Source: Eledone cirrhosa (lineage: Eukaryota). Taken from it: 64,000 nucleotides of DNA. This document shows positions 1-64,000 of the stretch, piece after piece. The DNA is taken from assembly GCA_964016885.1 (NCBI GenBank), contig OZ024740.1, positions 128,154,001 through 128,218,000 on the forward strand, read 5' to 3'. A model generated the notes under the pieces. It made no database searches and was not told the DNA's origin. It worked only from the letters and a program-made list of their open reading frames with translations. The position numbers were made by a program, and so were the translations under genes. Position 1 is the stretch's first letter. Each line of letters starts with the position of its first letter.

Positions 1-60
1 GCCGTAACTCTGTCATGCAAAGCATGGTGTCCAACACTCTACTGATACTGCCAATCCACC
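1..60 (-). mobile_element. 5' head of tRNA-derived SINE (window-truncated, diverged)
   Basis: Reverse complement matches the head of the SINE copies at 39801 and 59686 (GGTGGATTGGCAGTATC...GAGTTACGGC). Confidence 0.75.
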
Positions 61-775
61 ATATATTATGATTGTTATAGGCAGAGAAATTCTTAATTTT
101 AATATGGACCCATCCTTTGTCTCCAGTCAACCTTACAAACTTACTCCTTTCTTTCAAATACAGAAAGACGAAGTCAACACCAATTCACCTCCCACCGATA
201 CCCACATATTTACATCCTTCTTCCTCTTATGGTTAACTCCAAACTTTTAGAGCTGCCACAAGTGGACACTTTAGAAATGCTGGAGCAAAAAGAATATGTA
301 TGTTTTGGGCAAGAGAGTAAGAAGAGAGAAGCATCAGCTAGGATCCTTGTGGACAAAAAGCAATTCTAAGAATGTTTCTGGATAGGTAACAAAAATATGG
401 TGTCAATTGTATTATAAATTATTTGGAAGAATAGAAGTTTTCATAAAATGAATTGGAATTTATAGAGATTTAACAAAGCAATATTCATAGTAATTTAATC
501 CAGATATTTTCATTGCCATATTAAATGACACTATATTATTCTGCTTACCCTCATTCATACTAACATTTGTATATTCAATTTTATAAGTGTGGCCCAACAG
601 AGAATAAGCTTCATTATAATATAATGCATTTTGGTTAAAGACAGTTTTGTTACAAGATGAAGTACTAATTCTATTAGATATAACTTTAAATATTGTGTTC
701 TACCAAAGTTGTTTGGAAGAATCTAATCAGACCAGCCTCCTGTCATTTTGTACAATAATATATGTATATATATAC

Positions 776-3030
776 ATCATCATCATCATCATCATCGTTT
801 ATCCATTATCATCATCCATCTTCCACACTAGCATGATTTGGATGGGTTTGTCCCATTTGAGGCAAGATTGGTCGAGTGGCCATGTCTCGCTCATATAGAA
901 CTGTTTCTGGCAGGTTCTTTTATGGCTGGATGCTCTTCCTTACACAACCACTTTACAGAGTTCACTGGGTGCTTTTTGTTGTGTCACCTACATGGCCATA
1001 ATACAGTGTGTATTGGATGTTCTGTGGTACCAACATGACTTTACAGAGAAAGGGTGGTGTGGGCAGAAGTGGGTGGATGGGTACGGGTGTGGGATGGGGT
1101 GTATATTGAGTTAACAGATGCCTCCTGATTGTAGGTTTAAGTTTGTACACAAGGGAAGGCACGTTTTCTGCATTACTACATAGCACCACAGATCTTGATA
1201 CAGTGACTATGTCTTAGAGAGGTGTAAGTGAGCAAGGTCATTTTTTATCATGTTATCCAGGTTTTTCTGGGTCTACCCACTCCGTGGCTTCCATCAAATT
1301 TGATCGCCCTGCAATCAATTATACAGCTGTTGTCCTTCATACATATCACATGTCCATACCAACGCAACCCCCTCTCCTGCAAACAACATTTGATACCACT
1401 TATGCTTAGTCTATCTCTCAATTTGTTTATGCTTTGCTGTTCATGTACATTAATATTAGACATCCATCGGAGAATGCAAGCTTCATTTCTTTCTAATCTA
1501 TGCAAATCTTCTGCACACAACACCCAGGTCTCACTACCATGTAATATTGCTCTTTATATACAAGCATCATACAATCCGCCTTTCATTTTTCAAGAGAAAT
1601 CCTTTGTGGCCAACAGCGGTATTAGCTCTCTGAACGTTTTCCATCCCGTTCTAACTCTGGCACTGTACTTTCAGAATGCTCGCTTCTACTGATGATTTTT
1701 CACCCAGGTAAAAGAAAATGTCTACTATTTCTATAGACCCATCTGGGCAGTTGATTGAGCTAGTATCTAGTGGGCACTCACTACTTACTACTCCTGAGCA
1801 TCAACTACTCATAAAATCTACATTCTTAGGTATCTTGCCTGTGATCCCACTACATCTTTTATGTACCAATACTTTGCATTTGGGGCATAGAATGGAATTT
1901 CTACCTACTCCTTTCTTACACACTGAGCATGGCAATTTCCCAGAGGGCATGTGTGCCCTATTCTCCTTTCTACATATAGAACTTTAGTCTTAGACAAGAT
2001 AACTTTAAGGCCTTTTTATTCTAGGACATGCTTCTATGTTTGGAATTTTTTCTGTAGTTCAGCCATAGATTTAGCTATAGATTTATTCTATATGAGAGTT
2101 AAATCATCTTCATATAGAAATTCCCATGGGCAGCCTGTCTTAAACTGTTCTGTTATAGCCAGTAGGGCAATAATAAATAAGAGGGGTCTAAGAATGGAGC
2201 ATTGGTGAACACCTACTTTTACGCTAAATTCTTCACTATATTCATTGTTAATTCTAACCTTGCTCACTGTTCCTTTATACATGGCTTGTATAGCTCTCAC
2301 AAGCCACTCATCTATTCCTAGATTTATAAGAGCTCACCAGATAATGGTGCGGGGAATTCTGTCAAAGGCTTTCGCCAAGTCAACAAAAGCTAAGCAGAGG
2401 GGTTTACTTTTAGCCAGGTACTTCTCCTGTAGTTGTCGTACAAGGAAGAGAGCATCCATAGTACTTTTACCTGACACAAACCCAAACTGCATTTCATCTA
2501 GATCAATTTGGTCTCTACTCAGTTGTGTAACAACTCTTTCTGTGACCTTTAAGGCCTTGTCAACTAATGTAATGCCTCTATAGTTTCCTCTATCTAGGGC
2601 GTCTCCTTTGCCCTTGTAGCAGTTGACAATAATGCTGCTATGGCAGTTATTTTGTATGGCCCCATTCTGTATTACTTGGTTTACTATTCGGGTAACCATA
2701 GTATGCTCCACCATTCCAGATTCTTTCAGCATTTCAGCATCTATTTCCGAAGGCCCAGCTGCCTTGTCCATCTTCATATCTTTGATTGCCTTACTTATTA
2801 TACAACCATTAAATTTCACAACTGGTCACTCTGTTGGATCAATTTGGTGTAGACTATCTTTACCCCATTCATTCTCCTCATTTATTAGTCTCTCGTAGTG
2901 ACACTTCGAAGCTACCTTCTTATCAGTATCAGTGAGTGCAAGTATGCCATCATCATTACAGACATGCTTCTCCCCGACAATATCACAATCTTCTTTGACA
3001 CATTTCTAGCAATCGTGAACACCTCATGTA
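776..3030 (-). mobile_element. RTE-clade LINE, 5'-truncated and degenerate (RT, C-terminal region, 3' UTR, (ATG)n tail)
   Basis: Minus-strand ORFs 2334-2819 (KAAGPS, NYRGITL, QFGF, AFVDLAKAFDRIPR), 2088-2300 (GVHQ..ILRPLLF, LYEDDL) and 1248-1523 (LRWYGHV, GRPRKTW); (CAT)n at 776-797 is the tail. Confidence 0.92.
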
Positions 3031-3987
3031 CTAGGTACTATCTCAAAGAGTTTCCAAGGATGGTTAAAGAAGATTAGTCCAGCTCTGCTTTTTGGAACAC
3101 TTAAAAAGGCATGCTTGCTGGTAACAGCGAGAACCGTCCGATACATCCTGAATATCTGAGGCTGCAGGTAACGGCTTGATATTCATTTCAACAAACTTTC
3201 CAGTTAAATAACATCAATGACTGAGACTCAAAGAACAATAATAATAATTGTTTCTACTTTAGGCACAAGGCCAGCAATTACCCAGTGCATTACTGGTACT
3301 TTAATAATAGATATATATATAGAAAATAAAGTGAGTGGTAAAAAACTTTGTATGTGGTATAAGATGAAAATGTAGGTATGTATGTATATACATTTATAGA
3401 GAGAGAAAAGGCCTCTGACTTATATATGTTATGTATGTATGGACATATAAAGCCTGATGAAGCCATAGGGGCACTGTAGTGGAATATAGTATTTTAAACC
3501 AGGTGGAGCCTATGCCTCTCCAGGTCCATATATATATAAGGCAGAGGAACTGAGGATAATTAACGGCCATTATTTTGGGAGTGAGGGACTCCTAGTTATC
3601 ATTAAGACATCTGTCTAGGAAAAGGTCGCTCAGATATAAAATTTATGACTTTGCATCTAATGATTTAGACCAGTTCTACTTTTCAAGTAAATGCATTCGA
3701 TGTTCAGAGAGTGAGATTGGCCGTGTGCAAAGCCTTTCCTCACTTACACAAGTTTCAAGCACAGGCTTTGCTTGATATATGAAATATTTTGCAATGCATG
3801 GCATTGCTGGGCTAGGCAAGTCCCTAGCTGGACTGACAGGCCACATTATGGATGCTCTAAATTAAATTTCTACTAGTACTATTCTATCAACTTGATCTCT
3901 TACTACTTTTCTATTGGTCAATTCAAAACCTGTTCCCAAACACGCCTATTATATTAAATCTTTGTTTATTTTTTCAATAAACAAATC

Positions 3988-4123
3988 TCATCATTTCTGA
4001 AGACAGCATATCTATGTGAAGGTATGTATATTTCCTCTGATAGTTTGTAACATTTTTACATAGATTTATATGATATACATACCAACACACATCTATATCC
4101 TGGAAACGATCGTAAAATGATGA
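3988..4123 (+). ncRNA. Type I hammerhead ribozyme with long stem II (PLE 3'-terminus type)
   Basis: Stem I TCATCATTT/AAATGATGA; CTGAAGA at 3997; stem II includes GGTATGTATAT/ATATACATACC; GAAA at 4103; palindromic stem III ACGATCGT; GUA site. Confidence 0.85.
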
Positions 4124-4347
4124 ATCTTCTAATATAAGGAACTTGTTCTTTGTTTTTATTCATTTTTTTTATTATCTTGACTCTGTTTTCCTATGATTTT
4201 CATCGAAAATGTTTGAATGCATCTTCTCTTTTCATGATATTTGGATTACATTGAGTTCTTCATACTGTATATTTTGGTAGATTTATCTGCATATATATAT
4301 ATATATATATATATATAAGATCAAAAGATGGTTAAAAGAGTTCCATG

Positions 4348-4418
4348 TATTTTATTATGCGCATTTCAAAAACAAATATCATCATGCAATAACATTTGCG
4401 TTTTCGTCAGATAAAATA
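4348..4418 (-). ncRNA. Type I hammerhead ribozyme
   Basis: Minus strand reads TATTTTAT-CTGACGA-stem II (GCAAATGTT/GATATTTGT)-GAAA-TGCGCA-TA-ATAAAATA; 8-bp stem I and palindromic stem III. It lies in a short element with an inverted repeat 4315-4367/4445-4502. Confidence 0.85.
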
Positions 4419-4619
4419 GTGAGACATGATATGAAGGTTAAAAATGAAATGGCGCATAATAAAATACATGGAACTCTTTTAACCATCTTTTGATCTCATA
4501 TATTATTTATACTCCAGTCCTACAAACTGTAGAGTGCTACTTATCCGTATCTGCATTGCTTTATTGTACTACAATAAAACTCACCTCCTACATTATATAT
4601 ATATATATATATATGAATG

Positions 4620-5115
4620 TATTTGGCAATATACTGTATGCTTAATTAAAAACATGTTGAAGACCTTGCGCTATTGTTTTAAAGTAGCGACTATGTCACT
4701 TCTTTTTTCAACAAACAAAGCATACAGTATATTGCCAAATATACTATATATATACATTCATGCATACATCGCTATTTCAGAGCACTAATTCTAATTTTGA
4801 ATTTTTGCTGGACCGGCAATCACTGATTATTACTGGAATTCTATAGGAATCACTGATTATTACTGGAATTCTATAAGAATCCAACATTTATAATTTTCAA
4901 TAGACAAAGATGAGTGCTAAGCTCTGATGATTACCAACAGTATGAAACAGAGATATGTCAGCTTATCTCCCTTTGTTTGTTGAAAAAAGAAATAAGTGAC
5001 ATAGTCACTACTTTAAAACAAAAGCGCAAGGTCTTCAAAATGTTTTTAATTTAGCATACAGTATATTGCCAAATATACTATATATACATCGCTATTTCAG
5101 AGCACCAATTCTAAT
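4620..5115 (+). mobile_element. Short non-coding PLE-like (retrozyme-like) element with inverted + direct terminal repeats
   Basis: Inverted arms 4620-4720/4971-5075, direct repeat 4720-4794/5054-5115, internal ~31-bp tandem duplication (4818-4881), HHR at 4918, flanked by (TA)n. Confidence 0.7.
4918..4965 (+). ncRNA. Minimal type I hammerhead ribozyme
   Basis: TAAGCT-CTGATGA-t-TAC caaca GTA-t-GAAA-CA gagata TG-TC-AGCTTA; canonical core, GUC site, 6-bp stem I. Confidence 0.88.
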
Positions 5116-5171
5116 ATATATATATATATATACTCACACACATATATAGATAAAGATATATATATATATAT

Positions 5172-5540
5172 GATGATGGCTGCAACTTGTGTAAAGTCAT
5201 CACTTGATACTAAAGCATGAGCATCCATAATGTGGCCTGTCAGTCCAGCTAGGGACTTGCCTAGCCCAGCAATGCCATGCATTGCAAAATATTTCATATA
5301 TCAAGCAAAGCCTGTGCTTGAAACTTGTGTAAGTGAGGAAAGGCTTTGCACACGGCCAATCTCACTCTCTGAACATCGAATGCATTTACCTGAAAAGTAG
5401 AACTGGTCTAAATCATTGGATGTAAAGTCATAGATTTTATATCTGAGCGACCTTTTCCTAGACAGATGGCTTAATGATGACTAGGAGTCCCTCACTCCCA
5501 AAATAATGGCCGTTAATTATCCTCAGTTCCTCTGCCTTAT
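5172..5540 (+). repeat. Unclassified interspersed repeat (also inverted at ~3535-3857; diverged copy ~36533-36880)
   Basis: Shared blocks GATGGCTGCAACT, GGAAAGGCTTTGCAC, CACTCTCTGAACAT, GACTAGGAGTC; flanked by TA-rich tracts. Confidence 0.7.
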
Positions 5541-5809
5541 ATATATATATATATGGACCTGGAGAGGCATAGGCTCCACCTGGTTTATAAATACTATATT
5601 CCACTACAGTGCCCCTATGGCTCCATCAGGCTGTATATGTCCATACAATTCCATAACATAACATATATAAGTCAGAGCCCTTTTCTCTCTCTCTCTATAA
5701 ATATATATACATACATACCTACATTTTCATCTTATACCACATACATAGTTTTTTACCACTCACTTTATTTTCGATATATATATCTATTATTATTATCATT
5801 ATTATTATT

Positions 5810-6200
5810 GCTCTTTGAGTCTCAGTCATTGATGTTATTTAACTCAAAAGTTTGTTGAAATGAATATCAAGTGGCTACCTGCAGCCTCAGATATTCAGGA
5901 TGTATCGGAGGGTTCTTGCTGTTACCCTCAAGCATGCCTTTTTAAGTGTTCCAAAAAGCAGAGCTGGACTAATCTTCTTTAACCATCCTTGGAAACTCTT
6001 TTAGATAGTACCTAGTGCGCCTATGACAATCGTGACGACCGTGACTTCATGGCAGTTCCAAATCCTTTTTAACTCCCACTTTAAGTCCTGGTATTGGTTA
6101 ATTTTCTCCCTCTCCTTTTCTTGCACTCTTGTGTTAAATGGGCAGGCTACATCTACAATCAGAGACGATCTTTTTTCCTCCTCCAAAATCACCAGGTCTC
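5810..6200 (-). mobile_element. 3' end of R4/Dong-type LINE (restriction-like endonuclease) in a (TAA)n tract
   Basis: ORF 6001-6192: IVDVACPF..KEREK..YQDL..ELKRIW..V.VV.IVIGALGTI; (TTA)n runs on both flanks, the known Dong target type. Confidence 0.8.
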
Positions 6201-8694
6201 ATTATTATTATAATAATTATTATTATTATTGTAGAACCCTATCGAATTATAAATAATATGTTCAATATACATAATAGCATTTCAAGTGCATTTATTACTA
6301 AAGTATTTTCTCTCAAAATATGCAAGGTATGAGAGAATATTATGGCATGATGTTTCTATATTACGATATTCACAATATGATATTCCATGTAAAATGTTGA
6401 ATACATAATTAGTTGCATATGTTGTTTAAAAATGAGAAAAAAATATGAAAATCAGGTTCAAATTTGATTGAAAAGTCGAAATCTAATTACTATGAATAAC
6501 AAAAGGATTTTTGAAGCACAAATAATACAAATCGTTATTATTCTTCAATAAAGGGGATATATTGTAGTAAATAATATAAAATGAAGATTAAATTGATGAA
6601 TATATTTATTTAACTTATTTAGTTTTCTCCCTGTTTATGTCATTCATTATGAATATAGCTATAATTAGCTTTAGATGTTTTGTTAGCGTTCTCAATTTAA
6701 CCAAATATTTTAGTTGCTAACTCATTATCAATGATTATTCTTTTATTCAGAGATTAATGGAAAGTAGAAAATTGATGGACCTCAAAGAAATATATGAATC
6801 AAACTAAAATATAACAAAATATAATTCCATTAATCCAAAATGGAATTTTATTTAATTCTTATTTTCCATTTTAGATTGCTGAGCAGAATAGTGAAAAGAT
6901 ATAGAAATGAGAGGAAATAAATAATGGCATTTTGGTTTACAGAATATTAAATTTTGACAATTCCACAAACCATCAAAATCCCTGCTGAACAACTCATGAC
7001 TTTAAATTTCTACTCTGCTACTGGATTAAATTCAGCGTGTTGTGTCAGTAGGTTTCACACATTTCAAATCTCAGTTGAATTTATGCCTGTACAACCTAAC
7101 ATATCTCAGATCAGGTGTCTAGAAATTTAGTTCTGTTGATCCGTTACGGACAGCTATCCAATATTGGCTGATGGTCTGTATGATTTGTATTCAAAGAAGC
7201 ATTCAATGAGGATCTGCTGGACATTACAATAAGATAAATTTGATCATTATTTTATTACCTATATATGACATATTTAAGTGACAGTATACTATTATATATA
7301 AATTGTATAGATATTACAGAATATATAGAAATATGTTAAGTATATATAAGTAATATATAAATGTTGATATCATTTATGCAAAAAGAAACCGCACTGGGAA
7401 ATATCTACCTATGTGATATCATGCTTTGCTAGATGTGTAATGTTAGTATGCATGAATGGCAAAACACAGATGAGTTAAAGTAAAAATTGGGCATAAGAGT
7501 AATCAGATGCAATTTGCAGACATGGCTACGCTGGTATGGTCTATTGATGCATATGGATGATGATCATTGTGTGAATAAGTTTCAGGATTTTCAAATGTAA
7601 GGAAGCTGCAGAGGTGAGTGGCTGTTACAAACCTTCATAGAAATGATGAGAGCTAATATCAGAATGCAGAACTACACTCAACAGATGACAAAGAAATACA
7701 AAAAGGGCCATACACATGTGTTTTAGTAGAGCCATCCAACCCATAAAAAAAACAGATATAAAAATGATGTGAGTATTAATTTGCAACCAAGTGAAAATTC
7801 TAGGCTGTTGCTAATACTACACCTTCAGACTGTGGGTCATAGATATAAGCTACTATTTTCATAAACTACAATTGATAGTGGCTTATAAAAGTGTCTTATG
7901 AAAGAAAAAATCTGTGCAAATTGTAATTTGGGTCTCTAGTCCTCTGAGACCCAATAATCAAAACACCAAAAAAAAAAAAAAAATATCAGATGCCATCTCC
8001 AAGGAGGTCAGTAAAACCTGCAGAGATGTGAAATATACATTTCATTTCATTCATCTATAAGTTTTAAGACACTTGTCAAAGTTGCCACATGTTATTAACA
8101 GGAAGGATAACATGCTAAGCTAAGCTTTGCAGGATAGGAACTCAGAATATAATGTTCCATAATAAATTATTGCAAAGCATTAGTCTGACTATCTAATGAT
8201 TCTGCCATTATGTTGAAGACATTAATATATTGATTGTATTTCACCTTGTGTATTTTTCTGAAAAGAAAATCCAGAAAAATTAAGTATTTCAATGAGATTT
8301 ATCAATGTAAATGAAGAATTTGCAAAATCAGAATGTTTTCTTTATTCATTTGGATTTTGTTTTCTGATGATACAGGACAGTTAAAATACTAGTTTTTTTT
8401 AAATTTCACCCTCAACTTTATCACATTCATAAATTACTAACTGTTGATGATTCATTATGTAATATATAAATGTTGCTATTTATTTTATACGTTTTAACAG
8501 ATTAGCCAAAACGTTTTGGGAATGGAGACATGTAGTCTAACTTCTAGACCATAAATCAAGTAAAGAAAAAACATGTTTCTAAAGAGGATGTAGACACACA
8601 CACATTATATTTGTTTGTTTTTGTAAGCTTATATATACATATATATATATATATACATATATATATCCACACACATATATAAATGTATATGTGT

Positions 8695-8753
<59 letters not shown>

Positions 8754-11700
8754 TATTTTTATATATTATAAATAATATATATATAATTTATGGGTGTGTA
8801 TTTATGTAGCACATCATCATCATTACAATTTAGTGTCCACTTTCCGTGGTTGTGTAGGTTAGACAGATTATTATGCTATGTGGCTTGACTGGTCAGGCAA
8901 CAGTTCTCTCTCATGAGTATGATTTTTGCTAGGTCTTCTACAGCTTGAAGCCAACCACTTTGCATCATGAAAACGGAGAACATTTTATGACAACAACACT
9001 ACTACTTTACAAGATGGACTTATTTATACACAGACACACACACACACCACACACATCCATATATATATATATATGTATAATTTGTTGCTTCTTCTAACCT
9101 TTAAACATGCTCTTTCACATATTGTTAATTTTTTTTTATGAAAGACAAACATCCCTTATTATGAGACAATCTTTTTTACTTTTCTCATAATCCCATGGTA
9201 GTACAGGCAGTCATTTGCACCAGCTATGCTTAAGAAATAAAAGTAGCACTGACAATTCCGAACTTAGCTGTGCATACATTATTGCAAAGAGCTTTCATTG
9301 CCACACCAAAAGGGCCGAGGACAACAATATGGAGTTAAATAGTGGAAAATTCTGAGTTCTCTGTGATCATGCCACTAACGCAAATGCTCTACAATAAAGT
9401 TATTTTCAACCAGCAGAAATTGAATTCCCTGAATCAAAACAAGTGCAAGAGTGATTATGTTAAAAATGTGTTGGAACATGTTGGTTCCACAAAGGATTTT
9501 GTTTTTCAGCCGTACGGGATATTACTCCCAGCTATGGTTATCCCACAGTGTGAAATTAACGACAGTATACTATCAATCCAATAATGCTACACAAAAAGGA
9601 TTACCTTACCCAGTCATTTTTCTCTTTCTCAAACTTATGTCCCAACAATCTTGTACCATTTCTCTTCAAAATATTCATCACAATCTCTATTCCCATTATC
9701 CTCTGCCATTCTGTATTTGTCTTTTCGTTTTCATCTCTATGATAATGATGGTAGGTTATGCTGATAATGGTGTGTGTGAGTTGGGGGTGTACATAACCAT
9801 GGAAACAACTAACTGGAAGTCAGTTATAATGGTTAAGTATGAATCTCATCCAACAGAAGAAAAGAAAATCAACTGAAATTATATAGTAGGATAAATATTT
9901 TTAGCTAAATTAAAATAAACAAAAAAATATTAAGCTGGCTATCATCAAAGGCAAAACAAAACTAGCTTGTTACTTTTGAAAAGCAATTCTAAGTTTAATA
10001 TAAAAGTAATTTCACTACTGTTAGCAAAGACTCTGAAAATGCATTTAAATAGCATTTTAAGCATATTATATATTTTAAATGTTAATGTTATATATAAATT
10101 TACACTTGGAAACATGCAGTTTATTCACTTAATTTAAACAGCTGACGTTAGACATCATGTCTACATTTGTTTAAACTTTTGGGTTATGTATCTAATCATC
10201 CAATTAAGAGCAGAAATGATATGCCTAATTGTATTTATACTAGAAGAAAACTTCTCTTTTTAATTAATTAAGCTAAATAGTCAGTAATGCTTTCCTATGC
10301 ATTAAATATATCTTGAAGCTAACAACTGAAGTAATTCTTTTGTAACTTTTTGAGAGATTTTGGTGTTGTAAAGTGTCCTTATAAGATTTCTTCTGGCAGG
10401 AATATGATTAAGTATTGTAGCTAGTAATCTAAAAATGCAGTGCTGAAAATATAGAAATTCAGAACTTAAAATCTATTGATGTATAGCTGAAGAACTACAC
10501 ATTCAGAAATGCAAATCTATTAATGCAGAGCTAAAAATATCTTGAATTGCAAAGCTAATGTTAAAGAAATATACTGACGTCTTCATAACAAGCTTCATAC
10601 ATATCATAGAACCCTTCATGAGGCAACACTTTTCGTCATTAAGGGATATGGTGCATCAATTCTATACCAGATTAGCATAGAGAAGATAAAGTTATATATT
10701 TTATTAACTACATATATAATCACAGAAGTTTTCTTTGAAACAATGAGATTCTAGATTCAAATACACAGTGTGGTACCTTATGAAAGTGCCTCCTAGTGTG
10801 ATTTAAAGATTATAAATTCAATTGGATATTTGTAAATTATGACAAAGACAATCAAACCGTTCTTAACTCCTGTGTTGCAATTGCTTGCTATTATGGTTTA
10901 GTCATAAAACACATCACAGTGCCCAGGGTGTTTCAAGGTTGTCCATGACAGATCGAGGAGGAGAGAGTGAGAAACCTTAACTCATTTAGTGCTGGATTCA
11001 GAAATAGCCTCTCTCAATATTGAGTTGTTTAAGGCTGGGGATAAAATCTGCATACTTGCAACAGATTGGGTTTCAAGCAAGTTTATGGTGAAACCAGGCA
11101 ACTGTGATTTTTATATCTGACTAAGCTATAAGAAGAAACAATTACAATTAAGATTTTACCACCAAAATAACAGGCAAAGTAGAATATCATTGTAAACCTT
11201 AAATATTTCTAATTCTATGACATACTGAATGTGTCAAATAGAAACTAGTGATATAGAGAGGACATGATGTTCTGACATAGTGAACATGATTCGTGAAAAT
11301 GAGGTTAATTTGGAAGGATTCAGTGTAGAACATATGATTAAAGGAAAATTGAAACAAATGGATTAATTTAATCATGACTGGACTTGGAATTACTTCTACA
11401 AAGAACAAGCCAGGGCATAGTTTTATGGAAGATAAGCAGTTGCACGCGCTTGCATGTACCCTTATTTCTGTGACATTGATGTCGGTGAAATGTCACCAGC
11501 ATCATGTCAACTCTTTCTCTAGCTTAGTGAATTAGATCTATGTGAAATAAAGTGTCTTGCTCAAGGACTCACCATGCCACATAGTCTGTGAATCAAACCC
11601 ATGCCCTTATAATTATTAGCCCAAAACAGCAACCATTTAACCACAGTGCTTTCACAAAAGAAGAATTACAGTGTGAAAAGAATGCAGGTTGAATGTGGAA

Positions 11701-12126
11701 CATAGAAATTACTTTGCAGGAATTTAGGCAATACTACTATTTGGTAACATTGATTTGAGTCCATATAATAAAATCATTTGTTGGCGAAAACACTTCATTC
11801 TCTAAGAAAACAAGAAATATTCGGTAAAAAACTTAATTATAGGAAAAGTGATGCTGACCAGAATAGAATTCTGTAATATGAATAAATTCTATGCTCCATT
11901 TTATTGAGTAAAAACAAGACAAACAGCCGTTAATGCTTGTTTCAATGAATGTGAAGAGGCTTTAGTTGAGGCATAAAAGATTAACAGTACTACTAATGGC
12001 TCTGATGCATCACAGCAAAACATAAGGTCCACATGCATGCTTACTCTGTTTTTAAAGATCAATGAAAAGATAAGAGATATGCAAATATAGTTAGGCAGCA
12101 AACCTTAATATACATATAGGTATAGG

Positions 12127-12185
<59 letters not shown>

Positions 12186-12230
12186 CATATATATATATTA
12201 CAATACAATACAATAGGAGGGAACATAATA

Positions 12231-12275
12231 GTACCACTGATGATGTTGCAGATGAGCAACGAAAGAACTTTGATA
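12231..12275 (+). ncRNA. Minimal hammerhead-like motif, partly decayed, in a short TA-flanked element (~12195-12467)
   Basis: CTGATGA at 12237, stem II GTTGC/GCAAC, GAAA at 12261; stems I and III imperfect. Confidence 0.6.
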
Positions 12276-12535
12276 GACTGTATATATATATATATTTACA
12301 TCTGTATTTTTAACCGTTGGTCAATCAATGATATACGTTGGTTGCCAAATAAATTAAGTAAGGAAACATAAGAGATACAGGAGAGAAGACCAACCAAACG
12401 GTGAGTGTGTTCTGTTATTTTTTCTGGCAATATTATTACTACATTATGATACTGCCCAATTATAACAATATATATATATATATATGTGTGTGTATTTGTG
12501 TGTGTATATATATATATATATATATAGGTATATAC

Positions 12536-12661
<126 letters not shown>

Positions 12662-13006
12662 TAAAGTATGTCCATAGAATCATTTGATAAAATATATACA
12701 CCATCTCCTCTCCCAATCAGCATAATCAACCACACAAAAAAACAATTAAACAAGACTATAAGATTAAAAAGCACCCATGAAGAAATAATAGATAAATAAA
12801 TGACAGCCATCTATTCGCGATCAACAGCTATAGTATATTTACCCACCATTTCACTAGCACGTAGAAATCGATTAAATATATCGTCAACCATACACAATTA
12901 GGTATAAAGTCAAAGTTAGAAGAAAAAAATGGTTGCCAAAAACATATATATATATCTATGACTTTGTCTAGTTTGTGTATATGTAAAGCTTTACATATAT
13001 ATCAAC

Positions 13007-13215
13007 ATCATCATCATCATCGTCACCGTTTTACGTCCGTTCTTCCATGCTAGCATGGGTTAGACGGGTTGTCCTGCAGTGTCTGGTCGGCTGACCATGC
13101 CTTGCTCATACAGGAACTGATTTTTGCTTGATTTCTACAGCTGGATGCCCTTCCTAACACCAACCTCATTTACAGTGAGTGCTGGGCGCCTACACGTCCA
13201 CTTTACAGTGTGGGC
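13007..13215 (-). mobile_element. RTE 3'-tail fragment or RTE-dependent SINE (related copies ~8812-8990 -, 14310-14420 +, 27130-27392 +, 39370-39780 -, 43760-44104 +)
   Basis: Shared motifs GGTGTTAGGAAGGGCATCCAGCTGTAGAA and AACCCATGCTAGCATGGAA plus a (GAT)n tail; same as the RTE 3' UTRs at 800-1030 and 31400-31630. Confidence 0.75.
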
Positions 13216-14208
13216 TATATATTTATATATATATATATATATATATACATTATATATATGGATGTGTAATAGTAATATACGCAGACAGCAAAGCATAAAA
13301 GCATAAATTGCACCTCTCTACGACGATGACACAGGACCGCAATCTCTGGCGTGACGCAGTAATACAGAAGACCCGACTTCCCACGGGAACAAGCCGAAGC
13401 ATATAGACAATATACCGCTATCCCCTCCCACTGCAAAGTGGTCATGGAGGCGTTACAAGACAAAAGAAAGAAAGAAAGAAAGAAAGAAAGGAAGGAGAGA
13501 GAAGAAGGGGGAAGGAAGAAGAAGAGAAGCCAGGGTTAATGTCAGCTATAAGAAGAAAGACAGAAAGAAAGAGGAGGGAAGGAAGATAAGTCTGCAGGAG
13601 GAAGACAGAAAGAGGGGAGAAAAGAAGGAAGAAAAGGGAGAAGTAGAAGAGTAAGGGTTGATGGCTACAAGAGGGAAGATAGAAAGAAAGAGGAAGAAAG
13701 GTCGATATTAATGTCAGACTACAGTCAGGCCAGGAGTGGCACGAGAAAATGTTCACAGGGACCCGTATCTTAGCAGAGGTTAATATAGTGGGGGTCAGTG
13801 TGTTATAATGTGTGAGCAGAAGATTGAAACGTTACGTTTCTGTTTAGACTTATAGGATGAAGTCAAAGATTAATAATTAATAATTAATATCAGAGAAATT
13901 ATAAAATTTAAAGTTAAACAGTTTAACATTTTAAGGTTGATATACCTAATAGTTCTGATTTGATCTGTAAATTAAAGGTACTATGTGGCGGTTAAAAAGC
14001 GGCCGCGCTCCGGGCCTCCCAGGGCGAATTAAGCCACTCCGAGTATTTTCATTTACCGAAAGAAGGGGAAATTTATTTTTCCAAGCACTCAAGGTAGGCC
14101 CTTGCCTCAGGGGACTGGTCGCGCCGCCATTAAAATATATTATTACATTACGATTGACCATACGGAATAGACCAGCTCTATACAGTGGTGAACCTCAAAG
14201 CTGAATGA

Positions 14209-14250
<42 letters not shown>

Positions 14251-15454
14251 CCATATGCTTTTGGGTTAAATAAAGTACAGCATATCCATGCGTATCATAA
14301 GAACTGAAACCGTTGGTGATGGGAAGAGTATCCGACTGTGAGACTTTGCCACAAAAAGTCACACCCAACCCATGCCAGCTTGGAAAATTCAATGTAAAAA
14401 TAATGTTGATGATGGTGATATATGTATATGTATGGTCTTCCCTTACTACAATTGGAAATAATATTTTCGAAGCTCCAATGAGACATATAGAGTTCAGTTC
14501 TTCCAAAGCAAGTTTAATAAATTTATTGCTTGCATAATGTCATTTTTAAGGAGATTTACCATCATTCACTTTAAGCAACTGGCTTAAATTTCTCCAAAGA
14601 GAATATACATTAAAAATAGAAATAAATCCTTCATCCATAGAAAATATTATATAAGTTGCATTTGTTGAAATGGGACCATGTGTCGGATGACAGAGATGGT
14701 ATACATCATATTGAACAGGTGATCATGAATAATAAACGTTTAGGTTCTTCTAAAAATAAACTCAAACGTTTATAATATAGTATCGGGGTGGTAGATGGAA
14801 AGTATAAGGATGCCCATCATATATATATGTAAATGTGTATGAATACATATGTTCGTGTTTGTATGTTATACTCTTCTCTTCTCATTTCCCTTATTGCATT
14901 CAGCATCAGAAGCAGACATTTTCTTTATGCTCTGTATTAACAGAGATCCTGCTGCTCTGGAATCAAACATTGCATAGAACTAAAGGAATTTAGTGTCAGG
15001 AATGCCCTCTACCCATAAAATGTTTCATGCTAACTATATCAACATGAAAAAACAAAACAATATATATGCTACAAGTGCTCAGATTCGTTCACACAGCAAC
15101 AAAGAATAAACAAAGAAAATCTATTCCTTAACAAATTTAAACCAAAACTAAACGGGTTATCACCCCAATAGAATTGTCATAAAATATAAACACACATACG
15201 CACGGAATCACTACTATTAAAGACCAGAGACCAATTCTGTAGAATCAGGTTTATTCATTGACAGACCATGCCTTTGTGTGACCAACACATCCATGTTAAA
15301 CCCTGCACGTGCACACACATATATCTATATATATATGCGCACACAGAATTCACCACTGTCGGTTGCGGGGCCCAATCTACATGAAGAACTCAATGTGATC
15401 AGAATGACTTGTATTTTAATTTCACTGCCCCAACTTCTTATATTATGGAAAAAA

Positions 15455-15753
15455 TATGTGTCTGTATGTATATATATATATATATATTTGAAGGCCATTT
15501 CTCTGTGTGTGGGTGTATGTATGTGTATATGTGTGTGTGTGTGTATGTGTGTGCATGTGGATGTATGTATTGTGTGTGCGTGTGTGTGTATGTATGTGGG
15601 CATCTGGATGTATGCGTATGTGTATATATATATATATATATGCGTGTGTGTGTGTGTGTATATATATGTGTGTGTATGTGTGTGTATATATATGTGTGTG
15701 TGTATGTTTGTATGTATATATATATGTGTGTGTGTGTGTATGTATGTGTGGGG

Positions 15754-15843
<90 letters not shown>

Positions 15844-15882
15844 ATGTATGTGTGTATCTGGATGTATGTGTATGTATATATA

Positions 15883-15933
<51 letters not shown>

Positions 15934-16075
15934 ATGTGTATATATATATATGTGTGTATGTGTGTATGTATATATATGTGTGTGTGTATGTATGTGTGTA
16001 TATGTATATATATATATATATATATATGTATATGTATATGTATGTATGTGTGGATGAAGGTATGTGTGTATATAT
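15455..16075. repeat. Compound (TA)n/(TG)n microsatellite; similar tracts at 8630-8760, 12120-12660, 36140-36310, 37835-37970, 40950-41253, 43480-43715, 50790-52790
   Basis: Directly visible dinucleotide repeats; they produce the YI/CV/HT pseudo-ORFs. Confidence 0.97.
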
Positions 16076-16479
16076 AGGTGTAAGTGCACTAAATCCCTTT
16101 CTATCACGCTCCACTCTCCTACCCATCACAGGAAGATATGTGTATGTATATTGCTTCCACCCCCTCACTGACCAGCAGCTGGCGATTGCTAAATCTGACC
16201 TTTATAAAATAACCCACACCCCAAATAACTTCTCATTCACTACCAGAAAGGGACACAGCAGTCAACCTGTTGTTGCTACCAAGATGAAAACTGCTATGAA
16301 ATCCCACAATGAATTTTATACTTGAATTTTCAAGTCTCAAATTTTAACTCTTCGTATTATTAATTTTTCTTAATATTAATCAACATTTGAAAAGATGGCT
16401 TTTGCAGACCCATCGAAACCGGTCATTTTTTATACCCTTTATTATTTCCTTACCTTATAAAATTATGTTTTTTCACAAA

Positions 16480-16675
16480 AAAGTATTCTGTCTCTTATAT
16501 ATTCCATGTGCCATTACCAACCTCAATTTTCTCTATAACCTTCGCTTTGTGTAGAAAATTACACTTTTCATATATATATATATATGAAAAGTGTAATTTT
16601 CTACACAAAGCGAAGGTTATAGAGAAAATTGAGGTTGGTAATGGCACATGGAATATATAAGAGACAGAATACTTT
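16480..16675. repeat. Perfect 196-bp palindrome centred on a (TA)n run
   Basis: AAAGTATTCTG...ACACTTTTCA(TA)nTGAAAAGTGT...CAGAATACTTT; no mismatch seen by eye. Confidence 0.93.
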
Positions 16676-16749
16676 ATTTATCAATGTTCATTTAGTCCAG
16701 AATTAGCCGTCGAAACGGCTTGAGCTCAGCTGTCGGGGTCTTACTGGTT

Positions 16750-16788
<39 letters not shown>

Positions 16789-17057
16789 CAGAATAATCAT
16801 TAAGCAAATAATCGCTGCTTTCACCCTTAACGGGATCTTCTGAAACTAACAAAGTCAATCTATGAACGCAGAAGTGAATATTTCAAAAAACGTTGCTTAA
16901 ACTTTAATCTGTTATTTTAATAAATATTTGTTCTACGGTTCTTATATATTTGATATATATTTATCCTTATCGACTCCTCTTTGGATTTTAGTCTTCAAAT
17001 TTATTATCATTACTATTTGGCTCCCTCGGTTGAGCACTCTATTTACTTATATTCATC

Positions 17058-19141
17058 ATGCAGAAACAACATCTGAATATTTCTACAAAGAACATATCCG
17101 TACCAAGCAGGAAAACATACCTAAAACTCCTGATACAGAAAACAGACGCGTTCATTAAAAGGTTGCTTGGCGTGCCTTTTATTTCGATAATCAGACAACA
17201 AACAGGATAAATTTGGGTTTAAAACCTATAATAACCCTCCGTGTAACCCAGCATTGCTACCCTTCGAAAATGATGTCTTGGAACTCATACGGAGTATCAC
17301 ATTTCGGAATAGGAGCAATTCCTTCCAGTAGGACCTGAAGAATACAATTCGTTCTATTAAGGATTCCAATGCAGTGCACGTCCATTCCGACAAAACTGGC
17401 AACCTATATCAAGTGGAGCGCAGTACTTACCATCAACTACTACATAATGATGTAACTAAGGATTACCGTAAAACTAATCGGTGCGTCATTAATAAAATCA
17501 ACGATGCTGGGTTTAAAATCACCTCTGATCTCAACATCCTGGACCGGACCGAACCTCTGGACCCTATTTCTCCCCATTTTACCTTGAAGGATCACAAATC
17601 CAATTTTCCGAACAGCCCCTCTATTCGGCTTATTAACCCTACGAAGTCCGATTTATGTATACTTAGTAAAACGATTCTTGATAGAATTATACCTGAAATT
17701 GCACTGTGGAACAAGTCTTTCGCGGTGATTGATTGGTTCAACGGCATATGCACAAGGAACATTGCTGTTTTATCCAATTCGACATCAATAATTACCACTC
17801 CTCCATCACTTTACCACTTCTCCTTAGAGCTATCAATTTCGCTAAAACACTCACAGTGGTTAAGGATTTCGAAGTTGATGTCATCCTCAATGCCCGTAAG
17901 TCGGTGATTAATTTCGACGACTCTATTTGGATTAAAAAATCTAATAGTACCCCATTCGCCGTTAGTATGGGCGCCAGCGATTCTGCGGAGGTTACTGATC
18001 TTATCGGCCTTTTCCTTCTTTTCTCTATCAAGGAAGGTTTTTCCCCAACGTGGGCGGTGGTTTGTACCGTGATGATGGTCTTTTGATCATGACTAAGTGC
18101 GGCCCACGTGCTTTCAACAGGTTCAGAAAAGAATTCGCAGCCTTCTTTAAAGGCTTCAACCTCTCTATACAGGTTGAGGCCAAACTCTCGTTCGTTAATT
18201 ACCTCGACGGTACCCTCAATTTAGCGAATGGCTTGTATTACCCGTATAGAGAGTCGAATGATACGCTTAATTACATAAGTAAGCATTCTAACCATCCTGC
18301 CAGCATAACCAAGAACCTGGTAAGAAACGTTTCTTTGAGGCTTTCCCGTCTATCTACTACCGAGCATATTTTCAACGACCATTCCACATATTACAATGAA
18401 GGTCTTTTTCGGAGTGGATTTGTCAATAAGGTAGCATATACAGAGTACCAGAATAGACCTAGAAGAAATAGATCCCGACGCATTATCTGGTATAACCCAC
18501 CATATAATATGGGGGTGGCCACACCATTAGCTAAGATATTTCTATCCCTTATTACGAAGCATTTCCCCCCTTCACATAAATATAGTATACATTTTAATAG
18601 AAATACTATTAAAAATTCTTACTCTACGACTCCTAACATTGCACATAACATGACAGCTTCAAATTTAGCTAAACTACCGATCTGTAGGAACACGTGCAAC
18701 CCTGTAGTTAGTACTAACTGTAATTGTAGGAATCGGGTTGATTGCCCCCTATCCGGGAAATGCCTCTCTAGTAACATTGTCTACAAATGTAAGGTTGAAA
18801 CACCCACGTCCCGTAGGGCCTACATAGGGTTAACCGCCAATAGATTCAAGCAGCGTCTTTACATGCATACCCATTCTTTTCGTTACCCTCTAAGAAGGAA
18901 TATGACGTCACTTTCAGCTTATATCTTGAGTCTAAAAGACAACCACACCCAATATAAGTTACATTGGGATATCCTAGCTTGGGCTAGATCGTATAACGGA
19001 AATAAAAGACCATGTGACATCTGCGCCGCTGAGTCCCTGGAAATACTCTACGCCACTGACCACATCTTAAACAAAAAAATCTTAGGCAATTTTGGCTGTA
19101 AACATAAATTGCACAACATTTTCCTGTATTATATACCCTAA
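17058..19141 (+). pseudogene. PLE RT + GIY-YIG endonuclease ORF with frameshifts and a stop (probably Nematis-like clade)
   Basis: Fragments carry LKDHK.NF, RLINPTKS, GGLYRDDGL, SNHP, WYNPPY, CNCR..CPLSGKCL, VYKC..YIGLT..FKQR; collinear with the 61899 ORF. Clade name is from memory of motifs. Confidence 0.92.
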
Positions 19142-20061
19142 CGGATAGTACGATCTATACGCGGATATTTTACGTCTTGATGTGGTAGCTAAGTATATGT
19201 TATGTGTACTTATTTGCGTAGGTAAGTATATATTACCTGTATGTTTTGTGAAGGTACGTATAATTTCGCGTACTTATATTTGATTGTATATGTTATGGCT
19301 TATTTTTTATATATTCTGGTACATATGCTTTTGGTTATGTGTATAAGAGAGTTTTGCGTATGTGTGAGTATGCGGGTTCGTACGTATGTAGGGTGTGTGT
19401 ATATGTGTACTTCGTGTTTTGGTTGACGTACGTCTCCGAACATATGTGTATTTACATGTAGGTATGTGTGTGCGCTTGTTATATACGTATTTATTTATTT
19501 ATATACGTTTATTTAATATTTTGTATACACGCACACACATATTTATATGTGCGTGTATTTGTATACCTATGGCAAGTGTTTTCGCGTATGCTTGTGTATG
19601 TACGTATATGGATGCGTGTATGTATTTATTTAATTTCAATTACCTCTGTATTTTATTTACTTTATTCTTAACTCTGAAGTGGAGAATCATTCGGTTTCCT
19701 AGTTAGAATTTTAGTCTACCACTTCAGTTATACCATTTACGTGGTTTTGTCTTTGCGTGTAATTGTTCTCCACGCTCCACATATGACGTATTATCTTCGT
19801 TTTTTCTGTTCATTGCCAGAGAACGTCTCGATGAACCACCTAAAAGAATATTAGTCTACGACTTCTTTTATACCATAAACGTGGTTTTGTCTTTGCGTGT
19901 AATTGTTTTTCACCGCTCCAAATAATGACGTATTATATTCCTTTTTTTTCCCGTTCTTTGCCAGGGAACGTTTCCACGAACCAAAGTATCGTCTTCCTGT
20001 CTTCCTCCAGTTGCAACGTTTTTTGAAATATTTACTTCTGCGTTCACAGATTGACTTTGTT

Positions 20062-20112
20062 AGTTTCAGAAGATCCCGTTAAGGGTGAACGCAGCGATTC
20101 TTTGCTTAAACT
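20062..20112 (+). ncRNA. Hammerhead-like fold of PLE family A (variant core CAGAAGA; GAAA is GAAC in this copy)
   Basis: AGTTT-CAGAAGA-t-CCC gttaa GGG-t-GAAC-GCA..TGC-TT-AAACT. Confidence 0.65.
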
Positions 20113-20219
20113 TTAATCTGTTATTTTTATAAATATTTGCTCTACGGTTCTTGTATATTTGATATATATTTATCCTTATCGAGCCCTCTTTGGATTTTAG
20201 TCTTCAAATTTATTATTAT

Positions 20220-20280
<61 letters not shown>

Positions 20281-20299
20281 TATCCCCAAGAGACCCAGC

Positions 20300-21995
20300 A
20301 GAGGGACTACCTCTTGAAATTGAGAGTTATAAGGGCAAAGAAGCAATTAATGAGATGAAGAAAGGTAGTCACTGAGATGTTGAAAGCATCTGGGGAATTA
20401 GGAGCTGAACTAGTCATCTACATCATCAATCAGTTAAAACAGAAATGAGTCATATCCTATGACTAGCATAGTAGTATACTCATTAATTGCTACAAGGAAA
20501 AAGATGATGTGCTAGAAAGGAGCAGTGAAAAGGTCATAAAACTAATGAACTAAATTATAAAAGTGACAGAAAGAGTTCTAGCACAACTAATTAGGGAAAG
20601 TATCAAATTAGATGAGATACAGGTTGGCTTTGTGCTATGGAGGAGTACAAGAGATGCTCTCTTTTTAGTGAGACAACTACAAGCGAAATTCCTAGCTAAG
20701 AGTAAGACCCTATATCTACCATTTGTTGATTAAGAAAAGACCTTTGAGTGCCTCAATATGTTATATAGTGGTCATTAGAGAATCTAGGGAAAGAAAAACA
20801 ACTTATGAAAGTAGTGCAAGCCATGTACTGAGAGTTTCAGTGAAGAATTCAAAGCACAAGTACGTTTGCAACAGGATTTGGTACTTAGCCAAAGCCCAAT
20901 TCTGTTCATTATAGTTCTCCAGGCTATACCAGTGGACTTTATATAGGTTGCACATGGGGTCTCAGTATTTTGATGATCTGGTTCTTATATCTGATTCTGT
21001 GAAAGGACTAGATAATAAATTCAGATTCTAGAAAATGAACTTAGGATCAGAAGAAATTAGAGTAAACTGAGCAAAAACTAAAGTAAGGAAGTAGACAAGT
21101 TGCTGAAGTTAATATGTAGACAATGTGTAGGTTGAAACTCTATGCTATATACAGAATGCAAATCTTGAATACACAATAAATGTAGCAAGATAGAAGGTAG
21201 ACTAACAGGAAAAGAAGATTTTTCATGTGCTAGATGTTCAATGAAAATTGATAACAAGAGTGTCGGTGATATACACGTTTTTCAATTCCAGGTAGAATCC
21301 CTAAAAGTAGTTGATTACTTCTATCTTGGATATCTAATTAGCTGTAGAGGAATGTGTTCCAAGAGCATAGTAGCTAGCATAAAAATGGGATAAAAGAGCC
21401 ACTACCTCTGTTGTCAAAAACATTTTTCTCCCTATGAGCAAAACCCTGTGTAACATATGCAATGCTGCGTGGTATTGAGACATGGGCAGTAAATGCAAAG
21501 AATATGCAAAAGCTGGAGAGAAACGAGGCAAGTATGTTATGATGTATATGCAATGTTAATGTGCATGATTAACAAAGAATGGATGAATTGTGAGAGAAAC
21601 TGTGTATAAGATTAAACATATGTAGTGTGCAGGAGAGAAAAATGTGCCAGTAAGATGTGATGCACATTATTGCTGATTGCTGGGTAAAGAGGTGTCAAGA
21701 AATATCACTGTGGAAAAAATCCGAAAGAAGTTCTTGACAGAAGTGGTGAGAGCTGGTCTAAAAATTCTGATGCTCATGGAAGAGATGACAAATGATCACA
21801 ATGAGTATAGAGAGGCTGTGCTGAAAGAAAGAAACCTGTCCAACTGTTGCAAGTATGAAACATCGGCTATAAAATGATGACATACATTAATGTGGTAACA
21901 TTCCAATTGAAAACAGTCAGTTTTCGTTTGTTGTCTTCGAACAACAGGTACTTCAGAATAACTATAACAATTATATCTGCATATGCACCTCAAAT
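20300..21995 (+). mobile_element. Heavily decayed RTE LINE (RT to 3' end) plus a small APE endonuclease remnant
   Basis: DNA similarity to the 776-3030 element (CYKxK.D, QLIRE.I.LDE.Q.GF, LVRQLQ); ISAYAPQ remnant at ~21970-21995. Confidence 0.8.
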
Positions 21996-21997
21996 CT

Positions 21998-23227
21998 GGC
22001 TAGATCGTATAACGGAAATAAAAGACCATGTGACCTCTGCGCCGCTGAGTCCCTGGAAATACTCTACGCCACAGACCACATCTTAAACAAAAAATCTGAG
22101 GCAATTTCGGCTTGTAAACATAAATTGCATAAAACTTTCCTGTATTACAGCCCCACATTATACCCTAACGGATAATACGATCTATACGCGGATATTTTAC
22201 GTCTGGATGTGGTAGCTAAGTATATGTTATGTTTATACCATTACTTATTTGCATAGGTAAGTATATATTACCTGTATGTTTTGTGAAGGTACTTATACTT
22301 TCTCGTACGTATATTTGATTGTATATGTTATGGTGTATGTTTTATATATTCTGGTACATATGCTTTTGGTTATGTGTATACGTGAGTTTTGAGTCTGTGT
22401 GAGTATACGGGTTCGTACGTATGTAGGGTGTGTGTATATGTGTACTTCGTGTTTTGGTTGACGTACGTCTCCGAACATATGTGTATTTACATGTAGTTAT
22501 GTGAGTGCGCTTGTTATATACGTTTATTTAACTATTTGTACACACGCACTCACACGCACACATATTTATATGTGCGTGTATTTCTATACCTATGACGAGT
22601 GTTTTCGCGTATGCTTGTGTATATACGTATATGGATGCGTGTATGTATTTATTTAATTTCAATTACCTCTGTATTTTATTTACTTTATTCTTAACTCTGA
22701 AGCGGAGAATTTTTAGAATTTTAGTCTACCACTTCAGTTATACCATTTACGTGGTTTTGTCTTTGCGTGCAATTGTTCTCCACGATCCACATATGACGTA
22801 TTATCTTCGTTTTTTTCGTTCATTGCCAGAGAACGTCTCTATGAACCTCCTAAGAGAATATTAGTCTACGACTTCTTTTATACCATAAACGTGGTTTTGT
22901 CTTTGCGTGTAATTGTTTTTCACCGCTCCATATAATGACGTATTATATTCGTTTTTTCCCGTTCTTTGCCAGGGAACGTTTCCACGAACCAAAGTATCGT
23001 CTTCCTGTCTTCCTCCGGTTGCAACGTTTTTTGAAATATTCACTTCTGCGTTCACAGATTGACTTTGTTAGTTTCAGAAGATCCCGTTAAGGGTGAAAGC
23101 GGCGATTCTTTGCTTAAACTTTAATCTGTTATTTTAATAAATATTTGCTCTACGGTTCTTATATATTTGATATATATTTATCCTTATCGAGCCCTCTTTG
23201 TATTTTAGTCTTCAAATTTATTATTAT
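21998..23227 (+). mobile_element. PLE family A, 5'-truncated copy (end of GIY-YIG, 3' UTR, HHR, terminus)
   Basis: High identity to 18982-20224; ends in (TA)n. Confidence 0.92.
23070..23120 (+). ncRNA. Hammerhead-like fold of PLE family A (CAGAAGA...GAAA)
   Basis: Stem I AGTTT/AAACT, stem II CCC/GGG, stem III AGCG/TGCT; predicted CUU site after 23115. Confidence 0.7.
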
Positions 23228-23906
23228 ATATATATATATATATATACATACATATGTATACACACAATTATATTCATACATAAGTATGCATTGCCTCTAT
23301 GTGAGCATATATGTGTTCTTCTACATGTGCACATGTGATTGTGTATATGTGTATGGGTAGATAGATAGGTAATAAAAAATCATGCAACTGTATTATATTA
23401 AATTCCATTATACAAATCTTTGTTGAAGAACTAACTCTTTCCTTTAGAATTTCATTTCAATAAATATATGAAGAGCATATTGACATTTTTCTATTAAAGT
23501 ACTTAGTACTGGGGATGACTATAAATCCTATCTAGTCATGTAATTTTGACATGCACAAATGGAATTTCATTTTGATAAATCTATGGCTAAGCAAACTATA
23601 ACACTTACACCCCTCCTTTACTAGGTTTCTTTAAGTCCTCAATAGAAAAAAATGTAAAAATAGCACTTGAAGAAATTATAAGAGCATTTCTTATTATTAT
23701 AGTAGTGGGTGAAGTCTACTATGATTCAAATAACTAGTTATCTTCTTTTTATTTGCTGCTGTTAAGAATTCCTTTTGCTATAATATAAAGAATTGAAAGT
23801 GTCGATAATAGGACTATTTTAATTAAATCATATATAAGCTTCTCTTCATTGAGATAATGATGATGGTTATTAAGGATTGTTGAGATAAACTACAAAATGA
23901 AATAAT

Positions 23907-24088
23907 TGTTTCTACTTTTGGCACAAGGCCAGCAATTACCCAGTGCATTACTGGTACTTTATTTTATCGACCCCGTAAGGATGAAAGGCAAAGTTAACCT
24001 CGGCGGGATTTGAATTCAGAATGACAAGGGCCGTAACTCTATGCGTCAAAGCATGGCGTCCGACCCTCTACCGATACTGCCAATCCAC
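23907..24088 (-). mobile_element. tRNA-derived SINE, near full length, 18-bp TSD
   Basis: Reverse complement of the 39801 copy; ACTACAAAATGAAATAAT at 23889-23906 and 24087-24104. Confidence 0.9.
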
Positions 24089-25179
24089 TACAAAATGAAA
24101 TAATGATAACTTTTTTTTCTTTTTACTACTTTTATTCATTGGACAGCAGCCATTCTGGAATATTATCTTCAAAGGATTTTGTTGAATTTCAATCCCAATA
24201 CTTATTTCAGTCTCATATTTATTTTGATAATCTCTGTTTGTTTATCTGCTATGTTAGTACACATAAAGAAGCAAAATTAAATAATCTAAATAATTTTCCC
24301 ACCTTATCTCCCTGAAATATCTGTTGACTCTGGTCTAACATAAACCTCACACATCAGCACTTACTAACACACAACACACATCCTATTCATCACTAAGACA
24401 TACATCCTGCAACCCTTAAAGAAACAATCTCTGCTATCCAGATCACAATAACTGAAAGATGATATCTATGAAGAATAATTAGGCCTTAGAATGAAAGGCT
24501 TTGTAGTATTTGCCCTGTGTCCTAGGTTCGTGTCCCGCCAAGGTTAAATTTGCATTAGATTATTTGGATGTCAAAAGAGTTCCATTTCAGAACAGAGGGT
24601 TTGTGGAGAAGTTAGAACATTGGGCTAGCAGTTTAATACAAATATCTCGTCTTTAGGCGGCTTTATCAGTGTTCACTCTGTTTCAAAATGTTTGGACAGG
24701 TCTCTACCTTGGGTGCCCTTAAAAAGCAAAGACTTGTGGGTTCTTCTCTTCTCTCCATGACTACGAAGTAAAACAAAAAATAGTGGATTCTACTTTCAAA
24801 AGTATCCCCCAGATATCAGTAACAATGACTTCCAGTTTGCTCTGATTCAAAATCTCCCTACATCTATACAAATACATCTTGCTTCTCTATGCATTCTCCA
24901 AACTACTTAGATTGCCAACAGCATGGACTATTTCTCTTCATGCACCAAGGACATCCATCTCTCTACCCCACTTTCTGAATTCAATGTTTTCAGTAATTTC
25001 AAAGTTTTCTACTCATCTTGGCTCTCAATCATATCCCATACTGATAATCCTGATGCATGAAGAGACTTTTTCACACTCCTGAACCATGATTATTTAGAAG
25101 TAATTTAAAGCAAATAGCCTCTACATTTGCAAATATGCTTGCCTTGCATAGAACGAGTTAAATCTTCTAAACTATCCAT

Positions 25180-26784
25180 TTCGAGCTCCGTGTAGTGAAC
25201 TAGAGAAGTCCTGTAGATGAGGCACTGGATAAGAAAGAGTCAGGCACGGTCCAGTTGTTCAGTGCACGGTAGTCGCCACTGATTGGCCAGTCGTTCGATG
25301 ACTTATTGGGTACACAATGTATGGGAGAGGACCAGTTGCTGCTGGGCAGACGTATGATGCTGAGATCCAGCATGTGCTGAAATTCTTGTTTGACAGACTT
25401 CAGCCGGTCTGGTGGTAGCCTTCTAGGTCGTGCAGCGACAGGTGGGCCGTGTGATTTTATGTGGTGGGTGACTGGATGACGTCATGTTTTACAGGGCAAG
25501 CGTTGAATAGTGGTCGAGCTGCTTCTGGGTATTTGTTGATTATATGGTTGTGCCGGGTTATTGTTGTCGATCGTGAAATGACTGGATTGACTGTTGCTGT
25601 CCGAGCGGCTATGCTGCGCACAGCGAGACCAGTGGAGTTGTCAACGAGTCGTTGGTTTTTCAGGACCACTAGCAGTGAGAATTGCTGAAGAAAATCAGCT
25701 CCTAAAATAGGGGTCGGCAGCTTAGCCACAACGAATACCCACTAGAAAGTGCGGCGTAGTCCTAAATTTAGTGTCAGGGACTGTTCTCCGTCGGTCGGAA
25801 TAGGTGAATGATTCACCGCTTGGAGCCAGGCTGGTGTTTCTTTCCTTTTTCCAGGAACGCAGGAAATCGGGATTATGCGGACTTCAGCACCGGTGTCGAC
25901 CAGGAAGCGCGTGCCTGTGATGCGATCCTGAATAAAAAATAGGCGACTTTGGTTATGAGAGCCAGAAAAGTCCGTCGCATTCAGTTTATAGCCGTGTCTT
26001 TTCCTTGATTCGACATCGAAACAAATGAACAGGGGTGGCTGCACTTGCGCGCCCGTCTTCCGAATTGTTGGTGGAACCAACACATTTCTGGTGAATCACG
26101 GGATGCGCTCAGACTTATAGAGCGACTACCGAATCGTTGAGTTCGACTGTTAGACCGACGCGTGGCAGTGTTTTCCAGTGACAAGGCCTGCACTTGTTGA
26201 GTCAAGGCCTGTATCTGTGTTGCTTGCTGTGCCAGTTACTGGTGTAGATCGGGGATCTCTGTGCCACTGGAGGGCTGAAGGAAAGGATTGGTGGAAGGCA
26301 CGGCTGGCGTCACATTCGCTAAAGTTGAATGCGGATGTGGTACCTCCTGGATCTTATCTGCCAGCCCCGCGAGTTTTCAATGGTGGTGGACTCCCTGGTG
26401 GAGGCTAAGACAACTTGTGTGGCAGAAGGCAAACGCTGGAGGAAGAGTTGCTTGAACATTTCATCCGGGAGTTTATGTTTTCCCAGGAGCTGCTTCATTC
26501 GCCGTAGGAGTTGCGTCGGCTTTTTATCTCCTAATTCCTCCGATATGAGGAGCTGGTGCAAGCGCTTCTGCTGCAACTCCAACGTCCTCTTAATTAACGT
26601 CGTTTTAAATGTGTCATATGACACAGAGCCGGGTGGTGCTAAAATGAGGTCTCGAACTTCATTCATAACCTCCGGAGACATCGAACCAATGACATGTGTG
26701 AGACGGGATGCCTCGCCAACGATCCGGTTCGATGCGAACTGCGTTTCGATGTGCGCGAACCACAGTTGTAGCGAATAATCCAGT
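25180..26784 (-). mobile_element. Ty3/Gypsy internal fragment: gag, aspartic protease, start of RT (frameshifted)
   Basis: LWFAHIE..F, LGDKKPTQLLRRM, LFLQRLP, CWFHQQFG..ARKC..PC, FLVDTGAEV, PILGADFL; RT motif DYRALN at ~25260-25280. Confidence 0.92.
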
Positions 26785-27701
26785 TGTAACGGATAAGTGA
26801 ATAGATGGAATTTTTGGTATGATGGTTTCAATGCAAAGAATAATACCAGGATAGTGTTGTTACAATGTTTATTGTATTATAACAATATTCAATTTGAATA
26901 TTGAATGATAAAATCTATAACATGAAATATTCGTACAATAATTTGGTGGCTATTCGAGCCACGTAAATACAAGTATCACAGAGTACGATTATAATATAAT
27001 TTGTATTGTATCTGAAAGATACAATGTGACAAACAGAAATGGTGCGTGTGAAATGAAAACAGTTTGAACTTACTATGTGTGCGTATTAGTATACTTTCTT
27101 GTTTTAGCAGTAGTAGTAATCACTCAGCTAGGCGTGTAAGGCGTGTGAGAAATTAATGGACAGGCGTTTTTCGTGAAGGGAGATTTGACAGCGTAGGTGA
27201 AATAGGTTCCCTATCAATCCACTGTAAAGTGGTCGTGTAGGCACCACGGCAGAAAAGCACCCAGCACTCACCCTAAAGGAGGTTGGTGTTAGGAAGGGCA
27301 TCCAGCTGTAGAAATCGAGCCAGAATAAGTTCCCGTCCCACCCTTGCAAGCTGGGAAAAGCGGGCGCAAAATGATGCTGATGATGATGATGATGTCTGTG
27401 GTATCACTTTTTCTGCCGGGGCGTAAACATCCCTTGTATTTATAAGGGTTGAAGTTAGAGGGATAGATATATCCTCTGACCTTTGGTTAGAATCTCCCAA
27501 GGGGTTGATCTACTGGGCGTAAACAACTAAGAAGGATGGATATATCTTACCTCTTTTTTGCCAGGCGTAAACAACATCTGACCTGTGTTTATCATCTCCC
27601 AAGGAGTTGATCTGCCGGGCGTAAACAACTAACCACGGCTTGTCCCAGAGGCGGGAAAGCTCAGATTCGGTTTCGAATCTTCGCCGCCATTATACATTAC
27701 A
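26785..27701 (-). mobile_element. Candidate 5' LTR of the Gypsy element, interrupted by an RTE-tail insertion (~27130-27392)
   Basis: Minus-strand termini TGTAA...TTACA; four TGTTTACGCC repeats, TATAAATA (~27437-27444) and AATAAA near the 3' end; ACTGG (PBS-like) follows immediately. No second LTR in the window. Confidence 0.55.
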
Positions 27702-27817
27702 TATATGTCGATATATATATATACACTCACACATACACATATATATATATATATATGTATCATCATCATTTTCGTTATCATTTTACATCGCTTTTCCCTG
27801 CTTGCAAGGGTGGGACG

Positions 27818-27910
27818 AGGTTGACTTTGCCTTTCATCCTTACGGGGTCGATAAAATAAAGTACCAGTAATGCACTGGTTAATTGCTGGCCTTGTACCTA
27901 AAGTAGAAAC

Positions 27911-27911
<1 letters not shown>
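27818..27911 (+). mobile_element. 5'-truncated SINE copy
   Basis: CTTTGCCTTTCATCCTTACGGGGTCGATAAAATAAAGTACCAG...GTAGAAACA. Confidence 0.85.
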
Positions 27912-27972
<61 letters not shown>

Positions 27973-29039
27973 TGATATATATATATATATATATATATGT
28001 AGATATTTTTATTTATGTAGATATATACAAACACACACACACACACACACACGCACACACATATATATATATAGAGAGAGATAGACATAGATAAACACCT
28101 ATAATGCCAACATCACGCAACACAGCATTTAATATGAAGCCTTCTGTCTAAGTCTATTGACCAAAGTTATTGATTACATCTATTGGAACTCACCAGATAT
28201 CGGATGGCTTATTAATTTGATTCCTTATCCTGTTTTAGTGGCACCAACTTCTCACTTTAACACCTCCATACATGTCAGCTACACACTATTTATTAGTATT
28301 TCTGCCTGTTCTACCTGAAATCATAATGATGACTTTCTATGAGTTTATTAATCTTCAGTATATTTAGTTTTGAATTTGTTCTGCCAACTTGGTATTTATT
28401 TACTCAGTTTTTTACAGGCACCCAGTTATATTTTTCATCTTTCTAATACTTCTAATTTTTTTTTTTTTTTCATTTCGTCATGGTCACCTGATCTGTGTAT
28501 TTACATTTGAAGTTATTTATTTTTCATGTATTGAGTTTTAATTTATTTTTTTTGTATAATGTATACATGTATGGTACATGTAGTTAAGTGTGACACATTT
28601 AGGTATACGTATATCTTTACTTACACACATGCATACATACATAAATACATACATACATTATCATTTAATATCTCATGTTTTCACAGGAAGCAAGGTTTGT
28701 TTACATATGTGAGCATATACATACATTATTATTATAATTATTATAATATATATATATATATATAGATTTCAGGAATCGGTTTTTACCATCTTCATTTAAG
28801 TTCACTGCTTACTTTTCAGTTTTTGTATGTCATTATATGTATGCGAGACACAGTCTCCTGACCAATCCCGCATTAGATGGAACAATACCATCTAACCCAT
28901 GCTAGCATAGAAAATGGACGTTAAACAATGATGATGATGATGATGATGATGTATGGTCGTGGATACATTTTGTCTAGTAAATATGAACTGATGTATTACA
29001 TATATACATATATCAAACTTAGAATAGATGTAGGATATA

Positions 29040-31630
29040 GAAATCAGACATTACATCTCTCTTTGCACCACATGCAGTACTGAGTAAAGAACAAATTACC
29101 TTTTCTGAGAGAAACCATAACAGACAGCAGTAGATACTGACAACAAAGACTCATCATCTTGGAAGATGATTTCAATGGATATGTTCGATAGTACTGGGAT
29201 GGATTCACTGGAATTCACGGAGGCTATGATTATGGCTCAAGAAACTGACAGTCATCTAATCACACACTGATCAGGCAAACAAAAGTTAGATTGTTTTCTT
29301 ACTTGTATCACAAAAAAATAGATAGATGGTAGATCCCCAGGGAAAAATATGCTGTCCCACACAGGGTAGATATTATAGACTTCAGATGAAAAACCAGATG
29401 TGTCAAAATACGCAGGAAAATATGGACAAGGAGGGCTTCGAACCTAAAATACATTTCTGTTAAATATAGATTTAGAGAGGCACTACAGGATGCATAAGAG
29501 GAGAAGAGAGACTAACTGAATACATTTGACATAGAGAACAATTATAAATTCTTACATGACGAAATATTTCAAACTACTGGTGAGTCTTGTGGCAAAGCAA
29601 CAATCAACAGAGGGTGGTCATTAAGACCTAGAGATAGGCGTCGAAAAACTTGAAAAATGGAGGTACAGAGACCAGTACCATGTAGCTAAGAGAAAAGCTA
29701 GGTGACAGGTATACATAGATCAGAAAGAGGCTGCAAAAAGAAGGTTTGGCAACGTGATATGAGGATCAGAGATATGAAATGTTTCACAATGTAAGATATT
29801 GTATCAGTGTAAATCCAAATGATGTTGGGGAAAGTAAACTAGAAACGACAAGTTGATGGACCAGGTCATGAAAATAACAGAAAGAGTTATAGAAGAGCTG
29901 ATTAGGGACTGGATTAATCTAGATGAGATGCAATTCATATTTGTGCCAGGTAAAAATAGCACAGATGCTCCCTTCCAGGTGAAGCAGCTACAAGAGAAGG
30001 ACCTAACTAAAAGTAAGCCACTCTACCTGGCATTTCTTGATTTGGCGAAGGCTATTGACAGAGTCCCCAATGCCCTAATCTGGTGGGCTCTTAGAAAACT
30101 ATGAGTAGATGAAGGGATTGCGAAGGCCGTACAAGCCATGTACATGGTAGCAGCCAGCAAAGTTTGGATTAACAATGACTATAGCAAGGAAGTTCTCCAG
30201 GGCTCTGTTGTTAACCATCTCCTGTTTATTATTGTACTGCAGGCTATGACAGAGGAGTTTAAAATAGGCTGTCCATGAAAACTCCTGTATGCGGATGCTC
30301 TTACACTCATAGCTGAGTCTATGGCAGAATTGGAGAAGAAATTCCAAGTCTGGAAGTATGGCCTAGAAAAAAAGGGTCTTAAAGTCAACCTGACAAAGAC
30401 TAAGGTCTTAGCAAGTAGAAGGGAAAACAGAGCTCTTATCCCCTCAGAAAATGGCCTTGGTCAATGTATAGGTAAGGTTTAGTTATAAATTCCATCCTCT
30501 GTCCCTAATACAAATTATGGGCACACAAGAGTTGAGGTGGGTTCTGAAGTAGTCTAGCTAAGTGTGAAGGTTTTTTAATGTAGCCGTTGCACTAGAGCAG
30601 TAAGCAGAAATAAAAGGAAAAAAGTAGGAATCAAGCACTATCAAATTCTGGGATGGTTTGGTGGAAACAGCAGAGAGCTTCTACTACCTGGGTGACGAAA
30701 TTAGCATTTGAGGTAGGTGTCCCGAAAGTACAGAAGCCAGAGAGAGAATGAGCTGGAGATGGCCACAAAAGTATTTTCCCTTAAAATGAAGGGCAGACTA
30801 TATCATGCATGCATACAAACAGCAATGTTGCATGTTAGTGAGAGCTGGGTGCAGAGGACTTGCAAAGATTGGAAAGAAAGGATGTATATACAAAGCATAA
30901 ATAAACTGAGAGAGACAAATAGATGCAGTGTGCAGGAGAGAGGAATACGTTGGTATCGACATGTGATGCATATGAAGGACGATATCAGTATAAACATGTT
31001 TAAAGTGCTGAAAGTTGATGGAAGCCATGGAGTGGGAAAACCCAGGAAGACTTGGGAAGATATGATAAAAGCTGACCTTGCCCAACTGCACATCTCAAAC
31101 GCAATGACACTAGACTGAGATATTTGACATTATGCAGTAATTCAGAAGATCTGCCTTCTCATGAGCACAAAGTGAATCATTTCTATAGTATACACTACCT
31201 TCACCTCCACCACATCCCAGCCACTCTTCCATAAACATCCCATGTGCACAGGTTGAAACATACATTAAGTGTGCTCCACCCCTTTCCATTACCTCCCATC
31301 TCCTAACACTCCACCCTTACATACCTCTCCAATCCACCATAAACCTCTCTCACCAAAGACCTCAGCCTACACTGTAAAGTTTTGTAAAGTATGTGTCATG
31401 ACAAAAAGCACCCAGTACACACAGCAAAGTGATCATATAGATGTCATGAAAAGACGCACCTAGTACACATTGTAAATAAGTTTGGTGTTAGGAAGGACAC
31501 CTAGCTGTAGAACCCAAGCCAAAATCTGTTCTGCGCGAGCAAGACATGGTCACCCGACCCGGTATTTTGTCTAACCCATGCTAAAATGGAAAAATTGGTG
31601 ATAAACAGTGATGATGATGATGATAATAAC
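29040..31630 (+). mobile_element. Decayed RTE LINE (APE remnant, RT, C-terminus, 3' UTR, (GAT)n tail)
   Basis: ORFs 29853-30104 (AFLDLAKAIDRVP..IWWALRKL) and 30717-31118 (KGRLY.AC, IRWYRHV, GKPRKTW). Confidence 0.9.
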
Positions 31631-31827
31631 AATTATCAGTGTTGGTTGATCCAAGCAATCGACTTACAATGATTAATCAGGTTGAAGCACCTGATGTCAT
31701 GGATATAACAAGTTATTATGTATATGGTGTCAGACGAAGTATTAGTATTAAGAAAAGAGAGGGGGATGATACCACATATTGAAATAAACTGATATTAATT
31801 ATCTTATACTGTCTTTCTCCCTATTTC

Positions 31828-31867
<40 letters not shown>

Positions 31868-32043
31868 TCATAATTATCATCATTGTTACTGATGATGATA
31901 ATAATATATATATATATATAATATATGTATATATTAGCATAGTACTAACATAGTGAGATTCATAATAGAGTAGTGTATGTAGGCATGTACAATGTGTTTC
32001 TGTATAATAAAAGACGTAAGTCTTGCTGCAAACAGTTTAAGCT

Positions 32044-33700
32044 ATGATCATATCACAAGTATCACAGTATCTACAAGATGAACAGGATCCTGAATTTCAG
32101 GCCTCGAACCTACCCAGAGACAGCTCAAAGTCAGACAAGAAACGAAAAATCCAGCTGGAGCTCCCAAAGAATCCATTTCAAAGTCCAAACATTTCTCTAA
32201 TGGCTGATCGTTTAAACCTGACACTGGGCCGGAGAACAGCATTTATGGCATCGATTATTTCTGAGGGTGGGACTGACATAGACGCCACAACTCTCTCCAA
32301 GAATAGTAGCAGACGTGCAGCTAAGAAGATCAGAACTGTGGGAGCTGAATACATAAAGGAACAATTTGCTGTACCAGACTTTGTTACCTTGCATTGGGAT
32401 GGCAAAATAAATCCTGGTGACCACGAGAGGCTAGGTGTGCTAGTTGCTGGAACTCCGGACTGCAGAGAAGGTAAACTCCTCGGTGTTCCCATAATTCCTG
32501 ATGGCACTGGAATAACCCAAGGTAAAGCATCATTTGATCTTGTTAAAGATTGGAATATTGATGGGTCTGTGGTGGGCTTGGTCTTCGACACAACTGCTTC
32601 GAATTCTGGATGGAAAAATGGTGCCTGCGTGAAACTAGAAGAGATGCTCAACAAAAGTTGTTTGATTTTGCTTGTCGGCACCCTGTCATGGAGCGTATGT
32701 GGCAACAACTATTCGGAGCAATGTCCAGTCCAGACATCCCAGAGTTCAAGGAGTTCAAAAAAGATTGGGTGTCACTCACGGACAAGACCAACTTTAAAAC
32801 ATTGAACATTGTCGTCTGGAGAGTCAAGCGTCTGTGTTCTGAGAACATCAAGTTCCTCCAAGAGTTGCTGACATCCGATGATGGGAAAATGAGTTCTCTT
32901 CTACGGGACGACTACTGAGAATGTGCTGAGTTGATGTTGATCTTGCTTGGTGTCACTCCTCCTCGTGGTATTCATTGGATGTTGCCTGGTGCACATCATA
33001 ACGCTCGGTGGATGTCCACAATCATCTATAGTGCAAAGAGGTATGCATTTGGTGAGCGACTCAATTACGATCAAGCTAAAATGGAAATGTTGCGCCGGAT
33101 CTGTATGTTCAAGGCTCTGTTCTACGTGCGATACTGACTGACAGCAGTCAAGTGTGCTGATGCACCATCCCATGACCTTCAATTCTACGTGGAGTTGACA
33201 CAATACAGTAAGGTTGACAGAGATCTCTCGCAGGTAGCCACTACTGCTCTGAGCAGGCATCTTTGGTACCTGATGGAGGAAGCCATTCCGCTAGCGTTGT
33301 TTTCAAGTCGAGTCCAAGAGTCCGAGAAGAAACAAATAGCTCAACGTCTTGTCAAAACGAAAACGTCTCGACCGTGGTGCTCCAGTATTTCCCGAGTTGC
33401 AGTCGTCCACGAAGCTGCCTCATCTAGTTGGGAAGAAATCATGGCTTCTGTTCGATCTCCTTGGTCTCGACGATACTTGGCTTGAGCTGTCACCTGCAAC
33501 TTTGTCGTCACAAGCATCATATCAAAATGCCTGTGCTGTTGTTCACAATATCAAGGTAGTCAACGATCAGGGCAGTCAAGTTGATAACTGATTTTGTTGC
33601 CATCATCAAGAATGAGGAGAAGCAGTGTGTTCTTCAAGTAGTCGAAGCTCATCGTCGCAAGGGCCCGGATTTCGAAAAAGAAACTCTGAAAAAAATATGA
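32044..33700 (+). pseudogene. DDE transposase relic, hAT-like (probably hATm group), frameshifted
   Basis: LHWDGK, LLGVP, VFDTTASNSG..GAC..LE, ACRH, PGAHHNARWM..IY..K, HLWYL.EE.IPLALF, IKVVND; no TIRs seen. Subgroup assignment is from memory. Confidence 0.8.
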
Positions 33701-36219
33701 CTGGAGTTAACTTAACTGAACTTGTTTCTTCCTTGTACGCCTTTATATTCAAAGCTGGTTTACTAAATATAATGGATTAATAAAATAAACAATTATTGTA
33801 TGTTCATATTTGGTTTCACATTTTCATGATTTCATGCAACATAATCACACTTTCCAGTATAATCACCATCATATAGGCAAGACTCAAAATAATTTATTTT
33901 ATACAACATATGTTTTACTTTACCAATTGGGGCTTTTATAATGGGAAAATACACAGGGAGCGTTAGTATTGTGACCCTGCTTTTTATGCACACTCTAAGG
34001 TACAGTTCAAAATGTAAGGTATTTCTTTCAAGAAAACAATTGATTTCCATCTCATCCCATGACAAGATATATTGCCTTAGAAATGGGGGATACTTGAAAT
34101 TAAGAATCAAATTTTGTTTTATTTATTTAATGAATGGCTAATCTTTAACAAAAATTAACAAGTGAGAGAAATAATATTTTGGCATTCCTAGCCTGCATGG
34201 AAAATGGAAACAAGACTATTTGACAGTTGTATAGTTACTAGCATTCAACTGTAAAACACAAGATGTAAAAGAAAATAAACAAACAAACAAAAAATTAAAT
34301 GCAGATGCTTGAATTTGCAGATTTGTCAAATCTATTGCATGCATGTGAAAGCTATAAAAATATATATTAATACTTTCTTGTACAATTTAAAAAAATTTTG
34401 CTTTCACGTATTCAAATATTTGATTGGTGCAAATGTGAACTCAAAAGCTTGGAATTAAATGCAATTCTCAAAAGCACACTATATTTCTAATTTTTATAAC
34501 ACTTAAAGTTACAGTTATGTTAGGAAAACATTAATCAAAAGAATCTGGGCATGTAGTAATTCATATGGAAATTCTCACTGTAATGCATTTATTGCTGCAT
34601 GTTCAAGCATGCATGCCCATACTTGTATATGTTTTGTGCACATGTTTCTTCATTTGTAAACAATTATTTATGATTGTGCTTGTGTGCAGGAATGCATGTG
34701 TGTGTAAGTTCACCTGAAATGTATGGTTATGAGAGTTGAAGGGTGTATTTGACTGTGAAAAAGAGACCGAATTTGATTTTTGTCAGTGTGCAGTTTCATA
34801 GTTGTATCACAATAAACTTGCTTGTGTGAATTTATATCTGTGTGTAAATAAAGTATAACTGTGGATTTTGTTAGATTAATCTTGTTTATTTTTTATATGA
34901 TCTGATACATGATCAGTTGCGAATGTGTAACTATGCATGTAGGCTTTCTAGTTTGAATATCAATATGTTTACATGATGAAGCGTATGTATTCATGCTGTC
35001 CTAGGTGTCTGCACGTATGTGAGACCTAATGTCCTTATCTTCATGTGCCTGCACATTTGTATTTGTTGCGAGAGATAGAGAGAGTGTGTGAGTTTGAGAT
35101 CAAGTATATGAGAATGTGTGTAGGTGTGTGTGTGACATTGCGTGAATGTGCATTAATATGTGAGACTGTATGTCAGCTTGTAAATATTTAAATGCCTATG
35201 TCTGTATTTGTATACTTCTTTAAACCCATGGGTAAATATATGTGAATTTGTTTGCTACTTCAAACATGTTGGTTAGTGTGCATGTGAGCATTCAAGCATC
35301 TATTTGCTATTGTGCATTAATGTCCATATGCCTCTGTTCATATTTGCATGTGCATTATGCATGTGACTAGCTATGTGTGTGTGTTTAAATGAGTCTATTT
35401 CAGTGTGTAACTATATGTGTACATCTACAAACCTCTGTATATGTGAATGTATACATATCTGTGTGCATCAACATATTTCCATATACCTGAAGACTACCAT
35501 ATAGCATGTGAATATCACTTTCTTCATTACGCTGTGGTCTATTTGATCCCATAGAACCACAAGAGTATAATATTCTGTTAGCATAACCAGGTTTATACAC
35601 TTCATATAAATCTACCAAATGCCTTCAAGTCTGAGCTATAAAGGAAGAATCAACAAAATAGATATTGATGGAAAAGCTTTGGTTGAAGGCTCCAATTATG
35701 CAAATGCACTCTCTATGTATACTATGTATGGGTAAGCATTTTGTGTGCTCACATGTGGTCAAATGAATATATAGATATTTGGGTATAGTTATATATTCAA
35801 ATATATGTGGAGAAGGAAATCACTCTATGGATGTGTCTAAAGAGAGAGAGACTGAGAGAAAAATCAAGAATGCAATATTTTTTCAAATACATCTACATTT
35901 GTGTATTATATCCATATATATATATGTGTATGTTATCATCATCACTTTATGTCCCCTCTCTCTCTGTTGGCATAGCTTTCATGGATCGTTACAGTCAAAG
36001 GCATCATTCAGAATTACTGCTCTTATAAATGTTTCTGTGGATTACATCAGGCATATGCATTCTATTTTGTAGGTATGTATGTATGCATGTATGTATACAT
36101 GTAAGAGATTGAGGTTGCATCTATGTGATAAAAATACACATAATAATGTATATTTGTGTACATATACACATAATAATGTAAATGTGTGTACATATATATA
36201 TATATATATACACACACAC

Positions 36220-36281
<62 letters not shown>

Positions 36282-36879
36282 TATATATATATTTATATAC
36301 ATACACACACTAATATAAACACATATCTTTTCTATTTACAAGGACTGTAGTCTTAGCTAAGTTACCTACCTTTGAGACTTTTTGATTCCATTCTCTTCAA
36401 ATTCTGGAATTTTTCTCTATTTCTGTAGTATATTCAAATATGATGACTAGGTTGTCTACATACAAGAAATCCCATAAGCAGTCAGTCTTAAGCTCCTTCG
36501 GTATGGCATACATACATGCATATATACATACATGATGGCTGCAACTCGATTTTGAGTAATGCTATCACTTAATACTTAAGCTTGAGCATCAGGCGTTTTT
36601 GTTCTGCTAGAGACTTGTCTATGCCAGCAATATCAAATAATAAGCAATGCCTGTGCTTGAAGCTTTTTAAGAGAGGAAAGGCTTTGCACCGGGCCAATCG
36701 CACTCTCTGAACATAAAATGTATTTGCTCAAAATGACGAACTGGTCTACATCATTGGATACAAAAATTGTAGGTTTTATATCAGAGTGACCTGCTCCTAG
36801 AGAGATGTTTAATGAAGACTAGGAGTCTCTCACTCCACAAAAAAATCCCTATTGGATGGCATTTGACTCTCCTGAGATC

Positions 36880-37037
36880 CTCCACTCTTTGACAGGTCTT
36901 GTTTTTCATCCTGCAGGATCTCCAAAACTACTTTCCTCACCAAGCAAGCTTGGTGGGGTTGCCGGTTTGGTCAACCTGACCATGAACAGGTAGTACTGTG
37001 TTACATGCTACCAGTAGCGATGAAGAGTGACCTGACG
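36880..37037 (-). mobile_element. 5' portion of the RTE-derived non-autonomous family seen at 51553
   Basis: Reverse complement resembles 51555-51710 (GTCAGGTCAC..GCTACTGGTA..GGCAACCCCACC..CCTGCAGGA..CCTGTCAAAG). Confidence 0.7.
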
Positions 37038-37049
37038 TACACATACATA

Positions 37050-37660
37050 CATCCAAGGATATATATTTGCAATCCAAGAACAGGAAATAATAACAAAATA
37101 CCTGATTCGCAAAAGAGATAGGGATGCAGGTAAAACATCTAGATGTGACAACAAATGAAAACTCTGCAGAATTAACATCGAAAATTTCACCCATTATATA
37201 AACAGTTGTCCAAAGATATCATTACAGTACTATATATGTATGAAGCATGATTAGTGACCAAAACACTCTCCAATGCAATCCGTTGAAAAGATAGCCATGA
37301 AAATAAACATATTAAAAGTTACAGCAATGTAGAAGACATATACATACAGAGTAAAGCTGGAATGTTCCAGTCAATACCCCAATAAAATGCAAGCATAACA
37401 GACCAGATATAATGACATGGGACAGGGAAAAGAAGGTATCCAAAATACTGGAAGTCAGCTGCCCAGCAGATGCCAATATAATATTAAAGATTAGCAAAGA
37501 GGGGATCATCTATGCTGAACTAATGAGGATCTGCAGATACTCTACTCTGACTCTACCCTTACAATTTTACCTGTGATTATTGGGGTTCTGGTATATGTTA
37601 CTAACTGCCTCAGTATAATCTCAAGAACCTGGTCTTGAAGGAACCAGATAGAACATGACT
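37050..37660 (+). mobile_element. Decayed C-terminus of an RLE-type (R4/NeSL-like) LINE
   Basis: Manual translation gives a Cys/His knuckle remnant (LCR..IE..H.I..C) then KHNRPDIMTWDREKK..ILEVSCP and LPVIIG. Confidence 0.7.
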
Positions 37661-37833
37661 AGTTAAGAGTTATAAGTGTAATCCATTAATGGAACTATAA
37701 AAATATGTAAAATATTCCAAAGATTCTGCATGCACATACACTGCATATACACATGTACACATACAAAGCATATGCACATGCACACATATAATTCAAAACA
37801 TAGACATCTACACATACAATAGCTTCCATACTT

Positions 37834-37969
<136 letters not shown>

Positions 37970-39800
37970 ACATACAGACTTACATACATATTTACCCAGT
38001 TGATGTCTAAATTCCAATGAAAGAGTCTTGCGTCTATGTTAAAAACTGACTCTCTCTCTCTATTGGTAAACATTTAGAAAACTATGAAACTAAGAACATA
38101 CATACACATTACATACTTACAGTTATACATACATACATAATTTCTTTGCATGTGATAGTAATTAAATAATGTATTGAAACATTATATTTGTGAATAAGTT
38201 ATAAATAAATTTACATATATAAATTTAGTTTCTGTGTAATTAAATGCCATATTGAATCAGTGGGCTTTCTTCTATCAGTTGAACAAACAGCAGAAAAGCT
38301 ATATTTTCACCTGGTCGTTATCAGTTCAATAAGACTGTTAATATTTTCAAGAGAGAGGACTTGAAACAAACTTAATACTACTTCTGAAAAATGCAACAAG
38401 CCACAAACACTGCCTTCTCTCATTTTACATATCAGTATGTTTGTTGTTGATTGGTTTTATTGGGGTAAGTATCAGGAGGAAGTGCAGTTCCTATGTAGTC
38501 TTTCCTGGGCCAATTAATTTTATGACCTTACCCTTCTCCTGTGACATTTTCATGAAAAAAATATGTGCAGGGAAAGAATTGAAAATTTTAGAGAGGAAAA
38601 AATAAGCATAAGGAATTAGTGCAGAGTACTACAATATAAGTGACAAGGGAGGGAAATACTAATTAGTTGTGAGTGTCCAAGAGGAAGTGACCTGAGAACA
38701 GCCATCGACAAGGAGCAGAGACATTATAAAATTGGTAAAAACTGCAGAGAGTAGGAAACATCATATCTGTGAGCCAAAGATTAAATTCTTTATTGCATAT
38801 CTTACTCCAGCAGATATATTCTCTATCTCAGTGGCTATAATTGTCCAGCTGCTTTCCCTGCCTTCATATTCTTATTCCCAGCCTTCATATCCTTAATAAC
38901 AATTTTGATTGTATAGTTGCCAAAATCAAGCAATTTGGCAACTATTCAATTTATTACAGCACTGAATAGAGTATTTTGTTGCAGCTCTCTCTGCTCTGTG
39001 TTCAGACATAGCCACAGTCAACTTTGCTTTTCATCCTTCCAGGGTTAATAAAATAAAGTAGCACTCCATAGTGGAGTATTGTTGGAATTGGAATTACATC
39101 AGACAAGTTGCTTCATGTTATGTCATCCAGCACTTTGCATTCAAATCCCAACACAGGTAAGAGTGAATATCTGTCCCATGGGAGCACAAATGATTATAAA
39201 AACTATGATGGGAGGAGAAAGATTGCAAATATTTACAATGACAGTTGAATTATGATGATGTTAATTCTAATAACTGTTTTTTCTAATAATTCTATTTCTT
39301 GGCATTGTAAAAGGCTGTATTTTAGACCATTACCAATTTTTGTTGCATTTAAAACTGTGTGCTACATTTCATCATCATCATTTAACATCTTTTGTCCCTG
39401 CTAGCATTGTTCAGATTTCCACAGACCAAGTCAGTACTCTAGCAAGGCTACTGACTGCTCATATGGTTCAGGGGCTTGCAGTTCCCTCAATTATAATCTC
39501 GCTTTCAAATATGTTCATACGTTCTACCAGGAGCATTTTAGCATGGTACCAGCACTAGAGAACTGAAGAGTCTTCTCAATCATTTATTTGGCAGGTTTGT
39601 TATGGCTGCATGTCCTTCTTATCACCATACAGTATAAAAAGTGTACTGGGTCCATGTATTATGTAAATGGTCAAGACTGAGGAGGTTGCCATGCCATTGA
39701 TGATACTAAAGAGTACTCCTGATATTTTGTTTGGCAAGTTTTCTACAGCTGGGTGCCCTTCTCATCACCTAACTGTTAACAGTATATTAATTGCATTTAT

Positions 39801-39987
39801 GGCGGTGGATTGGCAGTATCGGTAGAGGTTCGGACGCCATGCTTTGACGCATAGAGTTACGGCCCTTGCCATTCTGAGTTCAAATCCCGCCGAGGTTAAC
39901 TTTGCCTTTCATCCTTACGGGGTCGATAAAATAAAGTACCAGTAATGTACTGGGTAATTTTCTGGCCTTGTGCCAATAGTAGAAACA
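39801..39987 (+). mobile_element. tRNA-derived SINE, full length, 20-bp TSD
   Basis: A-box-like TGGCAGTATCGG, B-box GAGTTCAAATCC, central GCCTTTCATCC..GGTCGATAAA..GTACCAG domain; TSD AGTATATTAATTGCATTTAT at 39781-39800 and 39988-40007. Confidence 0.92.
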
Positions 39988-41066
39988 AGTATATTAATTG
40001 CATTTATCATGTAAATCACCAACATTACAGATGTTTCAGTTATTGACTGAAGAGCCATCCCTAGTCACTGAGAACTGGGGTATATGTCTAATGTGTTAGG
40101 ATTTTAGGGGGTGATGGTGTGATCCTGGTTAGAGTGTTGGTATTTGTGTGGTAACCTCCAGCAGTGCATAATATTCTGTGATAATAATCATGGAGGCAGG
40201 GTTGTAATGGTCAATTTGGATTCTGCGTATGAGGCTGAGGTTGATCCTAGGTGGAGTTGTGAACCTGGAGTGTGTGCGTGTTAGAGATTTACATGAAAGT
40301 CTTCCTGAATGGGGTAGGACTGAAATTATACAGGGGTGCATGGAAGGGTGGGAATAGCTACTAAGGAGTGATAGAGGGAGGAGGTACAAGTAAATGTGCC
40401 AGGTTATATTTTATCCAGGTAGGCAGGACTACACGAGTGTAGCATGTCACCACTCCTCATAACCTTTTGTCATTTATGGTGAAAGTTTCAAATTCTAAAG
40501 GCCAGTCCTCACTACCTCATCCCATGTTATTTATTTCAACATCAATAATCAGTAATGTTCCATCTATGTGAAAATAGTTTGCTGCTTTATTCAAAAGAAG
40601 TTTGGTGTATACATGCATACTTATACACACAACAATCTACCACAATTTATTCATGTGTGTATGAATATGTATGTGCTTGATGTACAACAGCATATACATA
40701 AATATCTTTCTGGTTATTTAACTAAGATTCATTCTTATAACATGATTACTGAACACTTATTCCTGTTCTCTTTATGATATTATCACAAAATCATAACTGA
40801 CACCATCATCTTTAAATTCCCATCATATATATATATACGTTGGTGTGCACATGTGCAAATGCATGCACATGCACCCCAAAACACCCATAATATATATACT
40901 TTCGTACACACAAATATGCACTCACTAATAACATGTATATGAATGTACCTTATATGTATATATATATATATATACATATACAAATATATATATATACATA
41001 CATATTCAAATATATATATATATATACATACATACATACATACATCAAATATATATATATATATAC

Positions 41067-41124
<58 letters not shown>

Positions 41125-41125
<1 letters not shown>

Positions 41126-43005
41126 GTAATAATAATAAATTTGAAGACTAAAATCCAAAGAGGGCTCGATAAGGATAAATATATATCAAATATATATATA
41201 TGCATATTTATACACACACACACACACACCTATATGTATATATATATATATATCTAACAAAGTCAATCTGTAAACGCAGAACTGGATATTTCAAAAAACG
41301 TTGCAACCGGAGGAAGACAGGAAGACGATACTTTGGTTCGTGGTAACGTTCGCTGGCAAAGAACGGGAAAAAACGAATAATACGTCATTAATAGGAGCGG
41401 TGAAAAACATTACGCGCAAAGACAAAACCACGTTTATGGTATAAAAGAGGTCGTAGACTAATGTTCTCTCAGGTGGTGCATAGAGACGTTCTCTGGCAAT
41501 GAACGAAAAAACGAAGATAATAAGTCATATGTGGAGCGTGGAGAACAATAGCACGCAAAGACAAAACCACGTAAATGGTATAGCAGAAATCGTAGACTAA
41601 AATTCTAACTAGGAGACCAAATGAATCTCCGCTACAGAGTTAAGAACATAGTAAATAAATACAATACAGAAGTAATAGGAACAAATAAATACATACACGC
41701 AAACAGATACGTACATACACAAGCATACGCAAAACCTTACCATGGGTATACAAAACCACGCACATATAAATATGTGTGTGTGTATGCTTGTGTACAAATA
41801 AATAAATAATTATATAAACGTATATAAGTAAATAAATACGTATATAACAAGCGCACACGCATACCTACATATAAATACACGAATGTTCGGAGACGTAAGT
41901 CAACTAAAACAAGAAGTACACATATACACACACCCCCACCATACGTACGAACCTGCACACTCACGCGGACGCAAAACTCCCGTATACACATAGCCAAACC
42001 CTAAATACCAGAATATGTAAAAATTATACGCTATAACAGTCAAATATACGTACGAGAAGGTATGCATACCTTCACAAAACATACGGGTAATATATACTTA
42101 CCTATGCAAATACGTAAAGGAATAAACAAAACATATACTTAGCTCCCACATCAAGACGTAAAATATCCACGTATAGATCGTGCTATCCGTTAGGGTATAA
42201 CGTGGGGCTGTAATACAGGAAAGTTTTGTGCAATTTATGTTTACAAACCGAAATTACCTCAGATTTTTTGTTTAAGATGTGGTCTGTAGCGTAGAGTATT
42301 TCCAGGGCCTCAGCGGCGCAGAGGTCACATGGTCTTTTATTTCAGTTATACGATCTAGCCCTAGCTAGAATCTCCCAGTGTATCTTATATTGGGTGTGGT
42401 TGTCTTTTAGACTCCAGATATAAGCTGAAAGTGACGTCATATTCCTTCTTAGAGGGTAACGAAAAGAATGGGTATGCATGTAAAGACGCTGCTTGAAACT
42501 ATTGGCGGTTAACCCTATGTAGGCCCTACGGGACGTGGGTGTTAAAACCTTACATTTGTAGACAATGTTACGAGAGAGGCATTTCCCGGATAGGGGGCAA
42601 TCAGCCCGATTCCTACAATTACAGTTAGTACTACCTACAGGGTTGCACGTGTTCCTACGGCTAGGTAGTTTAGCTAAATTTGAAGCTGTGATGTTATGTG
42701 CAAGGTTAGGAGTCGTAGAGTAAAAAGTTTTAATAGTATTTCTATTAAAAATTTTACTATATTTATGTGTAGGGGGAAAATGCTTCGTAATAAGGGAAAG
42801 AAAGATCTTAGCTAATGGTGTGGCCACCTCCATATTATATGGTGGGTTAAACCAACAAATGCGACGGGATCTATTTATTCTAGGTCTATTTTCGTACTCT
42901 GTATATGCTGCCTTATCGACAAATCCACTTCGAGCAAGAAGATCCCGTTAAGGGTGAAAGCAGCGATTCTTTGCTTAAACTTTAATCTGTTATTTTAATA
43001 AATAT
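41125..43005 (-). mobile_element. PLE family A rearranged copy: minus terminus 41125-41195, minus body 41254-42937, plus HHR/tail 42935-43005
   Basis: ORF 42342-42833 is the GIY-YIG region, nearly identical to 63379-63865; 3' UTR homologous to 19141-20063. Confidence 0.9.
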
Positions 43006-43026
43006 ATATATAAGTATATATATAAG

Positions 43027-43421
43027 TATAAGTATGTACACGTACATACATATATGTATACCGACGTACAGTAGTATGTATATATATACATACATGCACA
43101 CATATATATGTGCACGTATGGATTCACCGAACATTTATTGTAGTGCTCGGTGTGTTTGTGGACAAACATCCCGTATTAAGCCGTAGTGTCTAGCAACCAC
43201 CGTTGCTCGTTTGTTCAACACTGACAAAGGAACGCTGTACTAGTTTCAAGCTTGTTAGCTAACGGCTTAATACGGGATGTTTGTTTACAAACGCACCGAG
43301 CATTGTAATAAATGTTCGGTGAATCCATACGTGCATATATATATGTGTGCATGTATGTATATATATATACATACTGCTGTATGTCGGTATACATATATGT
43401 ATGTACGTGTACATACTTATA
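43027..43421 (+). repeat. Foldback element: ~158-bp inverted arms (43027-43184, 43262-43421) with a 77-nt spacer
   Basis: Arms paired base by base; 9 mismatches, all G.T on the + strand, plus one TA-unit length difference. Confidence 0.92.
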
Positions 43422-43489
43422 TTTAAGTAACAGCCGTACTAAGAGTGGGAAATGAAATATCGTTTCATTTTTTCCGTTTATATATATAA

Positions 43490-43536
<47 letters not shown>

Positions 43537-43609
43537 TATATATATATATATAAGTATATATATATATATATATATAAGTATATATATATATAAGTATATA
43601 TATATACAA

Positions 43610-43650
<41 letters not shown>

Positions 43651-44729
43651 TATATATATATATATATATATATAAGTATATATATGTATATATATATATA
43701 TATATAAGTATATATAGTAAAACCTACTACAGCCAGTAGGCATCTAACAAAATACCCCCCCCCCGTCCCACAGCCCCCAACCCATCCACGCCACCCCGTT
43801 CTATGTAAAGTTGTGTTGGTGCCACACCATCCAGGCCGAAACAAATGAGATCGTGTAGGTGTCACGACAAAAAAAACACACAGTCCACGCTGTAATGTGC
43901 CCGTGTAGGCAACACGGTAAAAACCTCCCAGACCCACACTGTAAATGTGGTTGGTGTTAGGAAGGGCATCCAACTGTAGAAAACCTGCCAGATAGTCCTA
44001 TGCGAGCAAGACAATCACTCTTGCCTCAAGTGGGACTACCCCCGTCCAAACCCATGCAAGCGTGGAACACGGACGTTAAACGGTGATGATGATGATGATG
44101 ATGATATATATATATATATATGTATATGTATATATATATGTGTGTGTGTGTTTGTGTGTTTGTGTGTGTGTGTCAGTGTATCTATACCTGTATAAGAATA
44201 TGTATAAACGTTTCAGTGGCAATATGTACTGTTGTATAAATATTTAAAATAGATTCATTATTTTGTATGCACTTGTAGTTGAAAAACATAGATAACACCT
44301 ATTTACTACATATTTCTAAATCTAATCAACCAACTCAATTTTCTAAAATCTCAATAAAGGCAATGGATATTTCAGTTTTGAAAATTTTCATTTTCTTTTA
44401 TCACAGAGCATTGCTTATGTTTCAAGCATTGACCTTTAACACTACATATAATCTATATATTGTAGTTATACACAGTTCTGCAGCTGTCTTATTTTAAAGA
44501 AAGGAAACTGAATTGCGACTTGCTCCCAAACCATATTACATACATCCAAAGAAACATATTGATAGATTCTATCACATTCTAGTTCATTTTAATCAATCTT
44601 TGCTATGAATAATGACCTTCGAGAAGTCTGATGGGTCTTTAAGATTATATATGTGCATATACACACCCGTATATATACACACAGACATGTGTATGTATAT
44701 ATAAATACTCATACATATATATACACACA

Positions 44730-44990
44730 CATGGTATGGACATGTGATGCGCATGGAGGATGACCGCTGGGTAAAGAAGTGCCAAGAAATCCCATTAGAA
44801 GGAAGCTGCAGTAGAGGTAGACCTCGAAATACATTGGCGGAGGTGGTGAGAGCAGACCTCAGATCGCTGAAACTCACAGAGGAGATGACGAAGGTCCGTG
44901 ACAAGTGGAGAGAGGCTAAGCTGAATAGGACCCGTCCAACCCTTGCAAGCAGGGAAAAGCAGATGTATGATGATGATGATGATGATGATG
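44730..44990 (+). mobile_element. RTE LINE extreme 3' end with (GAT)n tail
   Basis: WYGHVMRMEDDRWVKKC..RGRPRNTL.EVVRADL. Confidence 0.85.
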
Positions 44991-45329
44991 CACAAGCACA
45001 CATATATATATATTGCTTTTGAAAAGGTGTTAATTTGGTACAGTTCTCTGGAAATGTTGATGGTTGTGCATATGCACATATATAAGAACTAACGTTGGTA
45101 TACATGAAGTGCTTTTCTTATTTTCTGTTGTGCCATCAAATGAATCTATGCAAATCATTTATTCGAGGCTGTTTATGTTATGACTTCAAATTTGGCCTAA
45201 GCACAGAAGCTTTGAATTTTTACATTAACAATACACTTGGATCACACACCATGCTTGTCAGGGACTGGTCTGTATGCTTCTGTTCCTGTGATTACATCAG
45301 ACTTCAATTACGCGCAACTGCATGAGCTG

Positions 45330-45860
45330 GTGGAGGCTGACACATTCCAAACATCATGTTAACAATCTAAATTGTTTGGGGCATTGAAAACAACACTGCT
45401 CAATCACTTGCATGCAATAGGAAAGGTGTCCAGGCTGGACTAATGGGTGCCCCACAATCTAACTGACCATAATCGTGTATGTCAGGCAGCAGCTGCAACA
45501 TCTTGGCTCTCCTACCATCATACAACCAGCTGGTTACATTCCATTGTCATTGGTGATGAAAAATTATGTTTCTAAAATAATGTCAAGTGCCATCAATCAT
45601 TACTTGATAAAGAGAATATGCCAAAATTCCAAGTAAAGGCTGACCTTCACCCTCACAATGCCCTTCTGAGCATCTGATGGGCTGCAAACGTGTCATCCAA
45701 TCAGCAATGCAATTCAGTGAGAGACTTTCCCCAATGAAGAACAATTAAATCAGTGGCTGATAGAATTATTTAATCCAGAAGAATTCTATAGGAATGGAAT
45801 CATGCACCTTCTTAAATGATGGCAGATGGTAATAGAAAATGATGGCAATTCCTTTGACTT
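45330..45860 (+). pseudogene. Mariner-type transposase relic, internally deleted
   Basis: Manual reading gives WVPHNLT, IV.GDEK, K.DLHP..LLSI.W and C-terminal FY.NGI.HL..W..VI.NDG..F. Confidence 0.75.
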
Positions 45861-45954
45861 ATGTTAAAAACGTCAAAGTCAATAACAATTTGAAAAAATT
45901 AGAACTTTCAGTCTAGCATAATAGGCACGAACATAGATGAGTAGTTCAAAATTA

Positions 45955-46345
45955 GCAATCCTTAAGAAATCCTCTATGCTGATGAACTTGTCCTTGTAGC
46001 TGAATCTTTGGAATGATTAGAGACAGAATTTAAGGCATGGAAGAATAGCGAAGAGTTGAAATGCCTAAAAGTCAACTTTGCAAAAAGGATAAGTAGAAAA
46101 GAAGATAAGAAGGTGATACTATCAAGAAAAGGGTGGGCAGAAATTCTGTAAAATGAACACAGTGTAATAAATATAGGCTCATGAGATGTAGTGGGATTGC
46201 AGCAGTTGCACAAGAGAAATAAGCACTGAGAGCACATCTAAAATAAATACCTTCAGTTGTCAGTGTCTCCTTAGAAGTTGTTGACAGCTTTTTTGACCAA
46301 ATTAGCAGTGGCAAAGTTTGACAGTCAGGATAAGATCAGACTGAA
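45955..46345 (+). mobile_element. Decayed RTE RT fragment
   Basis: EILYADELVLVAES, LKVNFAK and SLEVVDSF-like segments. Confidence 0.65.
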
Positions 46346-46351
46346 AGAAGA

Positions 46352-49300
46352 TTAACTAAATTAAGGATAGTTAATATATTGATTTCTAAGGTGTATACTA
46401 CTTAGGTTTATAATATTTGAAGCGGAATTTTGAAGTTAAATAGTAGTAGAGTATTAATAATAGTATAACTAAATTAAAATTATTAACGTTATGGTATCAA
46501 TATTAGGAAATGAATTTAGTAATAGGGAAAAAACAAATAAAGTATTACATCGGTAGTAGAATATAAATTATAGGTTAACTAAATTAAAAATTATATATTA
46601 ATTTCTATAGTATATGTTAATTAGGTTTATAATAATTAAAACAGATATTGTATTTTATCTATAGTAGAATATAATTATAGGTAAACAGAAAATTAAAATT
46701 AATACATACACTTATACATATACATATATATATATATACACATATATATATATATACATATACATATATATACATACATATACATATTTTTTCAAAAATT
46801 GCAAAGAATATATTAACTAGGTATAGATCCAAAACCTATCTCAGTCTATGATTACATGACACTCTGCAATCCATCTGTATTAGGATATTAATTTTAAGCC
46901 AATTAAATTAAATTATAAATATATTTCTTTAAAGAGGTTCCCAAATATTGTTTTTCCATTGTGATATGGATGATGGACAATTGAAAGAGCTCAACTAAAT
47001 GTATATGGGTTTACAAAATCATACATATATATGTATATACATAAATATAAAATTAACACACACATACAGTACAAAAATACGAATATTTCCGTGAAAATAG
47101 GAGCAAAATTATGTAGATAAATCTACCAAGAGTTTACGGTAGTGTCCAATCCGTATGAAGAACTCAATGTAACCATATCACAATGGAAAAACAATATTTG
47201 GGAACCTCTTTAAAGAACATACCAATACCTTCTAAGGATGATTTCTTACTCCTTATGATTCAAAGAACTAACCAATTTATCAGAAGAGTTAGATGGAGGG
47301 CCTACCACTTCGATAAAAAATCTAAATATGCAGATAGGAAATATATGTATGATTTCAATACTTACAAAAATCCACCACACAACTCTTTGCTTGAAGACTT
47401 TGAGAAAGACCTTTTTAATTTAATTAAACACCTCAAATTTAAAAAGTATAAATCTGTCTTTCAAAATGACCTTGATTCTACCCTATTGGACCTAAAAAAG
47501 TCTAAAAAAATCCATGTCCACTCGACAAAACTGGTAACTTGTATCACATGGATATTGAAGATTATAATGAGTTCATATATAAAGAACTCAGGAAAAATTA
47601 TAAAAAATCTAATAATGCATCACTCACCAACATCAACAACAAAACACACAACATAGTAAAAAATCTAAACATTGAAGATAGAACTGAACCTTTGGCATTG
47701 AAAAGACCACACTTCAACCTGAAGGATCATAAATCAAACTTTAACTCAAATCCTTCTATAAGACTTATATGTCCCTCCAAATCTGATATTGGAATAATTA
47801 GCAAAAAAATGTTGGATAGAGTCATCCCACAAATAAGAAAACACGTTATTTTACCACTCTGGGAAAACACTTCCCAGGTAATTAACTGGTTTAAAATATT
47901 AGATGTAAATCTTCTGCTTCATTTCTACAATTTGATATAGATAATTACTATTCTTCTATATCACCTATACTCCTGAACAAAGCATTGATATTTGCTAAAA
48001 ATAGATCTAACTTAACTTTGGATGACATTAATATTATTACACATGCTAGACTAACACTTATTGAATTTCAGAATGAATACTGGACCAGAAACACATATAG
48101 TAATCTATTTGATATTACTATGGGTTCAAGCGATTCCGCCCAAATTACTGATCTTGTGGGCCTCTTTCTCCTTTTCAACATAAATGCCTCCTTTCCCCAC
48201 CTTAAAGGTGGTTTATATCGTGATGACTGTCTTCTTCTTTCCAACAACCTTAGCCTTTCAGAAATAGAAAAAAACAAAAAGCATATTAGAACTTTCCTTA
48301 AAGACTATTATAGTCTTCATATTACTTTTGAAAAAACAAGTAAAGTAGTAAATTTCCTAGATATAACTTTAGACTTAGCTACGGGTATCTACCAACCTTA
48401 CCATAAACCCAACCAAAACTTACACTACATACACTCACAATCTAATCAACCTAAATCTATCCTTAAAAACCTTGCATATAATATATCACTTAGAATTTCT
48501 AACCTTTCTTCTAACCAAGATGTATTTGATAAAAATGCGACCTTCTATAACGAAGCTCTAGATAGAAGTGGCCACAAAAATAGATTAGAATATATACCTT
48601 CTACTAAAAATACTATAAACATACAATCTAATATTACCAACAAACACCAAATGAAAAGTACACACCTAAATGCCACCCACACTATACCCCAAAATACCAA
48701 CTCTTCTAATATAAAGTATAGTAACTCTCAAAAAACTACTCATCATACAACTCTAATAAATGTTAATAATAAAACTCCTAATAAACAAGATAAAACACCT
48801 AAATCTACAAATCTAACTAAAAATGTGCGTGGTGAGATCATTAACATTAATCCTCCTAGTAAACATCACGATACAACCTATAAAAATAATAAACAACATA
48901 GAAACCGTAATAGACGGGTTACTTGGTATAATGCTCCATTTAATTTACAAATTAAGGATAATATTGCTAAAAAAATTTTTTATATCCTAGAGAAAAACTT
49001 CCCGCCAAACCACAAATACCATCAAATCTTAAATAGGTCTACAGTTAAATTCTCATACTCAATAACAAATAACATAAAACAAAATATAAGTGCCTATAAT
49101 GCATATAAATGTAAGAATACCATAAGTATACCACCAATACATCAAACTAACCATAATATCTCTTCAAATACAGAATTAACGAAAGGTTGTAACTGTAGAA
49201 ACAAGGCAAACTGCCCATTAAAAGGAAATTGTCTTGTTAACAACATAGTTTATAAATGTAATGTTAAAACTAAAGATTCTATTTGCTCATATATAGGAGC

Positions 49301-50507
49301 TACTTCTAACAATTTTAAGGCAAGGTTTAATACCCACAAACATAGTTTTAAAAATGCCGCACTGGCTAATACAACATCTCTAGCAGAAGAAATCAATAGT
49401 TATAAAAATAAGAATATAGAATATGATTTGACCTGGAGTGTGCTCAAAAGAGCCACCCCTTATCAAAATAATAGAAATGAATGTAGATTATGTTCCCAAG
49501 AACTATTTGAAATAATGAAATCTAAGGATATCCTATTAAATAAACGACAGGAATTAATTATATCGTGTAATCATAAACTAAGAAAAACATTTAAATATTA
49601 TAAACCTAATTAATAACATTATTTTAGAATTTAATATATAATTTAATTTAAATGTTAGTTAACCTATAAATTTAATTTAATTAAAATTTTACTACAGATG
49701 AGATTATAAAATATTGTGTAATCATAAATTGTGAAAAACTTTTAAATATCACTAATATATACTTCGTAAATTAATTTATAGATTAATTTTAATTTATTTA
49801 ACTTTTTATTAAAATTCCTTTACAGATAAAATATAACAATATATCGTGTATTCAATGACAGAGAAATAATTTTTAGTATTATAGACCTAATTAATGTACA
49901 TTTTAGAAATATATTTATAATTTGGTTTTAAATTTGGTCAACCTAAAAATTTAATTTAATTGGCTTAAAATTAATATCCTAATACAGATGGATTGCAGAG
50001 TGTCATGTAATCATAGACTGAGATAGGTTTGGGATCTATACCTAGTTAATATATTCTTTGCAATTTTTGAAAAAATATGTATATGTATGTATATATATGT
50101 ATATGTATATATATATATGTGTATATATATATATGTATATGTATATGTGTATGTATTAATTTTAATTTTCTGTTTACCTATAATTATATTCTACTATAGA
50201 TAAAATACAATATCTGTTTTAATTATTATAAACCTAATTAACATATACTATAGAAATTAATATATAATTTTTAATTTAGTTAACCTATAATTTATATTCT
50301 ACTACCGATGTAATACTTTATTTGTTTTTTCCCTATTACTAAATTCATTTCCTAATATTGATACCATAACGTTAATAATTTTAATTTAGTTATACTACTA
50401 TTAATACTCTACTACTATTTAACTTCAAAATTCCGCTTCAAATATTATAAACCTAAGTAGTATACACCTTAGAAATCAATATATTAACTATCCTTAATTT
50501 AGTTAAC
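46352..50507. repeat. ~560-bp near-perfect inverted repeat (46352-46915 / 49949-50507) bracketing the PLE family B ORF
   Basis: Arms are reverse complements with very few differences; typical Penelope inverted 5' segment. Confidence 0.9.
47183..49613 (+). pseudogene. PLE family B RT + GIY-YIG ORF, two frameshifts (~47520, ~47930)
   Basis: SLKNIPIP, RRVRWRAYHF, LKDHKSNF, MGSSDSAQITDLVG, GGLYRDDCL, WYNAPF, CNCR..CPLKGNCL, VYKC..YIGAT..FKARF; paralogous to family A with an N/T/K-rich insert. Confidence 0.92.
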
Positions 50508-50795
50508 CTATGGTTAATGGTATAATTATATTGAAATGCATAATTTTGCCTTCTTTCTTACATTTCCTAATACTGAAACTATGTAAACACATATTATGAT
50601 CTAAATGCAGATTAATATTCTATGTTTCTTGAAACCTATATTTACTATAATCCCCCCCCCCCTTCCCCCCTACTATTATTATTTGTATTTGTAAGCGTTG
50701 ATGTATGTATGTATATGTAGGTAGGTATGTATGTTTGGGTGTTTGTATGTGAGTATAAAAATACATATGTGCGCATGTAAATAATAGTGTATGAT

Positions 50796-50840
<45 letters not shown>

Positions 50841-51018
50841 ATGTATATATGTGTGTATATATATATATATATGTATATGTGTGCGTATATATATGTATAT
50901 ATGTATCTATGTATTTATGTGGCTATATATGTGTGTATGTATATGTATGCACATGTATATGTCTAGGTGTATATGTGTGTATGTGTATATGTGTACGTAT
51001 GTGCGCATGTATATGTGA

Positions 51019-51092
<74 letters not shown>

Positions 51093-51414
51093 AATATATA
51101 TATATTTGTACTTGATGTGTGTATGTGTGTGTATGTATATATATATGTGTATGTATGTGTATATATATATATATATATATATGTATATGTATGTGTGTAT
51201 GTATGTATATATATATGTATATGTATGTGTGTGCATATTTGTCTGAGTTGTGTGAGCGTGTGGTGGTGTTTGTATGTATATACGCTTACATGGATGTGTA
51301 TGTATGTGTATATATGCGTATATGTATGTGTGTATGTGTGTGTGAGTATATATGTATGTCTATGTATGAGTATGTATGTGTGTGTATGTATGTGTGTATA
51401 TATATGTGTGTGTG

Positions 51415-51453
<39 letters not shown>

Positions 51454-51552
51454 TATGTGTGTGTGAGTGTGTATATATATCTTTATATATATATGTATGC
51501 GTATGTGTGTGTATGTATGTGTCTATATATATATATAAATATATATAATTAT

Positions 51553-52160
51553 GTCAGGTCACCACTTGGTGCTACTGGTAACATGTATCCCAGTACGACC
51601 TGTCTCATGGTCGGGTCGTTGGCGACTAAACTGGCAACCCCACCAAGGTTTCTTGGTGAGGAGGGTGACTTTGGACATCCTGCAGGACTAAAAACAAAAC
51701 CTGTCAAAGGGCAAAGGAGCTCTTAAGAGTCAATGGCCATCCAAAATCAGTGGGAGAGATGACCCCTTAGCCTTTGTCAAGGCAGAATTCTAGGAGAAGG
51801 AAAACTCTGATATAACACCTGCAACCCTGATGGGATCCAATGATGTTGACTTGTTCTTCTTTTTGGTAAATATCATCTTGGTTAAGAGAGTGGGACTGGC
51901 TTTGTGCAGTGCCTTTGCTCACTATAAAAGCTTCACGGCACAGGCATTGCTTTGTATCTGGAGATCTCTCTGCACTTGTCGTCACATGGTACCAAAGGCA
52001 AAGCACTATGTGTCAATAATTGTCACAAGTGTAGTGTTTGTACCAGAGTTTTCAAGTCGCTGGCTGGACTAAAAAGTCACTCGTTCAGCGCATCGGTAGG
52101 GGTTCTCCTACATGGATATAAAGTAGTGGCCGTACTCGAAAACGAGTTGGCAGCCACCAT
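51553..52160 (+). mobile_element. Non-autonomous, internally deleted RTE-derived element
   Basis: 3' part encodes [14 protein letters not shown], a zinc finger typical of RTE ORF ends; 5' part is shared with 36880-37037; sits in a (TA)n tract. Confidence 0.6.
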
Positions 52161-52213
52161 ATATATATATATATGTGTGTATATATATATATATGTGTAT
52201 ATATATGTGTATA

Positions 52214-52246
<33 letters not shown>

Positions 52247-52295
52247 TTATATGTGGGTATGTATGTGTATGTGTGTATATACATGAGTGTGTTTA

Positions 52296-52378
<83 letters not shown>

Positions 52379-52603
52379 GTGTGTTGTGAATGTACGTGTA
52401 TATATATGTATGCGTATATGTGTATATATATATATGTATGTGTGTATATAAGTATATGTCTATGTATTTATATGTGTATATGTATGTGTCTCTATATGTA
52501 TGCGGGTGTGTATGTATATGTGTATTTATATGGTGAGTGTATGTATATGTATGTGTATGTATGTGTTTGTCTATATGTGTATATATATGTATGTATGTGT
52601 ATG

Positions 52604-52686
<83 letters not shown>

Positions 52687-53387
52687 GTATGTATATCGAT
52701 GTATATTTTATATTTACTTGTTTATATATGTGTGTATGTATATATATATATGTGTGTGTATGTATATATTATATATATATATATTTTCTTGATATATTTC
52801 TTTTTTCTTTTTCTTTTCTTTTTATTTCTAAGTTTATAGATACATTTATAAATAGGCAGTCTGCTGACACCGGTGAATACTGACCTCTCCCCCCACCCAC
52901 CTACTTTCTGTATCTGGATCTAAATGTGTGTGGCAGTGTTTATGTGCGCGCATTAATATCCATATGCTTATGATAATAGTATATACACACATATATATGT
53001 GTGTGGGGGTGTATGTGTGTATGTATGTTCGTGGTTGTGTGTATGTGTTTGCGTATACGCGCGTCTGTGTGTGAATGTACGTATATGTGTGAGTATATGA
53101 ATGTGTGTATATATTTATTTTATATTTATATATGTGGGTACGTATTTTATCTGTAGATTATAAACATACAGAGACATTAGCCTTGAATTTTTGTATTTAC
53201 ATACATCTTTTTGGCAAGCGTATGCATGTGAACATATATCTTTATGCATATCTGTGAACGAAGTTACTTATATGAATATATACACACACCTAACTGTATA
53301 AACTTTTTGTATTTTCATTGGTCAATTTGAACTCTGTTCCCAAACAGACCTCTAATTTTGAATTGTTGTTATTATCAATAAATATAT

Positions 53388-53542
53388 TTCATTATTTCTG
53401 AAGACGGCATATATATGTGTTTGGTATGTATATTTAATTTTGATAGTTTGTATAATTTTGTATAATTTTGTACATAGATCTGTTGAATATGCATGCCAAT
53501 TCTAACACATATATATCCTAGAAACGATCGTTAAATAATGAA
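53388..53542 (+). ncRNA. Type I hammerhead ribozyme with long stem II (homolog of 3988-4123)
   Basis: Stem I TTCATTATTT/AAATAATGAA; CTGAAGA at 53398; GAAA at 53521; ACGATCGT; GUU site; flanks 53310-53600 resemble 3905-4170. Confidence 0.85.
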
Positions 53543-53596
53543 CTTTTTTTGTTTAATATAAGGAACTGCTTCATTGTTTTATTCATTATTTTTTTA

Positions 53597-53635
<39 letters not shown>

Positions 53636-53649
53636 TCTATAGACAAAAA

Positions 53650-54480
53650 TATGTAATAGGATTATTGGTAGATTCATGTAAAAGAAAGATTTTTGTATGT
53701 GGCAGATACTTATGTGAAGTAAGCAAGGGTTAAACCTGAAATAGTGTGCTTCAATTGCCCAGTAGACTCTCTAGAAGTTCTTGATAGTTTTTCTTTTTAC
53801 TTAGGGGACCTAATCGACAGTGGGGGAGGCTGCTCTGAAAGTGTCATTGCCAGTATATGAATGGGCTGAAAGTAGTTTAGGGTGTTAGTAACACTGCTGA
53901 TAATAAAGGGCTTCTCCCTCAGAGAGAGGTGTAGACTGCATGATGCATGCATGCAAACTGCAATGTTACTCATCATCGTAATATAGGTCTGGTCAGCAGA
54001 AGACCTGTGAGAGAAGACAGAAATGATCTACAACCTCTCTAGTCCAGCAGTTAGGGAAAATGCATGCAGTATCCTCTGTAAGGCAGCTGGTGATAAGAAG
54101 AGCATCCATATGTAGAAAATATGCCAAAAAGTGTCAGATGATTCTTAAGTTGTGTTAAGGTCACAACAATCTAACTTGTACTGGTGACATAAATTGCCCC
54201 AGTGGCCCCTGTAAAGTTGTTGTTGACATGAAGGGCATCCAGCCAGAGAAAACTAGTCAAATAAAGGAAAGAAGGAACGTTTCACTTGGCTTAAAGACAT
54301 GACAACCTCCCGAGAGCTGGTGCCATAATAAAATGCAACAAGTGCCCCTGCAGATTTTGACGATTAATTTAGATGATAGCTTACAGTCCAGACTTGGTCT
54401 ATGACAACCGACCCATCTCTTGCTAACAGGAAAACTGGACGTTAAGTGATGACAATGTTGATAATGACAATGATGATACT
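53650..54480 (+). mobile_element. Decayed RTE 3' region
   Basis: LEVLDSF.FYLGDLI..GGGCSESV and GAAGGGCATCCAGC 3'-UTR motifs with a degenerate GAT tail. Confidence 0.7.
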
Positions 54481-57400
54481 CTAAATATGCCCAGCCTTTT
54501 CATTTTAATATTTAAATGTGTAGAAACGAGAGTGTTAGAAGATAAACCACCCACATAAGTAATATATATCTCTTATAATGTCTGAAATTTGGAGTGAATT
54601 TACAGTATTTTTAGAGCATCAGGCATTATTTTGTGATACCTATTTCAGCTCTTTGCATGCTGATTTAAAATGCTGCTGTGGCTTACTTAGATGGTAACTT
54701 TTATCTGTTGCCCATATTAGCGCCAGTACATGGACATTTGGATGCCTCTAGTGGTATTCATCCTGTTCCAAGCATTTGCAATAAATATTTGGTTTGAGGA
54801 TACCTTCCTTTTTCAATTGCAGAGGCCTGAGAAAGAATCATGGCACTAAACAGTAATCATAAAAGTTATTCCACTTGCCACATTAAGTGCTTACTTCACT
54901 GTAACAAAATGTTGTAGTATAATAGCAAACAATCATAACATTCATAAAGCTAAATAGTAAATTCCTGTAAACTAATACAAAATAGCAACTTCAAAATGTT
55001 AACAACTGATTTTACAATGACACTGAACATTAATAAACTTGAATGATGATTGAATACAAACAAACATATGAAATATCTTTTTATACTATTTGTTAGAATG
55101 TTTTTCTAAAACGTCTCAAAAATCAGACAGACTTTGATATAGTAACTAATCACTTTCTATCAATACTATAAGCTGGAACTATTCATTCACAAATACATGA
55201 GAACTGTAATGAAATTAATAAAAACAAGCCAATAGAGACAGGACCAGACAACATCACTTATATACACCTCAAAATCCTAGCAACTTTGTGAATCACAGCT
55301 TAAACAAACACTTTCAATAAGTTATATTGATTCCTGAGTCACAAAGTTTCAATAACATATATCAATGCTGCCAAATCCCCAGGTTAAGGAAACTAAATTA
55401 AATAGTTACAGTTTGCAATCTGAACCAACGTTGCACCAAATCAATATCCTACAGATACAGTGGTTTTCTAAACTCATCATCAAATATATTAAGAAACCTA
55501 TCTGTAGACATCACAAAGCTACATGTCTCTTTTGTGGCTTCTAGCCTCTATATTCTATCATCATACTACATAACCTTAAAGAATTAAGACTAACTTTAAA
55601 AATGTCAACATACATTAAGTGCTATCCTAGCACAGAAACTAGCAAAGATTATTTTATCTATTCTGGTGTTAATTTTTCTTCCTTAACACCCTAGTTGATG
55701 ACAAGATCAAACAATGTGTTACTAACTACACATATCAATGTCCTGACGAAATTAATTACAAGAACAAACTCTCAGGTTTATAACTTTCGAAATAAGAAAG
55801 GAAAAGGTTGTAATTTTATTCACCTTCATTAATTTAAACATTTTTCGTGGCTTCCATTCACACCTTATAGCAGACATAACATTCAATGCTGTGGTTATCA
55901 ACAGTATTACTTTAACTAACTCCCCTGACAGAGTTAAATATCAACTTTAAACACACAAAATATGGACTCCAAGAACTGTTTAATTATCTCTTAAAGTAAT
56001 AATAACTACCGTATCAATCATCAACAGTGCCTAAATATATTACACATGTAACAATAAGAGTGTTAATGCCTGTTTATTTAAATAAGGCAGCCCCCAATAT
56101 AGTTCATAATGATCATTACGTCCATTTTGAGGCAATTTTTGACAGCTGGATACCTCTTGGCACACTCCCTTTACTTTCTTATCACAAAACATTAACACTA
56201 AGTTTTTAGCAACTATAAAATTTAATATTTTAATAGGTCTTGAAGATCTTGTCTACCATTTGGTCTTAAGCATTTTGGCATCTATCTTTCAGAGTTTATA
56301 GTTTAAATTAAAATACATTTTTTAAAGGGAAAATCCTGTATTGTTGAATATATAGTTTACACAGTGATATTTGTGCTGTGTCAATCCAGTTTAGAACAAG
56401 TACACCATATCTTTGCATGTCAAAAATATCTACTAAAGGGGTTTGTAGCAGGAAGGGCATCTGGTTGTAAAACATTTCCTCAAAAGATATGCCATAAGTT
56501 ATGAAATCTGTCTCTAGAGCCCAGGAGGTCAGCCTTTAATTTAGCAGGGAATTTATCTGAGAATATTATTTTATTCCCAATATCATTTTCCATCAACTTT
56601 CTATGCTGACATGCATTGGAGACTAGACAAGTTAAAAAATCTTCTCTCACACATTGGTTCCATTTTTGGTATGGTTATTATAGCTGGATGCCTTTCCTAA
56701 CAATTTTGTAGAATGTATTGGGTGTTTTATTATATGGCATCAGCACTAATGCTGAATGGTCTCTGACATATGGTGTCCAATCTTATGAGAGTAATATCCA
56801 ATAGTGCTAATTCTGACTACTAAAACGTGACTTGGAGCTGATGCTCTATAAAGCTGTTTTATTATGGTGCACTAATGGCACAAAATAGCAACCTTTCCTA
56901 ATTTTTAAATGAAAGACTTTACCTAAAGTAGATGTAGGTTTACACTTAGAAGTGATATCAACAGGAAGCCAGATGAAATTTACTATTTCACATTGTTAGT
57001 CAGTAAAATCTTCATGTAATGCTATAAAACAAGAGACAAGGATGGAAATGCATTGCTCATAACAATCTTCAGGATTTCCACAACTGGTGAAAATAAAAGA
57101 GAACTTATCTTCAAATCAAAGAAATGTCCTCGATGTTTGTAACAAATTGAACTCCAGTACAGATATCTACTCGCAAAGTAAACACCAAAAAAATAGCATC
57201 TGATACTGAGTAATTTTGCCAAACCATTGCTTTGAAATGGACCTTGTTAGTTGTGAAATCATTTAATAAATGTGTCATTAGTAATACCTTTTATAGTACT
57301 GGGAATTTTGATGAGACAGATCCTATATGAAACAACTCCTGATGAAAAGTATATTATTGATTATATCAGGAAAAATCTTTGAAGATCCTGATTTACCCAG

Positions 57401-58399
57401 TTCTGAACACGATTATTACTGAGGTTCTGTAGGTGATTATTCCCTATTACATCTTATAATCTTCATATGATTTATTGTTGTTTCTAAGTGTACTGTACAT
57501 TGTTACTTGGTGTGTAGCAGATGCTATTTACTGTTTTCTCAATTTATATTACAACTTATTTAATATTTTTTCCACTTGCTTATTGTGTACTAATATTAAT
57601 AAAATATATGCTTTGTCTAAATATACTGTCTCTACAGAAGTTCATTCATATATATTGTACTTTGTTGCTTGCTTCGCATCATTTTTTACCAATATATTTA
57701 CTTTGTCTGCATGTACCAATATTCACAGTATGGTATTTGCAAGCTAGAATAAATTAAATCTATTTTCTTTTGAAGATTAATATAATGATACTATATATGA
57801 TTTCTACTTAATTCCACTATATTTTATATTTAAATGCACAGAAATCATGTTTCCCCACAAAAAGAATACATTAAAATCACATGAAACATTAAAATTGATT
57901 TTTTTCCCACAACTATCCCTGTAAAATCAGTCTTATATAAAAGCATGGCTATATAGTATATTCATTCGCTTTTCATTGCTAGCTAGGTTCAAAACCAAAC
58001 CTCTTTACAACAAACAATTTGGTATACAAACAAAAGCATTACTCAATACATGCAATTTGAATCTTCATGTATGTGTGTGTGGTTAATATAACAGATGTAT
58101 TTTCTTATTTATTTCACTAGCTGTATTTAACAGTAAAATATAAAATAAGATGCATACAGTATGATCCATTATTTACAAAGAAGAGAATAAAGAGTTCTTA
58201 GGAATGTTATGAAGTAGTTCATTATTGAAAATGCACAAATCAGGCTAATGAAGCCACTGAGAAGGCCTGTAAAAGTATTTTATGAAAAGTCATCTTTAAA
58301 ATTTTATTCACAAATTTTGAAATAGTTTTTAATGTTACTAAAAGTGGTAGGGTTTTGCTACAAACATGTTTGTTGATTACTCAACAGTATCGTTTTAAT

Positions 58400-60110
58400 A
58401 TTTGTTTACATCTTTTTTAGTCTGGAAGAGTTGCATCTTTGCACACAAAATGATTCCAGACAATTGGTCCACGATAAGGGTAGATGAATTTATGAAATTT
58501 TGTTATGGCATAACTATTACATTTGAATGTTCCCTTAGAATAATCCATTAGATATCTGTGAATATTCTTTATAGATTTTTCTTGAACACATTTTTGTGTA
58601 TAATTGTGATATACTTTGGACATTAATCTCAAGTGACCAGCTAAATATATCTTATAATTGTTTAGTATTTCATTATGAAACATTAAAGAACAAGAGTGGC
58701 AAGTTCTGTGAGCTTTTGATATAATCCTGACTTCACACTTTTGTAAAATATGACATTTACTTAATTTTGTCTTCTTGACAAAATCCTAATCTAGGATTAA
58801 ATATGGAGTAACACAACAATAATATAACAAATTCATCGCTTTGTTGTCCAAAAAGTTATGTCCTTTACAGATTATTTCCAATTTGTGTCGATAATATGAA
58901 TTCTAATGCTTGAATGTACAATATCCAATTCAAATTTTCATCAATAAGGATTCCCAGAACCTTTGTATATCTGGACATTCTGAATTATTTTCAGCCAAAA
59001 TGAAGTTTTGGAGACTGTAAAAGAAAATAAATTTCATTAGCTGATGAACAGAATAGAGTGTACTTAGTTTTATCTATGTTCAAGAAAGCGTATTTGATGA
59101 ATAACAATAATTTATGAGTGATAATTGGTTGTTAATTTCTTTAAATAATATGCAGCAAATATGATAACATAGTGAAGGTGAACTGCTGATGTATATCATT
59201 GACATATATAAGAAAAAGGAGAGGACCTAATATTGAGCCTTGAGGAATACCGTAAGATATTGGTTTGTATTTGGATTCAGTGTCAATTTGCACCTACTGG
59301 TATCTGTTGTCTAAGTAACTTTCGAACCATGCTAGTTCTTTCCCTGTAACTTTTCAAGATTTCCTTTTAATGAGTATTTTATGATCAACAGTGCTGAAAG
59401 TTTTACTGAGGTCGATAAAATTCTCTAAGTGTAACATGTTTATTTAACATAGCTGTCATTAATGAGTTCTGACAGCCCATAGTCTATATGGAAATTCTTT
59501 CAAAAACCAAATTGCTTTTAATATAAAAGATTGTTTTTCTCAAAGAAACTGTAAAGACAAGAGTGCATGAGTCTCTCCAGTTTAGGGAAGACTGTAAAAG
59601 TGATATTGGTCGGTAATTATTAACTTTTGTCTTTGCTCCTGATTAAAAAAGTGGCATTATGTTTACTGCCAATCCACCACTATAGGGTGGTGGATTGGCA
59701 GTATCGGTAGAGGGTCGGACGCGATGCTTTGACGCATAGAGTTACGGCCCTTGCCATTCTGAGTTCAAATCCCGCCGAGGTTAACTTTGCCTTTCATCCT
59801 TACGGGGTCGATAAAATAAAGTACCAGTAAAGTACTGGGTAATTGCTGGCCCTGTGCCAAAAGTAGAAACAATTATGTTTACTATTTTCATTTTATCCAG
59901 AAATAAACCAGATGCAAATGAAGTATTAAAGACATGTAGTAATAGGACTGCTATTGATTCATATGCAATTGTAACAATCTTTGTGCTCAAGGAGCCATAT
60001 CTAGCCACTTTGTTTGTCTTCAGATGAGTGAATGCATTCTTCAATTCCTCATTCATACTAGATATTGAATGTAGTGAACTGAATTACATCAATCAACTGT
60101 CATTATTCTG
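58400..60110 (-). mobile_element. Decayed CR1/L2/Jockey-group LINE RT, interrupted by a SINE
   Basis: Minus strand encodes [19 protein letters not shown] (~59197-59253), NYRPISL, KVLGILIDE and FNTSF.SG.F.DKMK. Confidence 0.8.
59665..59871 (+). mobile_element. tRNA-derived SINE with a 5' foldback, 12-bp TSD
   Basis: TSD ATTATGTTTACT at 59656-59667 and 59872-59883; 59665-59680 is the reverse complement of 59687-59702. Confidence 0.9.
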
Positions 60111-60299
60111 CAATTTAACGACAAGAACTCCCTTTGAACAGACGAATTGATCAATATATTAAAAAAGCAAGTCTAATAAGAAAACCTGGTGCTGAAAACA
60201 AAGATAAAAGTAGAAAAACAAAAATATTACAATAAAAAGACTTTCACTTTTATATCTAAACAGTATCAGAAACTGCAAAACCCAGCTCTCTCCACTATA

Positions 60300-61740
60300 G
60301 TAAAGCTTCATCCATTACCCTGGTGGAACTAGTCCATGTTGGAAAGGAGAAGATCTCACCAACTAAAGGGGAGCAAATGTGGAAGGAGGAAAGAAAACAG
60401 GGTTGAGACAAAGAAGAGCATTTACACAAACAGAGACCTCCACACCATTTGGGCAAGGCAGCCTGGTTGCGGAACACTGGGGAGAGTTGGACATTGACCA
60501 GGCCCTTGAGCTCACTCAATTTTAAGTTGTCAAAGCTTTGGAAAGATGATGACAATTTGTAAGAGGGACTAACTCTGGGAAAATACTACTTAGGAATTGA
60601 CAAGTAATTCCTAAGTATAAAAACCTTTGTCATGCTAAATGTCTATGAGATTTTTTAAGAGCTGCAAAGGTTAGTCAGCTTGGATCGGAAGATGGATTTG
60701 AAGGCTTGGTCAGCAATTAGGGTTCTTAGGGAGCACCACGCTGATGAGAGAGGAGCTGCAATAGAGGGTAATAACTCTGTAAAGAGGTTAACAGTCTGCT
60801 GAAGTGAAGCTGGGAGGTTGGGGAGCCAGAGCTCACATTTGGAACTGTTGATGTGAAGGCCCCTACGACAGAGTTCCTCAATCACCATTTTAAAGATTGC
60901 AAAGACCTTACCTGAAAGGCATCCCAAACAAGCATCATCCAGTCCAGATACCAGCCATTCAAATTTAGGTCAACTCTCACCTTGGTGATGTCATCAATGC
61001 CTTGTGTGAAAAGTGCAGGTCCGAGCAGGTCACTGTGTTGGACCGCTTTGGCAGATACTATGAAATATTCAGCAAAGAAGAGGGCTCCCGATAGGCTTGC
61101 CAAGCAAACTGGTAAAGCTGTAGGGCTCTCTCATTTACTGAATGGAGGATGACATTATGTATGATCGAATTGAAAGCATTCCTGAGATCTAGCTTGATGA
61201 AAATATTGGGAATTTCAGAAGACAAGTTTGTAAATGGTTTGGTGGTGTCAGCGGCAGCCTCATAACCGTGCTTGGTACCCACGCCCTAGCTAAAGACTAA
61301 GAATTCGGCGGTCAGGCACGCTGAAATCATAGACAGACATACTTTCGCAGTGAGCAATCGCAGTATGTACCCAACTGCTATGGGGCAGAATTGACCATTG
61401 GGATTTGTGAGGCCAAACAGTTTAGCACCAAAGAAAATAGGGCAAATATAAGGGAGGACATTCTCGGACAAGATCAGATTAATGAACTCGGTGAAGTTCT
61501 CCATGTGAATCTCTGGCTGACAAAGAAATACAATTCTTGAGGCACTGAAGTCGTAGACCATCAATCCCAGCACCATATGATCGTTCATCCATATCATCGG
61601 AAATGCGTTGCTGTAAAATTTCAAGAAAAAAAAAACTTAAGTGATAGAAAAGCAAGTAAATGGGGAACACAAAATTGTAGATATTGCCGATAACCTCCTT
61701 GGCCCTTCTCCTATCTGATATACCGGAGAAGACATTAAAT
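60300..61740 (-). mobile_element. Decayed CRE-like early-branching LINE RT
   Basis: GAGIDGLR, FFGA.L..L.NP.G..CPIAVG.ILR.L.AK, G.EAA, KLDLRNAFNSI, VQ..DLLGPALF, GWYLD, GL.IN.SKCEL. Confidence 0.75.
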
Positions 61741-61898
61741 GGAATTTCATCTGTTGAGACCCTAAGCTATGTGAAATGTGTGGGCTTTCCATAAAAACAT
61801 TTAGGTAAAAAAATGATATAATAATTCTTATATTAAAGTTTTTATTATTATTACTATTTGGCTCCTTCGGTTGAGCACTCTACTGACTTATATTCATC

Positions 61899-64000
61899 AT
61901 GCAGAAACAACATCTGAATATTTCTACAAAGAACATACTCGTACCAAGCAGGAAAACATATCTAAAACTCCTGATACAGAAAACAGACGCGTTCATTAAA
62001 AGGTTGCGTTGGCGTGCCTTTTATTTCGATAATCCGCGAAAAGCAGACAACAAACAGGATAAATTTGGATTTAAAACCTATAATAACCCTCCGTGGAACC
62101 CAGCATTGCTACCCTTCGAATATGATGTCTTGGAACTCATTCGGAATATCAAATTTCGGAATAGGAGCAATTCCTTCCAGCAAGACCTGAAGAATAGAAT
62201 TCGTTCTATTAAGGATTCTAACGCCGTGCACCTCCATTCCGACAAAACTGGCAACCTATATCAGGTGGAGCGCAGTACTTACCATCAACTACTACATAAT
62301 GCTGTAACTAAGGATTACCGTAAAACTAATCGGTGCGTCATCAATGAAATCAGCGATGCTGGGTTTAAAATCACATCTGATCTCAACATCCTGGACCGGA
62401 TCGAACCTCTGAACCCTATCTCTCCCCACTTTACTCTGAAGGATCACAAATCCAATTTTCCGAACAACCCCTCTATTCGGCTTATTAACCCTACGAAGTC
62501 CGATTTAGGTAGACTTAGTAAAACGATTCTTGATAGGATTATACCTGAAATTAGAAGTTTGGCCCCTCTCGCTCTGTGGAACAATTCTTTCGCGGTGATT
62601 GATTGGTTCAACGGCATATGTAACAAGGATCATTGCCGTTTTATCCAATTCGACATCAACAATTACTACTCCTCCATCACTTTACCACTTCTCCTTAGAG
62701 CTATCAATTTCGCTAAAACACTCACAGTGGTTAAGGATTTTGAAGTTGATGTCATCCTTAATGCCCGAAAGTCGGTGATTAATTTCGACGACTCTATTTG
62801 GATTAAAAAATCCAATAATACCCCATTCGACGTGAGTATGGGCGCCAGTCACTCTGCGGAGGTTACTGATCTTATTGGCCTTTTCCTTCTTTTCTCTATC
62901 AAGGACGAATTCCCCAACGCGGGCGGTGGTTTGTACCGTGACGATCGTCTTTTGACCATGACTAAGTGCGGACCTCGTGCTTGCGACAGGTTCAGAAAAG
63001 AACTCACAGCCTTCTTTAAAGGCTTCAACCTCTCTATACGGGTTGAGGCCAATCTCTCGGTCGTTAATTACCTCGACGTTACCCTCAATTTATTGAATGG
63101 GTTGTATTACCCGTATAGAAAGCCGAATGATACGCTTAATTACATAAGTAAGCATTCCAACCATCCTGCCAGCATAACCATGAACCTGGTAAGAAACGTT
63201 TCGTTGAGGCTTTCCCGTCTTTCCACCAACGAGCGCATTTTCAACGACCATTCCACTTATTACAATGAAGCTCTTGCTCGAAGTGGATTTGTCGATAAGG
63301 TAGCATATACTGAGTACGAAAATAGACCTAGAAGAAATAGATCCCGTCGCATTTGTTGGTTTAACCCACCATATAATATGGAGGTAGCCGCACCATTAGC
63401 TAAGATCTTTCTTTCCCTTATTACGAAGCATTTTCCCCCTACACATAAATATAGTAAAATTTTTAAAAGAAATACTATTAAAATTTCTTACTCTACGACT
63501 CCTAACCTTGCACATAACATCACAGCTTCAAATTTAGCTAAACTACCTAGCCGTAGGAACACGTGCAACCCGGTAGTTAGTACTAACTGTAATTGTAGGA
63601 ATCGGGCTGATTGCCCCCTATCCGGGAAATGCCTCTCTAGTAACATTGTCTACAAATGTAAGGTTGTAACACCCACGTCCCGTAGGGCCTACATAGGGTT
63701 AACCGCCAATAGTTTCAAGCAGCGTCTTTACATGCATACCCATTCTTTTCGTTACCCTCTAAGAAGGAATATGACGTCACTTTCAGCTTATATCTGGAGT
63801 CTAAAAGACAACCACACCCAATAGAAGTTACACTGGGAGATCCTAGCTAGGGCTAGATCGTATAACGGAAATACAAGACCATGTGACCTCTGCGCCGCTG
63901 AGGCCCTGGAAATACTCTACGCCACAGACCACATCTTAAACAAAAAATCTGAGGCAATTTCGGCTTGTAAACATAAATTGCACAAAACTTTCCTGTATTA
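61899..64000 (+). CDS. PLE family A RT + GIY-YIG ORF, nearly intact (641 aa open, then one premature TAG at 63822-63824; runs off window)
   Basis: Continuous ORF with all PLE motifs; sister copies have TAT at this codon and the frame continues (KLHWEILARARSYNGN..CDLC). Confidence 0.92.

What the first reader, a model, noticed from the sequence alone, without database searches (positions are those of the whole stretch)
3858..5115. Three different hammerhead ribozymes within 1 kb, each in its own short non-coding TA-flanked module
Seen: canonical-core HHRs at 3988-4123 (+), 4348-4418 (-) and 4918-4965 (+), unrelated in sequence and separated by (TA)n runs. Two have self-complementary stem III (ACGATCGT, ATGCGCAT). 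Established: PLE pseudo-LTRs and retrozymes carry type I HHRs, and palindromic stem III supports dimeric cleavage. Inference: (TA)n tracts act as landing pads for several ribozyme-bearing non-autonomous families mobilised by PLE proteins, possibly an uncatalogued set of animal retrozyme-like elements.
Basis: partly seen in the sequence, partly recalled or inferred. Interest (0 to 1): 0.8.

Follow-up and report, generated by a model that had tools for sequence, protein, structure and literature searches.

The report
Penelope transposon ends carrying hammerhead ribozymes
Three hammerhead ribozyme motifs within 1 kb each belong to a different highly repeated DNA family and are likely the end pieces of Penelope-like (Hydra-type) jumping genes that landed in the same TA microsatellite, a known behaviour, although one of them is probably a complete, uncatalogued 300-base non-coding mini-element.

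Summary
Three type I hammerheads lie at the stated coordinates; shuffles give 0.01-0.05 per 64 kb. A fourth, a relative of the first, lies at 53389-53541 and keeps its pairing. Reads show three separate multi-copy families whose common letters mostly repair the helices. The anatomy is that of Hydra-clade Penelope-like elements (PLEs): ribozyme 40-125 nt from a (TA)n end, inverted truncated copies, partial tandem, and tails made of the element's 5' end. Hydra-type ORFs lie in the same window. (TA)n targeting, hammerheads in Hydra ends and close opposite-strand hammerheads from truncated PLEs are published. Module 1 continues upstream in other copies, so it is truncated. Module 2 is two end fragments. 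Module 3 is probably one complete ~300-nt ORF-less unit (about 0.6). None meets the tandem definition of a retrozyme here; cleavage and circular RNA are untested. Extras: a conserved ~100-nt stem II in family 1, and an 830-bp inverted copy of host flank around the cluster. Verdict: new members of a known kind; interest 0.33.

The parts
3030..3857 (.). Left arm of an 830-bp inverted repeat: inverted duplicate of host flank 5219-6016, joined directly to the 5' truncation point of module 1; lacks the last ~60 nt (5160-5218) that the original keeps
   Evidence: 24 substitutions in 780 aligned bases; the ORF remnant in the right arm runs on across 6016 but the left arm is cut at 3030
3858..4178 (+). 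Module 1: 3' part of repeat family 1, 5'-truncated; likely the 3' UTR/pLTR of a Hydra-type PLE
   Evidence: second copy 53312-53603, 74% identical, ends in (TA)16; 4 contigs of run X4 continue upstream of 3857 (table 7)
3988..4123 (+). Hammerhead 1 (type I): stem I 9 bp, core CUGAAGA/GAAA, ~99-nt multi-helix stem II, palindromic stem III, predicted cut after A4114
   Evidence: (z -3.06)
4180..4290 (-). Inverted piece homologous to the 5' UTR and ORF start of the window's Hydra element B (47112-47230)
   Evidence: score 62 against 24.3 +/- 4.2; 0 of 500 shuffles; one X4 contig spans 4088-4265
4291..4317 (.). (TA)13 tract
4318..4444 (-). Module 2, ribozyme-bearing 3'-end fragment of family 2, truncated at 4444
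   Evidence: 490 reads and 22 contigs continue beyond 4444 with other letters (table 7)
4348..4418 (-). Hammerhead 2 (type I): stem I 8 bp, core CUGACGA/GAAA, 36-nt stem II, palindromic stem III, predicted cut after 4356
   Evidence: (z -0.59)
4445..4503 (+). Inverted copy of the family-2 3' end, starting at the GAAA of the ribozyme
   Evidence: 52-nt arms, 98% complementary
4516..4593 (+). Tail of family 2 behind a decayed TA run; likely the start of the next unit
   Evidence: as deep as family 2 and joined to hammerhead 2 at variable points in other copies (tables 2, 5, 5c); resembles by eye the 3' tail of Hydra-1_Crog; no significant match to the window's own PLE 5' ends
4594..4613 (.). (TA)10 tract
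4614..4719 (-). Module 3, inverted copy of the family-3 3' end
   Evidence: 4 substitutions and one 4-nt gap in 100 bases against 4972-5075
4719..4795 (+). Module 3, short direct copy of 3' end plus tail (pseudo-LTR), repeated at 5053-5115
   Evidence: 34 of 34 and 31 of 32 identical, spacing 334 and 320
4764..5083 (+). Probable complete ORF-less unit of family 3: Hydra-like 5' end (4764-4819), 30-bp tandem duplication (4818-4881), hammerhead 3, 3' end
   Evidence: contigs of other copies tile it (4749-4893, 4853-5051, 4858-5059); an organism-D contig matches 4764-4819 and goes on into a Hydra-like N-terminus (hand translation; control)
4918..4965 (+). Hammerhead 3 (type I): stem I 6 bp, core CUGAUGA/GAAA, U.U at stem II base, predicted cut after C4959; window copy decayed in stem III
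5084..5115 (+). 32-nt tail, followed by (TA)9 at 5115-5132 and a TA-rich run to 5170
5160..6016 (.). Right arm of the 830-bp inverted repeat: the original host flank (old repeats), ending at the target (TA)n
53389..53541 (+). Second copy of hammerhead 1 (GUU site), inside family-1 copy 53312-53603
   Evidence: (z -6.06; 0 of 200 shuffles)
47183..49613 (+). Hydra-type PLE ORF (element B, frameshifted); its 5' end matches 4180-4290; candidate helper lineage
61899..64000 (+). Hydra-type PLE ORF (element A; RWR, DKT, CxCX5C, GIY-YIG-like end), with copies at 17059-20225, 21998-23286 and 42939-41080

Best explanation
Three type I hammerhead motifs sit at the ends of three unrelated multi-copy repeat families that are likely the 3' ends (pseudo-LTRs) of Hydra-clade Penelope-like retrotransposons, likely reverse-transcribed one after another into the same (TA)n microsatellite by Hydra RT/GIY-YIG proteins. 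Inferred steps: the endonuclease cuts both strands in (TA)n; cDNA is primed from both ends, starting in the 'tail' (the 5' end of the next unit in a tandem RNA); most cDNAs stop early and join, which leaves inverted pairs of short 3' ends (modules 2 and 3) or a single truncated 3' UTR (module 1); each insertion leaves TA on its flanks, ready for the next. Module 3 likely holds one whole ~300-nt ORF-less unit (5' end fused to 3' end) moved in trans. The ribozymes likely trimmed precursor RNA in the active parents, as dimers or with protein help. These genomic copies are likely mostly dead: their inverted arms are predicted to block the fold of motifs 2 and 3.
For: Shown: motifs far above chance. 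Second copy of motif 1: core 18 of 18 identical, 42 of the 44 pairs formed in the window copy kept despite 9 substitutions in them (null mean 37.6, P 0.004), one two-sided change in stem I. Reads: of 7 listed variant sites in motif 1, 5 of the 6 in paired positions keep, strengthen or restore a pair; 4955 A>C (673 of 729 reads) restores stem III of motif 3; 4928 varies at the free core position. All three modules are deep in reads and contigs (X9 about 100-2460 per bin against 3.6 in the flank bin). Inverted and partial-tandem repeats and a 32-nt tail match the published PLE layout. 4180-4290 is homologous to a Hydra 5' end in the window (0 of 500 shuffles). An organism-D contig continues module 3's head into ...GNRSFKPVPVH, matching the Hydra N-terminal S[LFM]KNIP motif (hand translation; pattern S[FLM]K..P in 4 of 37260 masked 30-mers). 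Window ORFs carry the Hydra marks RWR, DKT, CxCX5C. Published: Hydra elements insert in (TA)n, carry canonical sense hammerheads near the 3' end, often with a U.U or U.C mismatch at the stem II base; a PLE protein cuts and extends both strands and starts cDNA inside the ORF start; close opposite-strand hammerheads from truncated PLEs.
Against: No module was physically linked to a full RT-EN ORF: no genome is held, and contigs and reads are short. The 3' regions of the three families do not match the 3' ends of the window's own Hydra elements, and those elements have no canonical hammerhead by my scan. Frameshift-aware protein tests of the tails against Hydra N-termini were not significant for any of 7 pieces (best 13 of 200; one of four queries was out of frame by my slip). 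The DNA test failed for the tails of modules 2 and 3. 4102 G>A (1342 of 1359 reads) breaks the base pair of stem II in family 1, and 4940 G>C in an X4 contig breaks a stem II pair of motif 3 (3 of 379 plus-mate X9 reads). No variant row fell in motif 2 among the 40 of 326 rows shown, so it has no covariation evidence, and its fold is not better than shuffles (z -0.59). The inverted orientation of 4180-4290 is not explained by the simple model. Order of insertion is not shown: arm divergences of host repeat, module 2 and module 3 do not differ (P 0.89).
Confidence: 0.78

Rival explanations
1. All three modules are members of fixed-length, ORF-less non-autonomous families (retrozyme monomers or mini-PLEs) with tandem arrays elsewhere that make circular RNAs; the window holds solo or truncated offspring.
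For: Very high depth of short end regions. Module 3 has a direct pseudo-LTR upstream of a 320-334-nt unit, tiled by contigs of other copies. In X1 the depth of family 1 falls about tenfold upstream of ~3900, where the 53-kb copy also starts. The idea that animal retrozymes are non-autonomous PLE derivatives is argued in bioRxiv 10.64898/2026.07.22.740005.
Against: No tandem of two ribozyme-bearing units at this locus. Families 1 and 2 continue upstream in other copies (table 7). Most family-3 tails stop near 4795 (X9 depth 1027 at 4786, 34 at 4805), and depth nearly vanishes at 4901-4911 (X1 767-1540 against 91568 at 4889). Heavy 5' truncation of long elements also gives deep 3' ends. No RNA evidence.
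Confidence: 0.25
2. The whole stretch 3030-5170 arose in one event: a PLE reverse transcriptase primed at (TA)n switched through three different RNAs and then folded back onto the host flank, copying 830 bp of it inverted.
For: The duplicate is joined directly to module 1's truncation point and lacks the 60 nt next to the target TA. Arm divergences are alike: 24/780, 5/166 and 1/52 (P 0.89), and the host repeat differs from element B's arms (4/562; P 0.003). PLE template jumps and self-priming are proposed in PMC3846280.
Against: The counts are too small to separate one event from a burst. Every module boundary between families is a (TA)n tract, as serial targeting predicts. No microhomology at 3857/3858 beyond one base (by eye).
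Confidence: 0.15
3. The modules are ends of non-Hydra PLEs (Neptune, Nematis, Poseidon) or the motifs are relics with no catalytic history.
For: Other PLE clades also favour microsatellites and carry hammerheads. The window copy of motif 3 is predicted not to fold (P <= 0.0015). 8 of 9 predicted retrozyme dimers did not cleave in the 2026 preprint.
Against: Two modules tie to Hydra-type 5' ends. Pair-keeping changes in families 1 and 3 indicate selection on the fold.
Confidence: 0.1

Closest known systems
Hydra-clade Penelope-like elements (Craig et al. 2021, PMC8557442; includes Hydra-1_Obim of Octopus bimaculoides)
   Same: (TA)n insertion; sense type I hammerhead close to the 3' end; short near-palindromic stem III; mismatch at the stem II base; inverted 5'-truncated copy, partial tandem and tail.
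   Different: No ORF in the modules. None of six short window motifs occurs in that paper's supplement and Hydra-1_Obim's hammerhead differs. Listed Hydra stem II arms are short; family 1 has ~99 nt. The paper reports putatively non-autonomous elements for Chlamys; I saw none for Hydra in the passages read.
PLE hammerheads of truncated elements (Cervera and de la Pena 2014, PMC4209133)
   Same: Many single, heterogeneous hammerheads per genome; pairs 100-700 bp apart on opposite strands, ascribed to truncated PLEs; palindromic helix III and proposed dimeric cleavage.
   Different: Here three families meet in one TA tract; stems I are 6-9 bp and helix III is present; G10.1-C11.1 is not kept.
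Animal non-LTR retrozymes (Cervera and de la Pena 2020, PMC7229834; Li, Clavereau and Pollet 2026, bioRxiv 10.64898/2026.07.22.740005)
   Same: ORF-less, AT-rich, type I hammerhead, unit of about 300 nt (module 3), PLE pLTR origin proposed.
   Different: Retrozymes are defined by tandem units each with a hammerhead, and by circular RNA. Here each family has one hammerhead, dispersed in (TA)n with PLE-type inverted ends; module 3 appears to keep the PLE 5' end as well.
Poseidon PLE PAc of Anolis (Frangieh et al. 2024, PMC11167929) and Adineta Penelope elements (Arkhipova et al. 2013, PMC3846280)
   Same: Tail made of the ORF start; both strands cut and extended; inverted pLTRs; internal deletions and trans-mobilisation between pLTRs.
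   Different: Other clades and targets (ATT, AT-rich). An inverted duplication of host flank around the insertion was not in the passages I read.

Membership tests
Type I hammerhead ribozyme | Core CUGANGA...GAAA...NUH with three helices, stem I open | tested here: met
   3 of 3 motifs; fourth copy
Type I hammerhead ribozyme | Helices kept by covariation among copies | tested here: met
   Family 1: 42 of 44 pairs kept, P 0.004; family 3: common read letters restore stem III. Family 2: no data among the 40 of 326 rows shown.
Type I hammerhead ribozyme | Match to an Rfam hammerhead model | tested here: not met
   0 hammerhead families among 13 matches at E<=1
Type I hammerhead ribozyme | Site-specific self-cleavage (monomer or dimer) | not testable with these tools
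   Only folding predictions: motif 1 P 0.72 alone, 0.014 in module; motif 2 0.14-0.19 alone, ~0 with its inverted arm; motif 3 <=0.0015
Hydra-clade PLE | RT-EN ORF with RWK, DKT and CxCX5C | tested here: not met
   No ORF or tblastn match in 3540-5560. Met by neighbouring elements A and B, so the modules can only be fragments or derivatives.
Hydra-clade PLE | Insertion in (TA)n | tested here: met
   other copies run into TA at 4511 (46 contigs) and 5089 (489 reads)
Hydra-clade PLE | Sense hammerhead near the 3' end | tested here: met
   predicted cut about 65, 40 and 125 nt from the family 3' ends; compare file S2
Hydra-clade PLE | Inverted truncated copy, partial tandem (pLTR), tail | tested here: met
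   modules 2 and 3; module 1 has neither in the standard form
Hydra-clade PLE | Sequence tie to an autonomous Hydra element | tested here: inconclusive
   module 1 piece matches element B's 5' end; module 3 head runs into a Hydra-like N-terminus in one contig; module 2 by eye only; no 3' end tied to an ORF
Animal non-LTR retrozyme | Two or more tandem units, each with a hammerhead | tested here: not met
   one hammerhead per family at this locus; arrays elsewhere could not be searched
Animal non-LTR retrozyme | Fixed ORF-less unit of a few hundred nt | tested here: inconclusive
   probable for module 3 (period 320-334); modules 1 and 2 continue upstream in other copies
Animal non-LTR retrozyme | Abundant linear and circular monomer RNA | not testable with these tools
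   no RNA holder listed; no inference drawn

The most novel reading that the evidence does not exclude
This genome carries several uncatalogued, very abundant ORF-less mini-Penelopes: ~300-nt fusions of a Hydra 5' end and a ribozyme-bearing 3' end (module 3 the clearest), moved in trans into (TA)n as dispersed inverted/tandem insertions and processed by their hammerheads into monomeric or circular RNA. They would be the intermediate between autonomous PLEs and tandem retrozymes, with family 1 adding a hammerhead whose stem II is a selected ~100-nt domain.
Probability: 0.25. Interest if true: 0.6.

Novelty: new member of a known kind. Interest (0 to 1): 0.33.

Why it matters
The general picture (PLE ends with hammerheads piling into TA microsatellites) is published, so the cluster itself is not surprising. 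It matters modestly for three reasons. Module 3 may give a minimal, ~300-nt natural substrate that defines the cis-signals a Hydra protein needs, and a test case for the proposed PLE origin of retrozymes outside vertebrates. Family 1's long, pair-conserved stem II is an unusual hammerhead form that Rfam misses. The inverted copy of 830 bp of host flank suggests that insertion at (TA)n can rearrange neighbouring DNA.

Tried and rejected
Rfam scan: no hammerhead family, only hairpin and microsatellite look-alikes below their gathering scores. Own genome: not held, so no genome-wide BLAST. Collection scans for short module motifs: 0 matches in metagenome contigs, genome contigs, viral contigs. 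Sequencing runs: no RNA holder listed; no inference on expression. Pfam: 0 families for 5 of 5 PLE pieces, RVT_1 for an unrelated fragment. Relaxed core scan (one mismatch): no further motif, none at the window's Hydra ends; it also missed the 53-kb copy because stem II opens with mismatches. Idea that the tails of modules 2 and 3 hold recognisable codons in the window copy: not supported (one query out of frame by my slip, correct frame printed but the test was not rerun). Idea that module 1 breaks off exactly at an ORF stop: the 30-letter upstream consensus (4 contigs, agreement 0.72) ends in a stop in all three frames by hand reading, so it is inconclusive; none of the 11 Hydra-like proteins found came from such a family. 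Splicing as the source of internal deletion: no GT at the deletion junction of element B's inverted copy. GCTC-N6-16-GAGCAC tail pattern: 2 matches, both at element A, none in the modules. The constrained fold of motif 2 and of the 53-kb copy used wrong pair lists and are disregarded; motif 2 was redone. Earlier-findings look-ups by sequence and by place were empty. Literature searches for octopus/cephalopod hammerheads, retrozymes or non-autonomous PLEs and for PLE-linked inverted duplication of flanks (0 papers) found no description of these families; subscription journals, Repbase and Dfam were not searchable.
Full report
OBSERVATION. Shuffled windows gave 0.01-0.05 motifs per 64 kb, and 4 of 2000 shuffles of the region gave one, none two. 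Stem III is a perfect palindrome in motifs 1 and 2 (duplex energies about -10 kcal/mol), not in motif 3. The modules are separated by (TA)n at 4292-4317 and 4594-4613 and end at 5115-5132; module 1 has no TA on its left. They are unrelated in 5 of 6 pairwise comparisons, with one marginal score (3 of 300). There is no ORF remnant. Rfam sees none of the motifs.

ARE THE FOLDS SELECTED? A second copy of module 1 lies at 53312-53603, 74% identical, ending in (TA)16. Its ribozyme folds with z -6.06 (0 of 200 shuffles). Over 49 listed pairs, 37 are unchanged, 5 are kept by a one-sided change, 1 by a two-sided change, 3 are formed only in the second copy, 2 only in the first, 1 in neither; the core is identical at 18 of 18 sites. 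Of 44 pairs formed in the window copy, 42 survive 9 substitutions (null mean 37.6, P 0.004; the structure was drawn from the window copy, which biases this). Substitutions fall at 12 of 96 paired sites, 10 of 30 unpaired sites and 30 of 132 flank sites. I laid 4 of 11 listed runs on 3800-5240 at 80% likeness; only 40 of 326 variant rows were shown. In motif 1, 4012 C>A (1142 of 1174 reads) and 4093 C>A (1329 of 1375) restore an 11-bp helix in stem II, 4051 and 4066 add or strengthen pairs, 3992 keeps one, 4033 is unpaired, and 4102 G>A (1342 of 1359) turns the base of stem II into C.A. In motif 3, 4955 A>C (673 of 729) restores stem III, 4928 varies at the free core position (290 of 471), 4931 T>A (170 of 472, a minority) closes the U.U, and 4940 G>C (one X4 contig; 3 of 379 plus-mate reads) breaks a pair. 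No row fell in motif 2. Mismatches at the stem II base are common in published Hydra hammerheads (file S2 of PMC8557442). So families 1 and 3 show selection on the fold, and the window copies are decayed; family 2 is untested.

THREE MULTI-COPY FAMILIES. Raw reads of organism A (X9, RAD library) cover the module bins about 100-2460 deep against 3.6 in the flank bin; summed contig depth in X1 is 1.3 x 10^4 to 1.4 x 10^6 against 5-14 for single contigs. The tool warns that this is no copy number, and RAD sites distort it, but the contrast and the spread of identities (1310 reads at 99+%, 4869 under 90%) show many diverged copies. Organism D holds pieces of all three (22 contigs).

ANATOMY. Module 2: a ribozyme-bearing 3' end on the minus strand (4444 to 4318), an inverted copy of its last 59 nt starting at the GAAA (52-nt arms, 98%), a decayed TA run and a 78-nt tail. 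Other copies go on beyond 4444 (490 reads, 22 contigs), and three other loci join the ribozyme side to the tail at different points (4367/4548, 4383/4524, 4443/4561): fixed outer ends and variable inner joints, as expected if two cDNAs primed from both sides of a cut meet. Module 3: inverted 3' end (4614-4719), a short direct 3' end plus 32-nt tail (4719-4795), then 4796-5083 with the ribozyme, and the tail again before TA. In the usual PLE model a direct pseudo-LTR upstream means that the enzyme copied a whole unit (inference), here 320-334 nt. Contigs of other copies tile it (4749-4893; 4853-5051; 4858-5059) and one joins 5075 to 4800. An organism-D contig matches 4764-4819 and continues for 246 other letters whose first 30 read, by hand and in frame with the window...GNRSFKPVPVH, like SLKNIP in element B and two database proteins and SFKNIP in Hydra-1_Obim; the pattern S[FLM]K..P occurs in 4 of 37260 masked 30-mers of the window. 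This rests on one contig. Against a uniform unit: X9 depth drops from 1027 at 4786 to 34 at 4805, and depth nearly vanishes at 4901-4911, where several contigs have other letters between ~4895 and ~4985. I put a complete ORF-less unit at about 0.6. Module 1: 3858-4178 is the part shared with the 53-kb copy (from 3907); 4 X4 contigs continue upstream of 3857, and X1 depth falls tenfold upstream of ~3900, so the copy is truncated, though many copies may be short. 4180-4290 is, on the minus strand, homologous to the 5' UTR and ORF start of Hydra element B at 47112-47230 (score 62 against 24.3 +/- 4.2; 0 of 500). One X4 contig spans the joint (4088-4265), so it may be a family trait; its inverted orientation remains unexplained.

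SURROUNDINGS. The cluster sits inside an 830-bp inverted repeat, 3030-3857 / 5219-6016 (24 substitutions in 780). The right arm is the original: a decayed ORF, which I recognise from memory as an R4/Dong-like endonuclease end, runs across 6016, whereas the left arm is cut at 3030 and lacks the 60 nt next to the target TA. [quoted passage not shown] Both show the same inverted and tandem ends at TA. Their 3' ends do not match the modules. The host looks octopus-like to me from recalled SINE and satellite sequence; this was not tested.

MECHANISM. Shown: motifs, families, repeats, TA boundaries, one homology to a Hydra 5' end. From the literature: Hydra elements insert in (TA)n and carry canonical hammerheads; PLE insertions are 5'-truncated, partly tandem, often with an inverted copy and a 30-40-bp tail; pLTR plus tail can include the first 12-22 codons; a purified Poseidon protein cuts and extends both strands, starts cDNA inside the ORF start, and its hammerhead cleaves only with protein and is not needed for insertion in vitro. 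Inferred: serial insertion of three families into one TA tract, each renewing the target; trans-mobilisation of family 3; precursor trimming by the ribozymes in active parents. Folding predicts that the inverted arm abolishes the active fold of motif 2 (P ~0 against 0.14-0.19) and that the window's motif 3 hardly forms, so these copies are likely inert. Rivals: all three are fixed-length retrozyme-like families (0.25); one chimeric event with fold-back onto the flank (0.15; arm divergences alike, P 0.89); non-Hydra parents or relics (0.1). The first two rivals concern unit length and order, and can hold together with a Hydra origin.

COMPARISON AND NOVELTY. The modules work like Hydra PLE ends but cannot be filed as autonomous members (no ORF). 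They fail the tandem criterion of retrozymes at this locus (definition). Close opposite-strand hammerheads from truncated PLEs were described in 2014, the PLE origin of retrozymes is argued in a 2026 preprint, and 235 Hammerhead_1 matches are reported for the giant squid. Searches found no description of these families, of non-autonomous Hydra elements or of flank duplication by PLEs, and six window motifs are absent from the Hydra supplement; Repbase, Dfam and subscription journals were not searched. What I saw of each paper: PMC8557442 abstract, passages, sections 6 and 11, supplement parts 2, 52, 53 and term searches; bioRxiv 10.64898/2026.07.22.740005 parts 1-3 of 5, supplements not seen; PMC4209133 and PMC11167929 parts 1-2 of 4; PMC7229834, PMC3846280 and PMC6962438 passages only.

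VERDICT. Observation confirmed; interpretation partly supported. New members of a known kind, with a probable ~300-nt non-autonomous Hydra derivative and an unusual long-stem-II hammerhead as the points worth following. Interest 0.33; the bold reading has probability 0.25 and would merit 0.6.

Noticed in passing
window 20060-20110, 23070-23120, 16800-16850 (-), 42939-42970: Hydra family A has, about 150 nt from its 3' end, a hammerhead-like stretch with core CAGAAGA instead of CUGAAGA, a U.U-based stem II and GAAA/GAAC, but no stem I; the same in the three copies aligned and not a stable fold (z +0.92). A recently spread Hydra family may have lost or altered its ribozyme.
   Followed up: partly
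window 46349-50509: Hydra element B: 566-bp inverted ends (4 substitutions in 562), no canonical hammerhead; its inverted 5' copy is internally deleted, joining 47173-47217 to 49905-49923 at a short AGAA overlap.
   Followed up: partly
window about 48590-48890: Element B's ORF carries an in-frame insert of about 95 residues rich in N, T and K between RT and the linker, recalling the N-rich inserts of Adineta Penelopes.
   Followed up: no
window 16477-16678: A 202-bp near-perfect palindrome (99%) centred on a (TA)8 tract, next to a Hydra A insertion; a decayed hammerhead-like stretch precedes it at about 16388-16432.
   Followed up: partly
window 43023-43425: A 403-bp fold-back element (84% self-complementary) between TA-rich runs.
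   Followed up: no
window 15372-15400: The ATGAAGAACTCAATGT word shared by 4246-4265 and element B's 5' UTR recurs here, shortly after a TA run; perhaps another Hydra 5'-end fragment.
   Followed up: no
window 19705-19983, 22715-22991, 41335-41606: A 139-140-bp tandem repeat inside the long 3' UTR of Hydra family A.
   Followed up: no
window 5160-5507, 36520-37039, 51550-51960: An old dispersed repeat (74-81% identity) that ends at the target (TA)n of the cluster; it looks RTE-derived by recall.
   Followed up: no
window 3243-3303: The first 60 nt of a SINE-like repeat (copies at 23901, 27916, 39996, 59876) inserted in the AAT run of the left arm only, so after the duplication.
   Followed up: no
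window 17999-19141, 42345-42947, 47159-49613, 61887-63824: Pfam-A gives no family for any of 5 Hydra ORF pieces, so such elements escape routine domain annotation.
   Followed up: yes

Follow-up and report, generated by a model that had tools for sequence, protein, structure and literature searches.

The window analysed here is the whole stretch of 64,000 nucleotides of Eledone cirrhosa DNA. Its central feature is a long foldback which, according to the arm alignment, consists of a left arm (43027-43184, 158 nt), a loop (43185-43261, 77 nt), and a right arm (43262-43421, 160 nt). The left arm and the loop carry the element sense on the - strand, and the right arm carries it on the + strand. 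A tail of about 55-58 nt, placed by read depth and belonging to the repeat family described below, follows on the + strand (43422-43480); it is present on the right side only. The insertion is embedded in a (TA)n target array. The left part of this array, with AAG interruptions, lies at 43006-43026 and was found by a search for the interrupted unit. Its right part, found by sequence and by the same search, lies at 43481-43716. Ten of the 11 hits of the interrupted TA unit in the window flank the foldback, all in one orientation.

When the arms are aligned, they differ by nine substitutions, all of them G.T on the + strand. Given as left/right arm positions, the pairs are 43066/43382, 43072/43376, 43110/43336, 43140/43306, 43141/43305, 43143/43303, 43153/43293, 43160/43286, and 43161/43285. 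The alignment also contains a single indel, of 2 nt, within a run of TA (43368-69), and a tenth G.T pair (43026/43422) appears if it is extended into the microsatellite. An earlier, sequence-only reading of this DNA had placed the foldback and the left-arm mismatch positions correctly. Its statement that A.C pairs and transversions are absent holds for the substitutions, but it had left the indel unmentioned. Folded as RNA, the + strand reaches -282.3 kcal/mol (z -32) and the - strand -252.9 kcal/mol; all nine mismatches keep pairing in the + strand RNA.

Inverted repeats elsewhere in the window have mixed mismatch types, as had been reported before. Three short-range controls hold 9 G.T, 11 A.C, and 18 transversions among 38 mismatches, and the foldback differs from them with a Fisher P of 3.6e-5, for a locus that a very large scan had singled out as odd. 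A wider background was formed by seven hand-picked, near-identical, non-redundant pairs out of the 30 inverted pairs listed in the window. This background is transversion-rich (58 G.T, 47 A.C, and 125 transversions in 230 mismatches). Against it, the chance that all nine mismatches fall in a single wobble class is P=3.4e-6, with the same caution about how the locus was chosen. The one-way bias, formerly put at a P of 0.002, is thus upheld and stronger.

Directly to the left lies a PLE of another family, separate from the foldback and delimited by repeat comparison (41068-43005, - strand). It consists of a 5'-truncated body (41068-42939, - strand) and an inverted tail piece (42937-43005, + strand), and so has the same head-to-head design. 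A sister ORF of this neighbour, at 61887-63821, was matched by Atlas features to RT/GIY-YIG clusters (0.95-0.96). Only these features named the neighbouring PLE ORFs, which Pfam (1e-3) and PDB sequence searches left unnamed. Compared with its sister copies on the + strand, the neighbour shows 19 A>G, 17 G>A, 4 T>C, and 6 C>T differences dispersed over 41100-42299, where there is no hairpin. The skew is probably subfamily divergence with a strand-skewed spectrum, and it calls for caution, since spectra may be skewed locally.

The design of the foldback recurs in four other head-to-head units of the window. Several further elements can be described. A retrozyme-like unit at 4605-5110 has a complete hammerhead core at about 4924-4960 (+ strand), in the spacer of the inverted repeat 4605-4720/4971-5089. 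It is nested in a larger inverted pair (3030-3857/5219-6016), and the mismatches are mixed. An Rfam search at E<=10 over 4550-5150 gave 20 sub-threshold hits, no hammerhead family among them. At 16754-17016, directly upstream of a PLE copy (17000-20270), stands a small head-to-head pair of 3' ends of the neighbour family. A second PLE family occupies 46349-50509, with + strand ORFs at 47159-47656 and 47895-49613; the inverted repeats that flank it (46349-46914/49948-50509) are 98.4% identical. Finally, broken ORFs at 32041-33485 presumably resemble a DNA transposase, an impression taken from their translation.

The repeat family and its hammerhead

Information on the family of the foldback was obtained from public sequencing runs. 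Four of the 23 runs listed were used, namely X1, X6, and X21 from organism A and X4 from organism B, and their sequences were matched to 43170-43500 at 80% likeness. None of the listed runs is recorded as RNA, which carries no weight either way. The small-share runs X5 and X7-X20 were left out of the family comparison. One high-copy family covers the loop, the arm, and 43422-43480, with 7,384 matched X1 contigs and 68,325 matched X21 reads. Within the 64,000-nt window, no second copy of the arm core, loop, or tail was found, and an exact 20-mer scan of metagenome contigs gave 0 matches.

Ordinary copies of the family pass from the loop directly into the arm. This is seen as a joint between 43185 and 43262 on opposite strands, which is present in 4,792 X21 reads and is the commonest of the joints listed. 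The exact junction of the foldback is rare, with a total X1 depth of about 6.6 (letters other than T at 43262) against about 1e6. Other family joints break at other places. Some connect 43252-43261 to 43425-43435, and thus represent copies in which a piece from the hammerhead side sits directly on the tail, as in shorter foldback-type insertions with different breakpoints. A MITE or foldback DNA transposon was considered and rejected, as the fixed terminal inverted repeats of such an element are not seen: ordinary copies are one-directional, the exact junction is rare, and breakpoints vary.

Family depth carries on through 43422-43481 and falls thereafter. The family has two classes of 3' end, one at about 43422-43425, where loose ends run into TA repeats, and one at about 43480, indicated by both depth and loose ends. 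The left arm corresponds to the 3' end of the family terminal repeat without the tail, running into the TA array, and the right arm to a 5'-truncated, tailed copy of the same 3' end.

A presumed half hammerhead was recognised by its core motif on the - strand of the loop. It lies at about 43231-43261 and is the 3' half of a type I hammerhead, with stem II, the GAAA box, a palindromic stem III, and the cleavage triplet. The stem II hairpin folds, and the CUGAUGA half has been removed by the junction at 43261. Since the loose ends behind 43261 (15,868 X21 reads and 43 X1 contigs) supply the complement of the missing core box and the stem I strand, the family is predicted by motif to have a complete type I hammerhead with a short palindromic stem III. 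Metazoan type I hammerheads of this kind have been described (PMC4209133). At the gathering score, Rfam gave 0 hits in the whole window; at E<=10 it gave 61 sub-threshold hits at the foldback, led by TA-rich miRNA models and with no hammerhead family.

Judged from these comparisons of sequence, the locus is a tail-less 3' end that points left and is cut in the hammerhead, joined head-to-head to a tailed, 5'-truncated 3' end that points right. PLE insertions with an inverted copy, a one-sided tail, and a (TA)n target have been reported (PMC8557442). The foldback is very probably a hammerhead-bearing PLE terminal repeat that was inserted into a (TA)n array in a short head-to-head form, with its tail on one side. 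There is equally high confidence that the structure itself is of a known kind, the inverted-pLTR layout of PLEs. The sequence-only reading had proposed an insertion next to a PLE tail and had missed that the foldback is itself a PLE-type insertion of inverted terminal repeats.

Two identities are possible for the family, an autonomous PLE and a retrozyme-like derivative. Both fit because no ORF of the family was found: a search for its RT ORF in the window was negative, and no link to an RT + GIY-YIG ORF emerged, the loop and arm core having no match to the PLE ORF families present in the window. The inversion junctions at 42937 and 43261 belong to two different families, and each is located within the hammerhead core box or just behind it. 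This hints at a preferred point for RT to stop or switch.

Polarity of the mismatches

The direction of each change was assigned by comparison with the family majority in X1, X21, X6, and X4. The comparison lists 40 difference rows, with 32 more outside the list, and per-run tallies were used for accounting.

Two sites in the right arm can be polarised directly. At 43293 the family has A in 99.8% of X1, 96.7% of X21, 99.4% of X6, and 100% of X4, and at 43305 in 99.6%, 97.3%, 99.7%, and 100%, respectively; the G of the window is private at both. The left arm was judged by its partners. All T>C places of three runs are listed (5/5 in X1, 11/11 in X21, and 5/5 in X6), and none is at 43285, 43286, 43303, 43306, or 43336; one X4 place falls outside the listing. 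In X1 and X21, the positions that pair with the left arm lack any T>C place that reaches 3%. Because the right-arm partners show no T>C place in X1, X21, and X6, the left-arm Gs at 43161, 43160, 43143, 43140, and 43110 are, by comparison with the family, derived. For 43110, which sits in a TA run, the polarity comes from only about 690 X21 reads.

The other two pairs behave differently. At 43382 the family has C in 89% of X1, 98% of X21, 100% of X6, and 36% of X4. The family majority thus keeps a G-C pair, and 43066/43382 reads as a C>T change at a CpG in the right arm. The T could have come from the source subfamily, because it is a recurrent variant of the family. Position 43376 is uncovered in X1, and 4 X21 G>A places lie outside the listing; 43072/43376 is probably a C>T change at 43072.

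In total, seven of the nine sites are A>G on the + strand, five in the left arm (43110, 43140, 43143, 43160, and 43161) and two in the right (43293 and 43305). One is C>T, and one is counted in neither class. An ADAR origin had been said to fall if the family showed G-C pairs at these sites. Seven sites pass this test, and 43066/43382 does not.

Several further sites are polymorphic in the family (43333, 43409, 43254, and 43448), the window having G where many copies have A. At 43333 and 43409 the G is common to both arms and therefore predates the foldback. The commonest class of difference from the family is G>A, with 10 of 33 places in X1.

As a measure of strength, four window copies of another PLE contain 196 private substitutions (A>G 29, T>C 15). 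Relative to these, at least seven of nine A>G changes on one strand have P=1.3e-5, for a locus picked for its oddity. Six of the seven sites fall in one 22-bp stretch of duplex, at a distance of 23-44 bp from the loop. With the same caution about the choice of locus, this clustering has P=0.0008 over the 106 adenosines of the arms and P=0.009 over the 44 that are outside the microsatellite. In the patch, 6 of 14 adenosines are changed, and in the arms overall 7 of 106.

These numbers can be set against the simplest account, an ordinary inverted PLE insertion that gathered normal or locally clustered DNA mutations and was picked up as a chance extreme of a large scan. Such an account is rather unlikely. 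It would require a coincidence of type and strand with the P of 1.3e-5 just given for a locus picked for oddity, a clustering of about 0.001-0.01, and zero transversions where the background has 125 in 230 mismatches, and the three control inverted repeats are of mixed type. It draws some strength from the very high copy number of the family and the four other head-to-head units, from at least one site that is plain CpG decay, and from the 3' region of the neighbour PLE, which has strand-skewed transitions at 41100-42299 (19 A>G against 4 T>C) in the absence of a hairpin.

The loop (77 nt) and 54 nt of the tail have zero private changes among the differences listed, for which P is 0.045 with nine sites and 0.13 with seven. 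The differences that are listed there are family polymorphisms, in which the window allele makes up at least 14% of X1 depth or is the rest after the listed letter. The footprint is thus confined to the duplex and affects both arms of one strand, five sites on the left and two on the right, a pattern that is weak by itself (P=0.045-0.13).

Selection for an RNA duplex, such as an hpRNA or endo-siRNA precursor in which only G.U is tolerated, would also leave nine mismatches that all keep pairing in the + strand RNA. Nine G.U pairs would have to be what filtering left of about four times as many mutations, which calls for an old copy, but the loop and tail have no private change among the differences listed. 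The alleles are clustered, and their being private speaks against conservation; nor is there an Rfam match at the gathering score. This option of the sequence-only reading finds no support, and selection is a highly improbable cause.

The same reading had argued from sequence context that none of the changed adenosines has a 5' G. This is true, and 5' G depletion is a real preference of ADAR (PMC5625713). The argument carries no weight here, because a 5' G precedes only 6 of the 106 arm adenosines, so that 0 of 7 at the changed sites has P=0.67.

A single-stranded intermediate deaminated entirely by strand-specific C>T changes had been offered as a third option. It is rejected, since the family has an A-T pair at seven of the nine sites.

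Possible origin of the changes

The best reading of the mismatches, favoured by a modest balance of probability, is that a transcript of a foldback was edited by ADAR and reverse-transcribed into the germline. Much of the original proposal of an edited-hairpin fossil survives, with seven of nine sites A>G, clustered, and confined to the duplex. The C>T change at a CpG and the empty neighbour argument have to be subtracted from it.

The process could have begun with a read-through transcript of the + strand of a pre-existing foldback, which would form a 158-bp duplex. ADAR would then deaminate a patch of adenosines on both arms of the hairpin RNA. The edited RNA would end in the sense 3' tail, and because this is where the reverse transcriptase of PLEs starts, a foldback transcript would be a natural substrate for re-insertion. 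In vitro, a PLE reverse transcriptase starts at both ends of the tail (PMC11167929). The edited RNA may have been copied to DNA, and the copy fixed, by one of two routes: as a new insertion derived from an unedited parent foldback, with its 5' end joined via TA homology, or by rewriting its own locus. Ordinary C>T changes, one or two in number, would have arisen separately.

Relative to the element, the A>G changes of the left arm are antisense, and those of the right arm are sense. Because they fall on one strand in both arms, ADAR would have acted on the hairpin RNA as a whole and not on sense templates. One molecule with both arms on the + strand is needed, because separate sense templates or symmetric RT error would give mixed G.T and A.C pairs. 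A two-ended insertion from edited sense RNAs is rejected on the same ground, as only G.T is seen.

Deamination of the + strand could instead have taken place on DNA, either by ADAR editing an R-loop or RT hybrid on its DNA strand, or by a deaminase that acts on A and C in a single-stranded intermediate. All nine G.T pairs would be covered, as A>G and C>T on one strand. In vitro, ADARs are able to edit hybrids on their DNA strand (reviewed in PMC12925331), and an ADAT of amphioxus is reported to deaminate DNA (PMC10354150). A single-strand deaminase should strike the loop and spare the paired arms, and the opposite is seen. In a two-ended insertion, furthermore, one arm has cDNA as its + strand and the other has the RNA-sense strand, so that editing of a hybrid would give mixed mismatches. 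Deamination of DNA is quite improbable as the source of the changes.

Editing of other retroelements gives supporting context. In a lizard, Penelope RNA is heavily hyper-edited, and it is the only LINE-class repeat besides CR1 named as massively hyper-edited in the available text of PMC5625713. In avian retroviruses, A>G clusters have been found in an inverted repeat (reviewed in PMC12925331).

In X1, X6, X21, and X4, none of the reads or contigs is shown with the seven G alleles, and no piece spans the locus. No unedited parent foldback was identified in these data, and with an X1 depth of about 6.6 at the exact junction, no family of identical foldbacks was seen. Runs X1-X3 hold a share of 0.56-0.59 of 54 sampled words, in line with the 0.60 to be expected were the nine sites and the junction absent; a loss of low-complexity words might produce the same value. 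The low share points to an artefact if X1-X3 come from the assembly's own sample, and to a polymorphic insertion if they come from another individual.

An error of assembly or polishing, in which the G alleles are absent from the animal's DNA and come from edited RNA reads used in polishing or from a consensus error at a palindrome, is accordingly considered, and is unlikely. The word share fits the absence of the private alleles, no read or contig piece spans the locus in the four runs, and inverted PLE structures are known trouble spots of assembly (PMC8557442). Other inverted repeats of the window have no such bias, and errors of double-stranded sequencing should be strand-symmetric. X1-X3 may also be another individual, the insertion looking young enough to be polymorphic.

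If the edited-transcript reading of this locus is extended, PLE foldbacks would be re-mobilised as hairpin RNAs via their own 3' tail, and germline ADAR edits would become heritable DNA mutations. This wider claim is tentative, with doubt slightly ahead of belief. Whether, retroviruses apart, A-to-I editing leads to heritable change of DNA is an open question and a contested one, and the origin of inverted PLE structures is described as undefined in PMC8557442. If the claim is true, inverted PLE structures can be copied as units, PLE foldbacks form a genomic fossil record of A-to-I editing, and RNA editing has a route to write into an animal genome. If the alleles are an artefact or due to chance, the locus is an ordinary PLE insertion. 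With a high-copy family, many foldbacks, and a clean majority sequence, both PLE inversion and heritable editing can be tested genome-wide.

Comparison with known systems

In the literature searched, outside which most subscription papers lie, no report was found of ADAR-edited PLE copies fixed in a genome. A term search of the available text of PMC3197674 found nothing relevant.

The closest match in structure is the inverted-pLTR form of PLEs, in which an inverted, 5'-truncated copy stands beside the main copy, with a tail at one end and a (TA)n target (PMC8557442; PMC11167929). The type I hammerhead with a short palindromic stem III in the terminal repeat (PMC4209133) is a further likeness, here by motif. 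There are three differences. The tail is about 55-58 nt here and 30-40 in published elements, the foldback family has no linked ORF within the window, and the arms carry a patch of same-strand A>G changes that is undescribed in the available portions of PMC8557442, PMC11167929, and PMC4209133.

Non-LTR retrozymes, in the part of their description at hand (bioRxiv 10.64898/2026.07.22.740005), are likewise short, high-copy, hammerhead-bearing, and derived from PLE terminal repeats. The foldback is arranged head-to-head and not as a tandem array.

ADAR-hypermutated avian retroviruses (Hajjar and Linial 1995; Felder 1994; both as cited in the review PMC12925331) share an A>G cluster in the inverted repeat or LTR of a reverse-transcribing element. 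According to the review, nearly 50% of adenosines are changed there, compared with 7 of 106 here, or 6 of 14 in the patch. The present case also concerns a non-viral retroelement in an assembled animal genome.

As far as the available text of PMC2873906 goes, the nearest genomic analogue is the 'DNA editing' of retroelements by APOBEC. There too, a cluster in which the mismatches share one type has been fixed in a genomic copy of a retroelement. In that system the changes are G>A and result from cytidine deamination of cDNA, whereas here they are A>G and lie on both arms of a hairpin.
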